64,000 nt of DNA from Nitrospirota bacterium (GTDB lineage Bacteria; Nitrospirota; Thermodesulfovibrionia; Thermodesulfovibrionales; Dissulfurispiraceae): positions 1,008,326-1,072,325 of the forward strand of contig CAVPZX010000002.1 of NCBI GenBank assembly GCA_963710375.1. Reading direction: 5' to 3'. Both the position numbers and the translations under genes were made by a program. Positions within the stretch are counted from its first letter, which is position 1. The number at the start of each line of letters is the position of its first letter. This document shows, piece by piece, positions 1 through 64,000 of this stretch. Below the pieces are notes generated by a model. That model saw only the letters and a program-made list of their open reading frames with translations, did not search any database and had not been told where the DNA came from.

Positions 1-260
1 TCCTCGTTACTATCAAAATAAGGATAGTATTAAACAGCTACTCCTTTACTAATTGCTGTATATTGCTACCCTAAAAAAACTATCCGTATAATACTACCAA
101 TTAATTTTTTTTTCAATAGCCTCAGTGAGGTTTGCTATAAATATTCATGAAGGTAGCTTAGGTGGAAAGCACCTCTTGTCTATAGCTTCCTCAAGGGTAC
201 CACTGGTTTGCCTCTTAAGGCACATATAAGATTTTTAACGTTTTGAAGTATACAAATGAA

Positions 261-298
261 AAGCAGGGGGATCATCACATTTAATGATCCCCCTGCTT
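261..298 (-). terminator. Intrinsic terminator-like hairpin downstream of the sigma-like gene
   Basis: Perfect 15-bp inverted repeat AAGCAGGGGGATCAT / ATGATCCCCCTGCTT, followed on the minus strand by a T-rich tract. Confidence 0.7.
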
Positions 299-356
299 AT
301 AATGGAGGCTGGCGGGCCATGATTGCAAAATTTATTTTTAGCCTGACAAGGTCAGA

Positions 357-1016
357 TTAATTATAATTTTCCTTACAATCCATTTCTTCTGGGACCGATT
401 CAGCGATTAATTCCCAGTGCGGCTTCCGATAAATGGATTGGGGTTTAAATCTCGTGAAGTCTTGATACTCAAGTCCTTTCCGCCGGACGATGGCATTTAT
501 TTGAGACTTTGCTTTTTTGATTTTTCTCTCTGCTGTACTCTTAGAGCAGCTGAATTTTTTTGCTACCTGCTCGTACGTCAGTTTTTCGCCATAATACTTC
601 AGGAGCATCTGGCGTGTTTTCTTTTCGTGGCCTGCAAGCAGAGTATCAACAAATGTTTTGACTTGTGCCAACAATAGCCTGTTCAGGATATTTTCCGCTC
701 TTAAGGGATATTCATGCTGTCCGGAAAAACCACGGGGAGTAACTTCGTCACTATAGCATTCATCCTGAGGCGCGGCTAATTCTCCTATATCGTCAACATA
801 TACCTCTTTTCCCTTTCTCTTACGGTAATCACTTCTAACCTTATGACGAACTTTTCGGAGATGACATTTAAAAGCGTCTCCTCGTGTCATAGAAGGATCT
901 GCCCTGTAATAAAAAGTTTCCCTGCCCATCAGATATGTATCCGCAATGATGTCATGATTGTTTCTGCTGTAATATCCAAGCCCATAGGCTTTACCGAGCT
1001 CGTCATTATTGAGCAT
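357..1016 (-). CDS. Sigma70 region-4-like HTH protein (ECF sigma-like)
   Basis: C-terminal LKYYGEKLTYEQVAKKFSCSKSTAERKIKKAK resembles the sigma region 4 HTH; divergent from tnsA. Confidence 0.55.
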   Translation of the reverse strand: MLNNDELGKAYGLGYYSRNNHDIIADTYLMGRETFYYRADPSMTRGDAFKCHLRKVRHKVRSDYRKRKGKEVYVDDIGELAAPQDECYSDEVTPRGFSGQHEYPLRAENILNRLLLAQVKTFVDTLLAGHEKKTRQMLLKYYGEKLTYEQVAKKFSCSKSTAERKIKKAKSQINAIVRRKGLEYQDFTRFKPQSIYRKPHWELIAESVPEEMDCKENYN

Positions 1017-1252
1017 TAATTGCTTTCCTCCACAAGGCCCGCCAGCCTCAGGATTATATCCAAAGATAACATCCAGATATAAAATGTCCTTTTGGACATT
1101 TCAACAAATTGCTTCGGAAGAATCTTGCATGCTGCATTGCAATACCATGACAGGCAAGACAAAGGTATAGCGGAAAGGTATGTAACCAGACCCGGGGGAC
1201 TTTCCCATGGATCAGCGTTACCAAAGTTAAAACCAGCAATATCAAAGAACAT
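1016..1252 (-). CDS. Small hypothetical protein
   Basis: 78-aa ORF whose TAA overlaps the ATG of the sigma-like gene (TAATG coupling); no recognisable motif. Confidence 0.3.
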   Translation of the reverse strand: MFFDIAGFNFGNADPWESPPGLVTYLSAIPLSCLSWYCNAACKILPKQFVEMSKRTFYIWMLSLDIILRLAGLVEESN

Positions 1253-1479
1253 AAAAACGAATAATTATAGCAGAACTATTTTCTAAAAAAGAAGGGAAAT
1301 TTAGTCGTTTGAAGCCTTTCCGTAACTGATTGGAATATCGAATATAAATCATGCAGTTTAAAAAAGATGGGAAAAATTGTACTGCTGGCGTCCCTATATG
1401 AATAGGGTAATTTGTTTGTTTCTTCTGTTAATCAGGGAAGCACCCAAGATATTGGAATTTGCTTTTTGGAGCGGATTAA

Positions 1480-1498
1480 AGGTATCATAATGATACCT
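1480..1498. promoter_or_regulatory. Palindromic operator-like site in the divergent sigma-like/tnsA intergenic region
   Basis: AGGTATCAT-A-ATGATACCT perfect 9-bp inverted repeat overlapping a possible -10 (TTGCTT-N18-TATCAT). Confidence 0.4.
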
Positions 1499-1731
1499 AA
1501 AATATTTCGATGAATGCTGCATTTATTTTTGATAGTTCACTCTTATTTCTTCCAAATTTATTCAATGTGTATTCTTAGTTAATGACTTGCCGCCCCCTTT
1601 GTCTATCTTAAGTGAAATAACAAAGGGGAGAAGGTGCGCAAGCGAGGCTGGCAGTCCCGTTATTTCAAGTTCTATTCTCGTTTAATTGATGGGACCGTAT
1701 TAACAATCTATTTTGCAGGAGGTGCTGAGGA

Positions 1732-2379
1732 GTGTCGGTAAGAAGAATAACAAACGGCGGCAGGAAGGTGATTGGGAAATTCCCGAGTCTTAAGATGGGG
1801 AGGGCCGTATGGTGGGAGTCGCAGCTTGAGCGAGATTATATTTATTATTTGGAGGTGGACCGAGACATTGTTTCGTACAAAGAGCAGCCTCTGAAGATCC
1901 GCTATCTGCTGGATAGGAAAATTCACCACTATACACCGGACTTCCTGGTCTGGCGGACAGACAAACAACAAATAGTCGAGGTGAAGGATGAGGAAAGCGC
2001 CGGCAAGGAAGAGTACAGGCATTTGTTCCATATTGTTGCCCCGCTTTTCATGGAGGAAGGATATGAATTTGTGGTAGTGACTGAGAAGACAATTCGTCTC
2101 AGGCCTCTTCTGGATAATTTAAAACTGCTGCACAAATATTCCAGAACAATAATTTCGCATAAGCACCAGATTGACGCGTATGCTTTTTTCTCAAGCGACG
2201 AAGACGGTACGCTGGGAAAGTTGGCGTCCTTCCTCAGAGCCAAGGGATCAGGCGCTGAAATAGCCTATGCCCTAATTTATTGGGGTGTCATTGCGGTCAA
2301 CCTTGCAAATCCTATTAATTCACAAAGCCAGGTGAGCCTGGCGGATGCATCGATGTTAACAAAGGAGAAGTGCGCGTGA
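1732..2379 (+). CDS. tnsA: TnsA-like endonuclease
   Basis: GKFPSLK...WESQLERD...EQP...YTPDFLV...VEVK motifs of the TnsA PD-(D/E)xK nuclease; AGGAGG upstream. Confidence 0.9.
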   Translation: MSVRRITNGGRKVIGKFPSLKMGRAVWWESQLERDYIYYLEVDRDIVSYKEQPLKIRYLLDRKIHHYTPDFLVWRTDKQQIVEVKDEESAGKEEYRHLFHIVAPLFMEEGYEFVVVTEKTIRLRPLLDNLKLLHKYSRTIISHKHQIDAYAFFSSDEDGTLGKLASFLRAKGSGAEIAYALIYWGVIAVNLANPINSQSQVSLADASMLTKEKCA

Positions 2380-4349
2380 AAAATCACAGATTTGGGAAAG
2401 GGCAGAGGATTGCCATGGGAGGGCGTGAGTACATAATAGAAAGACGACTTCCTAACGGCGATCTTCAATTAAAAGACATTGTAACCAACACATATATGGC
2501 AAAAGCGGCGGGGGAGCTTGTTAATGCTTTATTTAATGGCAATTTGGCCATGGTCGCCGATGAGCAACTCATTCCGTATGTCAGAAAAAATAGTGCTCGC
2601 GTGCTTAATGCGGATTTCACCCAATTGCCCGAGAGCGACAGAGAGAAGGCTAAACGGAAATACGCCTACGTCATGGAAATAATTAAGCGGGGCCTGGACA
2701 GGATCACAAAGCAATCTGTCGAGCCGGTTGTTAGTGAAGTAAGCAAAGAACTTAATGATTGTGCACCCCCCTCGTGGATTCAAGTCTACCGGTGGCACAG
2801 GGATTTCATCATATCGGGGGAAAACATTCGTTCCCTCGCACCTCTGACAAAGGCAAGAGGAAACCATAAGATACGACTGTCGGAAGAAGTCACGGCTATA
2901 ATCGAAACCATAATCAATGAAAAATACCTTGATACGCAAAGGGCCTCTGTTCTATCGACTTATGATACGGTGATAGCCAGAATAGCTCATGAAAACCAGC
3001 TAAGGCCAAAAGACGACCAGATAACAAAACCGAGCCAGATGGTTCTTTATCGAGCTGTTGCCAAACTCGATCCCTATGAGGAGATGAAAGCGAGATATGG
3101 CAAAGCAGCAGCCGACTTGAAGTTCAACCCCGTCAAGCAAGGCATACGCCCTACCCGGGCGCTGGAGCGGGTGGAAATTGACCATACGAAGTTGGACCTC
3201 TTTGTTATAGACACTGAAAGGAAAATGCCCATTGGGCGGCCGTGGCTCACTACCGCAATTGACGTTTATACAAAGTGTATAGCCGGCATGTATGTCAGCT
3301 TTAATCCGCCTTCTTATCTGTCGGTTATGCAGTGCATGCGCCATGCGATAACACCCAAAGCATACGTTAAGCAGCGGTACCCGGAGATTCGGCATGAATG
3401 GGGTGCCTACGGCAAAATGGAAAGTGTCGTGGTTGATAACGGGAAGGAGTTCCACAGCACACATTTTGAAGACGCATGCCTCCAGCTTGGGATTGTCCTT
3501 CAGTACGCGCCGATCAAACTTGCTTGGTACAAACCGAGCATCGAGAGATATTTCGGTACATTGAACACCAGATTGCTTCACCAACAGCCTGGCACGTCTT
3601 TCTCGAACATCGTTGATAAGGGAGATTATGACCCCAGGGAAAACGCAATTATCGACTTCAATACCCTCATGTCAGTGCTGCATAAATGGATTGTGGATGT
3701 TTACCATTACGATGAACATAGAGGCATACATGATATCCCGGCGCTTAGATGGGAAAAAGCGATAGAGGAATTCCCGCCGGCCCTCCCTTCCTGCAGGGAA
3801 GAACTTGATGTCATGCTCGGCATGATTGAAAAAAGGGTAATCTCCAAATCCGGGATCGAGCTCCACGGCCTTTTTTATAACGACGAGAGCCTTGCCCTGT
3901 TGCGCCGCAGGAGGAAAGAAGAGGGGAAGGTGACGGTCAAGTTCGATCCTGGCGACCTTTCGATGATCCATGTTTTCGATGAAGACAGCAATACTTTTAT
4001 TCCTGTGCCGGCTCAGGCTGTCACATATAGTGAAGGCCTGACCCTCTGGCAACACAATGTAATCAGGAGATATACCCGCAATTATATCGATGAGAACTGC
4101 GATATAATCTCCCTGGCCCTTGCAAAAGAAGAGATTCAGAGGATGGTCGAGAATGCATGGAACAGCAGCAAAAAAAACGGGACTCGCCAAAAGGCGGCGC
4201 GCTGGCTGAATCTTTCTCAAGAAAATCAGCTTGAGACCTCATTACAGGCGGATGCCTTCGGGGGGTCGGCAAGGTTACCGCTGACAAAGCCGGTTCGACG
4301 GGCTTGTTATGCCGGCAGCGAGCGTGCATCCGCTAAACCGCATATCTGA
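2376..4349 (+). CDS. tnsB: TnsB DDE transposase (Mu/Tn7 family); C-terminal tail probably continues in 4309-4629 after a frameshift
   Basis: VEIDHT, GRPWLTTAIDVYT, VVDNGKEF and KPSIERYF give the DDE triad; GTG at 2376 overlaps the tnsA stop and follows AGGAG. Confidence 0.92.
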   Translation: MKNHRFGKGQRIAMGGREYIIERRLPNGDLQLKDIVTNTYMAKAAGELVNALFNGNLAMVADEQLIPYVRKNSARVLNADFTQLPESDREKAKRKYAYVMEIIKRGLDRITKQSVEPVVSEVSKELNDCAPPSWIQVYRWHRDFIISGENIRSLAPLTKARGNHKIRLSEEVTAIIETIINEKYLDTQRASVLSTYDTVIARIAHENQLRPKDDQITKPSQMVLYRAVAKLDPYEEMKARYGKAAADLKFNPVKQGIRPTRALERVEIDHTKLDLFVIDTERKMPIGRPWLTTAIDVYTKCIAGMYVSFNPPSYLSVMQCMRHAITPKAYVKQRYPEIRHEWGAYGKMESVVVDNGKEFHSTHFEDACLQLGIVLQYAPIKLAWYKPSIERYFGTLNTRLLHQQPGTSFSNIVDKGDYDPRENAIIDFNTLMSVLHKWIVDVYHYDEHRGIHDIPALRWEKAIEEFPPALPSCREELDVMLGMIEKRVISKSGIELHGLFYNDESLALLRRRRKEEGKVTVKFDPGDLSMIHVFDEDSNTFIPVPAQAVTYSEGLTLWQHNVIRRYTRNYIDENCDIISLALAKEEIQRMVENAWNSSKKNGTRQKAARWLNLSQENQLETSLQADAFGGSARLPLTKPVRRACYAGSERASAKPHI

Positions 4350-4629
4350 TGTGGGAACAGCCATTTGTTGCGACAATTCTGAAGACTCGAGAGAAGCAGA
4401 AGAAGGCATCGTGATAACGAAGGAACCGATCAGAAAGAAAATGGGCGCTTTAAAAAAGGGAGCGGGAAGGCCGAAGAAAGAATTATCTGTTGTTAATGGT
4501 GCCGCAAAGAAGGCGGGCGACCAAAGAATTAAAGGCACTTCATCCTTTGCCGCAACCTCGATTAATGTTGAAGAGCACAGCGATTTGTCAGAATGGGATT
4601 ACAGTTACGCCATGCCCGGGAGGGCATAA
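4309..4629 (+). pseudogene. Probable frameshifted C-terminal tail of TnsB
   Basis: Low-complexity charged ORF ending DLSEWDYSYAMP, 3 bp before tnsC; +1 frame open from 4285. Confidence 0.5.
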
Positions 4630-4632
4630 GTA

Positions 4633-5694
4633 ATGACGCAGGGAAACGCTTTGAAAGTTGAGGATGTTTGCGGGATGGGAAAGCCCCTGGAGGTTAAGAA
4701 AGATTTTGGTGCTATGACAATGAAAGAGAGGGTCAACCTCATAGAGCATATTTTTATTTCTCACCCCCAGCTTAAGAATATTGTGAAGAAAATAGATGAA
4801 TGCCATCAGGACTCCAAGGTATCAATTGAGCCCAAATGCCTTTTCATAACCGGGAGGCCCGGCTGCGGCAAAACGACGATCGCAAGGTTTTATGAAAGCC
4901 GTTATCCGCGCAGGGCTACGGTTGGAGGTGCGGAGATTCCCGTGCTCTCCTCGACAATTTTCTCACCGGCAACAGTGAAAGGGATGGCGACGGGCCTGCT
5001 TTATAGTTTGGGCGACCCCATTGCGGATAAGGGAACAATAACCAGCCAAACAATCAGGTTATACAAAATGATCAAAGACTGCAAAACGGAGGTAATTGTT
5101 CTCGATGAATTCCAGCATCTTATTGATAAGGATTCGAACAAGGTCCTTCAAGTCGCTGCAGATTGGTTGAAGAATCTTCTAAACAACACCGCTGTCCCCA
5201 TGGTGTTGATCGGCATGCCGTCATCGGTAAAGATACTCGACGCGAACGAGCAACTGAGGCGACGTTTCCTGAACAGGATGTGCCTCAACCCGTTTGGATG
5301 GAATACGCCTCGGGAACAAAGGGATTTCATCACATTGTTGAAGTTCATAGAAAAGGCATTGCCGCTCAAAGAGATATCGGGACTCTATTCTTACGAGACA
5401 GCTTTCCGGCTTTATTGCGCATCGCGGGGAGTCATTTCCAACCTCATGAAGATTGTGCGCAAGGCTGCAATATTAGCGATCAGAAAAGGCCAGGAAAGAA
5501 TATCTCATGACTTGCTTATCGTGGCTTATGAAGATGAGATGGAGGAGAGTAGTGTTGCAGCAGACAACCCGTTTCTGCTTGATGTCGATAAGCTAACGGC
5601 GCCGCTCCTTGAGCAGAATGACGAGAAAGGACTTGGAAAAAGCGTCCGCGGGAGGACAGGCGTAAAACTCGCTGACGTGTTAAGCACAAGGTAG
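4633..5694 (+). CDS. tnsC: TnsC/TniB AAA+ ATPase
   Basis: Walker A GRPGCGKT, Walker B IVLDEFQHL, WLKNLLN, QLRRRF arginine finger. Confidence 0.92.
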   Translation: MTQGNALKVEDVCGMGKPLEVKKDFGAMTMKERVNLIEHIFISHPQLKNIVKKIDECHQDSKVSIEPKCLFITGRPGCGKTTIARFYESRYPRRATVGGAEIPVLSSTIFSPATVKGMATGLLYSLGDPIADKGTITSQTIRLYKMIKDCKTEVIVLDEFQHLIDKDSNKVLQVAADWLKNLLNNTAVPMVLIGMPSSVKILDANEQLRRRFLNRMCLNPFGWNTPREQRDFITLLKFIEKALPLKEISGLYSYETAFRLYCASRGVISNLMKIVRKAAILAIRKGQERISHDLLIVAYEDEMEESSVAADNPFLLDVDKLTAPLLEQNDEKGLGKSVRGRTGVKLADVLSTR

Positions 5695-5708
5695 GGGGAA
5701 TTTAAGAT

Positions 5709-7616
5709 ATGAGTGGAAAAATTACATTGCTCAGAATACTTAGGCCTCATAACGATGAGAGTTTCCCGGGTTTTCTTTTAAGGCTTGCGGAGGCGAACGG
5801 GTATGAGAGGTTTTCCTGGATATTGCAGATGGCTGGAATAACACACCCGGTAAATTATTTGCCGGATCCGGACCCATTAAAGGACAGGATAGATTTAAGC
5901 GAGCTTTCTAATATAACTAATGTCAGCGCGGAAGATCTGGGGTCGTTACTTTTCGAGCGACATGATGGGGGCAGACACTTCAAGCAGTTCGAGATTTTTG
6001 GGCAGGCGGTTCCCCGGTATATGGTGAGGTTTTCGAGGACAAAAGTTTGCCCAGCATGTCTGAAAGAGGCTAACTATAGCCGTAAAATATGGGACCTTGC
6101 GCCGGTGACTGTGTGCCCCATTCATAAATGTTTTCTTTATGACGTATGCCCGAATTGCTTGAGTCCCATTACATGGAACCGGGCTCATGTGAGTATCTGT
6201 AACTGCACGTACGATTTCCGGGAGGCTCCGCTGTTAAAAGTTAGAGAAGAGAATTTATCATTGGCAAAGTATATTTATTACCTATGTGGCATGCCGCTGC
6301 CCGGTGAGATCGTTCAAAGCGATAATCCTTTATATGCTCTGGATCTGCAGCATCTGCTGCTTGCCGTCTTTTTTATAGCGGGGCAACTCCACGGCTTTAC
6401 GGAGACAACGGGCAAATTCTCCGCGCCCTCTTCCCGAAATATAGTTCTTCTACATTCACTTGCCGAAGCATTCCAGGTTTTTGAAAATTGGCCCCATAAC
6501 TTCAACGCGTTCCTTGTAGGCTTGAGGGACCGGTATAACGTTTATGAAGGATCGACAGGGCTTAATGCGGATTTCGGGTAGTTTTACGAGTATATTTATA
6601 AGAATTTCGCCTCTTCAAAATTTCAGTTTATTAGGAGCGCATATGAAAAGTACTTGAGCGAACAATGGGATGGGGGATATCTATCGGCGAAATGTAAGTT
6701 CCTGACCAGGCGAGGCATTAGCCACAAGAAATTTGTCACTAGAATAAAAGCTCAGGAGATACTGCATGTTAAGGAAAAGGAAATTGATCGACTGCTTAAA
6801 ACTGGGGAGTTGTTTGGCATTACGAAAAAAATGAAATCCAGAACGATGTATTTGATCGACGTCAATAGCGTCAAAAGAGTAAGAGAGGCAAATAAAGAAC
6901 ATATGCGCCTCAAAGAAGTAGTGGGTTTCCTGGGAATAGGAGAAAAGACAATAATGGAGTTGGGCCGAGCAAAAATATTATGCATATATAACCGGGAGGT
7001 AAATAATTCCCTATGCTGGACTTTTAAGCGCACGGATGTCATATCCCTAATGCAAAAATTTGAGGAACTTGCAGAGGGAAATGAAAGCTGCTCGCTGAAA
7101 CGAATAACTTTTTCTACCTGTTTGAGAAAGCTTTCCGGCGGCAAAGTGGGATTAATAGAGTTGGTGAAGGCTGTTCTGGCTGGGGATACCCGCCCCTGCG
7201 GGAAAGGCCCGGGAAGAGGATTGCGCAGTTACCTTTTTTATGACAAGGACATTAATGAATTAGTGAGGGCTAATAGAGAAAAAAATAGGGGTAATCTGTA
7301 TTCCGTTACGGAAGCGTCGGAAATGCTTGGCCTCAAGGAGGAAGTTGTCTATTTTTTGACAAAGAAGGGAATTATTCCGGTCGAGAGGGTAACTAATGGG
7401 CAGAAAACGGCGGTTTTTGTGACCAAGGAATCAATTAGTAACTTTGAAGACACATACACAACCTTGTCTTCACTTGCCAAGGATAATTATACGTCTCCCA
7501 AACGCCTTGCACTCGCGCTAATGGATAAAGGGATATCGCCTGTCTCGGGCCCCCTGATTGACAGTGGAAGACAATACATATTTAAGAGAACTGATCTCCA
7601 ACGGTATGCTGCGTAA
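5709..7616 (+). pseudogene. tniQ: TniQ/TnsD-like target selector (~635 codons) interrupted by in-frame TAG at 6579-6581
   Basis: N-terminal DESFPGFLLRLAEANG and Zn ligands CPAC...W...CPIH...CPNC...C-C. ORFs 5709-6581 and 6654-7616 are in the same frame with one stop between them (ADFG*FYEYIYKNF...). C-terminal part has repeated HTH-like segments. Confidence 0.8.
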
Positions 7617-7734
7617 AGGAAGAGGTTAGATGTTTAGAATAGATATGTTGGAAATGCTGCTTATCTAAAAGGAGACGGCTTTCAGGGTTGTTAATGACGA
7701 AACGATATCTGGATTTTGAAGATGAAACGATCCA

Positions 7735-8286
7735 ATGAAATGGAAAGAGGAGAAAGAAATGGTCAGAAAAGAAAAGACATACAGGTTTTTAGCCATAGCA
7801 TATAATGTCGAACCCGAAACAGTTGACTACAAGACAGTCCGGTTGATGAGGATCAAAGCATTTCGATCCGACACAGCAGAAAAAATCGCAAACAGGCGAA
7901 TCGCGAAGCTGGAGAAGCGGACAGGCTGCGAGTGGACACTCCACAGGGAACCAGGCAAAGTATCGGACCGCGCAGAGCGGAGGCTCAGGGCAGTCAGATT
8001 TCTAAGCCGGGCAAATGATTGTATCTTGGAGAGTATTAAATCGCGGAAAGATCTCCGAGGCGAGATTGATAACATGTCAAAGACAGCGGAATATACGTCT
8101 GCAAAATATCCTGAACAGATACTCATGAAAGTCGCGTTGCTGCGTCGGAAGATTGGAGATACGGAATTACTTCGGGAAGCCAGCGAGCTCGCCTCCTTGG
8201 CCTCGTTGGCGTCGGCTGGGAAGCTGCGGCCTCCAGTTAACAAAGGGAAGTTGCTCTCGGATATAATAATTGAGGATCGCCAGTGA
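7735..8286 (+). CDS. Hypothetical basic protein (transposon cargo)
   Basis: 183-aa ORF; GAGGAG precedes the second Met; no recognisable motif. Confidence 0.5.
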   Translation: MKWKEEKEMVRKEKTYRFLAIAYNVEPETVDYKTVRLMRIKAFRSDTAEKIANRRIAKLEKRTGCEWTLHREPGKVSDRAERRLRAVRFLSRANDCILESIKSRKDLRGEIDNMSKTAEYTSAKYPEQILMKVALLRRKIGDTELLREASELASLASLASAGKLRPPVNKGKLLSDIIIEDRQ

Positions 8287-8347
8287 GTGCTTCCGACATA
8301 GCCACGATGATAATGCTGGAATTTTCTAATTATCAGTGGCACTATAA

Positions 8348-8869
8348 ATGAGGGTAGCTCCCGGGAGAAAAAAAGCTTTACCTGTGGATATGGACGAATC
8401 TCAGTTAAATCGCCTCAGAAGTTATGCATGGAACTACTTTGCTTATCATGCAGAGCAGAGAATTAAGACTTTTAACTTTTATATTATTCTTGTAGCAGTA
8501 ATCATCGGCGGCTGCGGAACAGCTCTATCTAATATAAATAAAGAATACTTTAGATTGCTTCTTTCTCTTCTCGGGTTCCTTCTCACAATTATTTCAGTCG
8601 CGTTCGCTTTCCTCGATCGAAGAAATAAGGAATTAGTTCGAAATGGTGAAGCTGCATTAAGGTACCTTGACGAATTCGAAGAACTACCAAGCGAAGGATC
8701 TGCGCCGCATGTTTTACAATTATTTTCAAGGGATGATCATATCTGTTCGAATAAGCCGAAAGGTCTATCCATCAGGGCTCATATTTCTTACTCCCACGTA
8801 TTTAGGAGTATTTTTCTTGTTTTTGGCGTGATAGGCCTGATTATAGGCATAGCGTGTTTGATATATTGA
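8348..8869 (+). CDS. Three-TM membrane protein (transposon cargo)
   Basis: AWNYFAYHAEQRIKTFNFY followed by two hydrophobic helices and a C-terminal TM helix. Confidence 0.7.
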   Translation: MRVAPGRKKALPVDMDESQLNRLRSYAWNYFAYHAEQRIKTFNFYIILVAVIIGGCGTALSNINKEYFRLLLSLLGFLLTIISVAFAFLDRRNKELVRNGEAALRYLDEFEELPSEGSAPHVLQLFSRDDHICSNKPKGLSIRAHISYSHVFRSIFLVFGVIGLIIGIACLIY

Positions 8870-9018
8870 GACTGGAGCTCAGGCAAGATTTTAGCGGCAT
8901 ATGGTTTTGACACTTTTGGGTACTAATTAGGTATCGAATGGTGACCCATTAACTGTCCCGCAGGAGAAGCTGTTATGATGTCCAAACAGATCGGAAGATA
9001 AGAAAGGGTGTATTACTC

Positions 9019-10035
9019 ATGACCCCCAAACCTCTTCGTATAGGCAATGCGGCACATAGGTTTAAGACATATGTAACGCCAGATTATGTATCAATTTCAG
9101 ATGGAGAAATAGCTCATTTTGAGACTTTTCTACGATTCCTTTACGAAAAGTATTTAGAGGGAAGTGTATTGCTTACCTACAGAGGAGAAGATTTTAGAAA
9201 TATTACGCGTAGATTAACCAACATCACAGTCCCCGATATAGAAATTTACAATCGAGCTTTCTATTTTGGCGATAAAGCAAGGCACTACCAATCGGATGTT
9301 TTTAATCCTGATAGCAGGAATTTTCTTACGGGTATAAATGACTCATCTGAGTCAACCATTGCGTATATTTTTAGCCGCATAAATAATGTTGTTACGTCAG
9401 AAAGCAATCTGAGAAGATTGGTATCTCAGAAATTTAGTAAGTTTTTCTCAAAAAATGATAATAAAGAACAATTTGTTTTGGCTATAAATCGCTGTGATAG
9501 CGAGGAAGAGAAGGTTAAGTTACGTGATTACTACCTTTATTTCTTGCATACTGCCGGGTCAAAAGGTATAAGAAAAGAGGCGTTCTTTGTTTCAACATCC
9601 TCAAGTAAGGTTGTTGCACGCGGCTTCGCCCGAAATCGCAAACTAATTTTTCATTATTATATTCCTCAACCGTATTATTGTCATGCTGTTGCACCTTGGA
9701 TTATTGAAGAACATCAACATATAGTAAATAAGCGGAAGCTGCCTATCTATCAACCTTTCGGACTTTTCGCTAACCAGACAGAAGTAGCAGTTAAAGGGGC
9801 TTTGTTTCCTCAATTCTTATATGGTATCGAATTGGTTGAGGGTAATCAATTGATGGTGAATCCTCATATTCTTTCCTTGAGAAAGAATCAGTTCAAGGAA
9901 GCTATAAAAACTGGCGTGACAATTGATCAGAGTGATTTTCATAATAAAATATTTCAAACTGGTTTTATTCGTTGGGTTCAAGCAGACGAAAACGGCCATT
10001 ACGAGCAGCATGACCTCTGTCATCACATGATATAG
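9019..10035 (+). CDS. Putative R-S-E clade ADP-ribosyltransferase-like protein
   Basis: TYRG, FVSTSSSKVVARGFA and NQTEV appear in the order expected for the R / STS / QxE motifs; AT-rich. Confidence 0.55.
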   Translation: MTPKPLRIGNAAHRFKTYVTPDYVSISDGEIAHFETFLRFLYEKYLEGSVLLTYRGEDFRNITRRLTNITVPDIEIYNRAFYFGDKARHYQSDVFNPDSRNFLTGINDSSESTIAYIFSRINNVVTSESNLRRLVSQKFSKFFSKNDNKEQFVLAINRCDSEEEKVKLRDYYLYFLHTAGSKGIRKEAFFVSTSSSKVVARGFARNRKLIFHYYIPQPYYCHAVAPWIIEEHQHIVNKRKLPIYQPFGLFANQTEVAVKGALFPQFLYGIELVEGNQLMVNPHILSLRKNQFKEAIKTGVTIDQSDFHNKIFQTGFIRWVQADENGHYEQHDLCHHMI

Positions 10036-10195
10036 AATGACTATGGGTGACACACTGGCAGCTTGCGGTGTTACTATGCACTATCGAAGAATGGAGACCA
10101 ACATACCATATGTGGCGGACGCATGAACTTTGGCGACTGTAAGGCCGCAGATGTTGAATGTGTATAAGAGAAGGTTGAAATAATACATGGCCCAG

Positions 10196-10540
10196 TTATC
10201 GCAGCACTGATTCCAAATCCATTTCGTCTTTTATCATCCCTACAGTGTCACCCGGTATCAACAGAACCAGCTTCTGTAAAGGCTTTGAAGGGGGTATCTC
10301 GTCTTTTATCACTTGTCTCGCCAAGGAAGATGCACGGAGTTCTTTGCGTCGCTGCCGCCAGGGTTTTACATAGTCGAGATAGAGGTTGTCGAAATAGGTG
10401 GAATTATTTTGCTGCCATTGCTGCTGGGCCTGTTTCTTCCTTGCCCGCTTGCATTGCTCCCTCTGGCAGACTTTCTGCCTTTGGCCAACTCGTTTATCAG
10501 GTGTGAAATACCGCCCACAGTGCATGCATCGCTTGACCAA
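10196..10540 (-). CDS. Zinc-ribbon hypothetical protein, possibly a truncated mobile-element gene
   Basis: CxxC...FTPDKR...RQKVC...C...W...N..YF; GGAGG RBS upstream. Confidence 0.55.
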   Translation of the reverse strand: MVKRCMHCGRYFTPDKRVGQRQKVCQREQCKRARKKQAQQQWQQNNSTYFDNLYLDYVKPWRQRRKELRASSLARQVIKDEIPPSKPLQKLVLLIPGDTVGMIKDEMDLESVLR

Positions 10541-10937
10541 TGATTACCTCCAGTTACTTTGTTTGTGGTAATCATTGTATGTAAAGGTGGGTTTCTAAGG
10601 TTGGGGTTTCAGTCTACCAAAAAATGCCAACTGTAAATTTCAGGCTGGTTCCATCGGTGGCGCTTTCGGTTCCTCCGCTATCAGTCCTTTTACTCCGGCC
10701 CCCACAGACGGGTAGAGGTCCATGCGCCTTCACATATTGCTTATCAGATAATAAAAGAAATAATTACATATGGAAGAAAAAATGCCGATGATTCTGTAAT
10801 AGAAGAATGGCGAGAATATAGTGCCAAATATTTGAAGCTACCTGTGGAATGAAGATGGCAATAAAGAGGCTGGTTAATGAATTTTACAATTTGGACGATT
10901 TCACAGAGAACTATGCGGTCTCTCCTGGTTATGCAAC

Positions 10938-13574
10938 TTAGAGTAAACTCTTAGCGCACCGGAAACCAGCATTCCCGCAAAGGTAGCCAGGGAGGTACGA
11001 GTTGATGCTGGCGCATCGGCAGTAAGCGGATCCATCGGCCCAAGAACCGCCATGAAGCGCTTGCCTGTCCTCGGTCCACTCCCACATGTTACCGGCCATG
11101 TCGTAGCAGCTGTAAGGACTTACGCCGTTAGAATACTTATTGACGGGTGTTGTTTTTCCAAGACCCGACTCTGTAGTGTTGCACCTCTTCCGATCGAATT
11201 GATTGCCCCAGGGATAGACCCGTCCGTCAATGCCTCTAGCAGCCTTTTCCCACTCCTCCTTGGTTGGTAGACGCTTGTCAGCCCATTCAGCATAGGCACG
11301 GGCACCATGCCAGAAGACAAAAATCACTGGGTGCTTCTCAAAGCCTGACTTGACCACAAACCGCTTTTTATTAAAACGAATGTGACAATGTTCCCCCGCG
11401 TAGATCCCTTTCAGGTCTATCCATTGTTCTTTTTCTACAGCGGTGCAACCCATGGCATTCAAAAAATCGGTGAATTCAGCATTCGTCACAGGGTATTTAT
11501 CTATGAAAAAACTCTCCTTGATGTTGGAAATTCGAATATTATCATCCGCGCCTATTATGAACTGGCCTGATGGAACGAAGACCATATCGGACGGTTCCTC
11601 AATCCCAACCGTTGGTTCAATATATTCATAAACAGAGGGCGTTATCATGTAGGACACAAAGAGGGCGATCTCATTAGTGATATTTTTTTTCCGTGCCATA
11701 TTCTTTGGTATTTCCTTTGCTATCTTGCATGCGACAAAATATTCTATAAATGATCGATGAGCGAAGGCATAGTACCCCTCCGCATCATTGCGTTGGAGAA
11801 AGGTAGAATTTCGTATCTGATAGTCCAGATTATCGAGCGACAGCCTCAATGTATCCTTAACAGGCGCATCGAAAAACCTATTAATGGCCTCCAGCAGGGT
11901 ATTAAAATGTAGCTTATACTTTTCTCTTGTGAACATATAAAAGGCAAGCTCCTCCATAAAGAGCATGATGCCTTTGGGCAGCTTTGCTTCTGACCGCTTC
12001 TGTTCACGTTGTTCCCATGCCTCTGTAATTACTTGGTATAGCCTTCCTGAGGTTATCGTTCCTTTTGCGTTTCTGATTGCCTCGATATCTTTGACGATCA
12101 TCTCGATCAGTATGGGACGGCTTGCGAGATCCTTCATATCGAAGACTTTTGTTAAGGTATTTCTCCAAAACTGCTCTGCCTCTTTTTCTCCGAGGCAAAG
12201 ACTCAAATAGGTTTTTATTTGGGAATCGGCGAATGGGCATATATAGACCCTTTCAAAACGGGGTCTTTGGAACCCGCTCGGCCCTGCTTGAGCGCCCTGT
12301 ACGAGAGCAAGGTGATCTTTTTCTTCATAAACACTTCTAAAAAATTGCGTCCTGCTCGTCAGGATCACTTTGTGATATGGCGCGGCAATCATGGACAGGT
12401 TCTCGATTTCCCTGAGAACCGTTTTCTTGTCGAACGTTACCGATAATTCATCAAAACCGTCTAGGATGAGGATTATCTCACCCTCTTTCCCCTTGGTTCT
12501 GGCATCAATCTCGGCTTGGGCAGCCTCCTGCCAGCCTCTTGTCCGGACTTGGCTGAGGCTCGCGATAACAGGGATGTATTTCGGTCCTTCAAGATCAGAG
12601 GCGAGTTTGTAGCAGAATGACGTTTTGCCGATGCCATAGTCGCCGAGCACTGCCAGGAGCTTCCGATTCGGGTCCTTCAGCCATTCATGGGTATACGTGT
12701 GCAGCAACTTCGTACTCTTTTGCTTGATGTCTTCAGCATGGCAGAACGGTTCAATGTAATGCTTTGGCACATATTCGCAATACTTTCTTTGCTCACTTGG
12801 CGGCGGAGGCGCCTCTAAGGGAGGATCCAAGACAATTATTGTTCTCGGGAAGCCGCATGCTGATAGCCATTTATTAACGGGTTTAAGAATCCGGTTTGTT
12901 TTCTTCTCCTCTTCTTCTAAGCGTTCACCTATTATCGAATTACCCTTCCAGTGCCATATGACTATCCCTTGGTTAATCTCAACTGACGTGATATGCTCCC
13001 TGATCCCGCCCTGATCCATCCGGATATAAGCCTGATCCATCTCATCGGCAAGCCGTAATAATGCAGTTATGCGAATAAGGTTGATGGGTTCCTGACAAAG
13101 CTGTTCGTCAGCGAAATTCTCGGGGAGGTCGGCAATAGGGCAAATGTCCTCAGTGGAATGTCCAAAACAGACATTAGCGACGGCTTCAGCAATTGGCGGT
13201 ATCATCTTCGTGCGATGATGCGGACGAAATGGCCCGAAGAAGTATTTATCTGGATCATTTAAAATATATTTCCTAGATCGCAGGGAATGATCTTTGGGGT
13301 CAATGCGGTCGCTTTCGTCGCGATAGCCGATATCGTGCAGATAGACGGCATAGAGCAGGATGAAAATCTCAACTGGATTGAGACCTCGTTTGAAAGCCTC
13401 GGGGATAAGCTGATCGAGTTTGACTTCCAACCTTTTGGAATGATCGATCCCATTCTTGTCGATGCCGTCAAGCCATTCAGAAGCATTTTTTTTCACCTTT
13501 TCGATATGTTCGTGAAGGTTGACTCCCCCATCGCAAGTTGTTTTCCCCAACAGCAGTTCATGCAATGCGCCCAT
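10938..13574 (-). CDS. HD-domain / NACHT NTPase / formylglycine-generating-enzyme (FGE, C-type lectin fold) protein
   Basis: HD: DHS...YLHDIG...LLRLADEMD. NACHT: GDYGIGKT, LILDGFDE, ILTSR, FAHRSFIEYF. FGE: YPVTNAEF, RLPT.EEWEKAARG, YDMAGNMWEW, GFRC. Start placed at ATG 13574 after a GGAG RBS. Confidence 0.85.
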   Translation of the reverse strand: MGALHELLLGKTTCDGGVNLHEHIEKVKKNASEWLDGIDKNGIDHSKRLEVKLDQLIPEAFKRGLNPVEIFILLYAVYLHDIGYRDESDRIDPKDHSLRSRKYILNDPDKYFFGPFRPHHRTKMIPPIAEAVANVCFGHSTEDICPIADLPENFADEQLCQEPINLIRITALLRLADEMDQAYIRMDQGGIREHITSVEINQGIVIWHWKGNSIIGERLEEEEKKTNRILKPVNKWLSACGFPRTIIVLDPPLEAPPPPSEQRKYCEYVPKHYIEPFCHAEDIKQKSTKLLHTYTHEWLKDPNRKLLAVLGDYGIGKTSFCYKLASDLEGPKYIPVIASLSQVRTRGWQEAAQAEIDARTKGKEGEIILILDGFDELSVTFDKKTVLREIENLSMIAAPYHKVILTSRTQFFRSVYEEKDHLALVQGAQAGPSGFQRPRFERVYICPFADSQIKTYLSLCLGEKEAEQFWRNTLTKVFDMKDLASRPILIEMIVKDIEAIRNAKGTITSGRLYQVITEAWEQREQKRSEAKLPKGIMLFMEELAFYMFTREKYKLHFNTLLEAINRFFDAPVKDTLRLSLDNLDYQIRNSTFLQRNDAEGYYAFAHRSFIEYFVACKIAKEIPKNMARKKNITNEIALFVSYMITPSVYEYIEPTVGIEEPSDMVFVPSGQFIIGADDNIRISNIKESFFIDKYPVTNAEFTDFLNAMGCTAVEKEQWIDLKGIYAGEHCHIRFNKKRFVVKSGFEKHPVIFVFWHGARAYAEWADKRLPTKEEWEKAARGIDGRVYPWGNQFDRKRCNTTESGLGKTTPVNKYSNGVSPYSCYDMAGNMWEWTEDRQALHGGSWADGSAYCRCASINSYLPGYLCGNAGFRCAKSLL

Positions 13575-13873
13575 AGAAGCTCCCTTAAAGGTGAATGTGA
13601 AAGCCAAATCAATATCTTTCAAGTATTGTACATAAAACATCAGATGAATTGGAAAAGAACGAGAGGTGTTGCAATAGAGACGATACCATATGGAAATTAA
13701 TTTAATATTGAAAAAGTTGAACGATGAATGGTAATTGCGGCTATAGCTGATAGCTAGCATGTGATCGACCGGGCCTCGAATAGGATCCAATATATTTTAG
13801 AGCAAATACTCGAAATTAAAATAGAATTTGCATTTTAGCCTGGGTCAACAATTGAACGGTGATGTGTGGAATT

Positions 13874-14005
13874 TTTCATTTTTTGCGCAAAATCTTCCGG
13901 AATTTTTCACTTTATGTGCAAAATATTTTCATTTTATAAGATAATAGGTTTTGTAACTTATTGAAATTACATCGGGGCAACTTTCACTTTTTGAGAAAAC
14001 CTATA
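13874..14005. repeat. Tn7-like transposon end: four TnsB-site-like repeats plus an IHF-like site
   Basis: TTTCAYTTTWT-N repeats at 13874, 13905, 13927 and 13982; TAACTTATTGAAA at 13954-13966; terminus AACCTATA. Confidence 0.75.
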
Positions 14006-14015
14006 GCATGCTTGT

Positions 14016-14082
14016 TGTGGGTTGACGCATAAACTGCAATTCCTGACTCATAAGTTGCAGTAAATTGACGCATAAGCTGCAA
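14016..14082. repeat. Mini-transposon end with three closely spaced TnsB-site-like repeats
   Basis: TGTGGG, then TTGACGCATAAACTGCAA (14022), CTGACTCATAAGTTGCAG (14043), TTGACGCATAAGCTGCAA (14065). Confidence 0.75.
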
Positions 14083-14701
14083 TAAGCTTTTGTTGAACGT
14101 GTGCAGAAAAAAGTAGATGTTGTGACTGAACACCAGATAATGGTACTAGCACACTAACTAGGGTGGCAGGATAAAAGCCAGAAGCTGTAAAAAAAGAGAG
14201 GCTCCACGTCTTCCCTCGTACCTTGCACTATTCGTTTGTTTGGTACACCCTAATCCGCTTTGTTCAAATTGTTGCAGCAGTGAAGATTTTCGAGAGAAGT
14301 CCACAGACCGGGCCAGAATAAGCAACGGGGATACTCATTAGTGAAAAATTAAACAGGTTTATCCCCCGTTTGCATGAATTTGTTGTACGCCATCTTGCCA
14401 TAATGCTGTCAAGTTCAAATAGTAGAAGGTAGTGTCTCAGTTTGATTTTTTGTATAATATAGTTCAGGAGGTGATGTCTTTGAAAGCAATTTTGATGTAA
14501 CGCCTGAAGCTCCTTAATAACGCAAAAGTATTTATGTATTTATGATACGAAGGGGAGCGCCACCGACAGGGCTGTTGGGATTGCCAACTTAGATGCTCAC
14601 TCATCTAAAATGTTTGAGGGTGGTTATTGCAATGGTATGTCATTTTATCAGACGGGAACGGGTGCGTAGAGTGAGTAAGCGCCCGGCTTCTACTTTTTTT
14701 C

Positions 14702-14730
14702 TTGACAGGGAACGTTCGTTCACCTATAAT
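14702..14730 (+). promoter_or_regulatory. Perfect-consensus sigma70 promoter upstream of the dcd-like gene
   Basis: TTGACA-17 bp-TATAAT, 49 bp before the ATG at 14780. Confidence 0.8.
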
Positions 14731-14779
14731 TATTAAAAAGAACTTTACATTTTGATTATAGTAGATTAATGTTAAACAA

Positions 14780-15445
14780 ATGATACTAACAGACAAGCTC
14801 ATAAAAGATGTATGTAGTAAAGGGGATATCAAGATTGTGCCATTTGAGGATTGTCAAATTGAACCCGCCTCATATGATTTGCGAGTAGGGAAACACGGTG
14901 CTACGACAAGTACAAAAAAAATTGTTGACATAGAAAAGCAAGGATACATGCTGATTGAACCGGGGGATTTTGCTATTGTCGGTGTTTTGGAAGAGATTAC
15001 TCTTGGATCAAAATATGCGGGACGTATAGGCTTGCGCTCAAAATTTGCCCGAAAGGGATTAATAGCAACAGCAGGGTCGCAAGTTGATCCGGGCTATCAC
15101 GGTCGTCTTAAAATTGGACTTACCAACTTGACACCTAAAGCAATATCTTTGCCGTTTAAGGATGATTTTATAACATTAGAGATTCATGAACTTACAGAAC
15201 CGGCGTTAAAACCATATGATGGTCCCTATCAAGATCAATTAGATTTAAGTCCAGCGGATATAGAAGCAGTTACCGAAGGGAGCGGAATGGCACTTTCAGA
15301 AATGATGGTGACATTAAGCTCTCTGAGTCAAAACGTGGGAAGGTTAAGCACGGATTTTGAAGTATTCCAAAAAACGCTTAAAATAGTTGGCGGAATCCTA
15401 AGTTTACTTATTGCCATAGCAACCATTATTGTTGCTTTAAAATAA
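14780..15445 (+). CDS. dcd: dCTP deaminase (trimeric dUTPase fold) with C-terminal helical extension and TM helix
   Basis: QIEPASYDLRVG, RSKFARKGL, VDPGYHG.L.I.LTN, PYDGPYQ.Q; hydrophobic tail IVGGILSLLIAIATIIVALK. Confidence 0.8.
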   Translation: MILTDKLIKDVCSKGDIKIVPFEDCQIEPASYDLRVGKHGATTSTKKIVDIEKQGYMLIEPGDFAIVGVLEEITLGSKYAGRIGLRSKFARKGLIATAGSQVDPGYHGRLKIGLTNLTPKAISLPFKDDFITLEIHELTEPALKPYDGPYQDQLDLSPADIEAVTEGSGMALSEMMVTLSSLSQNVGRLSTDFEVFQKTLKIVGGILSLLIAIATIIVALK

Positions 15446-15576
15446 ACTTGTCTTAAAACAACAATAGAATTTCCTCAAAGTCCCAAGCATGATGGACCTG
15501 CCCCCAAAAAACTGTGCCAGCGATAATTTGAGTTTTCTGGCAAAATTAACTACCCAAAGAAAGGGAGGATTTTGCC

Positions 15577-15843
15577 ATGAAGAAGTCGAAGTATACGGAA
15601 GAACAGATTGCTTTTGCGTTGAAGCAAGCAGAGACTGGTACACCGATAGCCGAAGTGATCCGGAAACTTGGGATCAGTGAGCAGACCTTTTACAACTGGA
15701 AAAAGAAGTATGGCGGACTGGGCCCCAGTGAGCTAAGGAGGCTGAAGCAACTGGAAGAGGAGAACCGGACGCTCAAGCAGATGATTGCAGACCTGAGCTT
15801 AGATAAGCACATGCTGCAGGAGGTACTCAGAAAAAAATTCTAA
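15577..15843 (+). CDS. IS3 transposase OrfA
   Basis: MKKSKYTEEQI...GISEQTFYNWKKKYGG...LKQLEEEN..LK; A7 slippery run just before the stop. Confidence 0.92.
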   Translation: MKKSKYTEEQIAFALKQAETGTPIAEVIRKLGISEQTFYNWKKKYGGLGPSELRRLKQLEEENRTLKQMIADLSLDKHMLQEVLRKKF

Positions 15844-16672
15844 GGCCTGACCGAAAGCGTAAACTGGTGAAATATCTCCAGGAAAGTTTCAGGGTCAGTG
15901 AGCGGAGGGCATGCAAGGCATTAGCTTTTGGCCGTACCACTCACCGATACCGGAGCAAACTAAAGGGCAGGCCGAACTCATCATGAGGATCAAAGAGCTT
16001 GCTGCTGTTAGAGTGCGTTATGGATACCGTAGAATCCACGTGCTTTTAAGACGAGAGGGGTGGAAAGTAAACCATAAGCGGGTGCATCGTCTATATCTGC
16101 TGGAGGGGCTGAATCTCAGGACGAAGAGGCCTAAGCGGAAGCGCCCTGCAATGGTAAGAATTCTCCGAGAGCCAGCAGTAACAGTGAATACGTGTTGGAG
16201 CATGGACTTCGTTTCTGATAGCCTATTCAATGGCCGGCGGTTCAGATCATTAACTGTAGTCGATAATTTTAGTCGGGAGTGCTTAGCGATCGAGGTGGAT
16301 CAGGGCATCAAAGGGGAGCAGGTAGTAGCGGTGATGAATCGCTTGAAATACATCAGGGGAGTACCCAAGAGCATACGGGTTGACAACGGCCCGGAGTTCG
16401 TCTCGAAAGCATTAGATCAGTGGGCGTATGAAAACGGGGTTACGCTGGATTTCTCGCGGCCTGGAAAGCCCGTGGATAATGCCTTTGTCGAGTCCTTCAA
16501 TGGAAGCTTCCGGGACGAGTGTCTGAATGTGAACTGGTTTCTCTCGATAGAAGATGCTAAGATGAAGATCGAGACATGGCGGAAGGAGTATAACGAGTTC
16601 CGTCCCCATAGTTCTCTGGACGATATGACGCCCAGTGATTTTGCCAAAGCGGAGGCCGCAGCGGCGGCTTAA
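15836..16672 (+). pseudogene. IS3 transposase OrfB (DDE) with an additional frameshift near 15960
   Basis: WSMDFVSD, VDNGPEF, ESFNGSFRDECLN. The -1 frame (...VSERRACKAL...RYRSK) does not join the GQAELIMRI frame without one extra base. Confidence 0.8.
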
Positions 16673-16728
16673 AAAGGCCGGAAAACTCAACATTACGGTG
16701 GACCACTTTTCGGGGTACAGTCAAACTT

Positions 16729-17031
16729 ATGAGCATTCAAACAACTGGTTGGTCCAACAAGGGGGGGACCTCTGACAGAGCGTGCGCCTGTGGAACGTGG
16801 AAGCAACACTGGATAAATTTTTCTAAGAAAACATGGCCCGCAAGTTGCTCAGTTGAAAAATGTTCCAATACGCCTACCATAGGTGGTCACGTCATTAATC
16901 CGAGTGTGGACGGAGAGCGGATTGTTCCTATGTGCGACTCATGTAATAAGCTCAGCGGTACTTTCACATTGAAGGGTGGCGTTACTCTTCCAAGCGCTAA
17001 CCAATCACAAACCTGCGCGAAAAAGGTATAA
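16729..17031 (+). CDS. Small Cys-rich protein with HNH-like motif; probable gene cassette
   Basis: CACG.W..HW, C...C, GGHV, IVPMCDSCN; stop codon lies inside an attC-like R'' box. Confidence 0.6.
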   Translation: MSIQTTGWSNKGGTSDRACACGTWKQHWINFSKKTWPASCSVEKCSNTPTIGGHVINPSVDGERIVPMCDSCNKLSGTFTLKGGVTLPSANQSQTCAKKV

Positions 17032-17099
17032 CACGTCGCTTCCAAGGGATGCTGCTGCGTGCCTTTATCGCGCAGCATCCCTTAACTGCAAGGTTACCC
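17026..17099 (+). other. attC-like integron recombination site
   Basis: GTATAAC (R'') ... TTCCAAGGGATGCTGC / GCAGCATCCCTTAA (12-bp perfect stem, unpaired extra bases) ... GTTACCC (R'); 74 bp. Confidence 0.65.
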
Positions 17100-17323
17100 C
17101 ATATGTTTCCGTTAATCTGCATTAGCTTCAATTAATAAGATCAAACGATAAATCGGTGTACAAGACAAAGGAGTGGAGTATGAGTCTTGTTAACAGCTTC
17201 GGTCTCTTCCATTGCTACCCCTGCTAACCTCTCGCCGGAATGAGTGGCAGGAATAAATTGGAATAGGTGGCAGGATTCCTCGGAATCTCCAGAAATCAGT
17301 GAATATTTTTGTCCATTGGGGAG

Positions 17324-17455
17324 TTTCATTTTATACGTTAATTTTTCAGGATATTTTCACTTTATGCGTTAAAGCTATTTCATCTTATACGTTAAATTCC
17401 TCCATAACTGATTGAAATTTGGTCGCCTTAATTTCATTTTATGTGTTAACCTACA
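17324..17455. repeat. Mini-transposon end: four TnsB-site-like repeats plus an IHF-like site
   Basis: TTTCAYYTTATRYGTTAA at 17324, 17355, 17378 and 17432; TAACTGATTGAAA at 17405-17417; terminus AACCTACA. Confidence 0.8.
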
Positions 17456-17467
17456 CATGCTGTTATT

Positions 17468-18463
17468 ATGGCGAACACTAGGCCTGAGCATTTTACGAAG
17501 GAAGAACTGGATTATTCGCACTCGGTGCTGAACCAGATTGCCGGAAATACTGATCAAGCCGATCCGTTCTGTTGCCGGACTGAGTGGCAGTTCTCGTTTC
17601 ACGAAGTTTTCAGCCCTCAGAGGAGTTTGTATTTCCTCAGTACGCATAATAGTATAATTGCGTTTGCAGGTTATGAATACCCTGATATCGGGTATATCTT
17701 GGAACCGATCGAGTCGAACTGGCTGTTTGGCTGTCCCTTGCTCGGGCCGGATGCTGCTGCATTGCTGAAAACATTACTGCAGGAAAAACCCTTTGATTAT
17801 GCCAAACCGTTTATCCTGCTGAGCGGTCTTATTCCCGGCTCCTCAGTGTTAATGAAGGTCCTGACGATTTTTAAAAAATACTATGAAATTATTCGGCTGG
17901 AGCCCTCTGTTTCCCGATGCGCTTCACTCTCCGGAAATGTTGATGGCTACTTGTCCAGGCGCTCCGCCAATTTCCGCCGGAACATCAGGCGGGCAGCCTT
18001 GCAGTTGGCAGACAGAGATGTGATATTTGAGCGTTGCCTTCCTATATCTATAGAGCAGGCAGACGAAACTTATGAGCGGATGCTTACTGTTGAAAAGCTG
18101 AGCTGGAAAGGCATAGAACAGTGCGGGATAACTATCCAGCCCTCCCGCGACTTTTACCGACTGATACTCCGGCGGCTTAGTCTATCTGGAATGGGCAGAG
18201 TCATTTTCGCTAAAAATGGCGATCAGGACATCGGGTATATGTTCGGAGGGATAGCCATGGGACATTACCGGGGGTTGCAGTTCAGTTATGGCGAGGACTG
18301 GAGCAGCTATTCTATCGGCAACTTGTTGCAAATGGAAACTGTCCGATGGCTGTGTGAAGAGGAGATAACCCGATATGACCTGGGACAAACCATGGATTAC
18401 AAGATCCGCTGGGCAGAACTGGAATTGCAAACCGAGAACTTACTGTTGCGCCCTCTGAAGTGA
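17468..18463 (+). CDS. GNAT-family acetyltransferase (CelD/BcsL-like)
   Basis: YLSRRSANFRRNIRRA, SWKG, YSIGNLLQ, YDLG..MDYK.RWA. Confidence 0.75.
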   Translation: MANTRPEHFTKEELDYSHSVLNQIAGNTDQADPFCCRTEWQFSFHEVFSPQRSLYFLSTHNSIIAFAGYEYPDIGYILEPIESNWLFGCPLLGPDAAALLKTLLQEKPFDYAKPFILLSGLIPGSSVLMKVLTIFKKYYEIIRLEPSVSRCASLSGNVDGYLSRRSANFRRNIRRAALQLADRDVIFERCLPISIEQADETYERMLTVEKLSWKGIEQCGITIQPSRDFYRLILRRLSLSGMGRVIFAKNGDQDIGYMFGGIAMGHYRGLQFSYGEDWSSYSIGNLLQMETVRWLCEEEITRYDLGQTMDYKIRWAELELQTENLLLRPLK

Positions 18464-18584
18464 AGCGAGGGAGTTAAAATCAGAGCGCAGCCACAACCTT
18501 GACAGCAAAGCCCTTTTTCGATACAGTTTGATTAGAAACAGGTGGAAAGCTTTTTTTTAAACTATTTTTTTTAGGAGGTGCGCG

Positions 18585-18845
18585 ATGACTTACACACAAG
18601 ACGATTTGGTCGACAAGATACTGGATATGTACCCGGAAATAAAAAAGCACGGCCTCTTTTTAGACCTGACTTTCAGCGATGAAAAAAATGCCTGGATCAT
18701 AAAATTGACTAGAGATAGCAAAAAGTTGACGACCTATTTGGAGAAGCAAGATGCCGACGAATGCATGAATAACATCAAATGCGTCTATTTGGGTGTGCAG
18801 GTGGAGCAGTTCATCAGTAATTTTGAGGAGAGGATTCTTGAATGA
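18585..18845 (+). CDS. Conserved hypothetical protein
   Basis: AGGAGG RBS; 86 aa with DADECM...KCVYLGVQ. Confidence 0.7.
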   Translation: MTYTQDDLVDKILDMYPEIKKHGLFLDLTFSDEKNAWIIKLTRDSKKLTTYLEKQDADECMNNIKCVYLGVQVEQFISNFEERILE

Positions 18846-18921
18846 TAAACATAGAGGCACTGAGGCGCTGGAAAACAATGATAAGACTTCTTGACGGGAC
18901 TAATTGTGCGCAAACCGACAA

Positions 18922-19362
18922 TTATTGGCTGTCGCCTTCTTCATTCTGCCGCTGATGTGCTTTAGCTCTTCTGGCAGAGAGCACTCTGTCTAATGCCAAC
19001 TGTACCCTTTTGCTCAGGGTATCCACGCTAATCGGCTTCATTATAAAGTCGTTAACACCCATCTCGACGGCATTCATGATAATCTCCTTCTCGTTGGAGG
19101 CAGTTAACATCAGGAACTGGGTGTCTTTGAGATTCTCCTGCTCTTTTATCCAGGCAAACAGTTCGGTTCCTTTCATTCCCGGCATGTTCCAGTCGCATAT
19201 CACGATATCACAAGGGTTTATCGCCAGTTTGTCCTTGGCCACATCACCAGCGCTTGCCTCGTCTATGACGATTCCTGTTGGAAACGATGCTTTGATGCTG
19301 GCCTTTACAAAGGTCCTCATTGGGGATTGGTCATCGACTATCAGAATTTTAATGTTTTCCAT
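18922..19362 (-). CDS. CheY-like response regulator
   Basis: ILIVDD, DWNMPGMKG, MLTA, FIMKP. Confidence 0.9.
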   Translation of the reverse strand: MENIKILIVDDQSPMRTFVKASIKASFPTGIVIDEASAGDVAKDKLAINPCDIVICDWNMPGMKGTELFAWIKEQENLKDTQFLMLTASNEKEIIMNAVEMGVNDFIMKPISVDTLSKRVQLALDRVLSARRAKAHQRQNEEGDSQ

Positions 19363-19478
19363 TAACCCTCCCCTATCGCCTTGCGTGTTTGCCGGTTATC
19401 TAAAAGTATATTATATCAACTTCGCGTTTAGTTCAATAGGAAACAGTGCTAAGTTCTCATTAATCTAAAGTTTTTTGT

Positions 19479-20108
19479 TCATCTTGTCTCGTTCCGTTTC
19501 TGCCCGCCTTCTCCTATCAAAAACCGCTCAAGGGCTTCGTACGGCTGCGCTCCGACAAGTTTTGCGTTGTTTACCACGAAGGTCGGGACTGCGGTTATGC
19601 CGAGTGCATGGGACCGCTTCCAGTCAGCATCAACTGCCTGTTTAAAGCTACGGGCATCCAGCACTGCCTGCGCCTGATCTTCAAGAAGCCCAATTGATCC
19701 GGCCAGCCTGATTAGTTCATTCGGCTTGCCGATGTTTATCCCTTCTACAAAATACGCGCGAAACATCGCCTCGTGAAATTGCTCTCCGTTGCCCCGCGAT
19801 TCGGCCCATTTGGACAACTCCTGGGCAAGGCGGCTGTTACAGGTCTTTTTGCGCTCGCCCAAAGGCAGGCCCAGCTCCAGCGCAACCTTTCGCAGCCTCT
19901 GCATCATCTGCCCGATGTCCAGATTGCGGCCCGCAAAGAGTTCTTCAAGAGTGAGGCCGTCTTCAGGGATGCCGGGGTGAAGAGGAAACGCGACCCATTG
20001 TACAACTATGTCATACTGTTTTCTTAATTGGTCAATACGCACGGTACTGAAATAGCACCATGGTCAGATATAATCGGAAAATACTTCAAAGAGTAATGGA
20101 GCGACCAT
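19479..20108 (-). CDS. DsbA/FrnE-family oxidoreductase, selenoprotein (UPWC active site)
   Basis: GGAGG RBS, ATG 20108; MVAPLLFEVFSDYI-TGA-PWCY in frame with the rest (GITAVPTF, GAQPY); hairpin 3' of the UGA. Confidence 0.85.
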
Positions 20109-20328
20109 TCGAACCTCCAAAATTATGTCTTTAAGCACTCGTGCCGGACTGAAGGATATAAACGCTCCGACATTGATTTTAATTATAGTTGAAAACATCT
20201 GAAAAATGATGATTATTAAAAGAATGTGTCAAGAAGTTGTTCCGGGGGCTATTTTATGTTTATAATGACCTAGCCGAGACACTCTGATATTGTGCAGAAA
20301 TTCGCGCTAGACTTAGACCGGAGTTCAG

Positions 20329-20643
20329 ATGACAGTTCAGTATAAAGCAGACTTCGATAAGCTTGACTGGGAGTCACCAGTTGAAGGGGTGAGACACAAG
20401 TATATCGACCAGAATAATTTACGTCTCCGGCTGGTTGAATACTTAAAAGAGATGACACCGCATTGGTGTGAAAAGGGACACTACGGGTATCTCATTGAAG
20501 GCCAAATGGAAATTGAATATGAAAATTCCAAAATAATTTATAACCCAGGTGATGGTATTTTCATTCCGGACGGCCCTGATCATAAGCATCGAGGCAGAGT
20601 CCTCTCTGGGAAAGTGTTAGCTTTCTTTATTGAAAAAGTCTAA
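20329..20643 (+). CDS. Cupin-domain protein
   Basis: PHWCEKGHYGYLIEG...GDGIFIP.G..HKH. Confidence 0.8.
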   Translation: MTVQYKADFDKLDWESPVEGVRHKYIDQNNLRLRLVEYLKEMTPHWCEKGHYGYLIEGQMEIEYENSKIIYNPGDGIFIPDGPDHKHRGRVLSGKVLAFFIEKV

Positions 20644-20682
20644 CCGGATAATCTGAAGAGGAGGAAATGAATATTGTGAGGT

Positions 20683-21105
20683 GTGTGTAAAATGCAGAAA
20701 TCAAATGTATTAGATGTCTTGATAGATCTCAGGTTTGCCGACTTCGATGCCTTCAGGCATGTGAACAATGCGGTTTATTTTACATTTATGGAAACAGCCC
20801 GGTATAAGCTCATCCGGGAGGATTTGCTTGAATTGTCCGCACGGGGGATACTTATGGTGGTGGGAACTGCCTCCTGTGAATATCGCTTGCCGATCTCGAT
20901 GGACAACAACACCCAGGTTACGGTTTCGGTTTGGATTTCACGCCTCGGTAATTCGAGTTTCGATCTGGGATACCTGATACATGACGGCGCAGGAAAATCA
21001 TTTGCGACCGCTAAAACAACGATGATCTGTTTTGATACTGTCAATAAAGTTCCTGTTGCTGTACCGGAACGTATCAGAGAACTTTATTCCGCAGCTGGCG
21101 ATTAA
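20683..21105 (+). CDS. Acyl-CoA thioesterase (hotdog fold)
   Basis: RFADFDAFRHVNNAVYFTFMETAR. Confidence 0.9.
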   Translation: MCKMQKSNVLDVLIDLRFADFDAFRHVNNAVYFTFMETARYKLIREDLLELSARGILMVVGTASCEYRLPISMDNNTQVTVSVWISRLGNSSFDLGYLIHDGAGKSFATAKTTMICFDTVNKVPVAVPERIRELYSAAGD

Positions 21106-21260
21106 TCCTGTATTTTCAATCTCAAATGAAGATTTAACTCATGCTTCATCCCTATGTAACATTAGTTTGTTATTCTCAGTACAGCAAGTGAAAAGTTCTC
21201 TCAGCGCAGACATCCAATGAGTCGCTAAATCCAATTGCTTTTCGTGTCGGTGCAGCTAAT

Positions 21261-21680
21261 ATGCGGGTATTCAAGAAGGTCGTTGACATAATAATCAAAT
21301 TAATGATTCCGCTTGTCATTCTCGCTCTCATGATAGGGGTTGCCAGGATATTCCTTGATTTAAGAGAGGTTTTCAAGAGCCCAACCATCGCAGGCGGTTT
21401 TGACATCATGGTGGCTAATATCCTCTCGATGTTCATTATTGTTGAGCTTCTCAAAGGGATCATCGAATATTTTGAGATACACAGGGTGAAGATTACCTTT
21501 ATCACCGATGCAACATTAGTTTTTATACTCAGGGAAGTCATGATCGGCATATATCAACATCGTATGCGATGGACTGAGATCCTTTCAATCTCAGCTCTGT
21601 TGCTCGTCATCGGCGCTATAAGGACCATGGCTATAGTCTATTCGCCGGACAAGAATAAGGAGGTGGCTGTCCATGAATAA
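21261..21680 (+). CDS. PsiE-family membrane protein
   Basis: Four TM helices with ILSMFIIVELL and DATLVFILRE. Confidence 0.75.
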   Translation: MRVFKKVVDIIIKLMIPLVILALMIGVARIFLDLREVFKSPTIAGGFDIMVANILSMFIIVELLKGIIEYFEIHRVKITFITDATLVFILREVMIGIYQHRMRWTEILSISALLLVIGAIRTMAIVYSPDKNKEVAVHE

Positions 21681-21765
21681 GGATCAAATCGGGAGAATTG
21701 AAACTATTATAATAACCATTACGTTGATGGTCGGAATGTTATTAATGATGCTCCACTGGAGGTGA
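21673..21765 (+). CDS. Putative 30-aa single-TM small protein (not in ORF track)
   Basis: AAGGAGG RBS; ATG overlaps the psiE-like 3' end; MNKDQIGRIETIIITITLMVGMLLMMLHWR. Confidence 0.35.
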   Translation: MNKDQIGRIETIIITITLMVGMLLMMLHWR

Positions 21766-21843
21766 ACGCGCATATGTTTACAGTTGGGTATTCACCGGCT
21801 TCAAAGGGGTACAATAAGACTATCATACGACAGCGGGAGTTCC

Positions 21844-22206
21844 ATGCTTTACAAGATAATTGCAGATATAGTCGTCTCCGTACATTTATTATGGATACTT
21901 TTTTTGATGTTTGGAGCCATTTGGGGAAGGAGAAATCCGACGATAAGGATCATTCATATTTTAGGGTTGGCGTTTACTATCATTATTCAGGTGTTTGATT
22001 GGTATTGTCCTTTAACTGACATGGAGGTATGGCTTAGATCAAAACAAGACAAGGCTTTGTCCTATACCGGCTCATTTATTGTTCATTATATAGAGAAAAT
22101 CGTCTATCTTGAGATCTCCCGCGAGCTGATTTTCGCATTAAGCATTGTCCTGTGCGGGATAAATGCATGGCTCTATCTCGGCAAGAGGCAAAAAAGATCA
22201 GGTTAA
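21844..22206 (+). CDS. DUF2784-like membrane protein
   Basis: ADIVVSVHLLWILF...WYCPLTDME.WLR...SFI.HYIEKIVY. Confidence 0.75.
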   Translation: MLYKIIADIVVSVHLLWILFLMFGAIWGRRNPTIRIIHILGLAFTIIIQVFDWYCPLTDMEVWLRSKQDKALSYTGSFIVHYIEKIVYLEISRELIFALSIVLCGINAWLYLGKRQKRSG

Positions 22207-22974
22207 TCGCGGTCAAGAATAAAATTGAACTCGGTGGTCGTCCACTCTTTTGAACTGGAGTTTAATGATTTCTCGATAAATCTGACTTCATCTTTATTGC
22301 TGATAAATATTAGTGTTGAAGATACGGTTCCGTAAATTGGTGTTGCAACGAAGACTGACGATAATACGCGTTCTAATTCCAGTCCGACTCCTGTGTCCGG
22401 GAGTCTCTTCGTCAGGGGGTTTTGAAGTATCTAAAAGTATTTCGAATAAGTCGGAATCCGATATGTTTTTATGCATTATAGCTTTTGTGAATGATTGTTT
22501 GCTTTTTTCTACTTTAGGCCAGGGAGCATCGAGGAGATGATTGCTCAATCCGTATATTCCAGGCGATAGCATAGCTGATTCCCGGGTGTGATTTGAAAAA
22601 TAGTATAATTCGGATTGATCAGAGAATAGCAGATTAAAACCGTTATAAAGATGACCATTTTTTATTAATTTAGCTGCATAGTCCTTAGGGTCAGCTGTTC
22701 CAGCCAGGAAATCGATTACGAGTTTCCCTCTCGACGGGGCATCCTTTTTATATTCAGCACTAGACCGGTAGTTTGTTATAGCAGAAAACTTCCCGGTTTT
22801 GGTTATGCCCAGCCATGTTCCGCCGGCATGAAGATCTTTTCCTGCGAGGAGCGCGGGGTGGTCCTCCCAGAATGACGCCTTAGCTGTTGGACGGCTATAA
22901 AATTCATCCCGGTTGGCCGCGATTATCATTTTGTAATTTGGATGAGTTTTGTAAGAAATGTTAAGTATGCACAT
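22203..22974 (-). pseudogene. NRDE/TANGO2-family protein, one-base frameshift near 22404
   Basis: N-terminal MC...ANRDEF, GGTWLG, YNGFNL; the conserved LPDTGVGLELER...YGT continues in another frame to TAA at 22203. Confidence 0.85.
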
Positions 22975-23087
22975 TTTTAGGCCTCTGCCGACTTCATGTA
23001 TTTCTACCAGTAATCAGCGAATTTAATCAATAAAAAAATTGACAAGTGTCTCTCCTAGTGCTATTTTTCTCTCATAGAGGAGGAGGC

Positions 23088-24002
23088 ATGGAACTAAAGG
23101 GCGGTATGGGCGTCGAGGCGCCACTCGACTGCATCGTCATAGGGGCTGGTCCCGGGGGCTTACAAGCCTGCATCCACCTCGGCCGCTACAACTTCCGGGT
23201 ACTGCTCTTCCACCATCCAGGGGGGCGGACCCACCACGCGAAGCACATCGAGAACTACCTGGGCCACCGCGCTGTCTCGGGCCCGGACCTCCTGAAAACA
23301 GGCCTTGCCCAGGCTGAGAGCTTCGGCGTTGCTGTGGAGCGCGCCAAGGTGGAGCGCGTCGTGGCCAGGGATGGTCACTTCGAGGTGTATGCCGCGGGCA
23401 AGACCTACCACTCCCGCTTTGTCATCGCTGCCTCAGGGGCCAGGGAGAGCACCGCACCTTTCAAGAATCTAGCGCGCTTCTTCGGCACCTCCTACTTCAC
23501 CTGTATGATCTGCGACGGCTACCGCACTACCGGCAGGAAGCTGCTTGTCATTGACCGCACCTTGAAGGGCGCGCGCCTCAGCGTCCGCATGAAGCATATG
23601 TTCACCAGCGATGTTACCTTTCTCGCCCAGGGCTTTTCATTAATGCCGGAGTATGTGGCACTGCTAGCTGAGGAGGGGATCGGCCTGGTTGAGGGACGGC
23701 CGGAGGAGCTTCTCGGCGAGGAGACACTAGAGGGGGTGCGGCTCGCTGACGGGCGTGTTATCCCCTGCGAGGTCATAATGGGGTGGGGGGGGATATCACT
23801 GAATGACGAGTATCTCGAGGGTCTCCCTCTGGAGCGCGATGCAGAAGGGTTCAAGATCGTGACGAGGGGATCGGGCGAGTCGAGCATCCCAGGCCTCTTC
23901 GTTCTCGGCGCTCTTCGCCAGGGCCACTCCCAGGCTATCATCTCCGCAGGCCAGGGGGCCGAGGCTGCGATAGAGATCAGTGGGAGGATCGTCGAGCCCT
24001 AA
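23088..24002 (+). CDS. Thioredoxin-reductase-like FAD/NAD(P) oxidoreductase
   Basis: VIGAGPGG, IENYLG, CMICDGY, SIPGLF. Confidence 0.85.
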   Translation: MELKGGMGVEAPLDCIVIGAGPGGLQACIHLGRYNFRVLLFHHPGGRTHHAKHIENYLGHRAVSGPDLLKTGLAQAESFGVAVERAKVERVVARDGHFEVYAAGKTYHSRFVIAASGARESTAPFKNLARFFGTSYFTCMICDGYRTTGRKLLVIDRTLKGARLSVRMKHMFTSDVTFLAQGFSLMPEYVALLAEEGIGLVEGRPEELLGEETLEGVRLADGRVIPCEVIMGWGGISLNDEYLEGLPLERDAEGFKIVTRGSGESSIPGLFVLGALRQGHSQAIISAGQGAEAAIEISGRIVEP

Positions 24003-24022
24003 CTGTTAAAAAGGAGGGAACA

Positions 24023-24814
24023 ATGGATCTGAAACTGACAGGTAAACTTGCTCTGGTTTCCGGCAGCACCGCAGGGATTGGCTACGCGATTGCAGAATCG
24101 CTGGCCCGTGAAGGTGCTCATGTTATAGTCAACGGTCGTTCAAAGGATTCTGTTGAGGCTGCATTGGCTCGCATGCGAGAGGAATTTAACTGTACACTCT
24201 TTGGTTTCAGCGGCGATCTGGGCTCTGCAGAAGCGGCTGAAGAGGTCGCGCGAGAACATCCAAACGTCGAAATACTTATTAATAATTTGGGCATTTATGA
24301 GCCACGGGCCTTCGAGGATATCTCGGATGATGACTGGCGACGTCTCTTTGAGGTTAATGTTTTGAGCGGAGTGCGCTTGACTCGACTCTTCTTGCCTGGA
24401 ATGAAGCGCCGCAACTGGGGACGCATCATTTTTGTTTCGAGTGAAAGTGGTGTTCAGATCCCTGCTGAAATGATCCATTACGGAGTGACTAAAACAGCAC
24501 TCCTCGGAGTTGCCCGCGGATTGGCCGAGGCAGTGGCAGGCACGGGTATCACTGTTAACAGCGTTCTCCCCGGCCCCACCAAGTCCCGCGGGGTGAGTGA
24601 TTTTATCGAGGCCCTTGCTAAGACAGAAGGAAAGTCTATCGACGAGATCGAGCAGGAATTCTTCAAACAAGTTCGGCCTACTTCGCTCATTAAGCGATTT
24701 GCTACATCTCAGGAAGTCGCCTCCATGGTGACCTATATATGCAGCCCGCTATCATCAGCGACTACAGGCGCACCATTACGGGTCGATGGAGGAGTAATAA
24801 AAAGTGCTTTTTAG
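24023..24814 (+). CDS. SDR-family oxidoreductase
   Basis: SGSTAGIG, INNLG, YGVTK, LRVDGG. Confidence 0.92.
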   Translation: MDLKLTGKLALVSGSTAGIGYAIAESLAREGAHVIVNGRSKDSVEAALARMREEFNCTLFGFSGDLGSAEAAEEVAREHPNVEILINNLGIYEPRAFEDISDDDWRRLFEVNVLSGVRLTRLFLPGMKRRNWGRIIFVSSESGVQIPAEMIHYGVTKTALLGVARGLAEAVAGTGITVNSVLPGPTKSRGVSDFIEALAKTEGKSIDEIEQEFFKQVRPTSLIKRFATSQEVASMVTYICSPLSSATTGAPLRVDGGVIKSAF

Positions 24815-24817
24815 ACC

Positions 24818-24843
24818 CACCCCCCCTTAGTTTAGGGGGGGTG
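24818..24843. terminator. GC-rich hairpin between convergent genes
   Basis: CACCCCCCC...GGGGGGGTG stem right after the SDR stop. Confidence 0.45.
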
Positions 24844-24870
24844 TTCAAACGGGTGCGGGTTGCTCTGCTT

Positions 24871-26709
24871 CTAGCCTCCGAAAAGGGTCTTTAGACTCAT
24901 CAGGAGTGAGATATTTCCATCAACCCTGAATTTGCCGGACATAAAGGCCATCTGTCCATCCAGTTGTCCCTTGGATATTGCCAGCCAGATGTCTGCTGGG
25001 GATTTTACAACCACACTAGGATTCTCATGGGGGCCTTCATGGAAGACGCACTTACCGTTAGAGATGACGAGATGGGCTACAAATTCTTCAGGCCCGGTTA
25101 TCTCGAATTGGTAGACTGCGCTAAGGTCTCCGGCAGCACCGGCTTTGAATCCCATTGGCATCATTTTTAAAAGTTCGAGGCAGCTTCCCGCTGCCTGTGG
25201 ACCAGCTGGTTTTTTATCCGTTTCACTCATAGTGTTGTCTCCTCCTTTTTTGTTTTCTTCCTTAATAAGGTCCTTGAGCCACTGCTTTCTGGTCTCCTTG
25301 TCGTACAAAAACGGGGAAAACTCTTGCTTTGCATATGCCTCGAAACTATCGAGGAGACCGCTCTCCTGCCAGTGCTTATAGTCGTCAACCATGAAGCCTT
25401 TCTCCCGTGTAACCAGGTCCCTCATAAAGAGATAGAAGCGGAGATCGTCCCCTGTTACCGGAACTCGCCTTTTCTCTTTAACAGCCTTCGCGAAAACCCC
25501 GGCGAGGTCTGCGGCACTGGCTTCAACGGTTTCTTTCCCCAGAAATCCTCCTGGCCCGGTAGCAATGGCGGTAAAGTTGCCGACAGAAAACGCGCCGAAA
25601 GGCCTGAGTACTTGTTCGAGATAGCGCGCAGTATCAGTGTCGTGAAGGCCTCCCGAGACGGTTACGGCAAGACCCGGTTTCCATGTTGACCTCGGCTTGT
25701 GGCCGAAACTCAATGAGCGGTCTATGAAGGTCTTCATCTGAGCGGTCACGGACATGAAATAAACCGGAGAGGCCAGGATAATACCGTCGGCGGCCAGGAG
25801 TTTGTCAGTGATGCCGGCATGGTCGTCATGACGCCAGCATTTTTTATTTTCGAGACAGAAACCGCAGCCCACGCAGTATTCTATCCTGTGGTTGGAAAGG
25901 AATATCTCCTCCATTTCCACCCCTTCCCTTGACAAGCCGTCTGCGATCATGCGAAGCATTATGCTTGTGTTGCCTATGGCATTATGCGGCGAACCGTTTA
26001 CTGCGACTACTTTGTACTTTGCTTCCATTTTTTCCTCCTTTTTGTCTTGAACAGCTGAATTTTTGCGGTTATCTGAGATCTGCCCAACCCTTTCTTCAGG
26101 CGTGACAGGTATAATCCCCAACTTTTTCTGATAATAAGCTGGATACTTGGCGTTTAAAGGTAAACCAACCCCCAGCATAATGAGCATCGGCAGGACCACC
26201 TGAAAAAGCATGGCGGTGAACATGCCGGGAGGCAGCGATGCAAGGTCCGGGATGACGGTAATGAATGCCGATACAGCAAATAGCAGTGACCATGCAAGGC
26301 TCATGTTCCGGTTGATGGTCCTGTAAATGTCTGTGTCCCTGAACGCCTCTGGAGTGATCTTGTTTGCGAAGTATTCTGTGAAGTAGCGCTTCTGGAACAG
26401 TGCCGGGAATGCTGTTACGCAGAAAAGCACCGTGTACAGCAAGCATGTCGGCAAATCAGAGGCAGCTGGTGAAAGGCTTCGTGCTGACAACAGGAAGATA
26501 CCGGTCTGAAGCCCGGTATAAATGAGAAGTCCCTTGTCTATAGCGGATAATCCCGACACCCTTTTTTTCAGTGCCATGACCGCTGACATGAGCAGGAGCG
26601 CTGCCAGACTTGCCGGTCTTATTACTTGCGGAATCCCGGCCCAAATATTTAGCGAGGTGAGCAGCATACTTATGATTACGAAGGGCAATGCTGTCAGCAA
26701 GCGTTTCAT
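24871..26709 (-). CDS. Fusion: membrane domain + iron-sulfur flavoprotein (flavodoxin) + SCP2 sterol-carrier domain
   Basis: About six TM helices; NGSPH..GNT, CVGCGFC...C, ASPVY, KTFIDR; C-terminal GQMAFMSGKFRVDGN. Confidence 0.8.
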   Translation of the reverse strand: MKRLLTALPFVIISMLLTSLNIWAGIPQVIRPASLAALLLMSAVMALKKRVSGLSAIDKGLLIYTGLQTGIFLLSARSLSPAASDLPTCLLYTVLFCVTAFPALFQKRYFTEYFANKITPEAFRDTDIYRTINRNMSLAWSLLFAVSAFITVIPDLASLPPGMFTAMLFQVVLPMLIMLGVGLPLNAKYPAYYQKKLGIIPVTPEERVGQISDNRKNSAVQDKKEEKMEAKYKVVAVNGSPHNAIGNTSIMLRMIADGLSREGVEMEEIFLSNHRIEYCVGCGFCLENKKCWRHDDHAGITDKLLAADGIILASPVYFMSVTAQMKTFIDRSLSFGHKPRSTWKPGLAVTVSGGLHDTDTARYLEQVLRPFGAFSVGNFTAIATGPGGFLGKETVEASAADLAGVFAKAVKEKRRVPVTGDDLRFYLFMRDLVTREKGFMVDDYKHWQESGLLDSFEAYAKQEFSPFLYDKETRKQWLKDLIKEENKKGGDNTMSETDKKPAGPQAAGSCLELLKMMPMGFKAGAAGDLSAVYQFEITGPEEFVAHLVISNGKCVFHEGPHENPSVVVKSPADIWLAISKGQLDGQMAFMSGKFRVDGNISLLMSLKTLFGG

Positions 26710-27446
26710 GATATGAGCGCCTCCTTGTCTTTTAAGTGGCTCGCCGAGGCCACCCGTTTGCGAAAGGTGCGCTCGAACACGTAGTTCCTTATTGTCCTTG
26801 CAGCCTGCACAAGGCCTTTTGTAGTTTCAGCGTCCTCATCCTCAGGCATGTCAGCAGTGATCCGCATGCGCAGGCGCATCTCGCCATCAACGAGCAGTTT
26901 GGCGAGCTGTGAGTAAAAAATGATGTCGGCAAGTTCCAGCCCTTTCCCGAATCCCGCTGCATAAAACCTTCCCACTTCGACGTCGGATTGATTGAACAAA
27001 CCTTTTTCGATGGGCAGGAGGAGACCGTTGTCCAGGAGTTCCCTGACCTGTTTACGGTTGAGGCCTGTGGAAGAACAGAAGGTCTTTTCATCCATCGAGG
27101 GCGCGTCGTCACCGGCAAAGATGACCCTGCTCAGGTCAACCAGGTGGGCGATCTCCTTTCCCTGGTCCTTTGAATCAAGGAGCATCTTGATCTTACTCAG
27201 GGGGAAAGAATATTTGGCCTGCATGTCCTTGACGAATTTTATTCTCTCTATGCACGAGGGGTCATAATAGGCCATATTCGGGCCGGTCTTTTCCGGCTCG
27301 GGAAGCAGACCTTGGGCCAGGTAGTGCAGTATTGCGGACTTGGGCAGGCCTGTGGCTGCCATAAGGTCTTTCATCCTGAGCAACCTCTTCTGCGTCACTT
27401 CCTTTTTTGTAATGGTGTTCTCCTCAATGTTTTTGACTACAGACAT
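26706..27446 (-). CDS. MerR-family transcriptional regulator
   Basis: RMKDLMAATGLPKSAILHYLAQGLLP...Y; overlaps the downstream gene start. Confidence 0.85.
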   Translation of the reverse strand: MSVVKNIEENTITKKEVTQKRLLRMKDLMAATGLPKSAILHYLAQGLLPEPEKTGPNMAYYDPSCIERIKFVKDMQAKYSFPLSKIKMLLDSKDQGKEIAHLVDLSRVIFAGDDAPSMDEKTFCSSTGLNRKQVRELLDNGLLLPIEKGLFNQSDVEVGRFYAAGFGKGLELADIIFYSQLAKLLVDGEMRLRMRITADMPEDEDAETTKGLVQAARTIRNYVFERTFRKRVASASHLKDKEALIS

Positions 27447-27598
27447 TCGTGCCTCCTTTCTTTTGTGCTTTGTTGATATTGCCTCCCTGGATTGAAGGAT
27501 AACATATCAAGCGAAAAGTGTCAAGTAATACTTTACTATTTTGCGTTCTTGCAAAAAAGCCTGGCTTCTTTCGCATAGCTGCAAAATAAATTAGCGCC

Positions 27599-27645
27599 TA
27601 ACTCATTGAAAAAAAGATGTATTTATAACTGGTATGGTAAGTGCT
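27599..27645 (+). promoter_or_regulatory. Putative sigma54 promoter with upstream IHF-like site
   Basis: TGGTAT-N5-GTGCT (GG-N10-GC) at 27630-27645; TAACTCATTGAAA at 27599-27611. Confidence 0.5.
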
Positions 27646-27675
27646 TAAATAAGTACAGTAAAGGAGGACAGGACA

Positions 27676-28011
27676 ATGAAGGCAAGAAAAGAGATGATAA
27701 GGATGGGGACGAAAATCGGTGCGGTGCTTGGGGGAGTAGTATTTTTGGCCGTTGGTCTGATACCGGGCTTTTACTTTGGCAGCTATGGCGCGCTGATAGC
27801 ATTGAAACATCTTATGGGCGGGCCTGTAGAGCCTACGGTGCTTGTGCGGATGATCATAGCAGTCGGCATAATGCTGGGGATAGCATGCATGGCAACTGTG
27901 AGCATAGTTATCGGGTCTGTCCTGGGCACGGCGCTCGGTTATTTGGTGGAGGCCCTCTCAGCGCCTGCTGAAGTAAAAGAAGGAATAAAAGAAGAGGCCA
28001 AGGCGCACTAA
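27676..28011 (+). CDS. Gly-rich small membrane protein
   Basis: AGGAGG RBS; hydrophobic Gly-rich helices. Confidence 0.75.
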
Positions 28012-29954
28012 TTTATCAGCTTCTCTTGACACTCCACCCTGATGCTGTCGAGCAGGGTTCCCATGCTGTCCAGTAGTTGGTTCATCTGACTGTATATTTT
28101 TTCGGCGCCTTCCCTGTTGCCCGAGTTGCAGGCATTAACTACATCTTTAGCCAGCGAATGTATTTTCTCATGAGGCGTTTCTATTGTCTTAAAGCTCGGA
28201 AGGCTGCCGCACAAACCTTTCCCTTCGCCGTAATACCATTTGCCGAAACTGCACGAGTAATGGTCTTTCATATCAGAAAGGTTAAGAGTCGAAGTACCTT
28301 TTATTAAGCCGGACAGTTTCGTCATAAATATCTTGTGGCCGCTTTTTGCCAAATCGAGTATCATCAGTTCGCTGCCCTTTGTCTTAAACCCCGAGGTGGA
28401 GTTCCGCAACTCCTCGGCTATCTTTACCAGCCCGTTGATTTCAGTCATCACCTCGGCAGACATATTCTCCATGTTTTTCGAGATATTCGAGGTCTTCTCT
28501 ATATTGTTCGCGACTTCCTCTGATGCTGCCGACTGTTCATCCACTGCAGTCGCTATCTGGGTTATCTGGTCGCGCACTGTCTGGACAGATTCGACAATTT
28601 GGTTCAGCGAATCTCCCACCTGCCTTATATATTCCGTGGCGCTGGTCACTTCACTGGATGCCTCCTTCATCGAGGTTGAGGTCTGCTCTGATTCGGCCTG
28701 CACAGCATTGATCTTCTCTGTGATCTCTGCTGTAGCTTTTATGGTCCTCTCTGCAAGTTTCCTCACCTCATCAGCCACTACTGCAAAGCCCCTACCCTGC
28801 TCTCCGGCCCTCGCTGCCTCGATTGCCGCATTCAGGGCGAGCAGGTTTGTCTGATCTGCAATGTCCTTAATCACAGTAACAATGCCCCCAATCTCGGACG
28901 CCCTATTATTGAGCTTCTCGACCATGCTCGCAAGCTCCACTGTAGAGGTGTACACCTTGTTCACGGTAGTAACTGCGCCGTCCGCCACTGTCTTGCCGCT
29001 CGCCGCGGTCTGCATCGCATCTTCGGATGATTTGGACGCTTCGGCTGCATTTCTGGCTATGTCGGTAATGGTCTGACTCATCTCTTCTGTTGCTGTTGCT
29101 ATCTGATGGGCCTGTCCGGACTGTTTCCTCGCTCCTTCCGTAGTGTCCTCGGCCTTTGTCCCGATGATATTGACTGATGAGACCACGTTGCTGGTGGTCC
29201 TCACTATGTTGTCAATCATATGATTGAAAGAATCGATCATTTTATTCATGCTCTGTGCAAGTACGCCTATTTCGTCTTTATTGTCATATGTAATCTTTGT
29301 TGTTAAATCCCCGTCAGATAACTGTCTGACTTTTTCCGTCAAATGTAATAAGGGCTTCAGCATATAGTTGACTATCAGGAGGACCATGACTGTTACAGTC
29401 AGTATACCGATTAATCCTAATCCTATATAAAGGTTCCTCATTGACTTGATATGTGCAAAGGCGTTTGTTAATGGCAATGTTATGCTTATAGCTCCCAGGA
29501 CTGTGCCCTCTTTCACATTATGGCAGGACAGACAGTTCTTCCCCATGGAATTCGCTCGAGCTACATAAGGATATACGCCATGAAGAGATTCTCCTTCGAG
29601 CATAACTTTCTCCTCACCTTTTCCTAAGACTTCTTTCTCAACTTCATTCTTGGGATAATCGTCAGGACTGCCTTTGCCAAAGTCTTTATCAACGGCGTCA
29701 CCCCTTATTACTCTTATATCTGCAATACTCCTCATCTGATCAAGAAACGGAGTTTTAAATTCCTTGATGTTTCCATTTACCATTGCGGTTGTCATAGCGT
29801 TCAAAACAGTATCTCTATCACCGTGCAATGTGCCGGTCGTGGCCTCATCGATGACCATCTCTTTGGATTTGATTATTGTCACAAAAGTGGTGATTATTAA
29901 CCCTATAATTATCATCCCAATGATCGGTACCGCTACCTTGTTCTTTATCGACAT
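28008..29954 (-). CDS. Methyl-accepting chemotaxis protein with c-heme sensor domain and C-terminal CZB domain
   Basis: CLSCH between two TMs, [39 protein letters not shown]...[10 protein letters not shown]...H..IH. Confidence 0.93.
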
Positions 29955-30025
29955 GTCTTTTACCCCCCTATCCCTATGTAAAGCAAGATTGGAATTGTCC
30001 TGTTATTTATTTGTTCTAATGATAT

Positions 30026-30041
30026 AGCAAAGACTGTGCCA
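30026..30041 (-). promoter_or_regulatory. Sigma54 (-24/-12) promoter of the MCP gene
   Basis: TGGCAC-AGTCT-TTGCT, exact consensus, 71 bp upstream of the ATG. Confidence 0.8.
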
Positions 30042-30152
30042 TGCGAGATAATGAATTATCTTTTTGATTTGTTAGGATTTTTGAAGAATGTTATACAGCA
30101 TGGAAAAGGATTAATTCCAATGTCGAGGGAAAAATTACATGATTTTAATTAA

Positions 30153-32717
30153 TCACCGAGGACATCTGTTCACCGCTGCCATAGGATCAGGGCAGATTCG
30201 AGGGGGACCGCAACGCAGGGGAAGTATGGTCTTACTCGTGCAGTATAGTCCGTGGCCGGCCGAGCCTGCCGGAACCTGCGCATTGTAAACATATCCGTGC
30301 TCTGCGCCAACGAGTTGCTGTCCGATTATCATCGACAGCGCTACCGGGTCGCCGCCATCCACGCCAACTGCATAAAGTTCTACTTTTACAGCATCAGGGG
30401 GTAAGCCATCGAGATAGACCGGAACTGTAAATACGTGCTGCTCTTCAGTAGTATCCACTTTAACTTCTCCGAAGCGCAGGTTCGCCCATTTTTTTGCCAG
30501 GATCTGCTTCCAATTGACCAGCTGAACACCAGTTATACATTTCCCTGCTGCACGCCCGTTATATGTTTCTGCAGCGGGAATGTAGTATTGCTCGGTGTAT
30601 TCTATGACAGCCCGCGTTGCGGAAAAGCGCGGTGTCAGGCGCGCCATGCTCTCCCTTATGCGCGCTACCCAGGATGTCGGGATGCCGTTTGCATCGCGCT
30701 CATAAAACTCCGGGATTACCTGTTGTTCAAGAAGAGCATAGAGCTGTTCAGCTTCTGCCGCATCCCAGGCAGGGTCATTGTCGTGTTCCTTGCCGTCGCC
30801 CAGCGCCCAGCCCACTTCTGGCGCATATGCCTCAGCCCACCATCCATCAAGTTCAGAGATATTGATTCCTCCGTTGACGAGCACCTTCATGCCGCTCGTT
30901 CCGCATGCTTCCCAGGGTCTCCGTGGAGTATTGATCCAGGCATCCACTCCTTGCACCATCTGCTCGGTCAAAGACATGTCATAATCGATGAGGAAAACCG
31001 CATGTTTACGCACTTCAGGCTGGCTGACGAAGCGTATCCATTGCTGAATCATGGCCTTGCCCGGCTCATCTTCAGGATGTGCTTTCCCGGCAATGACAAG
31101 CTGTACAGGACGCTTGGGGTCTGACAATATGCGAAGGAGCCTCTCCTGATCGTGCAGGAGAAGATTCGGCCGTTTGTACGTTGCAAAGCGCCGGGCAAAT
31201 CCAAGGGTTAATGTGTTGACATCAAATATATGTTTTGCATTTTCGATTTCTTCAGGCGCTGTATCTGAAAAAGCCAGATGCCGGGAGTGCCGTTGGCGGA
31301 CGTATTTGAGGAAAGACTCGCGACCGGATGCGCGCAACTGCCAGATATCGGAATCGGGGATAGCACGAATCCTCTCTTCTATGCTTTCCACTGTCCCTGT
31401 CCAGATATCTTTTCCACAAGCCCCGGCAACGAGTGCTTCGGCCTCTTTTGAATTCCAGGTCGGCATATGGACCCCATTGGTAACGTGTCCTACCGGCACT
31501 TCGCTTTCCGGCCAGTTTGGGAAAAGGGGCTGAAAGATGCGCCGGCTCACCTGGCCATGGAGACGGCTGACACCATTGACAGACCCGCTTCCACGCATGG
31601 CGAGATAAGCCATATTGAAGTGTTCGCCGGCGTCATTTGGGTTTTGTCGCCCAAGGGCAAGCAGCTCCTGTAGTGAGATATTGAGTCTGTTCATCGCATA
31701 TTTGCCCAGATATTGTTCCATGAGGAAAGGAGCAAAGCGGTCAAAGCCTGCAGAAACAGCTGTATGGGAGGTGAAGTGGTTGCCTGCACGGGTAACCTCT
31801 AAGGCAACATCAAAAGGCTGGCCTGTCTCCTCCATAAAGGACCTGGCACGTTCTAATACAGCAAAGGCTGCATGCCCTTCATTGAGGTGGCAAACATCGG
31901 GTTTGATTTCTAGCATTCTGAGCAGCCGCCATCCGCTGATGCCGAGCGTTATCTCCTGCATCAGACGCAACTCGCTCCCGCCACCATAAAGTTCGCTGGT
32001 AATGCCTCTGAATGCCGGTATGTTCGCCGGGTCATTGCTGTCCAGCAGGTAGAGCTTTACTCTACCGACCTGAACCTGCCAAGCACGAAGCCAGACTGAA
32101 TATGCCGGCAGCACAATCTCAAGCCGCAGCCATTCACCGTCAGGTTTGCGCACAGGCGTAATCGGCAGTTGACCGGGATCATTGTATGGGAAAATAGCCT
32201 GTTGCACGCCATTCTTGTCTATCACCTGCCGGAAGTAGCCTTGCTGATATAGCAACCCTACGCCGACTACAGGTACCCCGAGATCGCCTGCAGCCTTCAG
32301 CTGGTCACCGGCAACGTTGCCGAGGCCGCCCGAATAAATCGGAAGTGCTTCGCTCAGCATAAATTCCATACTAAAATAAGCTACGCAGCTCAATGGAGAC
32401 TCTGAATGATTTTGCTGAAACCAGGAAGGCGCCTTAACTGATTCTCTCTTGGCTTGCACCAGGTCATCGACTTTCTTGCGGAAGGCAGCATCAGCAAATG
32501 CCTGCTGGAATTGGTCCCGCGAGATAGTCTGGAGAACAACCCAGGGGTTGTGCGTCAGCTCCCACAGCACCGGGTCGAACTGCTGCCAAACCTCGTCGGC
32601 CTGAGGGTTCCACGACCAGCGCATGTCCAGGGCAAGCTCTGCAAGGGAATCAACTCCCTCAATATCGGAGGATAAAAAAGAAAATAACGGGTTGCTGACT
32701 CTTTTTGGTTCGCTCAT
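30153..32717 (-). CDS. glgP: Alpha-glucan (glycogen) phosphorylase; last ~35 codons frameshifted (probable true stop 30170)
   Basis: YSGGLG, HLNEGH, ARRFATYKR, EACGTSGMK; the expected RPATDYTARV...ILWQR tail lies in another frame after ~30266. Confidence 0.93.
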   Translation of the reverse strand: MSEPKRVSNPLFSFLSSDIEGVDSLAELALDMRWSWNPQADEVWQQFDPVLWELTHNPWVVLQTISRDQFQQAFADAAFRKKVDDLVQAKRESVKAPSWFQQNHSESPLSCVAYFSMEFMLSEALPIYSGGLGNVAGDQLKAAGDLGVPVVGVGLLYQQGYFRQVIDKNGVQQAIFPYNDPGQLPITPVRKPDGEWLRLEIVLPAYSVWLRAWQVQVGRVKLYLLDSNDPANIPAFRGITSELYGGGSELRLMQEITLGISGWRLLRMLEIKPDVCHLNEGHAAFAVLERARSFMEETGQPFDVALEVTRAGNHFTSHTAVSAGFDRFAPFLMEQYLGKYAMNRLNISLQELLALGRQNPNDAGEHFNMAYLAMRGSGSVNGVSRLHGQVSRRIFQPLFPNWPESEVPVGHVTNGVHMPTWNSKEAEALVAGACGKDIWTGTVESIEERIRAIPDSDIWQLRASGRESFLKYVRQRHSRHLAFSDTAPEEIENAKHIFDVNTLTLGFARRFATYKRPNLLLHDQERLLRILSDPKRPVQLVIAGKAHPEDEPGKAMIQQWIRFVSQPEVRKHAVFLIDYDMSLTEQMVQGVDAWINTPRRPWEACGTSGMKVLVNGGINISELDGWWAEAYAPEVGWALGDGKEHDNDPAWDAAEAEQLYALLEQQVIPEFYERDANGIPTSWVARIRESMARLTPRFSATRAVIEYTEQYYIPAAETYNGRAAGKCITGVQLVNWKQILAKKWANLRFGEVKVDTTEEQHVFTVPVYLDGLPPDAVKVELYAVGVDGGDPVALSMIIGQQLVGAEHGYVYNAQVPAGSAGHGLYCTSKTILPLRCGPPRICPDPMAAVNRCPR

Positions 32718-32830
32718 TTTTTATCTCCCAAAGTGGTCAGTTCAATTATATCGCATGAAGATGCAGGTGTCTATTTTTGCGTACCGGGATACTAACAAAT
32801 AGATAGCGAGCGTAGGTATGTAGAGGACTC

Positions 32831-33085
32831 TTATGTATTCTGGTTTTGCTGTTGCAGTTTCTTCATCAACCGTTCATACTTCTGTGCGCCGATGCATTGC
32901 TTCGCAGCTGGACACCACTCAATGCATGAGGGGATCATATCCCGGGTTATTGTTTTTCCACACCCTTTGCAGACCATGTCAGGCTCATCTGTCCAGATTT
33001 CGTTTTTATGGGTGCAGAAGGCACAAATCAAGTCTTCCGGGTAAGGACTCCTTATTTCCTTGCTTCCTGGGCAGCTCTCTTTCAT
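32831..33085 (-). CDS. Small Cys-rich hypothetical protein
   Basis: CPG...CxxC...EIWTDE...CxxC...SCIEWC..A..CIG. Confidence 0.65.
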   Translation of the reverse strand: MKESCPGSKEIRSPYPEDLICAFCTHKNEIWTDEPDMVCKGCGKTITRDMIPSCIEWCPAAKQCIGAQKYERLMKKLQQQNQNT

Positions 33086-33139
33086 AATTTAAATATACCA
33101 AAAAGAAAGCTCCCCGTCATTGACATAAGTCAAAAAAAC

Positions 33140-33272
33140 GTGAAAAGTGAATAGTGAATGGTGAATCGGCAAAAAAGCCAGAACAACTTGGTCGTCATTA
33201 CCCCCGGAACCGGGAATCCAGTCTGTTAAGATGTTGCCGTTCACATTTCACATTTCACGATTCACATTTCAC
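33140..33272. repeat. Intergenic inverted heptamer repeat array
   Basis: (GTGAANN)x4 at 33140-33167 faces (TTCACNN)x5 at 33240-33272. Confidence 0.7.
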
Positions 33273-33856
33273 GGTTTTACGCCCCATTGTTTGAACAGGG
33301 CATGCCCTATGCCGAAACTGTCCAGAATCTTGCCTGTGATGAAGTCGGTCATGGCATCAAGATTTTTGGGGTGGTGATAAAAGGCAGGAACGGGCGGAGC
33401 GATTGTGACACCAAGCCTTGCAAGTTTCAGCATGTTTTCGAGGTGGATCGCACTGAAGGGCATTTCCCTCGGTGCAAGGAGCAGATGACGTCCTTCTTTA
33501 AGGGTAACATCAGCCGCCCTCTCGATGAGATTGTTTGCGTACCCGTTTGCGATACCAGACAGTGTCTTCATAGAACAGGGCACGACCAGCATGCCGTCTG
33601 TTTTGAAAGAGCCGCTTGCGATGGGCGCCTCCATATTTTTATCTTCGTAGAAATTCAGGGTATCGGCGCCGAACTGTTTTCTGAGTTTAAGTTCGGTATC
33701 ACCTGTCCAGTCGAGGCCGGTCTCATCAGCAATAATGGGGAAAGTATTTGAGGAGATGATGAGGTGCACTGTGGCTGTTTTCAAGAGTTCTTCCAATACC
33801 CTGACGCCGAAGGGAGCGCCGCTCGCGCCGGTTATGGCAAGTATAATGTTCTTCAT
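33269..33856 (-). CDS. ubiX: Flavin prenyltransferase UbiX
   Basis: ITGASGA, IASGSF, PCSMKTL, RAADVTLKE, PREMP, PAFYH. Confidence 0.95.
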   Translation of the reverse strand: MKNIILAITGASGAPFGVRVLEELLKTATVHLIISSNTFPIIADETGLDWTGDTELKLRKQFGADTLNFYEDKNMEAPIASGSFKTDGMLVVPCSMKTLSGIANGYANNLIERAADVTLKEGRHLLLAPREMPFSAIHLENMLKLARLGVTIAPPVPAFYHHPKNLDAMTDFITGKILDSFGIGHALFKQWGVKP

Positions 33857-34024
33857 GCGTTTATTATACGCATACCGGGCATTTTAAATAAATGGATCTA
33901 ATTGCCTGACCCACTATCGAGGTTCGGCTTTCTCTTTACCTTTTTCAATTTATGTGACATAATAAAAAAAATAAAATATAGCCCATCCAATACACCTACT
34001 TTAAAATTACTGGAGCATGACGGC

Positions 34025-34693
34025 GTGGAACCTGAATATATAATAAGACAGATAATTGTATCTGCTGTCCCGATTCTTATCGCAATTATATTGCATGAGG
34101 TGTCACATGGTTTCATTGCGAACAAATTGGGCGACCCTACGGCAAAGATGTTGGGCAGGTTGACGCTGAATCCTGTGGCCCACATCGACTTATTCGGCAC
34201 TATACTTATGCCGCTGCTCCTGCTGGTCACCACTCATGGGCAGTTTGTTTTTGGCTACGCGAAACCTGTCCCCATTAATCCAAATAATTTCAGGAACCCA
34301 AAACGCGACATGGCTATTTCAGCGGCAGGCGGTCCTTTGATGAATATCGTTATTGCGCTTATCAGCGTCATGGCATTGAAATATCTTGTCTTACCTTTGG
34401 CATACGGTGCATCTGAACAAGCGATGGTAAAAATCATTAAACCAATGGGTATGATGCTTAACGCAAGCGTACAAATAAATATTGTTCTTGCTGCATTTAA
34501 TTTATTGCCTGTCCCTCCACTGGACGGCGGCAGGGTGCTGATGGGATTTCTGCCCGACAGCCAGGCATATGCATTAAGCAAGATCGAGCCTTATGGGATG
34601 ATCATTGTCCTGGTGCTTTTGATGACGGGTATGGCGAGTGTTGTAGTTACGCCTTTGATAAAACTGCTCCTGAGCCTGGTCGGGATGGTATAG
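34025..34693 (+). CDS. Site-2 protease (M50 family)
   Basis: HEVSH, GDPTAK..GRLTLNP, FNLLPVPPLDG; GTG start after GGAG. Confidence 0.92.
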   Translation: MEPEYIIRQIIVSAVPILIAIILHEVSHGFIANKLGDPTAKMLGRLTLNPVAHIDLFGTILMPLLLLVTTHGQFVFGYAKPVPINPNNFRNPKRDMAISAAGGPLMNIVIALISVMALKYLVLPLAYGASEQAMVKIIKPMGMMLNASVQINIVLAAFNLLPVPPLDGGRVLMGFLPDSQAYALSKIEPYGMIIVLVLLMTGMASVVVTPLIKLLLSLVGMV

Positions 34694-34712
34694 AGAAGGC
34701 AATGGAACTTTT

Positions 34713-35711
34713 ATGAATAAAGAGCGAGTTTTGAGCGGCATGCAGGCGAGCGGAAAGTTGCACCTCGGCAACCTTGTCGGCGCCCTTAAGAACTGGGTAA
34801 GCCTTCAGGACGAGTACGACTGTTTCTATTTTGTTGCTGACTGGCACGCTCTCACTACAGGCTATGCTGACCCGTCAGCAATAAAAAAGAGCTCGGCTGA
34901 TCTGCTGGTAAATTTTATTGCCGCAGGGCTTGATCCCGATAAATCCACTATATTTATACAGTCGATGGTCCCCCAGCATGCTGAACTACATTTGCTTTTA
35001 TCCATGATCACCCCTCTGGGCTGGCTCGAAAGAGTGCCGACTTATAAGGAGAAACAGGAACAATTGAGGGAGAAGGACCTTTCAACATACGGTTTTCTGG
35101 GCTACCCGGTGCTGCAGACAGCCGACATAATCATTTACAGGGCGAAACATGTGCCTGTCGGTATTGACCAAATTCCGCATCTCGAAATTTCCAGAGAAAT
35201 TACCAGGAGATTTAATTATTTATATTCTTCAGAAATATTTCCTGAACCTGAAGGGCTGTTGACGGAGTTCCCCAAGGTAGTGGGGCTTGACGGCAGAAAG
35301 ATGTCGAAGAGTTATGACAATGCCATTTATTTAAGCGACCCGCCGGATGTGGTGGACCAAAAAATAAGAACTATGATAACCGACCCTGCAAGAAAGAGAA
35401 GGACTGATAAAGGCGACCCCGAGCTTTCTCCGGTATTCCAGCTGCATAAGATTTTCTCTTCAAAGGAGGAACTCGAATTTGTCGCGCACGGATGCAGGAC
35501 TGCAGAGATAGGATGCATAGAGTGCAAGAAAATACTAATAAAGAATATTTTTGTCTATCTTGAGCCTATCTGGAAAAAGCGCAATGAACTTATAAACAAC
35601 CCTGACACGCTTTTCGATATTGCCAAAAAGGGTTCTGAAAAAGCCCGGCTGGCAGCGGAAGAGACAATGAAGGCAGTCAGGGAGCTATTGGGAGTGGCTT
35701 ACGCTCGATGA
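34713..35711 (+). CDS. trpS: Tryptophanyl-tRNA synthetase
   Basis: HLGN, GYPVLQTADI, VPVGIDQ, KMSKS. Confidence 0.97.
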   Translation: MNKERVLSGMQASGKLHLGNLVGALKNWVSLQDEYDCFYFVADWHALTTGYADPSAIKKSSADLLVNFIAAGLDPDKSTIFIQSMVPQHAELHLLLSMITPLGWLERVPTYKEKQEQLREKDLSTYGFLGYPVLQTADIIIYRAKHVPVGIDQIPHLEISREITRRFNYLYSSEIFPEPEGLLTEFPKVVGLDGRKMSKSYDNAIYLSDPPDVVDQKIRTMITDPARKRRTDKGDPELSPVFQLHKIFSSKEELEFVAHGCRTAEIGCIECKKILIKNIFVYLEPIWKKRNELINNPDTLFDIAKKGSEKARLAAEETMKAVRELLGVAYAR

Positions 35712-35717
35712 GGGGGG

Positions 35718-36452
35718 TTGATGTTGACTGAAGAAGAATTGAAACGTTATAACCGTCAAATGATCATGGACCATTGGGGAGAGGAAACTCAGCAGAAGCT
35801 TAAGAACTCAACGGTTTTTATTGCCGGCGCAGGCGGCCTCGGCTCTCCGGTTTCGATTTACCTTACAGCTGCAGGCATTGGTAATATCAGGATATGCGAT
35901 TTTGATTCTCCTGACTGGTCAAACCTGAACAGACAGATTTTGCATAACCATGGAAGGATCGGCACTAATAAGGCACTTTCAGCCAAACAGACGCTGAACG
36001 AGCTGAATCCGCACGTTAATATTATTGCCCTTACCGATAAAATTGTTGCTGAAAATGTTGATGATCTCGTCGGAGATGCTGCATTGATAGTCGATTGCAT
36101 GGACAACTTTCCGACACGGTATTTACTGAATGAATCTGCAATCAGAAAGAGGATACCGCTTGTATATGGAAGTATCTGGGGCATGGAAGGGCGGCTCAGC
36201 TTTCTCAGTCCTCCTGAAACTCCATGCTTTAGGTGCCTGTTTCCGGTGGCCCCGCCGTCAGAAGTATTTCCTGTTGTAGGGGCGACTCCGGGGATTATCG
36301 GGTCCTTTCAGGCGCTTGAGACAATAAAATACCTGACCGGTATCGGCGAAAACCTGAAAGGGAGGATTCTCGTCTGGGAGGGCAAAAAAATGGAGTTTAA
36401 GCGTTATAAAACATATAGGGACCCCGAATGCCCTGCATGCAGCAAGTTGTAA
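35718..36452 (+). CDS. ThiF/MoeB/HesA-family adenylyltransferase
   Basis: GAGGLG, SNLNRQ, DCMDNF, CFRC, CPAC. Confidence 0.92.
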   Translation: MMLTEEELKRYNRQMIMDHWGEETQQKLKNSTVFIAGAGGLGSPVSIYLTAAGIGNIRICDFDSPDWSNLNRQILHNHGRIGTNKALSAKQTLNELNPHVNIIALTDKIVAENVDDLVGDAALIVDCMDNFPTRYLLNESAIRKRIPLVYGSIWGMEGRLSFLSPPETPCFRCLFPVAPPSEVFPVVGATPGIIGSFQALETIKYLTGIGENLKGRILVWEGKKMEFKRYKTYRDPECPACSKL

Positions 36453-36493
36453 AGTCCGTGGTTTATATCTGATAATAGCAAGGAGAAAAGGGT

Positions 36494-38281
36494 ATGAATG
36501 GTTTGACAAAGAACGAAAAGCTCAACATATGGATCAAGGAAGTGGAGGATCTCTGCCAACCTGACGCTACGTATGTGTGCGACGGATCAAAAGATGAATA
36601 TAATAAGATGATCGACATGTTGCTCAAGAGCGGTATTGCTATTCCGCTTAAGAAGCGTGCCGGCAGCTTTCTTTTCAGGACCGATCCCAGCGATGTTGCC
36701 CGCATTGAAGACCGTACTTATATGAGCACCTCTTCCAGGGAAGAAGCAGGGCCTACTAACAACTGGATCGATCCAGTGGAATTGAAAAAGACCATGCGAG
36801 ACCTCTACAGAGGATGCATGAAGGGCCGCACTATGTATGTAATCCCTTTCTCGATGGGACCTATTGGGTCTCCTATTTCAAAAATCGGCATTGAACTTAC
36901 AGACAGTCCCTATGTGGTCATAAATATGCACATCATGACCCGGGTCAGTTCGAGGGTTTTGGATAGGCTCGGCGCTGACGGGGAATTCATCCCCTGTCTC
37001 CACTCAGTCGGCGCTCCTCTTGCTAAAGGCCAGAAAGATACAAAATGGCCTTGCGCCCCGATTGAGAAAAAATATATCAGCCATTTCCCTGAAGAGAACC
37101 TGATATGGTCATATGGTTCCGGTTACGGCGGCAACGCCCTGCTCGGGAAGAAGTGCCTTGCTCTCCGTATCGCCTCTTCCCTGTCAAGACGCGAAGGCTG
37201 GCTGGCGGAGCACATGCTGATTCTCAGGCTGACCAATCCTGATGGAAAAAAGTTCCATATTGCGGCTGCATTTCCTTCTGCCTGCGGTAAAACTAATTTA
37301 GCCATGATGCGGCCCTCAATTGCGGGCTGGAAATGCGAGTGCATTGGTGACGATATTGCCTGGATGAAGATAGGGCCTGATGGTCGTCTTTATGCCATTA
37401 ACCCTGAAAACGGCTTTTTTGGGGTGGCTCCCGGCACATCCTACAGGACAAATCCGGTGGCGATAGATACATTAAGGGAAAATATTATTTTCACTAACTG
37501 TGCACTGACCGATGACGGTGATGTATGGTGGGAGGGCATGGATGGCGAGGAGCCCGCGCATGCAATAGATTGGAAAGGCAACGATTGGACTCCGCGAAAC
37601 ACCCATGATGCTGCACATGCCAATGCACGCTTTACAGCCCCTGCTGCACAGTGCCCGACAATTTGCAAAGACTGGGAGAAACCTGAAGGCGTGCCTATCG
37701 ATATATTTATTTTCGGAGGCCGTCGCGGTAGTGTCGTCCCGCTGGTTTATGAAGCTTATGACTGGGACCACGGGGTTTTCCTCGGTGCCACGGCAGCCTC
37801 AGAAACGACTGCAGCCAATATCGGAGCTATTGGTAATGTCAGGCGTGACCCTTTTGCAATGAAGCCGTTCTGCGGCTACAATATGGGCGACTATTTCGGG
37901 CACTGGCTTGCTATGGGCGACAGGCTTGGCAACAAGGCACCGAGAGTTTTTTATGTCAACTGGTTCAGGAAGAGCCAGAGCGGTAAATTTTTATGGCCCG
38001 GGTTCAGTGATAACAGCCGTGTGCTCAAATGGATGTGCGAGCGTGTCGAAGGCAAAGTAGGGGCCAGAAAAAGTCCGATAGGTTTATTGCCGAATGAAGG
38101 AGATATCGATCTGAACGGTCTTTCTTTGTCGACTGAAGACATGAAAGAGCTTATGGGCATCGATGCAGAAGAGTGGAAAGCGGAGATTCCGGATATAGAA
38201 AACCATTTTTCGGCATTTGGTAACAGGTTACCGGAAAGATTGAAAAAACAGTTTCAGGAATTCATTCGACGGCTCGGATGA
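36494..38281 (+). CDS. pckG: Phosphoenolpyruvate carboxykinase (GTP)
   Basis: [45 protein letters not shown]. Confidence 0.97.
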
Positions 38282-39993
38282 ATTTTTCCAAAAAAACGCT
38301 CCTTAATGTGTTGGGAGTCGTTTACGCGCACGTGAAAACTTCTGACGGCGGAGACCTTTATTTAACCCGATTTGCCGAACATTACCAGGAGCATTTGGAT
38401 ACTTGCAACTGGTATGAATCAGACTGGTTCAATAAGTATAGGGTACGGCTTGAAGGCACTGGTTCTGTCTACAGGTTGCCTACCAAAGCGGTTAACGGTT
38501 TAAGCCTTGATCTTGTTGTAAAGAATTGCCGGGTCGGCGAGGATGTGCCTTTCGATACGCATACATTACAGGAATTTTGCGACGCCGAATTCAACAGTCC
38601 GTGGGAAGAGTTTTCCCTTGTTGCAGAAATGAGGGAGAGCCTGTACGGTCCGAGAAACCTCAAAATACATACCCAGCGTCCCTTGGCAATCTATGTTCCG
38701 CCGGAAAGGATGCAGTTATGGCAGAGCGGCAGGTCCATAGCGAAAATTAATCGCATCCACGCCAAACATCCGGGTATAGATGTGGATATCCTCAAACAGT
38801 ACAAGCTTATTTACGAATGGATAGAAGGCCACAATTTAAAGGAGGTCTTCATGCATATCGATATCAACGACGAGGAAAAATTCAATCATCTTACCAAAAT
38901 CAATTGTCATGCTATGTCGGATCTCAACAAGAAAGGGTATTTAGTGGCCGATATGAAACCCGAGCATATAATCATTGCCGAAGACGACACGAAGCGCATT
39001 GAAGAAATCGGACAGACGCAGACAACCTATCCTGAAAAAGACCAGTTAACTTATATGTATCGAATTATTTATGAAGCCAAATATTCAGTCATTGACTATG
39101 AACTTCTGCTTCGCACTTCTGAACGCGAAGAGGAAGTAATGAATTTCAAGAGGCATTCCTATCTGGATGATCAACGCGACCGGTTTATCCCCACCCCTCT
39201 GCCTGCCCATTTGTCGAACACAGAAATATTCGGCGTACCATATGTTTATGGACATGCTGAAAGTACGGGCGGACATCTGTGGGTAGTGGGAAATAATGCC
39301 GGTCTATTCGATTATTTTCTCCCTGAAAGGTGGAGAAAAACACCCACTATAAGGCTTTCAGAGCCCAGGGAGGTCTTTTATACCATAACAAAGGACAACA
39401 TTCACCTCGTATGGGCAACATCGCGAGTCGGCGAATTTCCGAGCGAGAGCGAGGAAGAATACTCTTACAGGATACGCGAATTCGGTATAAACAGTCCCTT
39501 CGAGGAATTTGCGATTGCCCATAAATTGCCGCAGCTCGGGATTCCTTGTGTCTACGTCAGGGCCATCTATATGACCGGCAGCGAGAAAGTCGAAGCATCG
39601 GCTGACTTGAGTAGGTATGCATCTCACAGGAATATTTTAGACCCCGAAGGCAATCCTATCCTGCAGGAAAATCATAATTATATTACTATTCGCGGTTATT
39701 ATAACGGTCCGGACAATTGGGTTGCAAAGCAGACCGGACCGCTTCAGGTGCCGGTAGACCTTGCCAAAGCTCTTTACAGAGGTCTTATTGATAAGACGCA
39801 GTGCCGGGTGATGACAGGCAAGGTAAAAGAGAATCTCAGGAAAGCCGGCTATGACGGGTCATTGTTGAAACCGAATGACCTGCTCCTTGCCATAAACAGC
39901 AGCGGTGAAATAGTCCGGGACACCTCGGGCGAGCCCTTGGTGCTAATCTGCAATTTCGAGTTCATATGGAAGCTATCTGTCAATAACGGTTAA
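38278..39993 (+). CDS. Hypothetical protein with two kinase-fold-like repeats
   Basis: Internal repeat FNSPWEEF / [18 protein letters not shown]...IDYE versus LLKPNDLLL...ICNFE; ATGA overlap with pckG. Confidence 0.7.
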
Positions 39994-40322
39994 ACGGGAG
40001 ATGATAGCTTCAGCCCTATTACCCCGATCGTGATAAAGAGGATAAAGGTAATCCTCGGCAGGGTCGAGGGCTCACCCAAGAGTGCCATGCCGAGGATGTT
40101 GCTTCCTATTGTGGCAATGCCTACCCAGACTGCATAGCTGGTCCCCATAGGAAGGGATTTCATTGCCTGCGAAAGGAAAAAGGCCGCGCCCAACCCGCAG
40201 ATTGCATAAGAAATCATCGGCAGGAACCGGGTAAAGCCATTGGTTGATTTAAGGCTAAATATCCACCCGATCTCGAAAATGCCTGCTATAAGGATATATA
40301 TCCAGTTTATTGTCAATCTCAT
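39990..40322 (-). CDS. SMR/DMT-family small multidrug or guanidinium exporter
   Basis: WIYILIAGIFEIGW, LPMGTSYAVWVGI, GVIGLKL. Confidence 0.9.
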   Translation of the reverse strand: MRLTINWIYILIAGIFEIGWIFSLKSTNGFTRFLPMISYAICGLGAAFFLSQAMKSLPMGTSYAVWVGIATIGSNILGMALLGEPSTLPRITFILFITIGVIGLKLSSPV

Positions 40323-41227
40323 GCAGCAATGAATATGTCTGCGCCGGTGCGTACGCGGCGGAGCTTTTTGAGCGCATCTCTTTCGCTGTCATATACCCGT
40401 TTGATGCCGTCCCCAAGGGATTTCTCGATATCACGGATATTCCGGACAAGCTGGTGCATGCCGAATATTTCTACTGACGCAGCCTGGTCAGTCCCCCACA
40501 TAGCCCGGTCAAGGGTGACGTGCCGCTCAATGAAACATGCCCCGAGGGCAACTGCAGCCCATGTGGGTGCCAGCCCGGTTTCGTGGCCGGAGTAGCCTAC
40601 TGGTGCAAGGGGATATTTTTCCATGAGCACCGGTATCATCTTCAGGTTCAGTTCACGCACATTGCAGGGATAGGCCGATGTTGAATGCGCGACCATAAAA
40701 TTGTCGTTGCCTGCCACTCTGACAGCCCCTTCTATCTCTTCTATGGTTGACATCCCGGTCGAAAGAATAAGTGTTTTACCCGTAGATTTTATCTTTCTGA
40801 GGAGATCGTGATCAGTCAAAGAAGCGGAAGGCACTTTATATATTGAGGGACTGAACTGCTCCATAAAGTCAACGGATTCCTCGTCCCAGCACGAGGCGAA
40901 CCAGCCTATCCCCCGCTCCTTGCAGTAGCGGTCTATTTCGCTGTAATCCTCGATACCGAATTCGATCTTTCTACGGTATTCAATGTAAGTCATTCTGCCC
41001 CAGGGGGTATCTCGCTCAATATACCACTGGTCTTTCGGTACACAGAGTTCGGGGGTCCGCTTTTGAAACTTTACTGCATCGCATCCGGAAAAAACCGCCC
41101 CGTCAATGATCTTTTTGGCGAGCGCCAGCGATCCGTTGTGGTTAATCCCCACTTCGGCAATGATATAGACCGGTTCGCCTTCTCCGATACTCCGTTCATT
41201 GAGATGCACCTTCCTGATTGGTTTCAT
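40319..41227 (-). CDS. NeuB/SpsE-family nonulosonate(-9-P) synthase, short form lacking the C-terminal SAF domain
   Basis: IIAEVGINHNG, AVKFQKR, LSTGMS, GYSGHE, IERHVTLDR. Confidence 0.9.
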   Translation of the reverse strand: MKPIRKVHLNERSIGEGEPVYIIAEVGINHNGSLALAKKIIDGAVFSGCDAVKFQKRTPELCVPKDQWYIERDTPWGRMTYIEYRRKIEFGIEDYSEIDRYCKERGIGWFASCWDEESVDFMEQFSPSIYKVPSASLTDHDLLRKIKSTGKTLILSTGMSTIEEIEGAVRVAGNDNFMVAHSTSAYPCNVRELNLKMIPVLMEKYPLAPVGYSGHETGLAPTWAAVALGACFIERHVTLDRAMWGTDQAASVEIFGMHQLVRNIRDIEKSLGDGIKRVYDSERDALKKLRRVRTGADIFIAA

Positions 41228-41802
41228 TGAGAGTCCCTCCTTTTTTTTGTGTTTAATGCGGCTGTTTTTTTCCCGTTGAGTTGCGCTGCAATGATGAATT
41301 CCGCAAACTCTCTGAATGCGCCTTGCCCGCCGCGCGTGGTGCAGATAAAATCGGCGAATTTTTTTATTGATGGAAATGAGTCGCCGGGGCAGGCGGAGAG
41401 TCCAACTGTTTTAATGATTTCGAGGTCGTTCATGTCGTCGCCGATATAAGCGATCTGCTCTCGGTCAAGGGAAGTCCTTACAATAATTTCTTCGAGTACC
41501 TGTACCTTCTCTTTTATCCCGAGATGCAACTCTGCTATTTGAAGCTTATCGGCCCGTTTTTTGACGGAAGCCGACCCCTCTCCAGTGATAATTCCGGTTT
41601 CAACATTCACTATTTGCCGAAGTCGCTCCACTCCCAATCCGTCACGAATGGAAAACCGCTTCAGCACTTCCCCTGCATCAGAATAGTACACTCCTGTGTC
41701 GGTGAGCACCCCATCGACATCAGTGAGGAGCAATCGTATCTTTCGCGCCTTTCTCTTGACTGTTGCAGCTATTGCCTTTCCGTTGTTCATACAGCCGTCC
41801 AT
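41224..41802 (-). CDS. KdsC-family HAD phosphatase
   Basis: DVDGVLTD, RDGLG, YIGDDMND, GGQGAFREFAE. Confidence 0.9.
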   Translation of the reverse strand: MDGCMNNGKAIAATVKRKARKIRLLLTDVDGVLTDTGVYYSDAGEVLKRFSIRDGLGVERLRQIVNVETGIITGEGSASVKKRADKLQIAELHLGIKEKVQVLEEIIVRTSLDREQIAYIGDDMNDLEIIKTVGLSACPGDSFPSIKKFADFICTTRGGQGAFREFAEFIIAAQLNGKKTAALNTKKRRDSQ

Positions 41803-42590
41803 CCGCCGTCGACGATCAGGTTTGCGCCGGTCATGTAACTGGAAGCGTCGCTTGCAAGGAATACAACAGCTCCACGGTAGTCGGAGGGCTGCGCCATTCT
41901 GCCAAGGGGTGTTTTGGCAGAATAGTTTTTAACGAAAAAATCATCCTGCGCGTTTTCTACTCCTCCGGGCGAGAGCGTGTTGACTCTGACGCCGCAGTGG
42001 CCCCAGTAGGCAGCAAGGTATCTTGTGAAAGAAATCACCGCTCCCTTGCTGACAGGGTAGGCGGGAGATTTGTAAAAGGCCTGCTTTCCAGCGGGTGTTT
42101 TATAGATTGACTGGTCCGGGCCGACAACTCCGTAAGTGGATGCTACGTTGATGATGCTGCCTTTCCCCAGTTTGGCCATGGCAGAGCCGATAATCTGAGA
42201 GCAGAGGAATACGCCGGTAACATTAACGTCCATCATTTTTTTCCATTGGCTGAGGGGAAAATGTTCAAATTGCGACATTTCCGATGCAAGGAGCGGGTCC
42301 TCGAATTTTTCATTTACGGCTGCATTGTTCAAAAGTATGTTGACGCGGCCAAAGCGGTCTAGAGTCTTTTTAAGCAGCGAGCCAACAGATGCGGCATCCG
42401 ACACGTCGGCCCCTGCCCCGAGCGCATCGGGTGTAAGGGTGAGGGCGAACTCGCGGCACTTGTCTTCGTCCAGGTCACTTACCACAACGTTTGCCCCGGC
42501 GTCTGCAAGTGCCCGGCAGTGTTCTTTTCCGATCAGACCGAGCGATCCTGTGACGATGGCAACTTTATCTTTCAGCGAAAACAGGTTCAC
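41787..42590 (-). CDS. SDR-family oxidoreductase
   Basis: TGSLGLIG, NNAA, YPVSK, VNTLSPGG, VDGGW. Confidence 0.9.
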   Translation of the reverse strand: MNLFSLKDKVAIVTGSLGLIGKEHCRALADAGANVVVSDLDEDKCREFALTLTPDALGAGADVSDAASVGSLLKKTLDRFGRVNILLNNAAVNEKFEDPLLASEMSQFEHFPLSQWKKMMDVNVTGVFLCSQIIGSAMAKLGKGSIINVASTYGVVGPDQSIYKTPAGKQAFYKSPAYPVSKGAVISFTRYLAAYWGHCGVRVNTLSPGGVENAQDDFFVKNYSAKTPLGRMAQPSDYRGAVVFLASDASSYMTGANLIVDGGWTAV

Positions 42591-43945
42591 TGCCGAGTCC
42601 CCTGTTTTGGTTTGGTGTTGAAATTGCTTGTTCTCCTGAATACGGGCTGCACTGGCTCGCCCCGCAGGAGTTCCCGTATGTTCCCCTCGCTTACTGCTGA
42701 CCGGAGGAGCGTAAGCACCTCGATATACGCATCGGAAAGATACTGAATGTCGGCGTCGCTATGAGAGAAGCATAAGTTGTGAAAGCCTGACCAGAGCACA
42801 CCGAGCCGGAATAATTCTTGCTGGACGAAAGATTTCATGATAAGCGGATCGCCTGCTTTAGAATCGAAGGTGACGAGGGTCCGGCAGGGCAGGCCGATGC
42901 ATTTTGTGTAATCGATGCCGAGGCGTGAGGCAGCGGCATTGTATGCATTTTTTATTTTCTCTCCCTGCATAGCCAGATAACCCGGGACATTGAACTCTTT
43001 CAGTTCGGCAATTGTAGCGCACGCAGCTGCAAGGGATAAAGCCTCACCGCCGAATGTTGTGAAAAAGAAGACATTCTTTTCGAGCAGTTCCATAATCGCT
43101 TTTTTCCCTGCGAGCACAGAAAGGGGCATCCCGTTGGCAACAGCTTTGGAATAGCAGGCGAGGTCAGCGGTGACTCCGAAATATTCCTGCGCTCCGCCAA
43201 GAGCGAGCCTGAAGCCAGTCCACATTTCGTCAAAGATCAGCACAATCCCGTGGCGGTCGCAGAGTTCTCGTATTCTGCCCAGAAAATTGTTGCGGGGCTC
43301 TTCAAACACGACAGGTTCGAGGATAACACAGGCCGTATTATCATCAATAGAAGTCTCAATGGATTCAAAGTCATTATAATTAAAGGTAAAGGAAAGGTCT
43401 TTTACTGGCTGGGGGACGCCACTGTCCTTGTCCGTCACCCCTATATACCAGTCATGCCATCCATGGTATCCGCAGCAGAGCACCTTGTCCCGTTTTGTGT
43501 AAGCCCGCGCGAGGCGGACAGCTGCTGATGTCACATCTGCGCCGGTCTTGCTAAAGCGTACTGCTTCGGCTGTGGGGACTACGGACCTTATGAGTTCGGC
43601 AGTCTCAACCTCAAGCGGATGCATCATAGAGAAGGTTATGCCGTCCTGCAGCTGGTTCCGGATTGCGTCATCAACCCTTGGATAACAGTAACCCAGGGAC
43701 AGGGGGCCTACGCCCATGGTTAAATCAATGAATTCGTTGCCGTCGATGTCCCATACGTGGGAGCCCTTACCCCTTTTGAGATATTTTGGTGCAACGCCCT
43801 TTACGTATTGAGCAGGACCTTTTGCAAGCGTCTGCGTCACGTTGGGTATAAGGCCCAGGGCGCGGGCATAGAGTTTATCCGATTCGCTGATGTCAGGATA
43901 GTTGCGTACTAATTCATCGGCTTGTAGCATATTTCTGCCCTCCAT
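42587..43945 (-). CDS. Class III PLP aminotransferase (GSA-aminomutase-like, sugar pathway)
   Basis: WDIDGNEFID, YHGWHDW, LIFDEMWTGFR, SKAVANG. Confidence 0.88.
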   Translation of the reverse strand: MEGRNMLQADELVRNYPDISESDKLYARALGLIPNVTQTLAKGPAQYVKGVAPKYLKRGKGSHVWDIDGNEFIDLTMGVGPLSLGYCYPRVDDAIRNQLQDGITFSMMHPLEVETAELIRSVVPTAEAVRFSKTGADVTSAAVRLARAYTKRDKVLCCGYHGWHDWYIGVTDKDSGVPQPVKDLSFTFNYNDFESIETSIDDNTACVILEPVVFEEPRNNFLGRIRELCDRHGIVLIFDEMWTGFRLALGGAQEYFGVTADLACYSKAVANGMPLSVLAGKKAIMELLEKNVFFFTTFGGEALSLAAACATIAELKEFNVPGYLAMQGEKIKNAYNAAASRLGIDYTKCIGLPCRTLVTFDSKAGDPLIMKSFVQQELFRLGVLWSGFHNLCFSHSDADIQYLSDAYIEVLTLLRSAVSEGNIRELLRGEPVQPVFRRTSNFNTKPKQGTRQ

Positions 43946-44843
43946 GATAGATTTTTAATATTTTCTCCGCGATCTTTTCGCCGGTAAAGCCCTCATATTC
44001 GAGTACCATGGGCAGAAGTGCCGGCTTGAACCATCTGTTATCGAGAGCGATGGGCAGCACACTACAATTGATGCCCCTTCTTATGAGTGTTTCGCACACA
44101 ATCGAATAGAGCCCGCCGGTCATAAAGTGGTCTTCAAGGGTCACCAGAAGGGATGTCTCGCGTGCAGCTGCGATAATGGCTTCTTCATCAGCTGGTTTAA
44201 CAGTGCGCATATTTAGCAGCCGAACATTCTTACCTTCTGCTTGGAGTCGCGCCCTGGCCTTGACAGCCTCGGCGAAAAGCATTCCATAAACGAGGAGTGT
44301 AATATCGTCGCCGTCAAAGACAACTTCTGCCTTGCCTATTTTAAAATCCTGCGAATGTTCAATGACTGCCTTTGAATGGTTCAAGCGTATATAAAAGGGT
44401 CCGGAATGCTCCAGAACTTGCCTGAGTCCAAGGGTTAGATCCTGTTCGTCAGAAGGGCAGAATATGTTCATGGACGGGATGATGCGCATGAGTGCAATAT
44501 CCTCAAGTGCCTGGTGTGTGGGCCCGTTGGCTTCGGAAAGAAAACCCGGGACCCCGCCGCAGAGCTTGACAGGCAGATTACCTATGCCGACATCTGTCCT
44601 GATGAACTCGAATGCCCTCATGGTCAGGAACGTGCTGAGCGCATGGACAACAGGAATGCGCCCACGGAGGGCAAGCCCGGCAGCCATTCCCACCAGCGAC
44701 TGTTCGGCTATGCCGGTATCGACGAACCGGCTGCCGAGGGCGTCGGTAATGCCCCGGATAGAGGCCAGGTTCTCGGCTGTCATCACTATAATCCGTTCAT
44801 CTGCCAAGGCAATATCCCTGAGCAATTCCTGGTAGGTGGTCAT
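43914..44843 (-). CDS. Transketolase C-terminal subunit
   Basis: GIAEQSLVGMAAGLA, GPTHQALED, LEDH...GGL. Confidence 0.9.
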   Translation of the reverse strand: MTTYQELLRDIALADERIIVMTAENLASIRGITDALGSRFVDTGIAEQSLVGMAAGLALRGRIPVVHALSTFLTMRAFEFIRTDVGIGNLPVKLCGGVPGFLSEANGPTHQALEDIALMRIIPSMNIFCPSDEQDLTLGLRQVLEHSGPFYIRLNHSKAVIEHSQDFKIGKAEVVFDGDDITLLVYGMLFAEAVKARARLQAEGKNVRLLNMRTVKPADEEAIIAAARETSLLVTLEDHFMTGGLYSIVCETLIRRGINCSVLPIALDNRWFKPALLPMVLEYEGFTGEKIAEKILKIYHGGQKYATSR

Positions 44844-45679
44844 AGCGCAGCACCCGCTGTATGTCCTGCCGCGGTATCGTAGAGCTCTTTCACGAGGAGT
44901 TCCACCTCGTGATCGGAAAAATTGCAAAACCAGCGGTCAGCGCGGGACTCTATGCTTGGGATCCCTTTGCCCCTTACGGTTTCGGCAATGACTACGTTGG
45001 GACAGTGGTGTTCGAACGGGACGCGGGAAAACAGTTCGTCCAACTGTTCAAAATCATGCCCGCTTATTGTTTCAGGAGCGAGTCCGAAGGCCCTGAATTT
45101 TGCTTCTAGTGGTTCCAGAGGGAGAAGTTCCTCGGTCTTTTTATTTGCCTGCAACCTGTTCCTGTCTATAATAATTATAAGATTGTCGAGCTTAAAGGCG
45201 CTTGCCAGCATACAGGCCTCCCAGTTGGATCCCTCGTTGAGCTCGCCATCGCCCAGTATTACCGCCACCCTGTTGCCCTGTCCTCTTATTTTACAGTCAA
45301 GGGCGACGCCGGCTGCGACAGGAAGCAGGTGACCGAGCGAGCCTGCATGGAACTCTACTCCTGGGATGTTTTTATTGGGGTGCCAATAAATATCGTCGCT
45401 GGTGGAGAGGTGCAGCGAGAGCCGTTCTTTCGGGATAATGCCCATCTCTGCAAGTGTGCTGTAAAGCGCAGGGACGGCATGCCCCTTCGACAGGAAACAA
45501 TAGTCACGGCAAGGGTCGCCAGGGACACAGGAAAGAAATTGCTTGTACAGATAGACCATCAAGTCAGTGCACGACAGGGCAGAGCCGGTAAAAGCGCCGC
45601 CTGAGCAAGACATCCTGACGCATTGCTCCCGCACCTTTAGGGCCATCTGTTTCAACTGAGAAAGTTGCTCTTTATTCAT
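44840..45679 (-). CDS. Transketolase N-terminal (TPP-binding) subunit
   Basis: LSKGHA, GSLGH, GDGELNEGSNWEA, DRNRLQ. Confidence 0.9.
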   Translation of the reverse strand: MNKEQLSQLKQMALKVREQCVRMSCSGGAFTGSALSCTDLMVYLYKQFLSCVPGDPCRDYCFLSKGHAVPALYSTLAEMGIIPKERLSLHLSTSDDIYWHPNKNIPGVEFHAGSLGHLLPVAAGVALDCKIRGQGNRVAVILGDGELNEGSNWEACMLASAFKLDNLIIIIDRNRLQANKKTEELLPLEPLEAKFRAFGLAPETISGHDFEQLDELFSRVPFEHHCPNVVIAETVRGKGIPSIESRADRWFCNFSDHEVELLVKELYDTAAGHTAGAAL

Positions 45680-46494
45680 TCCGCACCCACCAGTTTTGTC
45701 TGTGCCGGCGTGATGGTCCGTAATTCTTCAATGTGGTGCCGGTACCAGTTCACGCCTGCATATTTTCCATTGATCTTACAGATGAGCGGGTTTTTATCAA
45801 GAAAACTTAGAATAGCCCCTATACCGAAATACGGATCGTTCCCTGAAAGGGCATCGTATATTGCCTGAATCACCTTATAATCCTCCTCGTAGTCCAGCAC
45901 CCAGCGATGGGACATTGAATAGTCGAGACCAGTATTCCAAGACACATTTCCGATTCTGAACTGCCCGCGGTTTTCCCAGAAATAAGGAGTCGTGTGTTCT
46001 CTTTCAAAGTCTTTACCGGCGTTTCCCCACGCTGTTGTCAGGGCCTCCATGGTAAAGACCTCGACGTCGTTTCCATCAGGATAGGTTGCGGGATGCAGGT
46101 TACTCACGTAATCGAATTGCCCCATGTGCTCCACAAAAAAACCGAGTACCCGGTCGATAATCCCGACATCGATGATCGGGCAGTCGGAGGGGATTTTAAC
46201 GACAACATCAGCGCCGTACCTTGAGGCTGCCTGATAGTGCCGGTCGAGCAGGTCATGGGTATGTCCCCTGAAACAGGGGATGGACTCTTTCAGACATAGC
46301 TGCTCGATGATGTTATCTTCTTCATCACAGGTAGTAGCTATAACGACTTCTCCGGCAAGCGACGCCTGTTTGACGCGTTCTACCATTCGTACAAAAAGCG
46401 GCTTGCCACCCAGCGGAAGCAGGGCTTTTGCAGGGAGTCTTGTCGATCCCGTCCTTGTCTGGATTATGGTAAGTATGTTCTGTTCTGTTTTTAT
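45676..46494 (-). CDS. SpsF-like cytidylyltransferase (apparent ATA start)
   Basis: The IIQTRTGSTRLPAK motif lies upstream of the first ATG (46386); AAGGAG-6 nt-ATA at 46494; REHTTPY, LDYEED. Confidence 0.85.
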   Translation of the reverse strand: MKTEQNILTIIQTRTGSTRLPAKALLPLGGKPLFVRMVERVKQASLAGEVVIATTCDEEDNIIEQLCLKESIPCFRGHTHDLLDRHYQAASRYGADVVVKIPSDCPIIDVGIIDRVLGFFVEHMGQFDYVSNLHPATYPDGNDVEVFTMEALTTAWGNAGKDFEREHTTPYFWENRGQFRIGNVSWNTGLDYSMSHRWVLDYEEDYKVIQAIYDALSGNDPYFGIGAILSFLDKNPLICKINGKYAGVNWYRHHIEELRTITPAQTKLVGAE

Positions 46495-46504
46495 ATGCTT
46501 CTCC

Positions 46505-47455
46505 TTATTGCAAATAGCTTCTGCATACCTTCGCTATATTTTTGGCTGAGTTCCCGTCATTCTGTATGGGGTTCAATCGTTTGAGCATATCACCGTCAAA
46601 ATAAGAATGTACCTCTTTGTCCAGCGCGATGCCTGTAAAGGCAAGTGAAGAATACTGGGTGATCAGGGTGTGACAGTTGGCGACCATATGATGGGCATTG
46701 CCTTCATGGAAAATAAGGGCATGAGGCGCGAACCTTTTTATCTCTGTTGAGGAGCGCCGGAAATTCTCATTGGGATGAAGTTTGAAGATAATTTGCCTGT
46801 CTCTAGCTATAGAGAGGGCCTTTCTGAGAAACGCCTTTCTGTTATCGAACTTGAAGGTTTCCCGCGAATCCGAAGTTGCGACGAGCACATAATTTCTATG
46901 AGGGAAATCATTGTCCAGGTATTGCCGGGCATTATCAAAATTCGGGATGCCGGTTACAGCAATTTTTTCGGGGCTGACACCCTTTCGGACGAACAGGTCA
47001 CGGTAACCTTCCGAAGCGACACAGAATTTATGGTAGTTATGGGAAAGCCCTGTTGTGGACGTGCTGGCAAGATAGCGGGGCAGACCCAATCTCCTGACGA
47101 GATGATAGATAATGTTTTCAGGGTCGGTCATTCCTTCCTGTACGAGGATTATTTTCTTTTTCCTGACGTTTTTCTGTACTATGAGATCACTGCAGGTGAG
47201 GACAAGATCGTAGTGGTTTGTCCTCCCTTCATAGTCTATGGGGCAGCGGTGCTCCTGAAAATAGTGTTCGGTTGTCTGCCTGAAAGCGCCGCCCAAAATC
47301 GTGAAATTGAGCAAACCGCTGCGCGTGAGAGTTTTAATTAGCCCGTCACCATAGTAGGGGGTGAAATAACAATCGAAATCAGTCAGCTGGCGCGCTATCT
47401 GGTGCATCTGAGTTGTCTGATTGAGCGAGCCGCAAATGAACAGGATTTTTTTCAT
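46505..47455 (-). CDS. GT-B fold protein (glycosyltransferase / UDP-GlcNAc 2-epimerase-like)
   Basis: VTGIPNFD, FKLHPNE, ITQYSS; first gene of the sugar operon. Confidence 0.7.
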   Translation of the reverse strand: MKKILFICGSLNQTTQMHQIARQLTDFDCYFTPYYGDGLIKTLTRSGLLNFTILGGAFRQTTEHYFQEHRCPIDYEGRTNHYDLVLTCSDLIVQKNVRKKKIILVQEGMTDPENIIYHLVRRLGLPRYLASTSTTGLSHNYHKFCVASEGYRDLFVRKGVSPEKIAVTGIPNFDNARQYLDNDFPHRNYVLVATSDSRETFKFDNRKAFLRKALSIARDRQIIFKLHPNENFRRSSTEIKRFAPHALIFHEGNAHHMVANCHTLITQYSSLAFTGIALDKEVHSYFDGDMLKRLNPIQNDGNSAKNIAKVCRSYLQ

Positions 47456-47668
47456 TAGATTAATACACATGTTAACAGCACGCATGTTACAGGAATATTA
47501 AGCCAGGGTTAAGGTTTCGTTAATCAACCTGACCATTGCCTTATTGATCGCGAACTTGCGAACCATTCGTCTTTCGGGTAATATACAAATTAAAAAATAA
47601 CTGACTTTTTTGTCTTATCTGCGTACGGCGCCGGAGTAAGGAGATTTAGCGAACGTTCGCTTTGAAAA

Positions 47669-48259
47669 ATGAAATCTGAATGTTCTATCCCATTTTCTTT
47701 ACTGCTTGGGGCCGGCCATTTTATCGCGGGACTTGCACTCTGCTTGTCCTTTCTTGCTGTTCCGGTTGTCTCGTATTCCGAAAGTGAACAGGCGGAGGAA
47801 TATGAAGTTAAGGCAGCTTTTCTATTTAATTTCGCGAGGCTTACTGAGTGGCCCGGCGACGCCTTCCGCTTGCATGATAAAAATTTTGAGATCTGCTTAG
47901 TGGGAGATGACCGCTTCGGAGGGATCCTCGATACGCTTTCGAGCCGGGCTATAGGCGGGAGGAGCGTGTCGATAAGAAGGATCACAGATTTCAGGGAGTC
48001 CTCTGCATGCAACCTTCTTTTTATATCCTCCTCAGAGGCGTATCGACTGCGCGACATAATCTCGTTTGTTAAAGAGAGACCCATTCTTACAGTCTCGAAC
48101 ATAAAGGGCTTTGAGAAGGAGGGTGGGATCATCGCCTTCTATTTAATGGACAACCGTGTGAGATTCAGGATCAACATAGACGCTGCAAGGAAGGCCAGAC
48201 TGAAGATAAGCTCGTATCTTCTTGAGGTTGCCGGTATTGCAAGGGATGGCGGAAAATGA
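47669..48259 (+). CDS. YfiR (DUF4154)-family periplasmic protein
   Basis: [47 protein letters not shown]. Confidence 0.9.
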
Positions 48260-50592
48260 CAATGAACAGGGCAAGCATAAAACGCAAACTGACGTCGATA
48301 AACCTCTTATCTACAGTCTTTCTCGTAATTCTGATGGGCCTTTCTGTAGCCATTGTCGAACTGGTCTACCAAAAAGCGGAATTGCTTGAGGACACTAAAT
48401 TGCAGGCTGCTGTTATTGCAAAAAACAGCATATCGTCTCTGCTGTTTATAGATCAGAAGAGGGCTGAGGACACACTCGCTTCTCTCAGGGGCAACATCGA
48501 TATCGAACATGCTGCTATTTATATGAGAGATGGCAGGATCTTAGGCACTTATGTACGTGAAGGCTTGAAAAGCTTATATTATCCGTTAAAACCGGAATCG
48601 GAAGAGTATGCCTTTGAAAAAAACCACCTTACAGTGTTTTATCCTGTAGTTTTCGACAATGAAACCATAGGGATGATATACGTTCGCGCAAGCTTAAAAA
48701 GGCTATATGCCCACATATTCAAGTTTATCCTCTTTCTCATTGTAATTTCTGTCTCGACAAGCGGAGTTGCCTTGCTCCTCCTGGGCAGGCTCCAGAAGGC
48801 GATCACGGGTCCGATTTCCCATTTGTCGAATGTCATGCTCACCGTTACTAATGAGAAGGATTATTCCATCAGGGCTTCGGTTGATTCAAAAGACGAGTTG
48901 GGGATGCTCGCCGGAGGTTTGAACGGGATGCTCGAAAGGATCGAAAAAGGGCAGCTGGAACTTGAGGAAAAAGTTGCCTCCAGAACAGCGACTCTAGAAC
49001 AGACCAATGAGCTGCTGAAGGAAGAGATCGCTGGACGCAAGCTTGTGGAAGAGTCGCTCAAGAAGGCAAAGGAGACTGCGGATTCGGCCAGCCGAGCCAA
49101 GACAGAATTCGTTGCAAACATCAGCCACGAGATAAGGACTCCCATGAACGCAATTATCGGTATGAGCGAACTGCTTATGGGCACCGAGCTAGGACCTGAG
49201 CAACGGGAATATGTCGAAGCTGTGAAACAGTCGGGAGATTCGCTCCTCGGCCTGATAAACGACATACTCGACCTCTCGAAAATTGAGGCCGGGAAATTGG
49301 AAATGGAGGAGATCGATTTTGACCTGCGCAGGGTTGTCTATCTTGCCGTCAACATGTTCTCGTCCCAGTTGATGCTTAAGGGGTTGGTGCTTCGAATCCA
49401 TATGGAGCAGGATGTGCCAGTGTTTCTGAAGGGAGACCCTCTGCGACTGCGACAGGTTCTTGTCAATCTGATCGGCAACGCGGTCAAGTTCACTGAGAAG
49501 GGCTCGGTGGCGTTGGAAGTACGCCGGCATGAGAGAGCAGAGCATGACCGTTTTATTACGCTTCATTTTTCGATAACGGACACCGGCATCGGCATTCCCG
49601 GAGATAAGATGGAGCGAATATTTGAGAGCTTTACCCAGGCGGATGGCTCGACAACCAGGAGGTATGGTGGAACCGGGCTGGGGCTGAATATTACCATGAA
49701 TATTGTAAACCTCATGAGCGGAGTAATATGGGTTGAGAGCGAAGCTGGAAAGGGGAGCATTTTCCATTTTACAGCGCGGTTCTCTCAGGGCAAGCTGGTC
49801 GAAGAGCTCAGACCCGGTGGGCCAATGTCGTTCTCAATCTCCGCTCCACTGAGAATTCTTCATGTGGAAGACAATGTTATGATCCGTAATTATGTGGCAG
49901 GCATGTTGGGGAAGTCATCGCATGAACTAAAATCGGTGAGCAACGGGAAAGAAGCGATAGAATTGCTGTCACAAGGAGATTTCGATCTTGTCTTGATGGA
50001 TATCCAGATGCCTGATATGGACGGTTTTGAGGCTGCGCGGATTATACGCGATCCCAACTCACCGGTTAAAAATCACGCGGTGCCGATAATCGCGACAACA
50101 GCATACGCGATGAAGGGAGACAGGGAACGCTGCCTCGAAAGCGGCATGAACGATTATATAGCAAAGCCTTTCAGCATAACTGAACTTTTCGCAAAGATCT
50201 CCCATCTGCCTACCATGCAGCACCCCACCTATCCTCCCCTTGCCGAGGAGAGGGGTGACGATGCCATTGATAGGGCGAGTCTGCACAGACTCTATGGCAG
50301 TAACGAGGTCCTTATTCGTAAAATATGCTCTGACTTTCTGATGAATGTTACGCCTGCCCGCCTGGATGAGATACGGGAATCTATAGTTGCCGGAGATTTC
50401 CATCGCGCCAATAGGCTCGCTCATTCCCTTAAGGGCGCAGCCGGGACTATTGGTGCCAAACCTCTGCAGGATAAGGCGCTCCTGGTCGAACTCGCGGCCG
50501 GACAGGGCGATATGGAACAGGCCGGTATTGCTTTTGGCAAACTCGAATATGAATTTAAGAGATTGTTAACTTTTTTGAGCAGAGAGGAGTAA
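48256..50592 (+). CDS. Hybrid sensor histidine kinase (periplasmic sensor-HAMP-HisKA-HATPase-REC-Hpt)
   Basis: [43 protein letters not shown]. Confidence 0.95.
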
Positions 50593-50593
50593 A

Positions 50594-52022
50594 ATGAAGG
50601 ACGATATGGAAAACCGTGGAAAAATTCTCATGGTCGACGATGAGCCGCAGATATTGAGTGCAGCTGTTGCGGTTCTTGCTTCTGAGGGGTTTGATAATAT
50701 ACTGTCCGTCCATGACAGCAGGGAGGTTATCCCCATGCTGTCGGAGCTGATGGATAATATAGCCTTGGTTGTCCTTGACCTCTTAATGCCGCATATTTCT
50801 GGCCATGAACTCCTGTCGAGAATCACCGCCGATTTCCCGCAAGTGCCGGTTATTGTTATGACGGCTGCCAATGACGTTGACACGGCGATAGCGTGCATGA
50901 AAACCGGTGCCTCTGACTATCTCGTCAAGCCGGTGGAGGCTGACAGGCTCGTATCTTCTGTCAGAAAAACTCTGAGATTATACACGCTCCAAAACGAGTC
51001 TGACTTCCATCAAAGAGTATCTTCTAACAGACGTTCTGAAGTATGAGGACGCTTTTTCACACATCATAACCAGAAGCAGAAATATGAGGGCGATCTTTCA
51101 GTATCTGGAGGCCGTAGCAGCCACACGGCATACTGTCATGATTACCGGAGAAACCGGGGTGGGCAAGGAACTTATTGCACAGGCGGTGCACCGTTTGAGC
51201 GGAAGAAAAGGGGATTTTGTCGCGGTAAATGTCGCGGGTCTCGATGATGCTATGTTTTCTGATGCCCTGTTCGGTCATAGGAAAGGCGCCTTTACAGGAG
51301 CCGAACAGGCTCGCGGGGGGTTGATAGTGCGGGCCGAGAACGGTACTCTTTTTCTCGACGAAATATGCGATTTAAGTCCTTTTTCCCAGGTGAAACTCCT
51401 GAGGCTGTTGCAGGAGTGCACTTACTATGCCCTGGGTTCCGACACGCCGTTGAAAAGCGACGCCAGAATCGTTGTAGCTACGAACAAAGACCCTGAAGCC
51501 CTGGCCAATGACGGAATATTCCGCAAAGACCTGTTTTATCGCCTCTGTTCTCACCGGGTCCATGTCCCCCCCCTCAGAGAACGGCCTGAGGACATACCGG
51601 CGTTGCTAGACCATTTCATAGAGGTTGCAGCCAGGGCATTTAAAATGGAAAAGCCGGTGATACATCACGAATTACCGGATATCCTTTCAAGATACGATTT
51701 CCCGGGCAATGTCCGGGAGCTGGAGTCGATGGTGTTCGATGCAATAGCGCGGCATAAGTCTGGTATGCTTTCCATTAGCGGATTCAAAAAGATTCCGGTG
51801 GATGTACGGAACGGAGGGTCTGCACCAGGTCCAACTGCTTTTCCAGGAGGGGAGTCAAGCACGCTACAGAATATTTTCGGCCATTTCCCTACTATTGCCG
51901 AGGCACGGAATTATATAATCGAAGAATCCATGAAACTTTCCGGTGGAAACCAGACCAAGGCTGCATCTATGCTTGGCGTTACGCGCCAGGCACTCAACAA
52001 AATACTGAAGAAAAAATCTTAA
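50594..52022 (+). pseudogene. NtrC-type sigma54-dependent response regulator, split by a one-base frameshift near 50999
   Basis: REC domain (50594-51046) plus AAA+ ([22 protein letters not shown]) and Fis HTH (51084-52022); linker LTSIKEYLL...HIITRSRN is open in the downstream frame. Confidence 0.88.
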
Positions 52023-52225
52023 GTCTGCTCCACAATGGGTGCAACTTTTTTTGCTATTTCTGGAAATGGTTACAACCTGTCTATCCAATCAACTCATTGA
52101 TTATTTGTCTTTTGTTCATCTGGTAGTCACATTACTGTAAATTTTAGTTGACAATAACATTCGAATATTATAATCAATTTTCAAGTATTACAGTGTGTTA
52201 ATGGGGCATTTTTTGGGGGTCAAAC

Positions 52226-52241
52226 AGGCGTGTTTTTTGCT
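52226..52241 (+). promoter_or_regulatory. Putative sigma54 promoter
   Basis: AGGCGT-N5-TTGCT (GG-N10-GC); IHF-consensus CAACTCATTGATT at 52090-52102. Confidence 0.4.
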
Positions 52242-52351
52242 ACTCTTCAATTAGTGAAAATAATGGGGAAAACTAGACATGCCAAATATATCTCGATGTA
52301 GCATTTGGGAATTTATTCATCAACTTTCTGAAATTTGATGGGAGAAACGGT

Positions 52352-64000: not shown

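Follow-up and report, generated by a model that had tools for sequence, protein, structure and literature searches.

Bacterial proteins that join an effector, a STAND-type NTPase and an FGS domain form, in the parts of the published record drawn on here, a recognized class of predicted immune proteins (PMC8195603, 10.1101/2022.07.19.500537, PMC10907252). Kaur et al. (2021) described such effector-STAND-FGS proteins with a DGR lying beside the gene or elsewhere (PMC8195603), and Kibby et al. counted FGS, said to be DGR-diversified, among the antigen-receptor-type sensors that bacterial NACHTs carry (10.1101/2022.07.19.500537). Dore et al. (2024) documented diversification in nature, and the same text states that the CLec-STAND proteins had not been characterized experimentally (PMC10907252). 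FGE-like sensors are also placed among defence STANDs in a 2026 survey (PMC13581612). Phage defence by DS-8, a phosphoesterase-NACHT protein, needs both of its domains (PMC13092281), and it is established that Tn7-like elements carry cargo for defence (PMC8649781).

The gene described here lies in a 64,000-nucleotide stretch of DNA (the window), at 10938..13574 on the minus strand, where a single stop-free frame encodes a protein of 878 residues, P0001, with HD-CE, NACHT and FGS (CLec) domains. We propose, with a probability of roughly two in three, that P0001 is a single-chain NLR-like immune receptor: the tip of its sensor would bind an invader, the NACHT module would oligomerize, and the HD domain would then hydrolyse nucleotides and arrest the cell.

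Three domains in a single chain

The open frame of P0001 extends to 13790. Relatives align from query residue 4, so that 13574 is its likely start, and AAGGGAG, a ribosome-binding-like motif, is found 5 nt ahead of this ATG; a promoter scan returned fewer sites than it did in shuffled sequences. An N-terminal effector and a C-terminal sensor are present in the same chain, and Pfam, sequence motifs and fold matches agree on the effector-NACHT-sensor layout with intact motifs that the first-pass annotation had described. The Pfam part of this agreement is incomplete: HD-CE (residues 42-210, 62 bits against a cut-off of 27) and FGE-sulfatase (residues 662-875, 144 bits against 23.3) score above their cut-offs, whereas NACHT (residues 307-414) reaches 22.8 bits, under the required 26.7. 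A scan with NCBIfam models gave sub-threshold matches only, and PADLOC, which had been proposed as a check, returned no match for P0001 or for two of its homologues (P0008 and P0044).

The homologue search found 149 proteins, of which 120 were listed. Among the matches listed, 69 are full-length and carry all three domains, with 49-57% identity to P0001 and about 69% (median) to each other; the named ones come mostly from Deltaproteobacteria-type metagenome assemblies. In a quick tree, which carried long-branch warnings and served for branch length alone, the branch leading to P0001 is long, at 0.66 compared with 0.11 for the median. In 65 aligned sequences the HD residues H45, H80, D81, H96, H139 and D177, as well as K317, T318, D372, D375 and E376 of the NTPase, are invariant (65/65). 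The same 65-sequence alignment was used to build a structure model, whose confidence is good over residues 1-250, drops to a moderate level in the NTPase and is poor over the final 130 residues (residues 750-878 are under pLDDT 50). None of 47 pattern matches in viral contigs was confirmed as a relative, and plasmids gave matches to the NACHT region only (22-28% identity, 16 records).

The HD-CE effector domain occupies 12810..13574 on the minus strand (residues 1-255). It combines a PF24391 score above the cut-off with the full H...HD...H...H...D series (H45, H80-D81, H96, H139 and D177), and among HD-CE proteins further removed from the family, H45, H80, H139 and D177 are kept in 17/17, and D81 and H96 in 15. 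The conflict effector of this name was reportedly defined by Nicastro et al. in 2023. In VIA-align, the fold nearest to the modelled HD domain is that of the PPX/GppA HD domain, with a Z of 13.3 that is not far over background for a helical HD domain (rmsd 4.2 over 186 residues); the next neighbours of the model are cyclic-nucleotide phosphodiesterases, HD-GYP and the alarmone hydrolases RelH/Mesh1. With such neighbours, the domain could act on a signalling substrate just as well as on a toxic one. A model of the domain made from one sequence was discarded (pLDDT 43). Separately, an Atlas search returned HD-CE clusters alone, at 0.88, which we take as a lead only.

The NACHT-type STAND module, at 11700..12752 on the minus strand (about residues 275-625), is delimited by motifs and Foldseek, its Walker A being encoded at 12621-12644. 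Its motifs GDYGIGKT, LDGFDE, TSR and FAHRSFIE, which we take to be Walker A, Walker B with the second acidic residue, sensor-1 and a winged-helix motif, respectively, are either invariant or present in 64/65 of the aligned sequences. Over residues ~305-425 the Pfam models for NACHT and related STAND families stay below their cut-offs, save for a short match to NPHP3_N. NLRC4, NLRP3, NLRP2 and NOD2 are the best Foldseek matches of this moderate-confidence model (E about 1e-4), PF05729 is precomputed for many of the homologues, and the plasmid matches carry NACHT annotation. As the Pfam score is below its cut-off, the NACHT call therefore rests on the motifs, Foldseek and the annotation of the plasmid matches. 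The NCBIfam model for DS-8 matches residues 280-627 weakly, its 36.8 bits falling far short of the 790 required.

At the C-terminus lies the FGE-type C-lectin (FGS) sensor domain, Pfam PF03781 (10950..11591, minus strand, residues 662-875). Outside its tip the domain is well conserved in the family, and a match of the family profile to 2y3c, a DGR variable protein from Treponema, was found as well (E 2.9e-8). Databases label relatives of P0001 as formylglycine-generating or SUMF1/EgtB/PvdO-type enzymes, and there is sequence similarity to solved FGE structures. FGE catalysis uses a conserved cysteine pair. At the positions aligned with this pair, 847 and 852, the family has variable residues or Ala, and Cys is conserved at neither. 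Because the segment that holds the cysteine motif of the enzyme is the hypervariable tip here, the FGE part of P0001 is not expected to be an FGE enzyme. The EgtB, SenA and PvdO scores of P0001 in NCBIfam are also far under their cut-offs, and we regard the enzymatic reading as largely refuted and scarcely credible.

A DGR variable region at the sensor tip

In the family, 14 columns within residues 846-869 show hypervariability, and 66 distinct tips are found among the 69 full-length homologues. Lys, Glu, Gln, Met and Trp together account for just 12 of the 959 residues in these columns, as compared with 1604 of 4122 (39%) in 60 other variable columns; such scarcity is what would be expected if AAC codons mutated only at their adenines. 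Twenty-four loci that match the gene at length were retrieved. One of them, L077, carries the whole system in cis: the target is followed by avd (PF22296), a reverse transcriptase gene (RT, PF00078) and the template. Its target differs from the template at 19 of 31 adenines and at 0 of 62 other bases. When 16 other tips were compared with the L077 template (after leaving out four loci without a motif-matched tip, two of other length and one duplicate), 283/496 adenines (57%) differed, against 119/992 other bases (12%), while the coding DNA just upstream of the tip in 16 relatives differed by 17% at adenines and by 17% at other bases. In L001 a second target stands in tandem, a calcineurin-NACHT-FGS gene with a tip of the same kind. 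The tip of the sensor in this family, its last ~30 residues, is thus a DGR variable region. The first-pass annotation had assigned the FGE domain the role of a sensor; the layout agrees with this, but the DGR nature of the tip had been overlooked.

The retroelement itself is mostly reduced or absent. L077 is the only one of the 24 loci with an intact DGR. Homology to avd is seen 3' of the gene in 10/24 loci: in L077 avd is whole and accompanied by RT, and in the other nine it is shortened, with several different end points; in L094 most of the RT and of the template has been deleted. A junction shared by the cassette-less genes had been considered as the trace of one ancient loss; that idea was rejected, as the same junction occurs 3' of the second target in L001, where repeated excision between the repeats of the two targets could give the junction independently. 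The L065 and L069 genes, which are 94% identical overall, have no cassette nearby, and their tips differ at 15 positions, of which 13 are template adenines, whereas some 1 kb of sequence before the tip shows 4 differences. This contrast in the absence of a cis cassette argues that diversification, be it remote or very recent, takes place in the family; at only 94% identity, however, recombination between strains explains the two tips as well as a trans-acting DGR does. Some RT was present in 5/5 genomes with relatives, the best being 35% identical to that of L077, and neither a trans partner nor anything beyond target-type matches to the template was found in these fragmented assemblies.

The DGR-type variable region of the window copy maps to 10959..11051 on the minus strand (residues 842-872), with no template found in the assembly. 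Compared with the L077 template, the window tip differs at 22/31 adenines and 24/62 other bases (Fisher p 0.004), and the window gene upstream of the tip differs from L077 by 40% at adenines and 35% at other bases. Given this background, the changes at non-adenine positions match ordinary divergence, and the excess at adenines can be read as the trace of a DGR. Of the 13 AAC-derived codons, 11 still end in C or T. The window tip also departs from the family at the normally conserved positions 852, 857 and 865, which suggests that it may have drifted.

Could the window copy still be diversified, by a trans-acting DGR missed in the assembly? The L065 and L069 tips, which belong to genes lacking a cis cassette and have diverged mostly at template adenines, would be in line with this. 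Against it, the window genome is 98.76% complete, and neither RVT_1 nor a template-like repeat was found in it; tblastn with the L077 RT and Avd gave no match to this genome, and a comparison with bAvd gave sub-threshold four-helix matches only. The hairpin-like motif that trails the relatives' genes is missing at the window gene as well. Finally, the tip is identical in contigs from four soil runs of two studies, one of which is possibly the source, although contigs drop rare variants. We consider continued diversification in trans very improbable. The window copy is probably one variant that has lost its retroelement, with its specificity now frozen.

The Tn7-like element and the loci of relatives

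At lower coordinates in the window, on the plus strand, lie tnsA (1732..2379, PF08722), tnsB (2370..4629, PF09299), tnsC (4633..5694, PF05621) and a tniQ/tnsD-like gene (5709..7616, PF06527). About 100 C-terminal codons of tnsB are in another frame, an apparent frameshift, and the tniQ-like gene has an in-frame stop at 6579-6581; the element is therefore probably not autonomous. Two right ends are recognizable on the plus strand: right end A (13874..14005) consists of four transposase-binding-like repeats followed by GCATGCT, and right end B (17324..17455) has four repeats and ACA at its end, followed by CATGCT. Between them, at 14016..14085 on the plus strand, a second and different left-end-like cluster of repeats can be read from the sequence. 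The left end, the inverted partner of right end A, is situated outside the window at position -6393 (G000 C2:1001932), 12 nt past the gyrB stop, and is also preceded by GCATGCT. Flanking repeats are thus of 7 bp around the left end and right end A, and of 6 bp around the left end and right end B, to be set beside the 5-bp target-site duplication expected of a Tn7-like transposon. With genes for TnsA, TnsB, TnsC and TniQ and inverted ends bearing repeated binding sites, the element belongs with the Tn7-like transposons. The P0001 gene starts 431 bp inside right end A and reads inward, which bears out its earlier placement next to a transposon end. The left arm carries co-cargo of defensive appearance, in support of the first-pass annotation: PRTase-CE, ORC-CDC6-like and CARF-like genes and a type II methyltransferase.

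In five genomes of the same genus the DNA after gyrB differs in each; two have similar end repeats, and in one relative, L145, repeats similar to the 14016..14085 cluster follow gyrB. A clean empty site was not found among these five relatives. Nor did any of 40 related genomes, of which 24 belong to the same family, yield a full-length homologue of P0001, an absence that fits horizontal arrival of the gene. We infer that the transposon brought the window gene to the gyrB site.

Such carriage is not a trait of the family. The first-pass annotation had made the enrichment of homologues in defence islands one of its tests, and this test half fails: Tns genes were matched in 0/24 of the relatives' loci (many of these contigs are short), and in 11/24 loci the gene adjoins an NMT1-type ABC transporter, with glnD too in eight of those. 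The relatives are mostly found among housekeeping genes and not in defence islands (the Pfam scan of their neighbours covered 91 of 153 ORFs, presumed repeats being left out). Together with the PPX/GppA, phosphodiesterase, HD-GYP and RelH/Mesh1 neighbours of the HD fold, the many relatives beside an ABC transporter and glnD would suit a ligand-gated signalling switch, in which the HD domain consumes a second messenger (a cyclic nucleotide or an alarmone) or else binds polyphosphate, without killing the cell. However, these housekeeping neighbours represent one shared locus and not independent cases. The same chassis, moreover, is also fitted with SIR2, Mrr or caspase as its effector: among 31 relatives chosen from the profile-search matches for spanning the NTPase, the N-terminus on an FGS-ended NACHT chassis is SIR2 in 9, Mrr in 2, caspase in 1 and HD-CE in 2. 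HD-CE is found as well on NACHT or nSTAND proteins that have no FGS. Hypermutation by a DGR also fits an evolving foreign ligand better than a fixed metabolite, and we hold the signalling switch to be unlikely.

The damage to the element invites another reading, in which P0001 is a relic, an intact-looking receptor that has no cognate ligand and is carried passively in a dead transposon. The apparently frameshifted tnsB, the in-frame stop in tniQ, the missing RT, template and hairpin, the long branch of P0001 and the tip changes at non-adenine positions are all in keeping with it. Yet all 878 codons are open and every catalytic residue is kept despite 35-40% DNA divergence from L077 upstream of the tip, which implies that the gene stayed under purifying selection once it had separated from the main family. 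A relic thus seems improbable to us, and the window copy looks like an orphaned variant of a receptor, moved by a now-damaged transposon. A more general and rather doubtful suggestion, which we offer tentatively, is that the avd-RT-template cassette is lost time and again, which locks DGR-written receptors, and that a Tn7-like element can export a locked and selected variant, here one with a predicted nucleotide-destroying HD-CE effector, to an unrelated host. If this were true, it would amount to a ready-made immune gene of fixed specificity, through which adaptive-type bacterial immunity would be passed on horizontally; if P0001 is merely another orphaned target, one effector is added to the known list.

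Proposed function and comparison with known systems

If P0001 is an immune receptor, as we prefer to think, its FGS tip would bind a foreign molecule, and the ligand-bound tip would cause the NACHT module to oligomerize. The HD domains thus clustered would hydrolyse the cellular nucleotide pool, and nucleotide depletion would arrest the infected cell, a form of abortive infection. Ligand binding, oligomerization and abortive infection by nucleotide depletion are proposed here by analogy with the tested bNACHT, Avs and DS-8 proteins; as a first guess, the ligand could be a phage protein and the substrate (d)NTPs. The idea of DGR-diversified STAND-CLec proteins as antigen receptors has been published, and this family provides a compact test of it, in one gene for 880 aa that brings its own enzymatic read-out. 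Its scaffold, roughly 70% identical among members, bears 66 natural tips, the template is known, and the family could yield the first substrate for an HD-CE effector.

Among known systems, the Tn7-like transposons share with the window element TnsA/B/C/TniQ, TGT...ACA-type ends with repeated binding sites, defence-like cargo and an IS3 inside (PMC8649781). By comparison with those described in that source, the window element differs in its insertion right after gyrB, its stacking of ends that are not all of one type, its flanking repeats of 6-7 bp and its damaged tnsB and tniQ (PMC8649781). DS-8, found by DefensePredictor, is, as predicted for P0001, a single protein with a phosphoesterase and a NACHT, and its anti-phage activity has been tested (PMC13092281). 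Unlike DS-8, P0001 has HD-CE as its effector and not a calcineurin-like metallophosphatase, and it misses the NCBIfam cut-off for that protein. The bNACHT proteins share the effector-NACHT-sensor layout, and HD does not figure in the list of their effectors in the text passages of Kibby et al. (10.1101/2022.07.19.500537). With the HD-CE conflict effector (PF24391) P0001 shares both the profile match and the full HD motif.

Close counterparts are the systems of Kaur et al., which like P0001 have an N-terminal effector, a STAND/NACHT module and a C-terminal FGS domain, and for which sensing of invaders is predicted (PMC8195603). The effectors named there are TIR, DRHyd, calcineurin, caspase, trypsin, kinase, FHA and an adaptor, whereas that of P0001 is HD-CE; in 12 of the 13 supplementary files NACHT+FGS gave 323 matches, and HD+NACHT, HD+STAND and HD-CE gave none (PMC8195603). 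The clade 5D STAND-CLec proteins of Dore et al., termed 'putative antigen sensors', likewise carry a CLec variable region on a NACHT protein, and we count as shared the two tandem targets per locus (as in L001) and, possibly, remote targets and activity in trans (PMC10907252). P0001 is set apart from this clade by its HD-CE effector and the window copy by having no detectable DGR; HD terms do not appear in nine files of the supplement (PMC10907252). The domain combination, which the first-pass annotation did not know to have been tested, is thus new only in part: the effector-STAND-FGS layout was already published as a predicted immune class, and it is the HD version that was not found in the literature searched. 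The HD-CE-defining study, or the final version of the Kibby et al. paper, may already list HD-CE with NACHT and FGS. P0001 may accordingly be seen as an effector variant of a published class, in which HD-CE, as a predicted effector, would provide an output for the NLR-like chassis that is new among the literature searched.

Stacked ends and the outer segment

The transposon ends are stacked and of two repeat types, at window 14005-14016 and at 17455, and the repeats that flank them are 6-7 bp long, not 5 bp. An 18-bp motif (repeat family D10) occurs three times, once upstream of tnsA (1319-1336) and once within each right end (13950-13967 and 17401-17418). A gene for a dCTP deaminase-like product with a hydrophobic C-terminal tail (14780-15445), which could be a nucleotide-depleting defence gene, is flanked by the inner left end on one side and by right end B on the other. 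The outer segment of the transposon holds an IS3-family element (15498-16720) with imperfect 44-bp inverted repeats. A Cys/His-rich ORF of 100 aa (16729-17031), for which no family match was found, adjoins right end B.

Further cargo

Elsewhere, the transposon carries an 8xMP membrane-protein gene (8348-8869) and a low-GC ORF of 338 aa (9019-10035) without a match in Pfam, NCBIfam or PADLOC. Three genes in the left arm (L128:5817-9656, window -6009 to -2167), encoding PRTase-CE, ORC-CDC6-like and CARF6-like proteins, form a candidate defence system.

Second targets and cassettes in relatives

Behind the HD gene, some relatives carry a second DGR-type target: calcineurin-NACHT-FGS in L001 (7224-10634) and KAP-NTPase-FGS in L005 (5404-7008). 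The start of a calcineurin-NACHT-FGS gene is also present downstream of the HD gene in L072. In L094 the tip is shortened internally (4689 region), and most of the RT and of the template is missing from the cassette; the template of the complete DGR in L077 (4649-4772) sits within the RT frame, at its 3' end.

The gyrB 3' end

The site at the gyrB 3' end (G000 C2:1001920-1001932, window -6405 to -6393) was not found described as an insertion target in a limited literature search. The DNA 3' of gyrB differs in each of the five same-genus relatives compared (L143-L147), with a further left-end-like cluster in L145 and a 24-bp remnant of fused ends in L143, and the gyrB 3' end appears to be a hot spot for insertions within the host genus.

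Follow-up and report, generated by a model that had tools for sequence, protein, structure and literature searches.

A ~23.8-kb island directly 3' of gyrB in this genome carries four Tn7-like ends in the order end–cargo–tnsABCD–cargo–end, 10 bp, end–3.4-kb cargo–end. It is probably a stack of Tn7-like shells of the TnsABC plus TniQ-HTH TnsD type, built by repeated TnsD-guided insertions bases apart and then collapsed by deletions into two hybrid shells, A and B. A stack in a single orientation at a common attachment site had been proposed in the initial annotation, and the site is the 3' end of gyrB. Coordinates are collected in Table 1 and refer to the window, the whole 64,000-nucleotide stretch that was analysed.

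The fourth end lies to the left of the window, at C2:1001932 (window -6393), 12 bp from the gyrB stop codon. Thus the leftward extension suggested earlier yielded both the partner end and the attachment gene. The neighborhood is the dnaA-dnaN-gyrB region. The adjoining gene is gyrase B by its best NCBIfam match; cross-matches to parE, a paralogue of gyrB, occur, and gene order together with the NCBIfam match shows that parE is not the neighbor. A frameshift in gyrB is an assembly artefact. The left junction (-6393) is confirmed in contigs, and the junctions are identical in contigs of four runs from two studies, one run possibly being the source itself. An assembly artefact at the junctions was ruled out by the contigs of the other runs.

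Table 1. Features of the gyrB island (window coordinates).
Feature	Position	Strand	Details
Gyrase-side (gyrB-side) end of shell A	-6393		closely spaced; TGTCGG + 3 repeats
Shell A cargo before tnsA	~8 kb		MqsA-like HTH, PRTase-CE, ORC-CDC6-like ATPase, CARF-like protein, type II methyltransferase, sigma70-r4 protein
Shell A, distal 14 kb	1..14005	.	whole shell 20,399 bp, starts G000:C2:1001932 (window -6393)
tnsA	1732..2379	+	PF08722
tnsB, DDE transposase	2370..4629	+	PF09299/PF00665
tnsC, AAA+ ATPase	4633..5694	+	PF05621
tnsD (TniQ + HTH_17 repeats)	5709..7616	+	635 codons; PF06527; in-frame TAG 6579-6581
Cargo 3' of tnsD	7735..13790	.	8xMP membrane protein, ORFs without assignment, HD-CE/NACHT/FGE-sulfatase fusion (950 aa)
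Spaced end R1	13874..14005	-	terminus TATAGG at 14005; repeats 13982-13999, 13927-13944, 13905-13922, 13874-13891
IHF-like site in R1	~13954-13966
10-bp spacer GCATGCTTGT	14006..14015	.	GCATGCT copy of the DNA directly 3' of the gyrB stop, plus TGT, first bases of an end
Closely spaced end L2	14016..14082	+	TGTGGG; repeats 14022-14039, 14043-14060, 14065-14082
dCTP deaminase	14780..15445	+	TIGR02274, 97.2 bits (cut-off 92.8); hydrophobic C-terminal tail; shell B cargo
IS3-family element	15493..16723	+	orfA 15577-15843, orfB to 16672; outer limits approximate
IS3 inverted repeats, 44 nt	15498-15541 / 16677-16720
Cys-rich ORF, 100 aa	16729..17031	+	shell B cargo; no family match
Spaced end R2	17324..17455	-	terminus TGTAGG at 17455; repeats 17432-17449, 17378-17395, 17355-17372, 17324-17341
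IHF-like site in R2	~17405-17417
CATGCT	17456..17461	.	same 6 bases stand before the gyrB-side end (-6393)
Host GNAT gene	start 17468		right of island

The ends are asymmetric, with putative TnsB binding sites at offsets 6/27/49 in the closely spaced ends versus 6/60-61/83/114 in the spaced ends. The common layout first noticed in the 14005 and 17455 ends is borne out (offsets 6/61/83/114 and 6/60/83/114, spacings 55/22/31 and 54/23/31), as are the inward-facing end at 14016, which begins TGTGGG and matches the 17455 end at 20 of 25 positions, and the 10-bp gap between the shells, where the spacer was read directly. TGT...ACA termini are present in three of the four ends; the 14005 terminus is TAT, not TGT. 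The gyrB-island family has TAT in 13 of 61 spaced ends, one of them (G263) with a perfect 5-bp repeat. Non-TGT ends are already in print (sections of PMC11406308). An IHF-like site is found in 40/61 spaced ends versus 1/48 close ends; such a site also occurs in I-F CAST left ends (PMC10201428). In the convention given in parts of PMC11406308, closely spaced att-proximal ends are right and spaced ends are left, so that -6393 and 14016 would be named right ends and 14005 and 17455 left ends. Both close ends of the island face away from gyrB, as they do in relatives. Alternative termini (14013/17457/14008, with 8-9-bp terminal sequences) were rejected because the flanks outside TGTNGG vary freely (27 ends) and because exact 5-bp repeats appear at the chosen register (G263, L112 and L275). 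The proposed genome search for further copies of the end motif, a matrix scan of all 3.19 Mb, gave four strong clusters, all within the island, and one weak two-site cluster (C5). Since three of these four ends had served to train the matrix, the -6393 end alone counts as an independent match.

By Pfam, tnsA, tnsB, tnsC and a TniQ-family gene form one operon in shell A. The split in tnsB is a 1-base assembly error at ~4294; the extra base is absent in 4/4 runs and P0001 reads through. The TAG in tnsD is genuine, and X1 and X3 contigs carry it as well, while an intact 636-aa relative with 70% identity is present in G001. Since tnsABC look intact and tnsD is truncated, the stack is probably without self-directed homing today. 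A natural two-gene TniQ plus HTH form, as occurs in an archaeal clade (bioRxiv 2025.07.27.667033), is possible but was judged unlikely, because the close relative encodes all 636 aa in a single frame and the TAG interrupts tnsD in frame. A PDB search with TnsD gave matches confined to the TniQ core, and the TnsB family has its best solved relatives in PseTnsAB and Tn6677 TnsB, from I-F CASTs. No cas families were found among the cargo proteins scanned, and none of the 20 largest direct-repeat families in window 1-30000 forms a CRISPR array.

Shell B (3440 bp, 14016-17455) had been described as a transposase-less mini-element. It lacks tns genes, but the IS3-family element, present in one copy in the genome, brings a transposase of its own. 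The further suggestion of a reduced cargo vehicle is not supported: shell B is single-copy in the genome, and it is therefore read as a relic shell rather than a demonstrated vehicle. Unlike a non-autonomous Tn7 mini-element or MITE, it has mismatched ends and no duplication of its own. Its termini and all its repeats are intact, and mobilisation in trans is possible.

The pairing of the ends does not follow the two shells. The repeats of the 17455 end match those of the gyrB-side end, and these outermost ends have the highest repeat identity, 0.88, and share one identical 18-mer. The pairs proposed initially as two self-contained elements score 0.755 (shell A) and 0.71 (shell B), near the value for unrelated ends (0.73 +/- 0.07) and below that of intact pairs (0.78-0.87), and the inner two ends (14005/14016) are the poorest match, 0.625. 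The flanks CTTGT and CATGC differ, in keeping with the early remark that no clean 5-bp target duplication is visible. CATGCT, reported to follow both right-hand ends, does so immediately after 17455 but one base later after 14005. The outermost ends are flanked by the exact 6-bp repeat CATGCT and shell A by the exact 7-bp repeat GCATGCT; over the possible pairings at the locus the flank repeats are 6, 7 or none, and no pairing gives 5 bp. The chance expectation for an exact 5-9-bp flank repeat is 0.0016. Among 16 related end pairs elsewhere, three have exact 5-bp duplications (G263, at gyrB; L112; and L275, an element in a finished plasmid), two have 4-bp repeats (L117 and the intact element L132), one has a 3-bp repeat (L104), three are offset by 1-2 and seven have none. 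A fixed 7-bp duplication, suggested by this locus, G010 and G005, was abandoned given G263, L112 and L275.

Recurrence at gyrB was seen in relatives. The end pattern gave 27 matches, spread over 17 genomes out of 390 in the class, against 1 in the reversed control; 13 of the 27 are directly 3' of the gyrB stop. When 29 gyrB loci of relatives were chosen by gyrB similarity only, 10 had, within 25 bp, a hexamer resembling a terminus (6 of 7 in the genus) and 4 passed a stricter matrix. A scored end lies 5-18 bp after gyrB in 23 of the 50 distinct gyrB ends, a set that includes loci selected by motif; on visual inspection, five of these 23 gyrB flanks end in TGT and six contain TGTAGGA, with which another end begins. 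Where ends abut back to back, the junction spacers are 2-12 bp with a mode of 5 (6/19). In G063, three shells without tns genes lie between gyrB and gyrA, with spacers of 2 and 7, and G285, of a distant tns lineage, has end-cargo-tnsABCD directly 3' of gyrB. With so many relatives carrying ends at the same spot, the gyrB end is likely a repeatedly used landing site. Of the 317 genomes of the order, only 4 have a close tnsC, so the link of TnsD to gyrB is a positional association drawn from this genome, G285 and G315, the last inferred across a contig break. A TniQ search matched 2 of 401 genomes; a TnsB scan found one locus among genome contigs and one in the viral set. Near the more distant tns operons of G003, G063 and G064 there is neither an end of this type nor a gyrB gene. 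In G001 the contig with the closest TnsD has no ends and a gyrB end was not found in the genome. An empty site was not seen: GNAT relatives occur in 9 of 67 genomes of the family, none with gyrB in the preceding 1.5 kb examined.

A stacking mechanism can be proposed from these features. TnsD would bind the conserved 3' coding end of gyrB and then load TnsC, after which TnsAB would carry out insertion with a 5-bp stagger, the closely spaced end of the element pointing to gyrB. Insertion would leave the gyrB DNA that is recognised in place, so that the site can be reused, and with an insertion point that varies over 5-18 bp past the stop, a newcomer would land just before a resident or inside its first bases. 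Four 5-bp targets would account for every junction base at the locus: CATGC (+7..+11) after 17455, ATGCT (+8..+12) before -6393, CTTGT before 14016, located 3 bp inside an older end, and GCATG (+6..+10) after 14005. The partner ends would have been lost by deletion or by recombination between stacked elements, and the -6393 flank would additionally require recombination with a copy bearing the ATGCT insertion. The predicted empty site between gyrB and the GNAT gene is GTGAAGCATGCTGTTATT. Target immunity is strong in the Tn7-like elements tested, according to portions of PMC11014353, and this counts against stacking; the stacks themselves suggest that immunity may be leaky or evaded. The 5-bp model costs at least four insertions plus recombination, as compared with three insertions for a 6-/7-bp stagger, and the exact 5-bp repeat in only 3 of the 16 end pairs elsewhere also counts against it.

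Fewer events are indeed required if one gyrB-homing family had a variable stagger of 3-7 bp. The outer ends would then be one insertion (6 bp), shell A a later one (7 bp) and the 14016 end part of a third element 3 bp inside the first. The exact repeats around the sequence-matched outer pair and around shell A, and those of 4, 4 and 3 bp at L117, L132 and L104, fit this scheme. It is nevertheless unlikely, given the three clean 5-bp pairs, the modal junction spacer of 5, the poor pairing of the shell A ends and the offset cases G005 and L146, where an extra T or TT has no match in the opposite flank; moreover a 5-bp duplication is called characteristic of all Tn7 relatives in passages of PMC11406308. 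In another version, considered rather unlikely, the gyrB stop would be the homing site of two or more distant Tn7-like lineages, whose TnsB proteins are ~30% identical, whose end motifs differ and whose offsets are 1-3 bp in one case and 5-18 bp in the other. These lineages would enter each other's terminal bases without effective immunity, with a stagger of 3-7 bp instead of the 5 bp regarded as universal in the Tn7 family, and the stack would be a gene-capture array beside the replication origin.

That exactly two intact elements are present, B inserted first and A added ahead of it, each with its own TnsB specificity so that immunity was avoided, and the flanks decaying later, is very unlikely. 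The geometry (close-to-spaced twice, one orientation, tns genes only in A) is as expected for two elements, and the repeats agree with one another inside a given end and inside other elements, so repeat type and transposase variant may go together. But the best repeat match crosses the two elements, both proposed pairs fall below the intact range, neither has a 5-bp duplication, and TnsB proteins 92% identical accompany different repeat types (TTAAC- versus TTTGC/TTGGC). An extremely improbable origin is a single element (-6393 to 17455) that acquired, by homologous recombination, the end-to-end junction of a second element's excised circle. Uptake of a circle would account precisely for the nested order and the matched outer ends, and some of the abutted ends common in metagenome contigs could be circle junctions; however, the inner ends are the worst-matched pair, the encoded TnsA implies cut-and-paste (parts of PMC11406308), and no excision joints were found in contigs, an absence which by itself carries no weight.

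Stacking of Tn7-like elements at attachment sites, and parE as a site, were already known (for parE, portions of PMC11014353, PMC11406308 and PMC9881144); the addition here is that two distant lineages, across a bacterial class, use gyrB as an attachment site. A literature search, with most subscription papers outside its range, found no paper on a gyrB attachment site, and there was no match in the supplementary files of PMC10293859 that were searched. A nearly complete protein set is available, TnsABC from this genome and intact TnsD from G001. As gyrB is near-universal and its 3' end conserved, a gyrB-reading TnsD would be a candidate broad-host integration tool, and the locus offers a direct test of the 5-bp stagger and of target immunity in the clade.

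The parE-targeting elements (the Tn7017 lineage and the Acinetobacter parE family) likewise have TnsABC and a long TniQ and insert directly 3' of a type II topoisomerase B-subunit gene, but here the target is gyrB proper and there is a single ~636-aa TniQ with HTH_17 repeats, no second small TniQ and no cas genes seen at the locus. Tn7 at attTn7 (glmS) has the same fixed orientation with close sites att-proximal and spaced sites distal, similar defence-type and IS3 cargo (PMC8649781) and islands in which active and inactive elements share a site (sections of PMC11014353). It differs in that the first repeat of the gyrB island starts at base 7, Tn7 TnsB is only a weak match (E 2.6e-17), the gyrB elements have a wide insertion wobble and the TAT termini counted above, and tnsE was not recognised at the locus. 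Stacks of Tn6022/AbaR in comM were also deduced, from target duplications, to combine several insertions with recombination at one site (parts of PMC11014353); the gyrB stack, however, lies after its target gene rather than within it, and TnsF was not recognised at the locus. The TnsABC elements with short TniQ in cyanobacterial plasmids (e.g. NC_019761.1, locus L275) have nearly the same end motif and layout, a TnsB 41% identical and the exact 5-bp duplication, but they have a 5.6-kb core and a short TniQ without the HTH tail and are not at gyrB.

Four transposon ends delimit the Tn7-like island behind gyrB. The 18-nt repeats lie at offsets 6/61/83/114 from the terminus in R1, 6/60/83/114 in R2 and 6/27/49 in L2, which matches R2 in 20 of 25 bases; re-measured, these values agree with the layout in the initial annotation. 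A genome search with a matrix trained on these three window ends found a fourth strong cluster, L1, with TGTCGG and repeats at 6/27/49, located 12 bp past the gyrB stop codon in the dnaA-dnaN-gyrB region. The leftward extension suggested in the annotation supplied the partner end and its neighbouring gene; the suggested search for further motif copies gave, beyond the four island clusters, only a weak two-site cluster on contig C5. Logan contigs assembled from five runs (two studies; one of the runs may be the source) show all three junctions again. The tnsB and gyrB frameshifts vanish in these contigs. The in-frame TAG of tnsD persists, spanned by runs X1 and X3, and this truncation has probably cost the stack its ability to home. 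Lone single-repeat end-like sites, adjoined by transposase fragments, occur near contig starts at G000:C3:2226-2249 (-) and C2 about 2810 (-). The GTGGCAGGA-type repeats, which resemble the end repeats of the IS21 family, have a 109-bp look-alike (82%) at G000:C5:188199-188305.

Features of the gyrB island (positions in the window, G000:C2:1008326-1072325, negative values lying left of it; close and spaced refer to repeat spacing)
Feature	Position	Description
gyrB stop to L1		GTGAAGCATGCT
L1	-6393 (C2:1001932)	close end, gyrB side of A
Shell A	-6393 to 14005	carries tnsABCD
A cargo between L1 and tnsA		8 kb, mostly defence-type
PRTase-CE, ORC-CDC6-like ATPase, CARF-like genes	L001:9991-13833	in series, left of window, inside A
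1-base assembly error	L001:10777	between PRTase-CE and ORC-CDC6-like ATPase genes
tnsA, tnsB, tnsC, tnsD	1732-7616
tnsD in-frame TAG	6579-6581
A cargo past tnsD		6 kb, then R1
HD-CE / NACHT-like NTPase / FGE-sulfatase fusion	10938-13790 (-)	950 aa, cargo of A
R1	14005	spaced end
Spacer R1 to L2		GCATGCTTGT
L2	14016	close end
Shell B	14016-17455	3.4 kb, without tns genes
GTGGCAGGA-type repeats	14160-14180; 17170-17290
B cargo		dCTP deaminase, IS3 element, 100-aa ORF
dCTP deaminase	14780-15445	hydrophobic C-terminal tail
R2	17455	spaced end
R2 to GNAT gene		CATGCTGTTATT

The labels L and R denote position only; in PMC11406308, close, att-proximal ends are called right ends. An IHF-like site lies at offset 38-39 in R1 and R2 alike. 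Among the loci collected such a site (<=1 mismatch) was present in 40 of 61 spaced ends versus 1 of 48 close ends, and I-F CAST left ends carry an IHF site of this kind (PMC10201428). The best solved relatives of the TnsB family are I-F CAST TnsBs (query P0003, 69% to the local TnsB). The TnsD consists of TniQ and HTH_17 repeats, and an intact copy in a relative (G001) has 636 aa and 70% identity. In the cargo, the row of PRTase-CE, ORC-CDC6-like ATPase and CARF-like genes is likely a defence or conflict operon. For the dCTP deaminase, which had no PADLOC match and no second copy in the genome, a role in nucleotide-depletion defence is our guess.

The initial annotation read the island as two stacked elements, here A and B. 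Its ends and layout are confirmed and its reading holds in part, but by repeat sequence the ends do not pair in this way. L1 and R2 share one identical 18-mer and have a mean repeat identity of 0.884; the means for L1/R1, L2/R2 and L2/R1 are 0.755, 0.708 and 0.625. Eight pairs elsewhere, taken as intact, give 0.78-0.87, and 56 cross combinations 0.73 +/- 0.07. Thus it is the outermost ends that match, and not the ends of A or of B. The elements may, as the initial annotation proposed, differ in TnsB specificity, and the evidence points both ways. Each element keeps to one repeat type, yet the type differs between L132 and L149, whose TnsBs are 92% identical over 332 residues, and TnsBs with 43-51% identity to that of this locus share its overall repeat motif. 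L132 and L149 are core TnsABC-short-TniQ elements (4.4-5.4 kb) of the same end family, which also has MITE-sized derivatives (L104/L144; L117, 318 bp); where flanks exist, 3-4-bp repeats surround L104/L144, L117, L132 and L149. The termini of B are intact and it could be mobilised in trans; the genome holds no second copy.

An exact 6-bp repeat flanks the outer pair L1/R2 and an exact 7-bp repeat flanks A, while none flanks B, which bears out the earlier remark that no clean 5-bp duplication is visible. Exact 5-9-bp repeats arise in 0.16% of random flank pairs. Of 16 end pairs elsewhere, a set with some hand-paired alternatives on one contig, an exact repeat of 5 bp is present in three (G263, at gyrB; L112; the finished plasmid element L275), of 4 bp in two and of 3 bp in one; in three more the 5-mer is offset by 1-2 bases, and seven have none. 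The spacers of 19 distinct back-to-back junctions, drawn from several attachment sites and some possibly circle junctions, measure 2, 2, 3, 4, 4, 5 (six times), 6 (four times), 7, 7, 10 and 12 bp, the 10-bp spacer being that of this locus. Read by eye, 5 of the 23 flanks behind gyrB end in TGT and 6 contain TGTAGGA, the start of the end type of G285, so newcomers appear to land within the first bases of residents.

By analogy with Tn7 biology (PMC11406308), TnsD would recognise the conserved 3' coding end of gyrB, TnsC would act as relay, and TnsAB would insert in a fixed orientation with a 5-bp stagger, the recognised DNA surviving. Given a wobble of a few bases, the four targets CATGC, ATGCT, CTTGT and GCATG account for the junctions, and deletions between stacked elements would take out inner end pairs and leave hybrid shells behind. 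This account is weakest at the L1 flank, which would require recombination with a copy bearing the ATGCT insertion. With a stagger that varies (6 and 7 bp) no such recombination would be needed, and L104, L117 and L132, with their 3-4-bp flank repeats, support this variant; for these reasons it is kept as the main rival, though we consider it unlikely.

gyrB is a recurrent site. Across 390 genomes of the class the end pattern gave 27 matches, spread over 17 genomes (reversed control, 1 match); 13 lie directly behind the gyrB stop and one more behind another end there. In 29 relatives' loci selected on gyrB similarity alone, a terminus-like hexamer lies <=25 bp past the stop in 10 (6 of 7 within the genus), with about 1 expected on a hand estimate; four of the 29 passed a stricter matrix. 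In a set that includes motif-selected loci, 23 of 50 distinct gyrB ends have a scored end 5-18 bp past the stop (median 11). Since kin are not independent, these counts show recurrence and not rate. No empty site was observed. Between gyrB and gyrA, G063 carries three shells that lack tns genes. In G315 an end lies 13 bp past gyrB and a tnsABCD operon (TnsB 51%) on a separate contig, a link we infer because both contigs break off in similar repeats. G285 carries a second, distant lineage, ordered as an end with a different repeat motif 3 bp past the stop, type I restriction-like cargo, tnsABC and a 1036-aa TniQ-HTH protein (TnsB 30% identical). Ends of this second type (TGTAGG, then GCAATAAAGTTTT-like repeats) occur 1-3 bp past the stop in L273 (G285:C125), L008/L037 (G007) and L007 (G006). 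The smallest collapsed shell seen, in L003 (G005), is a 24-bp relic of two abutting inverted termini 14 bp past the stop. In L045 (G010), about 65 bp with a hairpin (gyrB stop +5 to +70) recur from +2117, the hairpin inverted, and flank a 2.1-kb methyltransferase shell. In L006/L047 (G004:C60:56847-56957) the gyrB 3' end is duplicated about 770 bp downstream, with a transposon end behind the second copy.

The element has the genes and ends of a Tn7-like transposon and would work like the parE-type transposons, but judged by its site, gyrB, it falls outside the parE family. Published accounts describe glmS islands in which active and inactive elements lie together, several insertions at comM, parE sites and strong target immunity (PMC11014353); parE-targeting TnsD, the 5-bp rule and non-TGT ends (PMC11406308, PMC9881144); IS3 and defence cargo, and Nitrospirae hosts (PMC8649781); and a split TniQ/HTH_17 form (bioRxiv 2025.07.27.667033). 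Gyrase and parE are unmentioned in the text and three supplements of PMC10293859, and our literature searches found no paper on a gyrB attachment site. We regard the island as a known phenomenon at a site for which we found no published account and on which two lineages converge.

Ends of the same motif also lie 27-31 bp past long ORFs with a conserved Cys-rich tail, which we take to be class II ribonucleotide reductase (nrdJ), in metagenome loci L101, L102, L105, L110, L112, L115, L120, L121, L128, L138, L160 and L172. PMC11014353 and bioRxiv 2025.07.27.667033 report nrdB and nrdD sites, respectively. The exact 5-bp duplication of L112 belongs to the Cys-rich-tail setting.
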